A stretch of DNA of 22,972 bases from Candidatus Eiseniibacteriota bacterium (GCA_965224245.1 CBDCYW010000009.1:1-22972), one strand, 5' to 3'. Numbered from the stretch's first letter, positions 1 to 22,972 are shown. Numbers and translations are program-made. Notes: generated from the letters alone by a model not told the origin.

Positions 1-346
1 ACCTGCGCGAGATGATCTCCGTCGACTTCTTCGTCGTGCCGACGATCCGCAATCAGATCCTGTTTGTGTTCCTCGTGCTCTCAAACGAACGCCGCCGGGT
101 GCTTCACTTCAACGTCACGACGAACCCCACGGCCGAGTGGACGGCTCGTCAACTGCTGGAGGCGTTCGCGTGGCGCGACGCACCGAAGTACCTGCTACGT
201 GACCACGACAGCATCTACGGGGGTATCGCACGCACCAATCGCTGGAGATGGATGCGCCCGATCGTCGCGCCGTCCAGCAGCATGGCTCCGTTCGCGTGGT
301 GCCCCATCTCGGCGGTCTACACCATCACTACGAGCGAGCGGCGTAG
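1..346 (+). pseudogene. Integrase-core (rve, DDE) transposase fragment, 5' end outside the window, with internal deletion and frameshift
   Basis: The frame of ORF 12 gives SVDFFVVPT...RRVLHFNVTTNPTAEW...PKYLLRDHDSIYG. From about 227 another frame gives the family C-terminus RTHQSL...HLGGLHHHYERAA* (TAG 344-346). The intervening SPxxNxxxER segment with the catalytic Glu is missing. Confidence 0.85.
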
Positions 347-648
347 GGCCTCAGCGGCGTTCGGAGGTCCGGGAACGCCGGGGACGTACGTCCGGGCTAC
401 TTCGACCATGGCATTCATGTGAGAATCCGGAAGCGCCGTGCTCCGCTGGGCGGTCAATCGAGTCTCGGATCACAGGGCGCTAAGGCGTGATGCAGGCTCG
501 GTGTGGTGCGCGGTTAGTTTTCGGCATCGACAGTTTATGGTCTGTCTTTCCTCTTGCTACGAGCATCGCTGCCTGCGTAAGCTCTAGCAATAATCAGAGT
601 TGCGCACTACACTCCAACCCGTACAGCTTGAATTCCAAGGAGAAGAGG

Positions 649-1146
649 ATGACCCCTATGTTGAAAACAGCCATAGCAACGACCGTAGTTGCGCTGTTCG
701 CTTCAGTAACACTAGCGGGCGATACTGCTCCGTGGGTGGATGTGGTCAACTGTGCGATTTGCAGTAATCTAAGCGCTGAAGAAGGTCTCTTGGAGAACAT
801 GAAGTGGGAATACCATTTGACAGCGACTGGTGCGATAGCGGCCTCGACGGTCAAACCTGAATTCGTCGAGAAGTACAACCGAGCTGCATTGAACATCAGC
901 GCTAGAATCAAAGAGGTTATGGGTGGAGCTGAGCTTTCGATCTGTGCCTATTGCACCAGTCTCACCGGAATGATGAAGGATGGGGCAACGGTTGACAAAG
1001 TGAAGACTCATGGGAGTGTTCTTCTGGTCATTTCGTCGACAGATGATGAGATGATTGCGAGGATTCGCTCGCACGGACAAAAGACTATCGAGTTCATAGC
1101 CGAGTTCATGACCGCACCTGTCACACACGCGGGACACAATCATTGA
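649..1146 (+). CDS. Secreted hypothetical protein with two CxxC motifs and a His-rich tail
   Basis: ATG 649 (alternative 658) follows AAGGAGAAGAGG. Signal-peptide-like MLKTAIATTVVALFASVTLA, motifs CAIC and CAYC, C-terminal THAGHNH. Confidence 0.8.
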   Translation: MTPMLKTAIATTVVALFASVTLAGDTAPWVDVVNCAICSNLSAEEGLLENMKWEYHLTATGAIAASTVKPEFVEKYNRAALNISARIKEVMGGAELSICAYCTSLTGMMKDGATVDKVKTHGSVLLVISSTDDEMIARIRSHGQKTIEFIAEFMTAPVTHAGHNH

Positions 1147-2499
1147 GGATCCGTCCCGAGTCCTGTGGAAAAACGAAAATGGCGTAACCTCCTGGTTGCC
1201 AAACCAGACCGCCCACCGGGCGAGGAGGAAACGCCATGGCTCAGTCTACCACCGCTCCGTCCCAACTTCCCGTCCGTCACGTCGTTCGTGAGCTTCTCCA
1301 GCAGCGGATCGCACAGGTCGTCGAGGTCGTGATCGAGGAGGAGCTGTCGGAGCTTCTCGGGTCTTCTCGATACCAGCGGACCGATGAGCGTCGAGGCTAT
1401 CGGAACGGGCGAACGTCGCGAACGATCACGACGGAGTCCGGTCCGATGGAGATCTCGGTTCCCAGGGCTCGCGTCCGCGACGAGTCGGGGAACACCACCG
1501 AGTTCACGAGCGAGATCCTGCCCCGCTACGCCCGTCGTACCCGCCGGGTCGACGACGCCATCCTCGGGGTGTATCTCGCCGGCGCGAACAGTCGACGTAT
1601 CCGCAAGGCGCTTCTGCCGCTTCTTGGCGAAGCGAACCTCTCGAAGAGCGCCGTTTCTCGGGTCGTATCTCGACTCAAGGCGCTGTTCCAGAGCTGGAGC
1701 GAGCGGGACCTGAGCGAGGAGACCTATCCGATCGTCATGCTCGATGCGATCCACCTGAAGGTGCGGCTGGCTCGCCGGGTGGTGAGCGTGCCGGTCCTGG
1801 TGGTGATGGGCGTCGATGAGGCCGGAAACAAGCGCCTGGTGGCGCTTCGACTCGCCGCCAGCGAGGCGGCGACGAACTGGGGCGCGGTGATCGAGGACCT
1901 TGGGGCTCGCGGACTCCCGAGTCCTGAGCTGATCATCAGCGACGGTCACAAAGGACTGCTTCGCGCGGTTGCGCTCTGGCCCGAAGCTGGCGTTCAGCGG
2001 TGCACGGTTCACAAGCGTGCGAATCTCGAGGCGTGCTGTCCGGTCCATGCCCGGCCTGAGCTCGCCCGCGACTACCACGCGATCGTCATGGCCACCTCGG
2101 CCATGGACGCACGAGGGGCGTACGACGCGTTCCTGGGTAAGTGGCGGACGCTCTGTCCGGCCGTCGCGAGAAGTCTCGAGGAGGTGGGGCATCAGCTCCT
2201 CACGTTCTACGAGTTCCCCAAGCCGATGTGGAAGTCGCTGCGATCGACCAACTCGATCGAGAATCTGAACCGAGAGTTCCGCCGGCGGACCAAGACCCAA
2301 GCGTCGTTCTCGACCGAAGAGGCGGCGCTGACGTTGCTCTACGGTCTCGTTGCGTTCGGTCAGATCAAGATGCGCAAGATCAACGGACACCAGCACGTGG
2401 CCACGATCTCGGCTCGGAGGTGCCGAGACGCCGCGTAACGCGCTACTATCACGCAATCAGGAGGGCGCTACGCTTTTCCACAACAATCGGGACGCATCC
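1147..2499 (+). mobile_element. IS256-family insertion sequence, copy 1 (1353 bp)
   Basis: Terminal inverted repeats GGATCCGTCCCGAGTCCTGTGGAAAA / GGATGCGTCCCGATTGTTGTGGAAAA (22/26). Ends confirmed by comparison with copy 2. The flanks ATCATTGA and CGAGGCCG are not a target duplication. Confidence 0.95.
1236..2438 (+). CDS. IS256-family (Mutator-type) transposase
   Basis: 400 aa with YRNG...R, MLDAIHLKVR, IISDGHKGL, QRCTVH and RSTNSIENLNREFRRR motifs; RBS GAGGAGG. Confidence 0.96.
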   Translation: MAQSTTAPSQLPVRHVVRELLQQRIAQVVEVVIEEELSELLGSSRYQRTDERRGYRNGRTSRTITTESGPMEISVPRARVRDESGNTTEFTSEILPRYARRTRRVDDAILGVYLAGANSRRIRKALLPLLGEANLSKSAVSRVVSRLKALFQSWSERDLSEETYPIVMLDAIHLKVRLARRVVSVPVLVVMGVDEAGNKRLVALRLAASEAATNWGAVIEDLGARGLPSPELIISDGHKGLLRAVALWPEAGVQRCTVHKRANLEACCPVHARPELARDYHAIVMATSAMDARGAYDAFLGKWRTLCPAVARSLEEVGHQLLTFYEFPKPMWKSLRSTNSIENLNREFRRRTKTQASFSTEEAALTLLYGLVAFGQIKMRKINGHQHVATISARRCRDAA

Positions 2500-3112
2500 C
2501 GAGGCCGTCGCGGTTGATGAGTCTGCGTCCGTGATCTTCATGGCGAACACCGGCATTCCGTACTCGTGCAGTAGCCTGTCCGAGTTGTATGGCGACAAGT
2601 GCTCGGAGTACACGCGTGGGCCCCTGGGCGATGCGTTCGGCGCGATCCAGGTGTTCGTTCTCCTTGCTCGGGAAGGAGGCTTCCCAAACGGTGTTGGCGG
2701 TCTGCAGTTCGGGATCGAGTACGACGAGTCCGTACGGGTGCTGGGGTGGTCGCAATGTTCGGGCGGAGCCGAGATCCCGTCGGACGACTGGCCAGCCAGT
2801 GGGTCGGGGAACGCTTTGACATGGAGGCAGGGGTGCCACGAACCGATGGGTGAGGTCGCGATCGCGGGCTTGCTGGTTGTCGAGGCGCCGCTCGATGGGG
2901 AGTTGAGGATCATCGCGGATCCGAGGGTAGGCATGACGCTGTGGGCAGATTGTAGTGCGGAGCTTGCCGAGATCTGCCCCGGCAACGGCGATACGTTCAA
3001 TCTTGATGAACCAGCGGTCCCGATCTGTGGTGATCAATGCGACGACACCGTTCCGGTCCACGAGGCGTCATGGAGCGCGATCAAGGATCGCTTTGGAGAT
3101 CACGCACCCTAA
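2500..3112 (+). pseudogene. 5'-truncated gene for a Cys-rich, probably secreted protein with C-terminal VPVHEASWSAIKDRF motif
   Basis: Open frame runs from the IS256 right end (EAVAVDES...) to TAA 3110-3112. No signal peptide or RBS remains. An internal ATG is present at 2540. Confidence 0.7.
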
Positions 3113-3154
3113 CACCTATAAGGCCACCGTTCGTCAAGGCACAAGAGTCTCCCG

Positions 3155-3180
3155 CGGCGCCCCGGGGGGCGCCGTTTCTG
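3155..3180 (+). terminator. Putative intrinsic terminator
   Basis: Stem CGGCGCCC/GGGCGCCG (3155-3162/3167-3174) with a 4-nt loop, followed by TTTCTG, about 40 bp after the stop at 3112. Confidence 0.5.
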
Positions 3181-3514
3181 AGTTCGGTTCTCTCGACGCG
3201 CAGCTGACTTGGTTTCGGACGTGACGAGTCAGAGGGGGCAAGGCCATGGCCGGTCGAGTCAAGGAGCCGGCTGCTCTCTCCGTTTCGCCAGAGAGAATGC
3301 AGCCCCGACGGGGCCGGAGTCGGTCGTGATCGGGCAGCGAGTCGGCGGGGCTCCCTCCGGAGACTCGTCGCGCTGTTTCGGGGTCGACAAGGTGGCGTGA
3401 CACGCGGAAACGCGGGCTGAGAGGCGGTCGCGGAGAGGGTCGGGCGGTCAACTGACGGCGCCCCAGCGGGCCGACGGCAGGCAATGGCTCCCCAAACGGG
3501 ACGTTTCCGTTTTC

Positions 3515-3657
3515 TCTCCGGTTACGTTTTGCGCCCCGCTTGAGGTCCGGTCAGGACGCCGTTTTGAACTCGGCAACCTGTAGCCTCATAGCCTCTTCCA
3601 GCGCCACCCACCTCGATCAACCGAACCACCGTTCAGAATCTCCGGTTACGTTTTGCG
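3515..3657 (+). repeat. Exact 19-bp direct repeat TCTCCGGTTACGTTTTGCG, two copies
   Basis: Copies at 3515-3533 and 3639-3657 (124-bp period) in non-coding DNA. Confidence 0.9.
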
Positions 3658-3706
3658 TCTCGACCGGGGGCCCAGGTGGGCCGCTTCTTGCGGCCGCGGG
3701 AGCGAT

Positions 3707-3777
3707 CCGTCACCGGGTGGACTCCCACCCACTGGAAGTCGCCGCCTCTCCACGGCGCACAGTTCATTGACCACACG
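3707..3777 (+). repeat. Degenerate repeat shared with 18323-18378, ending in an rve-element-like terminus
   Basis: 3732-3764 matches 18346-18378 at 28/33. 3761-3777 matches the reverse complement of 7550-7566 at 15/17. Confidence 0.7.
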
Positions 3778-5077
3778 CCCGGGCCGAGCGCGATGTTTTC
3801 GTCCGTGCGCTATCCGGATGCGTCCCGATTGTTGTGGAAAAGCGTAGCGCCCTCCTGATTGCGTGATAGTAGCGCGTTACGGCGTCTCGGCACCTCCGAG
3901 CCGAGATCGTGGCCACGTGCTGGTGTCCGTTGATCTTGCGCATCTTGATCTGACCGAACGCAACGAGACCGTAGAGCAACGTCAGCGCCGCCTCTTCGGT
4001 CGAGAACGACGCTTGGGTCTTGGTCCGCCGGCGGAACTCTCGGTTCAGATTCTCGATCGAGTTGGTCGATCGCAGCGACTTCCACATCGGCTTGGGGAAC
4101 TCGTAGAACGTGAGGAGCTGATGCCCCACCTCCTCGAGACTTCTCGCGACGGCCGGACAGAGCGTCCGCCACTTACCCAGGAACGCGTCGTACGCCCCTC
4201 GTGCGTCCATGGCCGAGGTGGCCATGACGATCGCGTGGTAGTCGCGGGCGAGCTCAGGCCGGGCATGGACCGGACAGCACGCCTCGAGATTCGCACGCTT
4301 GTGAACCGTGCACCGCTGAACGCCAGCTTCGGGCCAGAGCGCAACCGCGCGAAGCAGTCCTTTGTGACCGTCGCTGATGATCAGCTCAGGACTCGGGAGT
4401 CCGCGAGCCCCAAGGTCCTCGATCACCGCGCCCCAGTTCGTCGCCGCCTCGCTGGCGGCGAGTCGAAGCGCCACCAGGCGCTTGTTTCCGGCCTCATCGA
4501 CGCCCATCACCACCAGGACCGGCACGCTCACCACCCGGCGAGCCAGCCGCACCTTCAGGTGGATCGCATCGAGCATGACGATCGGATAGGTCTCCTCGCT
4601 CAGGTCCCGCTCGCTCCAGCTCTGGAACAGCGCCTTGAGTCGAGATACGACCCGAGAAACGGCGCTCTTCGAGAGGTTCGCTTCGCCAAGAAGCGGCAGA
4701 AGCGCCTTGCGGATACGTCGACTGTTCGCGCCGGCGAGATACACCCCGAGGATGGCGTCGTCGACCCGGCGGGTACGACGGGCGTAGCGGGGCAGGATCT
4801 CGCTCGTGAACTCGGTGGTGTTCCCCGACTCGTCGCGGACGCGAGCCCTGGGAACCGAGATCTCCATCGGACCGGACTCCGTCGTGATCGTTCGCGACGT
4901 TCGCCCGTTCCGATAGCCTCGACGCTCATCGGTCCGCTGGTATCGAGAAGACCCGAGAAGCTCCGACAGCTCCTCCTCGATCACGACCTCGACGACCTGT
5001 GCGATCCGCTGCTGGAGAAGCTCACGAACGACGTGACGGACGGGAAGTTGGGACGGAGCGGTGGTAGACTGAGCCAT
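3764..5077 (-). CDS. IS256-family transposase with read-through C-terminal extension
   Basis: Protein identical to copy 1 up to ...RRCRDA, then extended to 437 aa because GCCGCGTAA reads GCCGTAA. Confidence 0.92.
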   Translation of the reverse strand: MAQSTTAPSQLPVRHVVRELLQQRIAQVVEVVIEEELSELLGSSRYQRTDERRGYRNGRTSRTITTESGPMEISVPRARVRDESGNTTEFTSEILPRYARRTRRVDDAILGVYLAGANSRRIRKALLPLLGEANLSKSAVSRVVSRLKALFQSWSERDLSEETYPIVMLDAIHLKVRLARRVVSVPVLVVMGVDEAGNKRLVALRLAASEAATNWGAVIEDLGARGLPSPELIISDGHKGLLRAVALWPEAGVQRCTVHKRANLEACCPVHARPELARDYHAIVMATSAMDARGAYDAFLGKWRTLCPAVARSLEEVGHQLLTFYEFPKPMWKSLRSTNSIENLNREFRRRTKTQASFSTEEAALTLLYGLVAFGQIKMRKINGHQHVATISARRCRDAVTRYYHAIRRALRFSTTIGTHPDSARTKTSRSARACGQ

Positions 5078-5166
5078 GGCGTTTCCTCCTCGCCCGGTGG
5101 GCGGTCTGGTTTGGCAACCAGGAGGTTACGCCATTTTCGTTTTTCCACAGGACTCGGGACGGATCC
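3816..5166 (-). mobile_element. IS256-family insertion sequence, copy 2 (1351 bp), with 8-bp target-site duplication
   Basis: Reverse complement of copy 1 apart from a 2-bp loss at the transposase stop. TSD CGCTATCC at 3808-3815 and 5167-5174. Confidence 0.97.
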
Positions 5167-5307
5167 CGCTATCCTCCGAGGTAGGCATTACCCGGATAGC
5201 GCAGCTACCCCGACAGCGGCGCCGAACGGCGAACGGCGGTGCCTAGCTGTGCGCGCGGGGCCCGAAGGTCGAGCTGCCCCGCTCGGGAAGGACGTGGAGG
5301 TCTCGCC

Positions 5308-7506
5308 ATGCACGTTTCCTCGACACGCACGACAGTGGTCGTGGCGCTACTGGTGGAGACTGTTCTCGCCGTTCCGTGTCTCGCGATCAACACGCGAACG
5401 CTCCTCACGGCGACCGGCGAGGCGGCCAACGATCGGCTGGGGTCCGTCGCGCCCGCGGGCGACGTCAACGGCGATGGCTATGCGGATGTGCTCGTCGGCG
5501 CGTTCTTCAACGACGCCGGTGGAGCGGACGCAGGACGTGCGTACCTCTACCTCGGTGGCCCCGAGGCCGATGGACTCGTCGATCTCACCCTCACTGGTGT
5601 TCCTGGTGAACACCTCGCCTTCGCTCTCGATGGCGCCGGCGACGTCAACGGAGACGGCTTCGACGACATGATCGTGGGCGGTGGCACGAACAGCGAGCAG
5701 TCACTGCAGCAGGGGCGCGTATATGTGTACTATGGGGGCACCGTACTCGACTCGGTTGCCGACCTCACGCTCGATGGCGAGGGCACGGGCGATCAGTTCG
5801 GCTTCACGGTTGCCGGTGCCGGCGACATGAACGGCGACGGATTTGCCGACGTGATCGTCGGCGCGCCGTTCAACGACGCAGGCGGCACGGATGCCGGCCG
5901 CGCGTACGTCTTCTTCGGTGGGCCGGGTGCCGACCCGATCGCCGATGTAGTCCTGACCGGCGAGAGCGCCGGAGACCTCCTCGGCGTCTCGGTCTCGGGG
6001 GCGGGCGACGTGAACGGCGACGGCTTCGACGACGTCATCCTCGGAGCCGAGGGAAACGACGCCGGCGGCAACGCGGCGGGCCGGGCCTATGTGGTTCTCG
6101 GCGGCCTAGCCCCAGACTCGATCGCCGACATGGTCATCACCGGTGAGACCGGCGGCGATCAGCTCGGACGATCCGTCTCCGGAGCCGGCGATGTGACCGG
6201 TGATGGGCGCGCCGACGTGATCGTCGGAGCGAGAATCAACGACGCCGGTGGAGAGGATGCGGGCCGAGCCTACGTCTACGCCTTCGCTCCCGGGGGGGGC
6301 ATCCTGGACATGACCCTGACCGGCGCGGCGGCCGGTGACTTCCTGGGCTGGGCGGTGTCCACGGCCGGCGACGTGAGCCGGGACGGGTACGCCGACGTCA
6401 TGGTAGGTGCTCACGGCAACGACGAGGCGGGCAACGACGCGGGGCGGGTGTACGTGTTCTACGGTGGGCCCGACCGCGACACGATCCCCGATCTCGAGTT
6501 CCACGGCGAGAATCTCGGCGACTCCTTCGGCTTGACGCTGGCGAACGCGGGCGACGTCACCGGAGACGGCTTCGACGACCTGCTCGTGGGGGCGGACGTC
6601 AACGACGAGGCGGGTGTCAACGCCGGCAAAGCGTACCTCTTCGATTTGTTTCGGTACGTTCTGCAGAGCCCGAACGGAGGAGAGACGTGGCCCGTCGGTT
6701 CGACGCAGGTGGTTCGCTGGCTAGGCGCCGACGTCGCCGACGTGTGGCTGTCGACCGACGGCGGGCTGAGCTTCGAGGCCGTTGCCACCTCGGTGGGCGG
6801 CGACCCAGAGAACGCCCTGGCACTCCTCGTGCCGCACGCACCGACGAGGTTCGCGATCGCGAGAGTCCTTCCAGCGGACACGGCGCTGACCGGCGAAGAT
6901 CGATCGGATTCGCTGTTCACGATTGAGTCGAGTATCGAGCTTCTGGCGTTCCGGGTGGTCGCGGGGACCGGCGGAGGTGCCGAGCTCACGTGGCGCAGCG
7001 ATCCCGACGTCGGTCCTCAGGGGATTGCGGGCTATCGTCTCTATCGAAGCGACCCGGGATCGCCGGCCAGCGGTCCCGGCCACCAGCTTGGCCCCCATCT
7101 CATCACCGCTCACCGCTTCACGGATGCCTCGGGTGTTCGCGGGAGCCGCTACCGACTCGCGGCCGTCAACGGTCGTGGAGACGAGCTCGAGCTGGGTAGC
7201 CGCGTACTGTTGCCGGCCGCGCCCCTCGCCGCCTGGCCGTTGCCGTTTCGGGGCGGCACGCTCACGGTGAGCTTTGCGACCTTCGGCGCCCTCGGCGGCG
7301 GTGCGGCAACCGCGACCGTGGACCTCCACGACGCTGCCGGTCGCCGCGTACGTTCCGTCTTGTCCGAAGCACTGCCGTCGGGCCTCCATGCCATCTCGTG
7401 GGAAGGACGGGACGACTACGGCAAGCGCGTGCCGACTGGCGTCTATTTGCTCCGGCTGCGCACCGGCGGCGAGTCCAGGTCGCTCAAGGTGGTCGTCACC
7501 CGGTAG
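5308..7506 (+). CDS. Secreted FG-GAP (integrin-alpha-like beta-propeller) repeat protein with C-terminal FlgD-Ig-like domain
   Basis: ATG 5308 follows GGAGG. Signal peptide, seven AGD(V/M)xGDGxxDxxVGA-type repeats, and C-terminal HDAAGRRVR...WEGRDDYGKRVPTGVYLLRL. Confidence 0.92.
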   Translation: MHVSSTRTTVVVALLVETVLAVPCLAINTRTLLTATGEAANDRLGSVAPAGDVNGDGYADVLVGAFFNDAGGADAGRAYLYLGGPEADGLVDLTLTGVPGEHLAFALDGAGDVNGDGFDDMIVGGGTNSEQSLQQGRVYVYYGGTVLDSVADLTLDGEGTGDQFGFTVAGAGDMNGDGFADVIVGAPFNDAGGTDAGRAYVFFGGPGADPIADVVLTGESAGDLLGVSVSGAGDVNGDGFDDVILGAEGNDAGGNAAGRAYVVLGGLAPDSIADMVITGETGGDQLGRSVSGAGDVTGDGRADVIVGARINDAGGEDAGRAYVYAFAPGGGILDMTLTGAAAGDFLGWAVSTAGDVSRDGYADVMVGAHGNDEAGNDAGRVYVFYGGPDRDTIPDLEFHGENLGDSFGLTLANAGDVTGDGFDDLLVGADVNDEAGVNAGKAYLFDLFRYVLQSPNGGETWPVGSTQVVRWLGADVADVWLSTDGGLSFEAVATSVGGDPENALALLVPHAPTRFAIARVLPADTALTGEDRSDSLFTIESSIELLAFRVVAGTGGGAELTWRSDPDVGPQGIAGYRLYRSDPGSPASGPGHQLGPHLITAHRFTDASGVRGSRYRLAAVNGRGDELELGSRVLLPAAPLAAWPLPFRGGTLTVSFATFGALGGGAATATVDLHDAAGRRVRSVLSEALPSGLHAISWEGRDDYGKRVPTGVYLLRLRTGGESRSLKVVVTR

Positions 7507-7590
7507 CGATCGCCGGCAGCATGTGACCTTGTCTCGTGAGCCATGACCCCGTGTGGTCAAGAAACTCGACCGAGCCCAGAAATGGCCCCA

Positions 7591-8182
7591 TCACGCCGCC
7601 TCCCGATGGTAGTACCTCAGCAGCCCGCCGAGCCGCTCGCGACAAACGACGTCTCCTGACCCGCCGGGCTCGGGCACGAGAGCCGATTGCCAACGCCCTG
7701 GTGGTTCCGCTCCCGATGATAGTGGGCGACGAATTCGCTCGTCGCGCGCCGGAGCGATGCTTCGCCGAAGAAGATCATCCGGTTGAGACACTCCTCCTTC
7801 AGGCTCCTCATGAACCGCTCGATGTAGGCGTTCAGGTTCGGCGATCGAGGCGGCAGGAGCACGGCCTCGACTCCGGCGGACGCCAGCGTCGCCCGGAAGG
7901 CCGACGTGAACTTCGTGTCGCGATCCATGAGGAGATACCGACTGTTGAGCAGGAAGCCGTCGACGCAGTCGGTCAGATTGCGGGCTATCTGGCTCATCCA
8001 CGCGGCGTCAGGGTTTGGCGTGCAGCCAGCGAAGTAGACGCGACGACTCGACAGGTCCATCACGAAGAGCAGGTAGAAGGTCGTCAGCCCGCCCGGTGTC
8101 CACACCTCGACCGTCGTGAAGTCGATCGCGGCGAGGACGTTCCAGTGAGATCGGAGAAACGTCTTCCAGGACGTGTCGCGAC
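7591..8182 (-). pseudogene. Integrase-core (rve, DDE) transposase, 5'-truncated, frameshifted near the 3' end
   Basis: SWKTFLRSHW..LAAIDFTTVEV, LLMDRDTKF, PPRSPNLNAYIERF..SLKEECL, ERNHQG. The family tail RERLGGLLRYYHREAA* lies in another frame after about 7680. Confidence 0.88.
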
Positions 8183-8218
8183 GTCGCTGGTCGCCGAAGA
8201 AGGGACTTGCCTGGCGCG
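8183..8218 (+). repeat. Exact 36-bp copy of the 3' end of IS66 tnpB (9392-9427)
   Basis: GTCGCTGGTCGCCGAAGAAGGGACTTGCCTGGCGCG occurs at both positions. Confidence 0.93.
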
Positions 8219-8391
8219 ATCGGAGATCGGGCACCACACCAAAGGACGAGAACGTGTTGCACGTCGACGTCAGGACTACGACGTTGGCTTCTTACGATCC
8301 CACTATGGTTCCGACGAGCTGCCCGGTGGACGTGTAACGTCGTCGGAAAAGGCCGTGAGAGACCGACATGCTGGTGGTGCTTCATTGCGTT

Positions 8392-8635
8392 CTACTGCCT
8401 TCGCGGCTCAGCTCCGCCGTAGACTGCTCGAAGTCGTGACCAACTCGAACGCTGAATGGGTGAATGTCCGCCATCTGTCCAATCCGTAACGACGTCACAG
8501 GGCAGGTATCCAAGACCGCCACCTGCGGTGTCGACGCTCCCTAGTGCCTCCGTACGAAACGACTCGTCGATCTCGCCCGTCACGAAGATCGCCGCTCCGA
8601 TCCTCGCATCCGCGGTGACCGAAAGGAGACCCGTC
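8392..8635 (-). pseudogene. 3' remnant of a gene ending in a SPIQRSSWSRLRAVY motif, cut by IS66
   Basis: Open frame from the IS66 left end to the stop at 8392. The C-terminal motif parallels that of 2500-3112. Confidence 0.6.
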
Positions 8636-8707
8636 GTATCCGTTCGGTGAACCCATGTTGAGCCCATCGGCCGGTCCTGAGAACGTGCGCACCCGAGGAG
8701 GTGCCGC

Positions 8708-9064
8708 ATGCTCTCGAAGTCGATCACGACCGCGCTCGCCCCGATCTCCGACAACCGCTACTGGCGGGAGTCGGACGCGGAACGCGCACTTGCCATCTGG
8801 AGCCAGAGTGGGCTCACACTGAACGCCTTTGCGCGACAGTGTGGCCTCAGTGTGTCGCGACTGCGCCGCTGGAAGTCCAAGCTCGAGGCCGACGGCAGCC
8901 CCCGCTTCCACCCGGTCGAGATCGTGGAGACGGCTGACGCCGACGTGGCCGACTCCGACGCCGGTATCGAGCTCATCGTCGGGCAGCGCCACCGGATCGT
9001 CGTCCGCCGCGGCTTCGATCGCACGCTGCTACACGAGCTCATCGAGGCGCTCGATCCGTGCTGA
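8708..9064 (+). CDS. tnpA: IS66 accessory protein TnpA (HTH)
   Basis: WSQSGLTLNAFARQCGLSVSRLRRWKSKL...FHPVEIV...IELIVG; RBS GAGGAGG; overlaps tnpB. Confidence 0.82.
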   Translation: MLSKSITTALAPISDNRYWRESDAERALAIWSQSGLTLNAFARQCGLSVSRLRRWKSKLEADGSPRFHPVEIVETADADVADSDAGIELIVGQRHRIVVRRGFDRTLLHELIEALDPC

Positions 9065-9438
9065 CCCTGCCGCACACCGTGCGCATCTACATCGCCGCTG
9101 AGCCCGTCGATCTCCGCAAGGGCTTCGACGGGCTCTCGGCGGCCACGCGCGAGATCATCTCCGCCGATCCCCTCTCGGGACACCTGTTCGTGTTCATCAA
9201 CCGGCGCGCGAACCGGATGAAGATCCTCGTCTGGCAGCCCTCGGGCTATCTCCTCGTCTACAAGCGCCTCGAACGCGGCCGCTTCACGCTCCCGCGCCAC
9301 CCCGAGGTCGGGTCCTCGCACGTCGAGATCGAGTCGTCGGAGCTGACGTTGCTCCTGGATGGGATCGATCTTCGCGGCTCCCAGCGCCGGAGTCGCTGGT
9401 CGCCGAAGAAGGGACTTGCCTGGCGCGCGACGATGTGA
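9058..9438 (+). CDS. tnpB: IS66 accessory protein TnpB (Orf2)
   Basis: Hallmark YIAAEPVDLRKGFDGL...GHLFVFINRR..RMKIL.W...GY.L.YKRLERGRF. Confidence 0.95.
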   Translation: MLTLPHTVRIYIAAEPVDLRKGFDGLSAATREIISADPLSGHLFVFINRRANRMKILVWQPSGYLLVYKRLERGRFTLPRHPEVGSSHVEIESSELTLLLDGIDLRGSQRRSRWSPKKGLAWRATM

Positions 9439-9450
9439 TTCAAAGAGTGC

Positions 9451-9588
9451 ATGACCTTCGCGCAACTCACTCGTGAACTCGAGCGCTTCCGCTCCGAGCT
9501 CCAGACGCTGGCCGCCAACGGCCGTACCGATGACGCGATCGAGAAGGCGTTCGAGCGCATGCGCCTGCTCCTGCACCGGAACCTCCAT
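9451..9588 (+). pseudogene. tnpC: IS66 transposase TnpC, N-terminal fragment
   Basis: Positioned right after tnpB. Coiled-coil-like 46 codons, interrupted at the IS3 terminus. Confidence 0.6.
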
Positions 9589-9597
9589 TGTTCGTCG

Positions 9598-10656
9598 TCA
9601 GAGCCTTTGGGACACTTCGCGGCTCATCGCTATGGACACTTCCCTCACGTCGGCTGGCCGGATGACGTCCTTTCTCGTGACCGGCAAGCCTAGATTGTAG
9701 CGCCTTCGGCGCCGCAGGGTCTCTCGCTTCACGAGCGCCCTGGCCGAACGGATCTCACGCCCGCGGCCCTCGTACACGTCGGCCGGCGTGAGGTTGTCGA
9801 GCGCCTCGTGGACGCGCTCGTGGTTGTAGTGCTCGACGAACCGACCGATCTCCTCGGACAACTCCGCGGGCTGGTAGTAGTTGCGGAGCGTCACCACGTT
9901 CTTCATCGTGCGGTGGTACCGCTCGATCTTGCCCTGCGTCATCGGGTGGTAGGGTCGACCCCGCGTGTGCGGGATCTCTCGCTCCTGGAGGTACTCCCGG
10001 AGCTGCCCCGAGACGTAGCAGGGACCGTTGTCGGTGAGGAGCCGCGGCCGCTGTCGCACGTGGGGCCGGGTGACCCCGGTGCGGGCGATGGCCTGCTCGA
10101 GCACCCGCTCCACGTCATCGGTCGCCATTTGCCGACAGAGCAGCCAGGCGATGATGAAGCGGCTGAAGTCGTCGAGCACCGTGGCCAGGTAGTACCAGCC
10201 CCAGGCCGTCACCCGGAGGTACGTGAAGTCCGTCTGCCAGAGCTCGTGCACACGTCGGGTCGGGTTCGGGAACTGCTCGTGTGCCGTCAGCACCATGAAC
10301 GACGGGCTCGTCACCAGGTCATGGGCCTTCAGGATGCGATACACGCTCGATTCCGAGATGTACGTCCCATCGACGTCCGTGAGCCGCCAGGCGAGCTCCC
10401 GGGGTGACAGATCGGGGTGTTCGAGCGCCACCTCGACCACGTGCTGCCGCTCTTCGTCGGGGATGCGGTTCCAGAACCGACGAGCCGCCGGCTTGACGCC
10501 CTCCAGCGCCTCGAACCCACCCTCCTGGTACAGCCGGTACCAGCGGTAGAACGTGCTCGGGGCCACCTCCAGCTCGCGCAGCGTCTGCCGGACGCCGAGC
10601 TCGGAGCCCTCGACCAGGCGGATGATCTCGAGCTTCTCCGAGGGCGTGTGCCTCAT
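9598..10656 (-). CDS. IS3-family transposase OrfB (DDE)
   Basis: WQTDFTY, LDDFSR, LLTDNGPCY, HPMTQGKIERYHRTMK, YNHERVHEAL..LTP. Confidence 0.95.
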   Translation of the reverse strand: MRHTPSEKLEIIRLVEGSELGVRQTLRELEVAPSTFYRWYRLYQEGGFEALEGVKPAARRFWNRIPDEERQHVVEVALEHPDLSPRELAWRLTDVDGTYISESSVYRILKAHDLVTSPSFMVLTAHEQFPNPTRRVHELWQTDFTYLRVTAWGWYYLATVLDDFSRFIIAWLLCRQMATDDVERVLEQAIARTGVTRPHVRQRPRLLTDNGPCYVSGQLREYLQEREIPHTRGRPYHPMTQGKIERYHRTMKNVVTLRNYYQPAELSEEIGRFVEHYNHERVHEALDNLTPADVYEGRGREIRSARALVKRETLRRRRRYNLGLPVTRKDVIRPADVREVSIAMSREVSQRL

Positions 10657-11015
10657 CCCACGTCCGACTCGTCGGATAGAGTCGCCCTTTTTTTCAGCAT
10701 CGCATTGCGCACCGACAGATCCGCAACCAGATCCCGGAGCTGACGGATCTGCTCTCGAAGCTCCATCACCTCCGTGCTCGACGCCTCTCGCTTCGTGTTC
10801 CCCTGCAGACGCCGCTTCCCGGCCTCCAGGAACTCCTTGCTCCAGTTGTAGTAGAGGTTCGGGCTGATCCCTTCACGCCGGCACAGCTCCGCGATCGTCT
10901 CCTCGCCCCGGAGACCTTCCAGAACGATCCGGATCTTCTCTTCCGATGAGAACTTACGGCGGGTCTTGCGGCGGATCTCACGAACCACCGATTCCGGGCC
11001 ACTCTTCTTCGACAT
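10653..11015 (-). CDS. IS3-family transposase OrfA (HTH)
   Basis: RRKFSSEEKIRIVLEGLRGEETIAELCRREGI...YYNW; RBS AAGGAG. Confidence 0.95.
   Translation of the reverse strand: MSKKSGPESVVREIRRKTRRKFSSEEKIRIVLEGLRGEETIAELCRREGISPNLYYNWSKEFLEAGKRRLQGNTKREASSTEVMELREQIRQLRDLVADLSVRNAMLKKRATLSDESDVG
10665..10694 (-). other. -1 programmed ribosomal frameshift signal
   Basis: AAAAAAAG (10694-10687) followed by stem CGACTC/GAGTCG. The -1 frame is open into OrfB. Confidence 0.8.
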
Positions 11016-11111
11016 CAGGTCCGCTCCTTGGATGACGATTCAAAGAATACATCCCAGAAGTGACCATAGCGATTATGCTTGATCGTGTCCCATCAGCTCT
11101 GACGCCGAACA

Positions 11112-12309
11112 GGATGCGATGAAAGACTCCCTCGTCGCGGGGATCGATGCGAACTTCGGCATCTACGAGGGTCTCTCGTTCCGATCGGAACGCTTCGAAC
11201 GGTGGCTTGCCGAACATCGGATCCCGTGGCCTCGCTCGGACACGGGGCGGTTGGTATTGGACGATGATACCTTTCGCATCGCCTCGACGACCCATCCGCG
11301 ACTCACCCCCCTCCGCGAGCTTCGTCGGTTCATGTCCCAGCTTCGTGCCCCGGCAATCGCGATCGGACGGGATGGTCGGAACCGATGTCTGCTCTCGGCG
11401 TTTCGGAGCCAGACCGGCCGCAACCAGCCCAGCAATGCGAGGTTCCTGTTTGGGGCGCCGTCGTGGATGCGGGGCTTGATCCAGCCCCGGCCAGGAATGG
11501 CGCTGGCGTATCTCGACTGGTCCCAGCAGGAGTTCGGGATCGCGGCGGCGCTCTCCGAGGACGCGGCCATGATCGAGGCGTATCGATCCGGCGACCCCTA
11601 CCTGGCATTCGCGAAGCAGGCCGGCGCCGTGCCAGACGATGCCACCAAGGCGTCGCACGGATCGGTACGCGACCAGTTCAAGCAGTGCGTACTCGGGGTG
11701 CAGTACGGCATGGGTGAGGAGACCTTGGCGCTGCGCATTGGGCGCCCGCGGCCCTACGCACGTGAACTCTTGGACCTCCACCGTCGAGTCTACAGCCGCT
11801 ACTGGGCATGGTCTCGAGCCGTCATCGACACCGCCATGCTGCATGGCCGGCTCCACACCGTCTTCGGGTGGCACCTGCACGTCACGCCATCGACGCGGAG
11901 CCGTTCGCTGGCGAACTTCCCGATGCAGGCTAACGGAGCCGAGATGCTGCGGCTGACCTGCATCCGCGCCACCGAGGCCGGGGTCCACGTCTGCGCCCCC
12001 GTTCACGATGCCATCCTGGTCGAGGCGCCTGCGGTTTCGATCGAGACGGTGGTTCAGCACGCCCAGCGAGCCATGGCCAGGGCAAGCGAGGATGTTCTCG
12101 GCACCCTCACCCTGCGCACCGATGCCCGAGTCGTACACCACCCCGGTCGCCTCCTCGAACCGCGAGGCGAACCCATGTGGGGCCGGGTTCTCGCGGCGCT
12201 CGAAAGCGCTGAACGAGCCCGCCGCCCCGCCGATCCGGTGGTACATCAGCGCAACAGAGATGTTGCGCGCGTGGACCACCCGTCCTCTCTCCTCTCTTCT
12301 TATACCTAG
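11112..12309 (+). pseudogene. Family A DNA polymerase of mobile-element type, 5'-truncated by IS3 (polymerase domain remains; in-frame ATG at 11119)
   Basis: TGRNQPS, motif A YLDWSQQEF, motif B RDQFKQCVLGVQYGMG, NFPMQANGAEM, motif C VHDAILVE. The frame abuts the IS3 end. Confidence 0.9.
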
Positions 12310-12319
12310 GTAGGTAATC

Positions 12320-12682
12320 ATGCCGGCACATGACCCGCAGGAACGACGACTCTCGCTGGAGGCCACACGGGAGATCGAGACTGAATACAACCAGCGTCGA
12401 GCCGGGTGGTTCATTCGTGGACCGCTTCCCTTGCACTGGATCGCCATGGCGTCCGCGCTTCCCGGAAAGGCTTTACACGTAGCGCTACTTCTACAGTTCC
12501 GTCGGGGTTGCGAGGGCAAGGAGCCCGTTCGACTGACCCGGCACCACCGCGAGCTGTTCGGACTGAGTCGGCACGCAACTTATCGCGCCCTCCAGGCATT
12601 GGAGTCCGCCGGCCTCGTGGAGGTCACTCGCCGGCGCGGACGATGTCCACTGGTCCGCATCCTAAGCGTGCCCGCCCCGTGA
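12320..12682 (+). CDS. Winged-HTH DNA-binding protein
   Basis: FGLSRHATYRALQALESAGLVEVTRRRGR; starts 10 bp after the polymerase stop. Confidence 0.78.
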   Translation: MPAHDPQERRLSLEATREIETEYNQRRAGWFIRGPLPLHWIAMASALPGKALHVALLLQFRRGCEGKEPVRLTRHHRELFGLSRHATYRALQALESAGLVEVTRRRGRCPLVRILSVPAP

Positions 12683-12861
12683 CGGCCCCAGCAGCCCCCC
12701 CGACGCGTGGTGATGGGGTCCGGGCGGCGCTGACGGGCCTCCTCGCTCGCGCCTACATCCGCCTGATCACCGGCGAGCCCCCGGACGATCGACTTGATGT
12801 GCCGCCCGACGCGAGCGTCCATGTCCCCACGGTTGACACCCCGAGAGAGGAGGACGCGTGA
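12679..12861 (+). CDS. Small hypothetical protein (LLARAYIRL)
   Basis: GTGA overlaps with both the upstream stop and the downstream start; 60 aa. Confidence 0.55.
   Translation: MTAPAAPPTRGDGVRAALTGLLARAYIRLITGEPPDDRLDVPPDASVHVPTVDTPREEDA
12793..12824 (+). promoter_or_regulatory. Element motif copy 1: CTTGA-N15-GAGCG-TC-CATGT
   Basis: 33 nt upstream of the DUF2924 start; same spacing as the two other copies. Confidence 0.65.
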
Positions 12862-13343
12862 CCCTGGACCTGGATCGAGAGCTGGAGACGCTCGGGGGCA
12901 TGACGATCGCCGAGCTCCAGCGGCGCTACCGCGACGTGTGGGGCGAGGAGACGCGCTCGCACTCGAAGCCGCACCTGGTGAAGCGGATCGCCTGGAGGCT
13001 CCAGGCCGACGACGAAGGCTTCTCAGGCCACCCGGAGGCGGTGATGGCAAGGGCCCGGGAGCTGGCGGACTTCGCATTCCTACGCACGCGCCCGCCGTCT
13101 GACGCCGGGGCCGGTACGTCGCCTCGCGTCCGCAAGCGCCTGCGATCACGTGATCTCAACCTCCCGCCGGCCGGCACCGTGCTGCGTCGCGAGTACAGAG
13201 GCCGCGTCCTGGAGTGCCGCGTCCTCGAGCACGGCTTCGAGTTCGACGGCGAGGTGTATCGCTCGCTCAGCGGGGCGGCGAGGGCGGCGACGGGCGTGAA
13301 CTGGAACGGCAAGGTGTTCTGGCTCAAGGGAGCGAGGGACTGA
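12858..13343 (+). CDS. DUF2924 domain protein
   Basis: ELQRRYRDVWGE...LVKRIAWRLQ...PAGTVLRREYRG...GFEFDGEVYRSLSGAARAATGVNWNGKVF; RBS GAGGAGG; directly before the recombinase. Confidence 0.9.
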   Translation: MTLDLDRELETLGGMTIAELQRRYRDVWGEETRSHSKPHLVKRIAWRLQADDEGFSGHPEAVMARARELADFAFLRTRPPSDAGAGTSPRVRKRLRSRDLNLPPAGTVLRREYRGRVLECRVLEHGFEFDGEVYRSLSGAARAATGVNWNGKVFWLKGARD

Positions 13344-13345
13344 CG

Positions 13346-14896
13346 ATGGCCGTCCTGTTGACGAGAACCCGCAACGGCAAGCGCCATGAGCCGGCCATCA
13401 TCCGCTGCGCCGTCTACGCCCGCGTCTCCGTCGACGACGGCCCCGATCAGGTCCTCAGCTCCACCGAGGCCCAGCAGGAGGCCGTCCTCGCCTACATCGC
13501 CAGCCAACGCCATGCCGGGTGGATCGCCTTGCCCGACGTCTACGAGGACCGTGGCTTCAGCGGCGGCGACACGCGTCGGCCGGCGTTCCAGCGCCTGCTC
13601 CGGGACGTCGAGAGCGGCGAGGTCGACCGCATCGTGGTGCACCGCATCGACAGGCTGAGCCGGAGCCTCGCCGACTTCGTGAGGATCATGGAGACGCTCG
13701 ACCGTCATGGCGTCGGACTCGTCAGCGTGACGCAGCAGCTCGACACAACGACCTCGATGGGTAAGCTGACGATGAACTTGCTGTTCTCGTTCGCCGAGTT
13801 CGAGCGCGAGATGATCTGCGAGCGGACGCGCGACAAGATGCGGGCGGCGCGACGTCGAGGCCAGTGGACCGGTGGTGTTCCCGTGCTCGGATACGATGTC
13901 GCGGACGGCGGTGGCCGGCTCGTGGTCAACGAAGGCGAAGCTGAGAGAGTCCGGGCGATCATCTCGACCTACCTGGAGACGCGCTCGCTCTCGGCCACGA
14001 TCGCCGAGATCCGCCGCCGGGGCTGGACCACGAAACGCTGGGTGTCAGCCTCGGGCAAGGCCCACGGCGGCGGCGAGTTCGGCAAGTCGACGCTCCAGAA
14101 GCTCCTGACGAACCCGCTCTACGTCGGCCGCATCCGGGCCGGTGACGAGATCGTCGACGCCGAGCATGAGGCCATCGTGGACGTCGAGACGTTCGAGGCC
14201 GCCCAGGCGTGCCTCCAGGGGAACCGCGTCACGAACGGCTCGGCCCCGAAGACGAAGCGCACGGCGATGCTGGCCGGCCTCCTCCGATGCAGCGCGTGCG
14301 ACTCAGCGATGACGCGGTCTTGCACCACGAAGGGCCGCAGGCGCTACGCGTACTACGTGTGTGTCTCGCGCCAGAAGGAAGGCACCCACGTCTGCCCCAC
14401 CGCTCCCGTCGCCGCCGGCGAGATCGAAGCGTTCGTGGTCGACCAGATCCGGGGCATCGGCAGCGACCCGAAGCTCATCGCCGCCGTCGTGGCGTCGGCG
14501 AAAGCCCAGGCGAAGGCTCGCGCAAAGGAGCTGGCCAACGACGTCCGCATGCTCGACGCCGAGATCAAGCAGATGCGTGGAGAACTCAGCCGCGCTCGTG
14601 GCGACGCCGACGACGACCGGATCGCCGAGGTCGCTCGACGCCTCAAGACCACCGAGCGCCGACGCCGTGTGGCCCACGAGACGCTCGTAGCGGCGCGTGG
14701 CCGCGCGATCAACCGCACGGGCGTCTCGGAAGCCCTGTCGGAGTTCGACGCGCTCTGGGCGCGTTTGACGGCGCGCGAGAAGCACGAGGCGCTGGCGCTG
14801 CTCGTCGAGCGTGTCGAGTACGATGGCGCGTCCGGCGAGGTGGCGATCACGTTCCGCGAGGAGGCGGCCTCGCTTCTACCCGGAGGTCACCCGTGA
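13346..14896 (+). CDS. Large serine recombinase (resolvase, recombinase and zinc-ribbon domains)
   Basis: CAVYARVS, DRLSRS, FAEFEREMI.ER, LLTNPLYVG, LAGLLRCSAC...YYVC...C, and a coiled coil. Confidence 0.96.
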   Translation: MAVLLTRTRNGKRHEPAIIRCAVYARVSVDDGPDQVLSSTEAQQEAVLAYIASQRHAGWIALPDVYEDRGFSGGDTRRPAFQRLLRDVESGEVDRIVVHRIDRLSRSLADFVRIMETLDRHGVGLVSVTQQLDTTTSMGKLTMNLLFSFAEFEREMICERTRDKMRAARRRGQWTGGVPVLGYDVADGGGRLVVNEGEAERVRAIISTYLETRSLSATIAEIRRRGWTTKRWVSASGKAHGGGEFGKSTLQKLLTNPLYVGRIRAGDEIVDAEHEAIVDVETFEAAQACLQGNRVTNGSAPKTKRTAMLAGLLRCSACDSAMTRSCTTKGRRRYAYYVCVSRQKEGTHVCPTAPVAAGEIEAFVVDQIRGIGSDPKLIAAVVASAKAQAKARAKELANDVRMLDAEIKQMRGELSRARGDADDDRIAEVARRLKTTERRRRVAHETLVAARGRAINRTGVSEALSEFDALWARLTAREKHEALALLVERVEYDGASGEVAITFREEAASLLPGGHP

Positions 14897-15222
14897 GCGT
14901 CACCATTCGCGCCAAGTTCAGCCCCAAGTCTGCCCCTGCCGAGGTGCCCGACGTCCCCACCGTGCCCCGATCGGCCCGGCTCATGGCGCTGGCGCTCGCG
15001 CTCGACGAGATGGTGCGCGATGGGCGGGTGGAGTCGTACGCAGAGGTGGCTCGGGTTGCCGGGGTGTCTAGGGCGAGGGTGTCGCAGATCACGGCGCTGC
15101 TGGGGCTGGCGCCGGACATCCAGGCGGCGTTGCTGGATGGGACCCTGGTGGTTGGGGAGACCCGGCTTCGGGCGGCGCTGCGGTCATCCTCATGGTCCGA
15201 CCAGCGTCGCGCCCTGCCCTGA
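14893..15222 (+). CDS. Recombinase-associated HTH protein
   Basis: GTGA overlap with the recombinase stop; SYAEVARVAGVSRARVSQITALLGLAPDIQ. Confidence 0.75.
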   Translation: MSVTIRAKFSPKSAPAEVPDVPTVPRSARLMALALALDEMVRDGRVESYAEVARVAGVSRARVSQITALLGLAPDIQAALLDGTLVVGETRLRAALRSSSWSDQRRALP

Positions 15223-15266
15223 ACTCTGCCGCTTTCGTGCCCCGGAATGTTCCTACCCCGGCCCTC

Positions 15267-15275
15267 TGCTATGCT
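15267..15275 (+). promoter_or_regulatory. Possible extended -10 element (TGcTATGCT)
   Basis: About 46 nt upstream of the hemolysin III ATG. A similar TGgTACGAT lies at 16022-16030, before the YecA-like gene. Confidence 0.3.
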
Positions 15276-15321
15276 GCCGCCCTCCACCAGGTCGATGTAA
15301 GGAGCGTTGTAGATCCGAACC

Positions 15322-15969
15322 ATGTCTGCCAGAGATCCCGACGAGAAGTTCACGGCCGCCGAGGAGCTGGCCCATAGCCTGACTCACGGCGTCGGCTTGC
15401 TGATCGGGATCGCGGCGCTCGTTCTCATGATCGTGTTTGCGGCTCGGAGGGGCTCCGCGATCGACGTGGTCTCTTGCACCGTCTACGGGGCCACGCTGGT
15501 CGTCCTGTATGCGTCGTCAACGGTCTACCACGCGCTGCCTTCTGGACGTGGCAAGCGGGTCTTCGGCATTCTCGACCACTCCGCGATTTATCTGCTGATC
15601 GCGGGTACCTACACACCCTTCGCTCTCATTACGCTCGATGGGCGCTGGGGATGGAGCCTCTTCGCCGTGGTCTGGGGCCTCGCGATCGGGGGGATTGTGC
15701 TGGAAGCCGTCTCGCGTGGTCGTGCGCGTCGCATCCAACTGCTGCTCTATGTCTTGATGGGCTGGGGGATCGTCGGCGCTGCCCGGCCATTGCTGACAGA
15801 ACTCGCACCTGCGGGACTCGCCTTGCTCCTGGCCGGCGGTCTCGCGTACACGCTCGGCATCGTCTTCTTCGTTTCGCGACACCCGTTCCATCATGCGATC
15901 TGGCACATGTTTGTTCTCGGCGGCAGCATTTGTCACTTCTTCGCCGTGTTCCTCTACGTCATTCCCTAG
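15322..15969 (+). CDS. trhA: Hemolysin III / PAQR family membrane protein (TrhA/YqfA-like)
   Basis: [47 protein letters not shown]; multiple transmembrane segments. Confidence 0.95.
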
Positions 15970-16075
15970 GCGATCCTCATACGATACTCTCGTGGTCGGA
16001 TCGGAGACCTCCCACGACGCGTGGTACGATGCGCCGAGGCGAGGGCCTACTACCCCCTTCAATCCGGTGGTGCAC

Positions 16076-16777
16076 GTGCACACGGTCACTCCGCTCACCA
16101 AGACCGAGGAGCGACGCCTGGAGGCGTTCCTCTCGTCCCCGCTTCGCCCCGAGGGGACGATGACCTACCCCGCCTTTCGGGGATACTTGTTCGGGTTCTC
16201 CGGAGGACCGGCGATGGTGCCGCCCTCGGTATGGATGAGCGACGTCTTTGGCGGCGAGGATGCCGGCTACGCCGATCTCGAAGAGGCGAACGCGGTCCTC
16301 GGTGCGGTGATGAGCGCGTACAACCACACGAACGCGGCGATCTCGGGGGACATCGAGCTGACACCGGAGGCCGTGGGACTCGATCCAGACTCGGAGGAGG
16401 ATCGGTTCGAGTGGTCGGCGGGGTTCTGCCTCGGCTACGACCACGTTCGTGATGATTGGGATCGTGCCATGAAAAAGCTGGATGAGGAAGATCAAGAGGC
16501 ACTGTCGGCGGTGTTTGTGACCCTGATGATGTGGTCAGAGCCCGAGACGTATCTCGAAGACGCACAGATTGCCGATGGCTCGCGAGAGGAGTTCCTCGAA
16601 CAGTGCCGGCAAGCGATCCCGAATGCCCTGACGCACTACGCGTCGATCGGACTCGGTTTGTTCCGTGCAGGACTGGCGGCGGGCAAGGTGCCGATACGTC
16701 GGGCCCCTCAGGTCGGACGCAACGACCCGTGCCCGTGCGGTAGCGGCCGGAAGTTCAAGAAGTGCTGCCTGAACTGA
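16076..16777 (+). CDS. UPF0149/YecA-family protein with C-terminal SEC-C motif (start uncertain)
   Basis: GYLFG...[37 protein letters not shown]. Candidate GTG starts at 16067, 16070 and 16076. Confidence 0.88.
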
Positions 16778-16783
16778 TCGAGC

Positions 16784-17380
16784 TCAGCACGGCAGGCTGC
16801 GGATCTGCTCTGCCATCTCCTCGTCGCTCGGGTGAAGGTAGATCATCGTGGTGAGCGGCGACGCGTGCCGAGCGAACCGTTGTGCCAGGAAGAGGTCCCG
16901 GCTTGCTCGGTAGACCATGGTGACACTTGTGTGGCGAAGTACGTGCCAGTTATAGAGACGATCGAAGGACGCCTTTCGCTGCCATTCGTGAAACATCATC
17001 TGCGTCCGCCTCGGTGACAACCGTCGCCCCCACGACGAGATGAACAGCGGCGCGTCGCTCTCCAGCGGCTCCCGCATCATCGCCTTCCACGCCAGGAACC
17101 GCGTCAGCTTCTCGACGACCCGATCGGGCAGAAACACCTCGCCCTTGCGCGAGCCCTTGGTCGTCTCGACGCGCAGCTTGATGCGCGTGCGCACGCGGAC
17201 GCCATCGGGACTGACGTCCCCGACGTCGAGGCCGAGGAGTTCGCCGAGGCGAAGCCCGGTGCCCAGCGCCATCGAGATCATCACGTGATCGCGGGGGCGT
17301 GGACTCTCCGCGCTGACGTCGAGGAGCCGGCGCTGTTCGGCGGTCGTCATGGTCTCGGGGGCTCGATACGGCAATCTCAT
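16784..17380 (-). CDS. Tyrosine recombinase, catalytic domain only (about 198 aa)
   Basis: ALGTGLRLGELLGL, TKG, HVLRHT, FARH, TTMIY. ATG 17380 follows GAGAGGAGG; alternative ATG at 17350. Confidence 0.9.
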   Translation of the reverse strand: MRLPYRAPETMTTAEQRRLLDVSAESPRPRDHVMISMALGTGLRLGELLGLDVGDVSPDGVRVRTRIKLRVETTKGSRKGEVFLPDRVVEKLTRFLAWKAMMREPLESDAPLFISSWGRRLSPRRTQMMFHEWQRKASFDRLYNWHVLRHTSVTMVYRASRDLFLAQRFARHASPLTTMIYLHPSDEEMAEQIRSLPC

Positions 17381-17558
17381 CCTCCTCTCGCGCGGGGCTA
17401 ACAGTCGATCCGGTAGTCTGCCCGCGTTCCCCAACAACGAGCCGCTCCGCATCACGGGCCTCAACGACTCGCTCGCGGGGAACTCCAACTCTGATCCGCC
17501 CCCGGTCCGGCCAATTGTCGGCTCGCCGGGGGCGTTTTCGTTTCGACACCTGCCGCTC

Positions 17559-17590
17559 ACATCACCGCTCGCCGCCCCGCTCCAGTCAAC
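17559..17590 (-). promoter_or_regulatory. Element motif copy 2: GTTGA-N15-GAGCG-GT-GATGT
   Basis: Points toward the tyrosine recombinase leader. Confidence 0.65.
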
Positions 17591-17621
17591 CGAGAAAGCC
17601 TGAGTTAACCCATTGCCATTG

Positions 17622-17653
17622 CTTGACTTAACTCGGAGCCAGAGCGGTCATGT
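17622..17653 (+). promoter_or_regulatory. Element motif copy 3: CTTGA-N15-GAGCG-GT-CATGT
   Basis: 52 nt upstream of ATG 17706; back-to-back with copy 2. Confidence 0.65.
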
Positions 17654-17705
17654 GTCGCACTGGCGCGCAATCCGCAGCGCCTGCGACACAGGCGAGGAGG
17701 TCGAC

Positions 17706-18317
17706 ATGGCGACGACGAAGAAGAAGGCTCCGAGGAAGACAGCGGCGAAGGCGACCAAGGGCGGCACCGGGGCCAAGTCAGGCCGCGCGGCGAGGGCACG
17801 GGCGAAGAAGGCCCCCGGGGCCGCGCCCGCGAAGAAGAAGCGCACACGGGCCGCGACTGGCGGCGACGGCGGCGCCCCTGACCTGGACGCGCTCCGCGCC
17901 ACCGTCGTCGAGGCCGAACGCGCCGTCCGCGACATGGAGGCCGAGGCCGCCAAGCTCCACGCGGAGGCCAACGGCATCGTGGCCGACGCCAAGGCGCGCT
18001 TCCGCGACGTGCTGGCCCCGTACCGCGACGCGTGCAAGAAGGCCCGTGTCCGCTGCGAGTTCACCGGCGGGCGCGCCACCAACGTCTCCGAGCGCGTGAC
18101 GTTCCTCGTCGAGAAGAGCGGCAAGAGCGTGAAGGTCGCGATCAAGGGTCGGCCGGACACCGAGGAGGTACTGAACCCCGACTTGATCAAGGTCTCGATC
18201 AACAAGGCGGCGCTCGATTACACCGATCGGCATCTCGGGCCTCGCGAGGTCGTCGGGAACAAGTCGGGGTCGTTGGCGAATCGACTACGGGCGGTGCTCA
18301 AGAAGAAAGCGCACTGA
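17706..18317 (+). CDS. Hypothetical basic protein with Lys/Ala-rich (histone H1-like) N-terminus and coiled coil
   Basis: RBS GAGGAGG; MATTKKKAPRKTAAKATK...AKKAPGAAPAKKKR; strongly GC-biased third codon positions. Confidence 0.82.
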   Translation: MATTKKKAPRKTAAKATKGGTGAKSGRAARARAKKAPGAAPAKKKRTRAATGGDGGAPDLDALRATVVEAERAVRDMEAEAAKLHAEANGIVADAKARFRDVLAPYRDACKKARVRCEFTGGRATNVSERVTFLVEKSGKSVKVAIKGRPDTEEVLNPDLIKVSINKAALDYTDRHLGPREVVGNKSGSLANRLRAVLKKKAH

Positions 18318-18322
18318 GCGGC

Positions 18323-18390
18323 CCGTCGCCGGGCGGTCTCACCTGCTGGACGTCGACGCCTTTTCACGGCGCGCAGTTTTCGGACACGAC
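18323..18390 (+). repeat. Degenerate repeat shared with 3707-3777; candidate element end
   Basis: 28/33 core identity with 3732-3764, followed by AGTTTTCGGACACGAC, which resembles AGTTTTCGGCATCGAC at about 516-531. Confidence 0.65.
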
Positions 18391-18540
18391 GAACTCGACG
18401 AGTCTCATAACGCTTGATGTGAAGCATGCAGGGGCTCGTAGTGCGGGGAGTCCGCACGCTGCGGGCGACGTGGCGGGAGCTGGAAACGGAGTCAATGGAC
18501 CACCGCCGCCAGGTCTCGACCCTGACCCGCCATGCGGTCA

Positions 18541-19839
18541 TCAACGCGCCAACTGAACGTACTTACCGGTCCGTCGCCCATGGCGATCCGCCTCGAGGGT
18601 CCAAAAGTACACTCCGGCACCGAGATCGAACGTGAACCCGCTCGCCTCGCTAGCGGAAGCACTCTCTTTGTGTGCGACCTCCCGACCAGCTAGGTCGAAC
18701 ACCGTCGCGCGGACTCGCTCACCAGCAGCCAGCCCTTCGACAACCAGGTTCAGGTGATTGCAAGGTGTCGTGGCGTGCACGTTCCAATCTGGTTGGGGGA
18801 CGTCGTTGTTGACCCCGACCTCGGCCGACACATCTAGTCGATACACACCGAAGCCACCACCCAGAGCCGCGTAGAAGACTCCCTCTGAATAGCGGTCGCT
18901 CGCGATGTCGTAGACGGTGTCAGCGTCGGGCGGGAGCCCCATTATGGCCGCGTCCCAGGTCTGGCCGTCGTCACGACTCAGATAGATCGGTGACTCGATC
19001 CCGGGCGTGGACAGGTCGCCCACGACCACATCACCGCCTGTCGCAGCCACGGCAAATGCATAGATGGGTTCCGGCAGGGTGATCGAGTCCCATGACTCAC
19101 CGTCGTCGGTTGTTCGAAACAACCCGCCACCACAACTTGGAGATTGCCCCACGAAGACGCTTCCGCTCGAGTAATCGATCGAGAGCCTCCCGACCGCTCC
19201 CGTGGCGCATTGAACCGAAGTGTCCCACCCCTCACCGTCAGCGGAATAGGTCACACCACCACGGAACAGATCGGAACCCCATGTCGCCCACAGCGAGCCG
19301 GTCATCTCGTCAATCTGTATCGTGAAGTACCTGGCGCCTGTCGTCGCGACGCCCCAGGATTCCCCATCGTCCACACTTCTGAACACCGCGTCATCGGTCG
19401 CCAGGTACAGAACCGCCGGGTCGGTCACGGACACCGCAACACCGCCGGCGAACGAGCCCGTCGCATCGTGCGTGATGTCTTGCCACGTGGATCCGTCGTC
19501 TTCGGAGCGAAAGACGAGTGCCCCCCCCAACTCGGGGAAGCGGAGCGTCACATAGAGACGGCCCGTCGACGGGTCGATTGTGACGGCCGACAATGCTGTG
19601 TCCTCAAATGCCACCGACTGCCAGTTTGGCTCGGACGAGCGAATGTCCAAACTCCACAGTCCTCGGCCGGCGGATCCACTGGCATCCTGGACACACGCAA
19701 AGAGAGTCGATTCCGCCACGGCAAGGGAGAACGGCGTCAGACCCGACAATCCGGCTGACTCCCACACCGGGTCCGAATGGCCCGGTTGGGCGACCACGAG
19801 CCCAACAAGAATGCTTACCACGATACTCTTTGTACGCAT
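18541..19839 (-). CDS. Secreted BNR/Asp-box beta-propeller protein with C-terminal secretion-tail-like domain
   Basis: Signal peptide; RSEDDGSTW, RSVDDGESW, RTTDDGESW, LSRDDGQTW; C-terminal VFDLAGREV...GAGVYF. Confidence 0.9.
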   Translation of the reverse strand: MRTKSIVVSILVGLVVAQPGHSDPVWESAGLSGLTPFSLAVAESTLFACVQDASGSAGRGLWSLDIRSSEPNWQSVAFEDTALSAVTIDPSTGRLYVTLRFPELGGALVFRSEDDGSTWQDITHDATGSFAGGVAVSVTDPAVLYLATDDAVFRSVDDGESWGVATTGARYFTIQIDEMTGSLWATWGSDLFRGGVTYSADGEGWDTSVQCATGAVGRLSIDYSSGSVFVGQSPSCGGGLFRTTDDGESWDSITLPEPIYAFAVAATGGDVVVGDLSTPGIESPIYLSRDDGQTWDAAIMGLPPDADTVYDIASDRYSEGVFYAALGGGFGVYRLDVSAEVGVNNDVPQPDWNVHATTPCNHLNLVVEGLAAGERVRATVFDLAGREVAHKESASASEASGFTFDLGAGVYFWTLEADRHGRRTGKYVQLAR

Positions 19840-19872
19840 AGGGAGCCCCCAGCTTGGCGTCTCAGCCCCTCA

Positions 19873-22800
19873 TCACAAACGCAGGACAGCAAGGGTTCGC
19901 GGCCCACCACTCAGCCCCTCAACTCTGGCAAGGTACCGCCCGGACGGAGCAAACGAACCAGAGGGGGTGCGACCATCCCAGACTATCGTACCTCGTCCTG
20001 CGGACAGAAGGACATCGCTCGATTTCCAAACGCGACGGCCGGCTACATCGAAGATCGCGACTGACACACGCCGCTGATCACGCAGCACAAACTCCAGCGA
20101 AACTCCGCCGCCTTCCCTTATCGAGCACCACGCACGATCGGTACGACTAAGCACAACGGGACCTTCGTGCAAGCGCGGCTGGGTTACCGGTGTCACGTAT
20201 GAGTAGACCCACGCCAACTCTATGGCAGCAACCGAGTCCGGGTGCTGAGGGTACCAACCGAGAAACACCGACTTTGTCGAGTCCTCCCAGACCCTGTAGA
20301 CGGTACCCGAGAGTGTACATCCACTAGTGGTCACACCACTCACACCTGCGGTGTTTGTTGTCCAGTTCAGATCGAGAGAGTCGGTATTGGGCCATGTAGG
20401 GCACCAGCGAGTGGTCCATACCCAGTCTGATGGAGCCGTCGAACCAAGAAACGACTCGAACGAGACCTCTTTCGAGAGAGACCACCACGTCGTTATCCAC
20501 TTCCGACGACTCCGTCTCGTCATCGTTGTAGTCGACGAAGACCGATGCAGTGCACTGCTCGGGCTCTACCGCGAAGGGTCCAGCGAACACCGTATCGACC
20601 TCGCCCGGATTCAGCGGCCCGATCGCCTGTGTGTCACCCCAGAAGCCGACGCACCCCTCGATCTCGATGCGGACGTCGAAGGTGCCCGAGGTGAGGTTGC
20701 CATCGTTGACCACGATGGCACCGATGCGAAGACTGTCGGGGTCATCTGCCCAGGCTGCCGCCGAGTCGGGGAGGCAGACGAAGCCGATCGGGGCGAGGTT
20801 CGGGAGAGCGGGGCCGCATCCTTGGCCGAGGGCACCGATGAGGCCGCAGTCGTAGCCGTCGGGGTGGTTGCCGGGGAGCGCCGGCGATGTCTCAGCGAGG
20901 CTGTAGAAGTCGTCATCGGGATCACAGAACTGTGGCTCTGCGCGGATGTTTCCGTCGAACCCGGTCGGGTCAGTGACGCCGTCGTAGTCGACCTCGTTCG
21001 CGTAGACAAGGTTGCAGCTCAGGCTGGTGAGATCGCTCGGGTCAATGTTGACGTCGATGCCCGTGGGGCAGCCGAAGACGAGATTGTTGTCAATTGACGC
21101 GGTGACTACGCCGGTCGCCGAGACATGTAGCCCGCCGCCGACGACCGTGTTGTTGGACGCGTTGATTACGCCCGAGTACTCATCGATCGTCAGACTGATA
21201 CTTAATCCGGCGTACGCGAGGTTGTTTGAGACGCTCCCCCCCGAATTCCAGCCGTCAGCGGATGCGCCTCCTCGAAGCACGTTTCCCGACAAACCGACGC
21301 TGCCAAACGCATTTGAATAGGCGCCAGCTTGTCCACCAATCTCGCAGCCATAAATACTCGCAGAGGAATAATCCCCGCTGCTAACTCCGACATCGCCCGC
21401 GACGACACAAGCGCCCACGCTTGCGCTGCCGTCGTACGTGCGGAGGTTAACTGAGCCCGTGACAGTGCAGCCGGAAACTGCCACGCTACCTTCCAATAGG
21501 GTCGCCTGGCATTCACCAAGAGTGCTGCCCGAGATCTCGACGAAACTCGAATAGTCCCCACCTCCGGAGACACGGATATCGTCGACATGCGAGCTTTTGA
21601 CACGCACCTCGGAGTTCACGAAGTCGACATCCACTCGTTCAACGACGCAGTCACGAACCGTCAGATCCCACAGATTGTAGCCCACGATCTCTTGGGTGAT
21701 GACGTCTACGACGGAGCCACCGTTGGCTCGCGGAGCTCCCGTATCTACATGGTGAACGTGATCGATCCAGGTAGTCTCCGCGCCGCTCCCGATCAGGTGG
21801 ACGACCTTCGTATCGACGACGACACCCGCGAAGGTGCCTGGGGCGACTCGCACCGTATCTTCAACCTCTTCTTCGATCGATGCGTAGTCGACCGCTAGCT
21901 GGATCGTCGGGAACTCTGCCGGCACCCAGTGGGTCCCATCCTGGATATCGCCCCAGCGTGCTACGAAGGCCGACGGCGCGACCCCGGCGGTACTGAAACG
22001 TCCGCCGAGGTATAGATCCTCTCCAGCGATGGTCAGAGACAGCACTTCATCGTCCGCGCCAGTTCCCAACGTGCGCCACTCCGAGCCATCCCAAGCTGCC
22101 GTGCGGTTGGATGGAGCCCCATCGACGCTCACGAAGGCTCCGCCCGCGACCAGGTACCCGTTGTAGCTCGCCAGCGCGAACAACTCGTCGTCAGTGCCAC
22201 CGCCGAGCGACGACCAGGCGGCCCCATCCCACAGCGCGACACGTGACGCCCCGACACCGCCGGCCGTCTCGAAGCCGCCGCCAACCGCCAGCGACCCGTT
22301 CCAGACCGCCAGTGCTCGTACGCGCGCCGACATGCCTCCCGCCATCGACTGCCATGCGGCTCCGTCCCATCGCGCGACGTGATTGACGAGCACGCCACCC
22401 GCGTTGTCGAAGAGCCCGCCCGCGATGAGGTCGCCGTCGTAGACCGCAAGCGCTTCCACCCGCGAGTCCATCCCGACACCGATCTCGTTCCAGGCAATGC
22501 CGTCCCACCGCGCGATGTAGCTCGCTGGAGCTCCGCCAGCATTCAGGAAGTGACCGCCGACGATGAGGTCGCCCTCGAACTCGACGATGGCCTTCACGGT
22601 CGCGTCCACGCCGAGACCGAGCGCGGACCATGTCGCTCCATCCCATACGGCGACATTGCTTGCAGGCACGCCGCCGGCCGACGTGAACGCGCCACCGATC
22701 ACGAGCTGACCGTTCCAAGTTCCGAGTGCGGCGACGGCACCATCGGGACCGGAGCCGAAGGCGAGCCAGTCGCCACCCGTCCACTGCGCGAGATAGTTCA

Positions 22801-22972
22801 CCGCAAGATCGCCCGCCATCGTGAAGTCGCCGCCCACGACGAGCTGACCGCCGTACTCGGTCATCGCGAGGACCTTGTCGTTGAGCCCTTCACCAGCGGG
22901 AGGAGGTGCCGAAGCCATCGAACCAGTGGATGTCGTCGTCGGAGGCGAGTGCGATGGCAGGTAGAAGAAGCA
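19873..22972 (-). CDS. Large secreted protein (repeat beta-propeller, right-handed beta-helix, CARDB-like, FlgD-Ig) with two apparent frameshifts; start lies outside the window
   Basis: About 46-aa V.AL..Y.G.L..GG.F..AGG......A.WDG..W repeats, VPAEFPTIQLAVD, and VDYNDDETESSEVDN in ORF 20324-22918. The FlgD-type tail FDVAGRRV...WDGR...SGRY is in ORF 19873-20523. The signal-peptide end LLLPAIALA is in another frame above about 22910. Confidence 0.8.

Follow-up and report, generated by a model that had tools for sequence, protein, structure and literature searches.

A CHEAP-type DNA polymerase remnant beside a four-gene serine-recombinase cassette in a Candidatus Eiseniibacteriota genome

In SCC-type elements of the Bacillota, large serine recombinases occur together with a DNA polymerase of family A (PMC10061031). 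The CCPol polymerases of SCCmec are described as the closest group to the CHEAPs (PMC10201439). CHEAP is a biochemically tested subfamily with a reference enzyme from Ideonella dechloratans; one CHEAP enzyme is fast and proofreading, with primer-extension and exonuclease activity, and the subfamily has been labelled 'cellular' (PMC10201439). Table 1, section 26 and the CHEAP/CCPol passages of that paper give no gene neighbourhood for CHEAP, and the literature outside subscription journals was found to contain no account of which genes surround these polymerases. Pipolins (PMC11551731, PMC5695915) are similar at the level of concept, being integrative elements of small size that encode a DNA polymerase and carry defence cargo.

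Here we analyse a 22,972-nt stretch of DNA from a Candidatus Eiseniibacteriota bacterium (hereafter the window), in which a family A polymerase gene, a winged-helix gene and a serine-recombinase cassette follow one another (Table 1). Our main reading, to which we assign a probability of about three in four, is that this stretch belongs to a degraded, mosaic and phage-derived integrative element, whose integrase-proximal end it forms, and that it is composed of two independent modules. It is a degraded mosaic remnant of known kinds, and the carriage of CHEAP polymerases by mobile elements is a side result.

Table 1. Features of the window around the polymerase and recombinase genes.
Feature	Coordinates	Strand	Remarks
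IS3-family insertion sequence	9589-11112	-	orfA 10653-11015, orfB 9598-10656; HTH_Tnp_1 and rve domains
DNA polymerase ORF	11119-12309	+	PF00476 DNA_pol_A, E 4e-24; 5'-truncated, 396 aa
Winged-helix ORF	12320-12682	+	weak GntR/TrmB-type match
60-aa ORF	12679-12861	+	first gene of the recombinase cassette
DUF2924 ORF	12858-13343	+	PF11149, E 2e-31; phrog_11806
Large serine recombinase ORF	13346-14896	+	Resolvase + Recombinase + Zn_ribbon_recom; phrog_95 integrase, E 1e-120
Small HTH ORF	14893-15222	+	weak ParB-HTH; phrog_14161 'recombinase', E 1e-12; last cassette gene

The ORF coordinates confirm the tightly spaced string of six genes reported in a preliminary description of this DNA: from the polymerase to the HTH gene, the junctions are one 10-nt gap, three GTGA overlaps and one 2-nt gap, with one of the GTGA overlaps joining the winged-helix gene to the 60-aa ORF of the cassette. 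Its statement that the window contains no capsid or conjugation genes agrees with Pfam and PHROGs scans of the larger window ORFs, which gave no match to capsid, terminase or conjugation families. Tailed-phage genes (terminase, portal, capsid, tail) are absent from the scanned ORFs, so that the locus itself does not qualify as a prophage, and the term 'phage-derived' rests on relatives and on other copies of the cassette. No tRNA gene was found in the window, and a scan of positions 11000-16000 returned no promoter-like sites and three weak terminator-like sites.

The predicted polymerase is a member of the CHEAP subfamily of family A (cluster 15, Czernecki et al., NAR 2023). The ORF matches PF00476 above the curated cut-off. 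As a row of alignment A1, it retains all of the invariant columns, polymerase catalytic motifs included. Among these columns are the D of YxDWSQQE, the K and Y of the motif-B region and the HD of CAPVHDA, the three segments being what we take to be motifs A, B and C. L401 is likewise invariant in A1, giving a leucine at motif-B position B3, as in CHEAP, whereas Pol I has an aromatic residue there. The consensus motifs of A1 match the I. dechloratans CHEAP sequence (PMC10201439 supplement) when compared by eye. In known phages and plasmids, sequence identity to the polymerase fragment does not exceed 24-31%.

CHEAP enzymes are ~580 aa in length and comprise 3'-5' exonuclease and polymerase domains, an architecture that is present in the full-length relatives and absent from the window ORF, which corresponds to the C-terminal 396 aa and covers only positions 141-362 of 381 in the PF00476 model. 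Relatives of 570-615 aa align with it from about residue 210 onward (55-64% identity); the missing ~205-210 N-terminal residues include the entire 3'-5' exonuclease domain, and the DFEF / YYASAE / YCESD region is not present. The ORF starts 7 nt past the end of an IS3-family element with imperfect 27-nt inverted repeats (9589-9615 and 11085-11111), of which the genome contains five other full-length copies (85-99% identity), and the polymerase frame is closed by a TGA at 11080, within the inverted repeat of this element. Position 11112, at which the preliminary description placed the start of the polymerase-recombinase core, is the final base of the insertion sequence. The left flank of the IS3 element is a truncated IS66, and the bases on its two sides are unequal (CAT / GGA), indicating that there is no target duplication. 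Since the IS boundary sets the truncation point and a target duplication is lacking, the short polymerase is attributed to rearrangement rather than to an evolved form. Neither the N-terminus of the polymerase (tblastn, 5 queries) nor the protein encoded upstream of it in relatives (tblastn, 12 queries) was found anywhere in the assembly.

A truncated protein could still be produced from the ATG at 11119, as an RBS-like AGGA sits 4 nt ahead of it. That ATG and AGGA lie just after the IS end and that every invariant column is retained would suit an exonuclease-less enzyme that is alive in a new role, in the manner of the naturally truncated CCPol primase-polymerases of SCCmec, which function with a partial exonuclease domain (PMC10201439, PMC10061031). 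However, the truncation lies at an IS boundary without target duplication, no SSB-like or other partner gene is located ahead of the polymerase, and among the relatives listed there is no second copy of the truncated form, the short proteins there sitting on short contigs; we find a living truncated enzyme hardly credible. The putative first module (11119-12682) is instead the remnant of a replication cassette, most likely dead. The earlier claim that the element carries its own family A polymerase does not survive this comparison: being truncated, the predicted protein cannot serve as the working core of an element.

A collection of 185,579 species genomes yielded 505 confirmed polymerase loci among 568 candidate stretches, and 182 related loci were surveyed in three sets (80, 80 and 22). 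The polymerase family is spread over many phyla. The intact module consists, in order, of an unannotated ~195-aa protein, the ~580-aa CHEAP polymerase and a winged-helix protein. Among loci with room for it, the ~195-aa upstream partner is present in 63/75, 48/55 and 13/16 in the three sets, and a winged-helix homologue lies directly downstream of the polymerase in 69/74, 57/59 and 14/22. The ~195-aa protein has no match in Pfam or NCBIfam; a PDB profile search gave a single chance-level match, and the ESM Atlas gave no feature match and contains just a low-quality model of it. The winged-helix protein matches only generic GntR/MarR-type winged helices; a relationship to phage RepO was considered and dropped (hhalign probability 2%).

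When all ORFs in 80 of the loci were clustered, the only neighbours to recur were the ~195-aa protein, the winged helix, integrases and small HTH genes, and no helicase cluster was among them. Of 80 genome loci, 56 contain a tyrosine integrase gene, which lies either upstream of the module or directly after the winged-helix gene, and often beside a tRNA gene. Serine recombinases near the polymerase are rare, with 4/80 and 2/80 loci by tblastn, and 1/80, 1/80 and 3/22 by phmmer. In a locus from a Caenispirillum isolate (L082), the partner protein, polymerase and winged helix are followed by a 582-aa serine recombinase, next to tRNA-Met; the recombinase gene overlaps the winged-helix stop by 4 nt, and the locus is an independent case of recombinase swapping.

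Judged from these neighbourhoods, mobile elements are the carriers of CHEAP polymerases. Of the 78 loci that are 9 kb or longer, 9 have direct repeats on both sides of the polymerase, at spans of 7.2-17.1 kb, and in five of these nine islands the repeats overlap tRNA genes. Some relatives are repeat-flanked islands of 7-17 kb with restriction-modification cargo and no structural genes found near the polymerase. Relatives of this size that combine AlpA/HTH_17 genes and an integrase with the polymerase module match the layout of PICI-like satellites, with no packaging-redirection gene or helper phage identified in them. No head or packaging genes were found within ~6.5 kb of the polymerase in 17 of 18 genome loci sampled, and none of 160 genome and metagenome loci was a circular contig, as judged by a 20-200 nt overlap of the contig ends. 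In 18 of the 21 IMG/VR loci examined, a sample biased to viral-hallmark contigs, and in a Bryobacterales genome (L049), the module adjoins terminase, portal or capsid genes. The subfamily named 'cellular' thus appears instead to be a mobile-element replicase with two conserved, unannotated partner genes; the surveyed CHEAP genes lie in mobile elements together with these partners, whereas the window holds just the C-terminal part of the enzyme.

The likeness to SCCmec islands (CCPol-MP-Cch2, Ccr; PMC7581432, PMC10061031) consists in integration, a family A polymerase, large serine recombinases and frequent restriction-modification cargo. In contrast to those islands, no SSB-like gene or helicase is conserved next to the polymerase in the present family, and the SCC-type order (polymerase, then a small OB-fold SSB and a helicase) was not seen in the 80 clustered loci. 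Full-length relatives of the window polymerase, unlike CCPol, retain the entire exonuclease domain, and the majority of relatives rely on tyrosine integrases for integration at tRNA genes, many relatives being phages. The preliminary description had drawn an analogy to pipolins, which is partly apt, since some of the 7-17 kb relatives loosely resemble pipolins or SCC elements. However, the pipolin polymerase is a primer-independent family B enzyme whereas that of the window belongs to family A, so that the window is not a pipolin, and the present polymerase family is also found in phages with capsid genes.

The second module (12679-15222) is a predicted intact four-gene integration cassette of temperate phages, comprising the 60-aa ORF, DUF2924, the large serine recombinase and the small HTH protein. 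The DUF2924 protein matches PF11149 over model positions 2-132 of 135, which places it in this family, and copies elsewhere in the genome are 64-91% identical. The recombinase is apparently intact: all three Pfam domains of a large serine recombinase score above their cut-offs, and the catalytic domain begins with YARVS, a motif that presumably contains the nucleophile serine. Eight further full-length or near-full-length copies of the recombinase occur in the genome (77-89% identity), along with partial copies at contig ends.

All four cassette genes are shared with gp5-gp2 of phage AcaML1, where the order is kept and the junctions overlap. The 60-aa ORF, which has no family match in PHROGs or NCBIfam, is 31% identical to gp5 over 59 aa (pairwise E 6e-4), the recombinase is 45% identical to gp3 over 373 aa, and the HTH protein is 32% identical over 53 aa to gp2, annotated as 'recombinase small subunit'. 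The cassette can also be likened to gp30-gp31 of Wolbachia phage WO, the integration module of a temperate phage. The DUF2924 homologues of both phages adjoin a serine recombinase. In AcaML1 and WO the module lies beside ordinary phage genes, whereas in the window it abuts a polymerase remnant. In the literature outside subscription journals, DUF2924 was met in Wolbachia papers only.

The genome contains ten close copies of the cassette including that of the window (seven complete, three cut by contig ends) and one distant copy, with the proviso that the small contigs holding other copies may not all belong to a single replicon or population within the assembly. Nucleotide similarity among the copies spans ~12720-15210; in the ten close copies it begins ~130-140 nt upstream of the DUF2924 start, so that the C-terminal ~45 codons of the 60-aa ORF are conserved, and the HTH protein is conserved in all seven complete copies. 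The 60-aa ORF, DUF2924 and the HTH protein accompany the recombinase, and the four genes move as a single unit; DUF2924 and the HTH protein had been named in the preliminary description as candidate recombination directionality factors. DUF2924 is part of this fixed cassette, and the cassette is the right unit for tests of directionality control. Only the window copy adjoins a CHEAP-type polymerase; other copies adjoin RepO+DnaB, PrimPol/D5-type primase-helicase or DnaG-type primase modules, and a terminase large subunit is encoded on two of the contigs that hold them.

These data bear on the proposal, made in the preliminary description, that the stretch is the intact core of a self-replicating or satellite-like element with a functional coupling of the family A polymerase to both DUF2924 and the large serine recombinase. 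The common strand, the tight junctions and the GTGA overlap at which the winged-helix gene meets the cassette agree with such coupling, as do the structural-gene-free small islands with the same polymerase module and the SCC-type pairing in Bacillota (PMC10061031). But the polymerase is cut by the insertion sequence, its conserved upstream partner is missing from the whole assembly, a profile search found DUF2924 near the polymerase in 0 of 182 loci, and nine other close cassette copies in the genome occur without the polymerase; a coupled core is in our estimate very improbable. What stands of the proposal is that the polymerase and winged helix are parts of a module for the replication of integrative mobile elements; the truncated window copy provides no working core. 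The preliminary description had itself named two grounds for giving up the proposal, an unconserved polymerase-recombinase linkage and homologues in phages with structural genes, and both were found, the latter in the IMG/VR and Bryobacterales loci. The two modules are independent, and their pairing is a local accident of module shuffling, not a new type of self-copying element.

A more radical separation would make the modules two unrelated neighbours that never cooperated, with a serine-recombinase phage integrated beside, or recombined with, a foreign polymerase-island remnant, and the tight junction fortuitous. Among 206 genomes of the phylum, that of the window alone yielded the polymerase, and the cassette is common there (of 41 genomes searched, 14 have the recombinase, counting that of the window). 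The G+C content is ~0.64-0.66 across the polymerase versus 0.69-0.70 across the cassette, copies of IS256, IS66 and IS3 crowd the region, and similarity to other cassette copies ends at ~12720-12743, just past the winged-helix stop. However, this similarity breaks upstream of the small ORF in every copy, which argues for a general module boundary rather than one specific to this locus. Moreover, the cassette occupies exactly the spot, directly after the winged-helix gene, where relatives have their tyrosine integrase, and its start codon overlaps the preceding stop, an arrangement shared with the Caenispirillum locus. We therefore regard unrelated neighbours as unlikely, although, with the upstream portion of the element gone, the locus cannot show whether the polymerase module and the cassette formed one functional element or were two neighbours.

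For the preferred reading of a mosaic phage-derived element, the following history can be proposed. When the element was intact, the recombinase would have integrated and excised it, with the three small cassette partners governing its direction or the choice of site. The excised circle would then have been replicated by the polymerase trio, as suggested by a CHEAP enzyme for which primer extension and exonuclease activity have been published. An IS3-mediated rearrangement removed the first gene of the module and the exonuclease third of the polymerase. As the module contains no helicase or primase gene, our guess is that priming might involve the partner protein, acting like the MP of SCCmec CCPol; alternatively, a host-made transcript might be extended as in ColE1.

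A broader interpretation, which we offer tentatively and would not bet on, is that the trio forms a self-contained, helicase- and primase-free replication cassette that shuttles across many phyla between temperate phages and small satellite-like islands integrated at tRNA genes or through serine recombinases. The ~195-aa protein would then be a new polymerase partner for priming or origin recognition, comparable to the MP of SCCmec CCPol, and the window would represent such a cassette taken over, away from its usual hosts, by a local lineage of serine-recombinase phages. The locus itself, a broken remnant in an IS-rich contig, carries little weight. The occurrence of CHEAP both in phages and in small defence-carrying islands offers a testable route to how a lone family A polymerase replicates an excised element. 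A canonical Pol I coexists with the CHEAP remnant, a further trait of that subfamily, as a 912-aa Pol I-like frame is present in the same genome (on C1).

The locus is an ordinary degraded remnant of known kinds of modules. The contig is covered by the window in its entirety (22,972 bp; the assembly comprises 6.9 Mb in 27 contigs), and six tightly packed ORFs in one orientation fill positions 11119-15222, three of whose junctions are GTGA overlaps, the other two being gaps of 10 nt and 2 nt. The gene string and its packing are as claimed in the preliminary description, but the polymerase turned out to be only a fragment, its match covering only positions 141-362 of the 381 in the Pfam model.

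Features of the window and their coordinates
Feature	Position	Strand	Remark
IS256-family copy	1147-2502		Mutator-type transposase
IS256-family copy	3813-5166		Mutator-type transposase
IS66, left part	8635-9588		TnpA-like 8708-9064, TnpB 9058-9438
IS3-family element	9589-11112		inverted repeats 27 nt
Family A polymerase match	11119-12309	+	
Winged-helix protein	12320-12682	+	weak match
60-aa ORF	12679-12861	+	
DUF2924	12858-13343	+	
Large serine recombinase	13346-14896	+	all three diagnostic domains present
Small HTH protein	14893-15222	+	
Haemolysin-III-family membrane protein	15322-15969		
Short tyrosine recombinase	16784-17560	-	
234-aa ORF	17613-18317	+	no family matches

Polymerase relatives with 55-64% identity are 570-615 aa long, and the window protein can be aligned to full-length relatives only from around residue 210 onward, so it is missing the exonuclease region, where the motifs DFEF, YYASAE and YCESD occur. 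The reading frame is closed by a TGA at 11080, and as the IS3-family element ends at 11112, the polymerase ATG lies 7 nt past it. Contrary to the proposal that the element carries its own family A polymerase, no whole enzyme is encoded: the N-terminal exonuclease part is gone, and the frame abuts an insertion sequence.

The IS3-family element has five further full-length copies in the genome. Its flanks read CAT (left) and GGA (right) and thus show no target duplication, and its left neighbour is a truncated IS66 element; together these indicate an IS-mediated rearrangement or deletion and point to this as the source of the polymerase truncation. Searches of the whole assembly by tblastn found neither the missing N-terminal part (5 queries) nor the gene for a ~195-aa partner protein that is conserved upstream of the polymerase in its relatives (12 queries). 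The IS66 part ends exactly at the start of the IS3-family element and has three copies elsewhere, 99.9-100% identical. Further left, the two IS256-family copies, inverted relative to each other and 99.8% identical, enclose a 1.3-kb segment in a composite-transposon-like arrangement; three more copies, 99.9-100% identical to these two, lie on the main contig.

At the position of motif B that is aromatic in Pol I, the consensus of the polymerase relatives carries a leucine. A reclassification of the family A polymerases (NAR 2023, PMC10201439) describes cluster 15, the 'CHEAPs', by this leucine, by conservation of the exonuclease domain and by the presence of canonical Pol I alongside; the subfamily is termed 'cellular', and its nearest relatives are the CCPols of SCCmec. 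Strong primer extension and exonuclease activity are published for one CHEAP enzyme, that of Ideonella dechloratans (PMC10201439), whose sequence in the supplement has the same motifs as our consensus when compared by eye. Table 1, section 26 and the 'CHEAP' and 'CCPol' passages of that paper give no gene neighbourhood for CHEAPs. The window's genome also holds a 912-aa Pol I-like frame.

To describe the neighbours of intact relatives, loci were collected from genomes (one per species; 505 loci confirmed among 568 candidate stretches, 80 kept), metagenomes (at least 590 confirmed, 80 kept) and IMG/VR (22 viral loci). The resulting counts, from profile searches over six-frame translations, cover 182 of more than 1000 related loci, whose ORFs were called mechanically. 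The check for conserved genes upstream of the polymerase returned the ~195-aa protein, which abuts the polymerase start in 63/75 genome, 48/55 metagenome and 13/16 viral loci with room for it. The winged-helix gene follows downstream in 69/74, 57/59 and 14/22 loci with room, respectively, and a tyrosine integrase is present anywhere in the locus in 56/80, 31/80 and 12/22. DUF2924 was detected in none of the loci (0/80, 0/80 and 0/22), and serine recombinases near the polymerase are rare, occurring in 4/80 genome and 2/80 metagenome loci by tblastn (E 1e-3), and in 1/80 genome, 1/80 metagenome and 3/22 viral loci by phmmer (E 1e-10). The suggested linkage of the polymerase with DUF2924 and the recombinase is thus not conserved, but the idea of an integrative element is upheld to the extent that some intact relatives of the polymerase module reside in small integrative islands. 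On these neighbourhoods, CHEAP polymerases appear to be mobile-element replicases with two unannotated conserved partner genes, a useful by-product of the survey.

The partner family (L076:9411-9986 and 45 relatives, alignment A2) has nine invariant residues, four of them tryptophans, and no Pfam, NCBIfam, PDB or Atlas assignment; in most loci its gene is translationally coupled to the start of the polymerase gene. A clear case of a nearby serine recombinase comes from an isolate of Caenispirillum bisanense (L082), in which the gene for this 582-aa protein has a 4-nt overlap with the winged-helix stop and lies against a tRNA-Met gene. Cultured bacteria with intact elements include this isolate and one of Dechloromonas (L043). 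One IMG/VR contig has two enzymes in tandem ahead of its polymerase module (L190:4456-7646), a large serine recombinase of 579 aa and a tyrosine integrase of 440 aa, and a terminase downstream.

The tyrosine integrase has one of two placements, a few kb upstream or immediately behind the winged-helix gene, and is frequently next to a gene for tRNA or tmRNA; 18 of the 40 polymerase loci scanned contain a gene of this kind. In 9 of the 78 loci of at least 9 kb, the polymerase lies between direct repeats, with spans of 7.2-17.1 kb; five of the nine overlap tRNA genes, and one, a 20-nt repeat, may be chance. Cargo includes a SmaI-type restriction-modification system in an 11.3-kb island (L065) and other genes in one of 10.2 kb (L042). 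Phage genes were sought among 134 ORFs of at least 200 aa from 18 genome loci, within ~6.5 kb of the polymerase (this set excludes twelve ORFs from two other loci, as well as two in alternative frames). Head or packaging genes were found only in L049, where the terminase small and large subunits and portal directly follow the winged-helix gene; a transglycosylase match in L081 is on the far side of the tRNA gene that flanks the element. In IMG/VR (86 of 115 ORFs scanned, with polymerase ORFs and locus L207 left out), terminase, portal, capsid or head-protease matches lie beside the module in 18/21 loci, a proportion that cannot be generalised because viral hallmark genes are a selection criterion of the collection; one more locus has tail and lysis genes. 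Intact homologues thus occur in phages too, which counts against the self-replicating or satellite-like element previously envisaged. Since islands and phages both carry the polymerase module, it is a replication cassette common to temperate phages and small islands of phage-satellite layout. L049, in which the polymerase frame is split, is one of three copies (with L051 and L052) of a small phage-like element on one Bryobacterales chromosome, in the order integrase, HTH_17, partner protein, polymerase, winged helix, terminase small and large subunits, portal.

The DUF2924-recombinase cassette has a different distribution. The window's genome contains 10 close copies of DUF2924 and recombinase (with or without the HTH gene) at 64-92% amino-acid identity, seven complete and three cut by contig ends, plus one distant copy; only on the window's contig does the polymerase with its winged helix lie beside it. 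The other copies adjoin different phage replication modules: RepO and DnaB, a PrimPol with D5-type helicase, a D5-type primase with Sak4, SSB and ERCC4 nuclease, or a DnaG-type primase, and are accompanied by D12-class methyltransferases; two cassette contigs (C9 and C6) each encode a terminase large subunit. Of 206 genomes of the phylum, only the window's own yielded the polymerase; the recombinase was found in 14 of the 41 searched, again including the window's own. Acidithiobacillus phage AcaML1 has counterparts of all four cassette genes in unchanged order (gp5 to gp2), with identities of 45% for the recombinase, 31% for DUF2924, 32% for the small HTH (53 aa) and 31% for the small ORF (59 aa). 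DUF2924 also adjoins the recombinase in Wolbachia phage WO, and work on Wolbachia is the only literature, among that searched, to mention it. As judged from these comparisons, the recombinase cassette is a unit separate from the polymerase module; it belongs to a phage integration module that sequenced phages already contain. The terminase on C9 has as its neighbour a gene (L182:358-1335) for a protein with a CAP12/Pycsar-type TIR effector domain.

Nucleotide similarity among the cassette copies starts at ~12720-12743, within the 60-aa ORF (all of them conserve its last ~45 codons), and ends at ~15206-15220 in most. An insertion scar at the upstream break was rejected, as the break is seen in all copies and hence marks a module boundary. 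The polymerase and the cassette could also be two unrelated neighbours, a reading we favour less because the cassette occupies the site where polymerase relatives have their integrase and the break is a shared boundary. Both points favour one mosaic element, since decapitated by IS activity, although its left part is lost. Its two modules would have been joined by module exchange of the kind typical for temperate phages. In the intact element, judging from the families involved and the published activity of one CHEAP enzyme, the recombinase would drive integration and excision, and the polymerase would then replicate the circle.

Functionally, the nearest counterpart is the SCC-type island of Bacillota, which combines a family A polymerase, an SSB-like partner and a helicase with large serine recombinases and restriction-modification cargo (PMC10061031). 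Next to the CHEAP-family polymerase, however, neither an SSB nor a helicase gene is conserved, and assignment to the SCC type was rejected for this reason; a pipolin was rejected because the polymerase belongs to family A.

Directly after the cassette lies the haemolysin-III-family gene, which is shared with the cassette copies on contigs C1 and C18 (~85-88% nucleotide identity) and has a 72% copy on C26; it behaves like moron-type cargo of the element. The short tyrosine recombinase and the divergent 234-aa ORF recur as a pair behind at least five further cassette copies at 70-86% nucleotide identity, and this framework may either belong to the elements or be a target locus present in several copies. 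Next after the pair come secreted beta-propeller proteins that end in FlgD-Ig domains.

Follow-up and report, generated by a model that had tools for sequence, protein, structure and literature searches.

What is the function of a short sequence that stands, always pointing towards the gene, ahead of three different genes of one bacterial locus? The window analysed here is a 22,972-nucleotide stretch of DNA from a Candidatus Eiseniibacteriota bacterium. An earlier note had described the motif TTGA-N15-GAGCG-NN-SATGT before a DUF2924–serine recombinase operon, a tyrosine recombinase gene and an H1-like gene, and had read it as a promoter served by a dedicated sigma factor or activator. We found exactly three matches to this motif in the window (Table 1) and none in 100 dinucleotide-preserving shuffles of the window, a post hoc test next to which independent replication carries more weight. 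The three sites had been located correctly, except that one extra 5' base (C or G) had been included; the spacers are indeed exactly 15 nt in the three window copies, whereas those of paralogues are 14, 15 or 16 nt.

Table 1. Positions of the motif copies and associated features in the window.
Feature	Position	Strand	Remarks
Conserved small ORF, 60 codons	12679..12861	+	Homologous to Gp5 of phage AcaML1
Motif copy 1 (type 1)	12794..12824	+	TTGATG-N17-GTCCAT-GT
DUF2924 protein gene	12858..13343	+	PF11149, 2e-31
Large serine recombinase gene	13340..14896	+	Resolvase, Recombinase, Zn_ribbon_recom; start near 13340-13346
Small HTH protein (ParB-HTH-like)	14893..15222	+	Homologous to AcaML1 Gp2, annotated 'recombinase small subunit'
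Tyrosine recombinase, catalytic domain only, 199 aa	16784..17383	-	Revised start
Tyrosine-recombinase leader, ~175 nt	17384..17558	-	GC-rich inverted repeat CGCCCCCGG...CCGGGGGCG, read from sequence
Motif copy 2 (type 2)	17559..17589	-	TTGACT-N17-GGTGAT-GT; head of tyrosine-recombinase leader
Motif copy 3 (type 3)	17623..17653	+	TTGACT-N17-GGTCAT-GT
Strong hairpin, start of H1-like leader	17651..17690	+	Whole 62-nt leader folds at -28.6 kcal/mol
H1-like gene	17706..18317	+	Lys/Ala/Pro-rich tail, long helix, small alpha/beta domain

The exact motif had 13 matches in the window's own genome (G000), compared with none for a reversed control, and a relaxed motif (N14-16, N2-3) had 24 matches, compared with 0, 0 and 1 for three control patterns. 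Counts this far above the controls bear out the view that the motif is non-random and element-specific. Ten of the 24 relaxed matches lay before DUF2924 genes, six on the tyrosine-recombinase side and six before H1-like genes; these 22 fell within about ten paralogous copies of one mobile element, and all of them (22/22) were oriented with their downstream gene, as had been claimed for the window. The remaining two were located elsewhere in an element copy and on the chromosome, respectively, the latter probably by chance. When one mismatch was allowed, the small G000 contigs yielded 27 matches versus 7 for the control, and the 6.45-Mb chromosome contig 40 versus 40. The proposal that 11.1-18.4 kb of the window forms one element was not supported as it stood: approximately 12.7-18.3 kb, together with 20.5-22.97 kb, is common to other copies, but 11.1-12.7 kb is not, its PolA fragment and HTH gene being unique to the window's element copy.

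Comparison of the element copies indicated which parts of the motif are kept. For copy 1, there were ten exact sites among the paralogues, and copies C11 and C27 carried the site with one mismatch; the 12 element copies counted below are those with the ten exact type-1 sites plus C11 and C27. The boxes of copy 2, which is followed 6 nt later by a second GAGCGG, are identical in the C3 paralogue, and the remaining element copies have TTGATT-N17-AACCAT on the tyrosine-recombinase side. Copies 2 and 3 stand back to back, with 33 bp between their TTGA boxes. The tyrosine-recombinase/H1 intergenic region occurs in two classes with unrelated spacers and flanks, both of which retain TTGA, GAGCG and CAT, and the same three blocks are kept at three sites of the diverged copy C1b (H1-like 52% identical).

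Copy 1 is not intergenic; we found it in the 3' half of the conserved small ORF, 34 nt from the GTG start of the DUF2924 gene. This ORF overlaps the HTH stop at one end and the DUF2924 start at the other, each time by GTGA, shows indels of 9 and 18 nt and synonymous changes among copies, and has its own Shine-Dalgarno site in three copies. Its rare codons CTT (4.7% of Leu), GAT (20%), CAT (22%) and GTT (3%) are invariant across ten aligned copies, in which other third positions vary. These frozen rare codons suggest a DNA-level constraint on the motif inside the ORF. The start of the tyrosine recombinase also had to be moved, from 17560 to, most likely, ATG 17383, which has a Shine-Dalgarno site (GAGGAGG) and a beginning, MRLPYRAPETM, that is conserved in other copies; motif copy 2 would thus lie about 175 nt upstream of the gene. 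Copy 3 ends 53 nt from the ATG of the H1-like gene, whose product matched no Pfam or NCBIfam family. Counting from the C of CAT[G/C], the start codon followed at 20-62 nt for DUF2924 genes, H1-like genes and the C1b and G059 (see below) copies of the tyrosine recombinase; other tyrosine-recombinase leaders reached 175 nt or more.

The motif recurs in distant elements. G059, a second genome of the phylum, had seven matches versus none for the control: four before H1-like genes (one of them broken), two before tyrosine recombinase genes and one by chance; there was no DUF2924 match in this genome. Across 80 metagenome loci, we counted 32 matches versus 2 for the control, 29 of which, in 27 loci (27 contigs), preceded H1-like genes and kept CAGAGCG[T/C]T[C/G]ATG (AGAGCG and ATG invariant), with a variable -35 side. 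The Acidithiobacillus phage AcaML1 had four matches versus none, before its DUF2924 operon and three other genes and in four different coding contexts. These phage copies read CATAC, without ATG, and thus the conserved CAT is not a start codon. The placement before serine-recombinase operons, tyrosine recombinase genes and H1-like genes is therefore preserved in paralogues and in other genomes, as the earlier note had it for the window. The motif was absent from the H1-like genes of Planctomycetota and Acidobacteria metagenome-assembled genomes. A related signal was single-copy in most proviruses sampled from viral contigs, indicating that a multi-copy 'regulon' is lineage-specific. The 12-mer GAGCGTTCATGG is common in the phylum; among 30 sampled occurrences, a -35 was present at the G059 site only, and many of the others resemble Shine-Dalgarno-plus-ATG starts.

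The geometry of the motif resembles that of a promoter. It comprises a -35-like c/gTTGAy, a 17±1 bp spacer ending in GAGCG (CAGAGCG or CAGCGCG in relatives) and a hexamer G-K-Y-C-A-T. Host promoters before tRNA genes are of the canonical form TTGACA-N17-TAnnnT, with -35 boxes TTGACA, TTGACG and TTGACC; the window copies have TTGATG, TTGACT and TTGACT, close to the TTGACA of sigma-70 (sigma-A) promoters. With NNNCAT taken as the hexamer, the spacer also falls within the sigma-70 range of 17±1 bp, being 17 at all three window sites, 18 in most paralogues on the H1 side (those of C1, C11, C18, C22 and C23) and 16 at the C1b tyrosine-recombinase site. The hexamer itself, however, departs from the sigma-70 pattern of TAnnnT with an A at -11: those of the window are GTCCAT, GGTGAT and GGTCAT, and the motif shares the 3' CAT with host -10 boxes like TACCAT but has no TA. 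A consensus scan of positions 11000-19000 returned no sigma-70 promoters. Viral-contig DUF2924 genes had CTTGA 50-130 nt upstream in 38 out of 74 unique upstream regions (shuffled regions: mean 3.2, maximum 9), and at a 17-nt spacer the hexamer ended in T in 35 of these 38 and began with TA in none. No hexamer of the motif at the -10 position begins with TA, in agreement with the earlier description of a bipartite signal whose TTGA is -35-like and whose downstream part is not of the sigma-70 type. Because the A at -11 needed by sigma-70-type holoenzymes is missing, the housekeeping sigma factor alone should use the motif poorly. GAGCG-NN-CATG also resembles a ribosome-binding context.

Every H1 leader had a hairpin, the sequence of which is different in the G059 lineage. 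If the geometry is as it seems, RNA would start about 7 nt past CAT; in G000, the outer stem of the H1 hairpin starts within CATGT, which agrees better with transcription beginning at CATG or ahead of it than 7 nt downstream.

A dedicated sigma factor could account for such a signal, although we consider this unlikely. An element-encoded, divergent ECF-like sigma would read TTGA as the -35 and GAGCG/GCGT as the -10, acting in trans on all copies, including those of the window, whose own sigma gene would have been lost. ECF promoters have a -35 with an AAC core (GGAAC type), followed 16-17 nt later by a -10 with the core CGT. At most sites, CGT does come after the conserved GAG, some 17 nt past TTGAC, which would match that geometry (GAG-CGT[CGT] at type-1 sites, most H1 sites, G059 and AcaML1; CGGT in window copies 2 and 3; CGAA/GGAA in others). 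In C6, C9, C1 at 6.11 Mb and C11 (frameshifted in the last), divergently oriented ECF-like sigma genes precede the small ORF by 1.5-2.5 kb, and the C6 protein scores above the TIGR02937 cut-off (44.3 versus 42.9 bits). In C18 and C22, the small ORF is directly preceded by an open frame of about 580 codons whose C-terminus is sigma-region-4-like. On visual inspection, promoters of the host type head the sigma operons of C6 and C9 (C6: TTGCTG-N17-TACCGT), which would suit a cascade of early sigma and late recombination. Such genes are, however, found at only 4 of the 12 element copies, and the three intact sigmas appear strongly diverged, judging from their sequences and differing best Pfam/NCBIfam hits, whereas the motif is constant. 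At every site the -35 is TTGAY or TTGCY, unlike the ECF core. In G059, the loci of six good sites have no sigma gene nearby, and no relative of the C6 sigma was found in that genome. Of the earlier proposal, then, the lack of a sigma gene in the window stands, and ECF-like genes do lie beside the module in 4 of 12 copies; a sigma factor as the reader is a conjecture, and the G059 sites speak against it. Less probable again is a recombination or cassette-junction site, used by the element recombinases or by homologous recombination, in which the promoter resemblance would be secondary. Homology breakpoints do cluster here: in 7 of 9 comparisons between copies, nucleotide homology of the H1 cassette starts at 17642, the GAGCG box, and that of the recombination module starts 51-75 nt before copy 1 in 9 of 10, the exception being C11, where it starts 53 nt after the start of copy 1. 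In addition, the genes upstream of the signal vary among element copies, 3'-end fragments of H1 genes are repeated downstream of them, and related viral contigs have, by eye, an inverted repeat GAAACCGT...ACGGTTTC around the site. The cassettes of T4-type phages described below (PMC2839356) offer a precedent for regulatory repeats driving shuffling. Against a junction site, the motif has a fixed orientation to the downstream genes, with Shine-Dalgarno sites close by at the DUF2924 and H1-like genes, and the window sites lack dyad symmetry of the attP type. The attP of a large serine recombinase is a single site of about 50 bp with imperfect dyad symmetry that lies beside the integrase gene and is split on integration. 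The motif does not fit this description: an attP is expected in single copy, whereas elements carry 3-4 motif copies (three in the window's element, none with a dyad), and in the chromosomal copy the site is intact and unsplit, with element genes on both sides.

A translation or RNA signal, in which GAG and ATG form a weak leader-uORF start or a leaderless 5'-terminal AUG coupled to the downstream gene, seems very improbable to us. ATG is present in nearly all G000 and G059-lineage sites, the box is similar to common Shine-Dalgarno-plus-ATG contexts, the motif ATG is in frame with DUF2924 in C1b and C27, and 24 of 33 unique G059-lineage H1 leaders have a uORF of exactly 18 codons that stops 5 nt before the H1 ATG. 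Yet this uORF is truncated in the other 9 of 33, uORF length in G000 is erratic (1 codon at copy 2, about 93 at copy 1 and about 149 at copy 3), ATG is missing from the four AcaML1 copies (CATAC), C11 (CATA) and C1b-H1 (CATC), copy 1 lies within another translated frame, and the conserved TTGA at fixed spacing is left unexplained. We give almost no credence to the absence of any function of its own, with copy 1 merely small-ORF coding sequence (LDVPxxxSVHV) and copies 2 and 3 chance or recent duplication. Copy 1 does lie in a real conserved gene with a homologue in AcaML1 (Gp5), and all three window copies can be read in one frame, [LV]D....S.[HD]V. This reading has already been largely refuted: copy 2 has no upstream start codon, the open frame that holds its C3 paralogue is 84 nt long, the 18-nt spacer of H1-side copies breaks the shared frame, the AcaML1 copies occupy four coding contexts, the rare T-ending codons are frozen, and the motif recurs before non-homologous genes in three lineages.

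The motif shares features with several known systems. Promoter-early stem-loops (PeSLs) of T4-type phages are described by Arbiol et al. (2010, PMC2839356) as strong sigma-70-like promoters joined to terminator stem-loops. Like the motif, PeSLs are short regulatory repeats, multi-copy and placed before many non-homologous genes within a mobile genome; both are linked to a stem-loop and have variant homology breakpoints at the repeats. Unlike a PeSL, the motif has no TA in its -10, its hairpin lies downstream in the leader without a U-tract, and it heads recombination genes of temperate elements; its breakpoints come from sequence comparison. Lambda PI and PRE are CII-dependent promoters; PI lies inside xis, ahead of int, and has no good -35 but TTGC-N6-TTGC for CII. 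The motif would likewise be an integrase-operon promoter with a defective core embedded in a small upstream gene, and that core may be read as activator-dependent, as PI expression is. However, PI is poor at the -35, whereas the motif has a good -35 and a defective -10, and the lambda-type TTGC-N6-TTGC was seen only in one subset of G059-lineage sites. Promoters of ECF and phage alternative sigma factors are also bipartite, with fixed spacing, a non-TATAAT -10 and a private gene set, and some element copies carry sigma genes; the motif differs from ECF promoters in its TTGAC-like -35 (versus GGAAC) and in a sigma linkage that is limited to 4 of 12 copies and absent in G059. In layout, the element resembles integron intI/Pc, a tyrosine recombinase being divergent from the first-gene promoter of a variable array: downstream of the H1-like gene, C3, C11 and G059 have repeated pieces of that gene's 3' end as well as cargo genes. 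Unlike in integrons, both putative promoters in the element share one motif.

Taking these results together, we think it reasonably probable that the three sites represent one portable control signal, of promoter type, belonging to a family of phage-like integrative elements; from its sequence, this conserved signal is most likely an unusual promoter. A broader version is doubtful: a cross-phylum class of portable promoters forming a private 'recombination regulon' with an unrecognised reader, in which the repeat is also a seam for cassette exchange. It would combine a canonical -35, the conserved box CAGnGCG and, at the -10 position, GTYCAT without TA, its bearers would be serine-recombinase phages and islands, and possible readers would be the divergent ECF-like sigma of some elements, the Gp2-like HTH protein or DUF2924. 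In the favoured reading of a portable promoter-type signal, the RNA would begin with a leader, often one with a hairpin at its 5' end, which would run into a strong Shine-Dalgarno site and then the gene. Three transcription units of the element's recombination module would stand behind the signal, namely the 3' part of the small ORF with DUF2924, the serine recombinase and the HTH gene; the tyrosine recombinase; and the H1-like gene. Under one signal, these would be switched together. As a best guess, host RNA polymerase would bind at the -35, and the TA-less -10/GAGCG part would make firing need a further factor, for which an activator, a repressor or an element-borne alternative sigma are candidates. 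Such dependence would hold recombinase expression low until the element is induced.

The pattern TTGA-N15-GAGCG-NN-SATGT, with its conserved box written CAGAGCGTTCATGG, matched the window three times, at 12794-12824 (+), 17559-17589 (-) and 17623-17653 (+), and was absent from all 100 dinucleotide-preserving shuffles of the window. Because the exact pattern had been set after the fact, we sought replication independently. The window's own 6.94-Mb genome assembly, in which the window forms contig C10, comprises one 6.45-Mb contig (69% GC; C1) and 26 small contigs (57-69% GC). The exact pattern had 13 matches in this assembly, compared with none for the reversed pattern; the earlier note's description of three fixed-spacing copies was upheld. 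A relaxed pattern, with gaps of 14-16 and 2-3 nt, yielded 24 matches, whereas three controls gave 0, 0 and 1. When one mismatch was allowed, there were 27 matches in the small contigs against 7 for the control, and 40 against 40 in the large chromosome contig. These counts indicate that the motif is real and tied to particular DNA rather than to the genome at large. GAGCG..CATG by itself showed no enrichment beyond the full sites.

Ten of the 24 relaxed-pattern matches preceded DUF2924 genes, and a divergent intergenic region accounted for six on its tyrosine-recombinase side and six on the side of the H1-like gene, which encodes a Lys/Ala-rich, chromatin-like protein. One match lay elsewhere within the chromosomal element copy, and a chance-like chromosomal match was the only one outside element DNA. 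The enrichment upstream of element genes for which the earlier note had proposed a test was found, with 22 of 24 matches at three gene classes, oriented with them. One-mismatch copies filled gaps in contigs C11, C23, C3 and C27; in a diverged element at 0.89 Mb, they preceded the tyrosine recombinase, one further gene and the H1-like gene. Every one of these copies was oriented toward the gene downstream. The claim of a spacing of exactly 15 nt was correct for the window copies but not for the paralogues, which have 14, 15 or 16 nt: most H1-side copies have a 16-nt gap after TTGA, and a common variant on the tyrosine-recombinase side combines 14 nt with a 3-nt second gap. TTGA and CAT nevertheless stay equally far apart, within ±1, in the genome's copies.

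The window carries a member of a family of phage-like integrative elements with a common recombination module. Using tblastn and blastn, we found that the segments at 12.7-16.0, 16.8-17.4, 17.64-18.3 and 20.5-22.97 kb recur, with 65-90% protein identity, on C3, C6, C9, C11, C15, C18, C20, C22 and C23 (twice), as well as at two chromosomal places, C1 6.096-6.112 Mb adjoining tRNA-Asn and, in diverged form, 0.883-0.894 Mb. Only the window has the polymerase fragment and HTH gene upstream of the module; in the other element copies, the upstream genes vary and include AAA_24 ATPase, replication protein O, primase-like and DnaB-like genes. Directly upstream of the small ORF and DUF2924, C18:11323-13065 (-) and C22:9698-11452 (-) carry a frame of ~580 codons whose C-terminal sigma-70 region-4-like HTH scored 45-49 bits against the latter half of TIGR02937. 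The chromosomal copy (C1 6.0966-6.112 Mb and beyond) starts ~500 bp past tRNA-Asn (C1:6096072-6096146); the next 200 kb contained no direct repeat of the end of tRNA-Asn that would mark a far boundary. Two IS256-type copies in the window (1147-2502 and 3813-5166) are 99.8% identical, inverted and enclose ~1.3 kb, and the same element occurs at three chromosomal sites. A 954-bp repeat (8635-9588) adjoining IS3 is multi-copy too. Rfam contained no family reaching its gathering score in the window.

Features of the window and the basis of each call
Feature	Position	Strand	Basis
Two IS256-type transposases	1236-2438, 3764-5077		Pfam
IS3	9598-11015		Pfam
Truncated family-A polymerase	11119-12309		Pfam
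HTH protein	12320-12682		Pfam
DUF2924	12858-13343		Pfam
Large serine recombinase	ends 14896		Pfam
ParB-HTH-like protein	14893-15222		Pfam
HlyIII	15322-15969		Pfam
UPF0149/SEC-C protein	15893-16777		Pfam
Tyrosine recombinase, extent of Pfam call (start probably at 17383)	16784-17560	minus	Pfam
H1-like gene, Lys/Ala-rich	17706-18317		reading frame inspected

Rather than being intergenic, copy 1 falls within the final third of a 60-codon ORF (12679-12861). The GTG of this ORF shares bases with the HTH gene's stop codon, and its TGA with the GTG of DUF2924. The ORF is kept in paralogues (...LLARAY[ILV]RL...LDVPxxxS[VG]HV...): third codon positions change synonymously, indels measure 9 and 18 nt, and three copies give it an ATG and a Shine-Dalgarno site of its own. 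A homologue of the ORF product, Gp5, is encoded by Acidithiobacillus phage AcaML1 (pairwise E 6e-4). Read in the frame of this ORF, the motif contains the rare codons CTT, GAT, CAT and GTT, whose shares of their codon families, counted over the genes of the module, are 4.7%, 20%, 22% and 3%. None of the four varied over 10 aligned copies while other third positions did, so a DNA-level constraint lies over the coding sequence. Between the motif and the Shine-Dalgarno site of DUF2924 stands another conserved box, GGTTGACAC, at 12832-12841 of the window and likewise in the paralogues; viral relatives read GGTTAACGG. The box is conserved despite a lineage-dependent reading frame across it, and in viral relatives it falls within the inverted repeat GAAACCGT...ACGGTTTC.

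On the tyrosine-recombinase side, the gene start as first read needed correction, the most likely start being the ATG at 17383, preceded by GAGGAGG. Other element copies keep the N-terminus M[RS][LV]PYRAPETM, and the revised 199-aa protein retains the entire catalytic domain. This start places copy 2 at the head of a leader of ~175 nt. The leader spans 175 nt in the window (17384-17558, -) and at least 300 nt in most other copies; a GC-rich inverted repeat, CGCCCCC...GGGGGCG, is kept in those of the window, C1, C18, C22 and C23. On this side, the GAGCG box repeats 6-10 nt downstream (GAGCGG-TGATGT-GAGCGG in the window).

The H1 units share a stable leader hairpin, with the window's complete 62-nt leader folding at -28.6 kcal/mol. 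Leaders were 61-62 nt in the metagenome loci L105-L162 and in loci L049-L053 of a second genome of the phylum (G059). In 24 of 33 unique leaders from these loci, an 18-codon ORF opens at the motif ATG and ends on a TGA within the Shine-Dalgarno region, 5 nt short of the H1 ATG; its peptide has two quite different versions, paired with two hairpin versions. Downstream of complete H1-like genes, fragments encoding just the last 35-85 residues recur at intervals of 1-3 kb, all oriented alike, in the window's genome (L056 on C3, L062/L066 on C11) and on C12, C18, C19 and C8 of G059, with unrelated cargo (DUF4062, histidine phosphatase, TPR) between them. These look like serial insertions into the H1-like 3' end or like an array of integron-type cassettes next to the tyrosine recombinase. 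The H1-like protein belongs to no Pfam or NCBIfam family, and its AlphaFold model (mean pLDDT 69.5) had no PDB match at E<=0.001; we therefore dropped it as a clue to the reader of the signal.

Scanned over 205 further genomes of the phylum, the exact-type pattern stayed at background level (29 matches in 25 genomes versus 28 for the control). In G059, a 2.6-Mb genome from a different family, TTG[AC]-N15-GAGCG-TT-CATG had seven matches versus zero for the control: four before H1-like genes (one a broken copy), two before a full-length XerC-type tyrosine recombinase, and one chance match within a catalase gene. Among the phylum genomes searched, the window's genome and G059 were the only ones in which the H1-like protein was strongly found. 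Metagenome contigs with H1-like genes (n=80) gave 32 matches versus 2 for the control, 29 of which (27 loci) lay 61-62 nt upstream of the H1-like start codon. At these sites, AGAGCG and ATG were invariant and the entire box CAGAGCGTTCATGGA nearly so; there were two distinct variants on the -35 side, and the leader hairpins varied in sequence at the same place. At 16 metagenome loci, the H1-like genes have unrelated cargo upstream; a conserved regulator gene next to the motif is therefore absent there. The H1-like genes of nine MAG loci from other phyla (Planctomycetota, Acidobacteria) lacked the motif, one of three viral H1-like loci read TTGA-N15-CTGCC-CT-CATGT, and no relatives of the window's DUF2924 protein were found in the metagenome contigs.

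Phage AcaML1, of a proteobacterial host, has the module's gene order: Gp5, DUF2924 (Gp4), recombinase (Gp3) and HTH 'small subunit' (Gp2; E 5e-6 to window 14893-15219). It carries four copies of TTGGCTTyt-N-CAGCGCGTTCATAC, versus zero for the control, at record positions of about 3015, 20434, 21112 and 22244, in four different coding contexts. One is within Gp5 before DUF2924 and three precede other genes, whose Shine-Dalgarno site and ATG follow after ~35-40 nt. The record names as host Acidithiobacillus caldus ATCC 51756, a culture-collection strain. In the stretch 20400-22300 (L221, JX507079.1), the annotated Gp30 start lies upstream of a motif copy that is followed by a Shine-Dalgarno site and ATG, and the fourth copy, with its own Shine-Dalgarno site and ATG (MMRKTANK...), is antisense in the annotated small-terminase gene Gp33. 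Some start codons and one annotated gene in this stretch may have to be revised.

DUF2924 had at least 542 matches on viral contigs, from which we analysed 74 unique upstream regions. CTTGA occurred 50-130 nt upstream of the gene in 38 of the 74 (shuffles: mean 3.2, maximum 9). Past a 17-nt spacer, the hexamers read CTCAGT, CCTGAT, CCTCAT, CTTCAT, GTCCAT and similar, with a final T in 35 of 38 and an initial TA in none. In sampled proviruses, the family pattern found the signal before DUF2924 in two of five, as the sole copy in both, and missed it in two; a third match was chance-like. The signal is one of a widespread family of DUF2924/serine-recombinase control regions, and it has spread to further genes in the window's genome, the G059 lineage and AcaML1.

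Promoters of the host's tRNA genes read TTGACA-N17-TAnnnT, several -10 hexamers ending in CAT (TACCAT, TATCAT, TAGCAT). In the motif, the -35, the 17±1 spacing and CAT are retained, but G[GT] stands in place of TA, and the hexamer at the -10 position is directly preceded by a conserved GAGC(G). A consensus scan of window 11000-19000 detected no sigma-70 promoter. Leaders with strong Shine-Dalgarno sites follow the signal, with the hairpin in the H1 units. We therefore read it as promoter-type. The signal is real, conserved, element-borne and promoter-like. A factor-dependent promoter is a plausible mechanism: the defective -10 would make the signal depend on an extra factor, and through this dependence both recombinases and the H1-like protein would be expressed together. 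The lambda PI promoter sits inside xis, and we liken to it copy 1, inside a small gene upstream of the recombinase operon.

Several candidates for the reader were set aside. A host alternative-sigma regulon was rejected on the single match outside element DNA in the window's genome and the background level in the phylum genomes. The E. coli sigma-32 promoter reads CTTGAA...CCCCATnT; a heat-shock, sigma-32-like factor was dropped because the spacing is off by ~4 nt and the groES promoters are of another type. Both groES genes of the host carry sigma-54-type TGGCA-N-TGCA boxes instead of sigma-70, sigma-32 or CIRCE-type signals (TGGCAT-N5-GTGCA at C1:5756303-5756560 and TGGCAC-N5-GTGCA at C1:3321730-3321990). 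The 12-mer GAGCGTTCATGG was present in 103 of 206 genomes, but 29 of 30 sampled occurrences lacked a -35, many resembling Shine-Dalgarno-plus-ATG starts, and we rejected it as promoter evidence.

The dedicated sigma suggested earlier gained ECF-like sigma genes lying divergently upstream of the module in four element copies, and two further copies have the ~580-codon frame with its sigma-region-4-like end. However, linkage to the module is partial, the ECF-like sigmas are very diverged, and G059 has neither a sigma gene near its sites nor a DUF2924 match. An element-carried sigma is a less probable candidate reader. Homology breakpoints coincide with the motif and its neighbours are variable, which would suit a recombination or cassette seam; its fixed orientation and its spacing to ribosome-binding sites fit so poorly that we consider a seam improbable. 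The conserved ATG and the 18-codon ORF in 24 of 33 H1 leaders would suit a uORF or leaderless message, a reading made very improbable by AcaML1 copies that read CATAC, other sites with CATA or CATC, and erratic uORF lengths. Given the non-coding motif copies, it is scarcely conceivable that pure coding constraint explains the conservation.

Large serine recombinases find wide use as tools, and they often drive the mobility of phages and islands. To our knowledge, switching of their genes is understood only in a few model phages, and we know of no characterisation of DUF2924, their frequent partner. In those portions of the literature mentioning DUF2924 that were available to us, including PMC10299305, regulation of DUF2924 genes is not treated, and the available parts of the DUF2924 and AcaML1 literature (supplements excluded) contain no description of the motif. 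A signal common to the recombinase operon and putatively co-regulated genes, in a sequenced phage, offers a concrete handle on the regulator and the induction logic of this element family, and with it gene starts and operons of such elements would be called more reliably.
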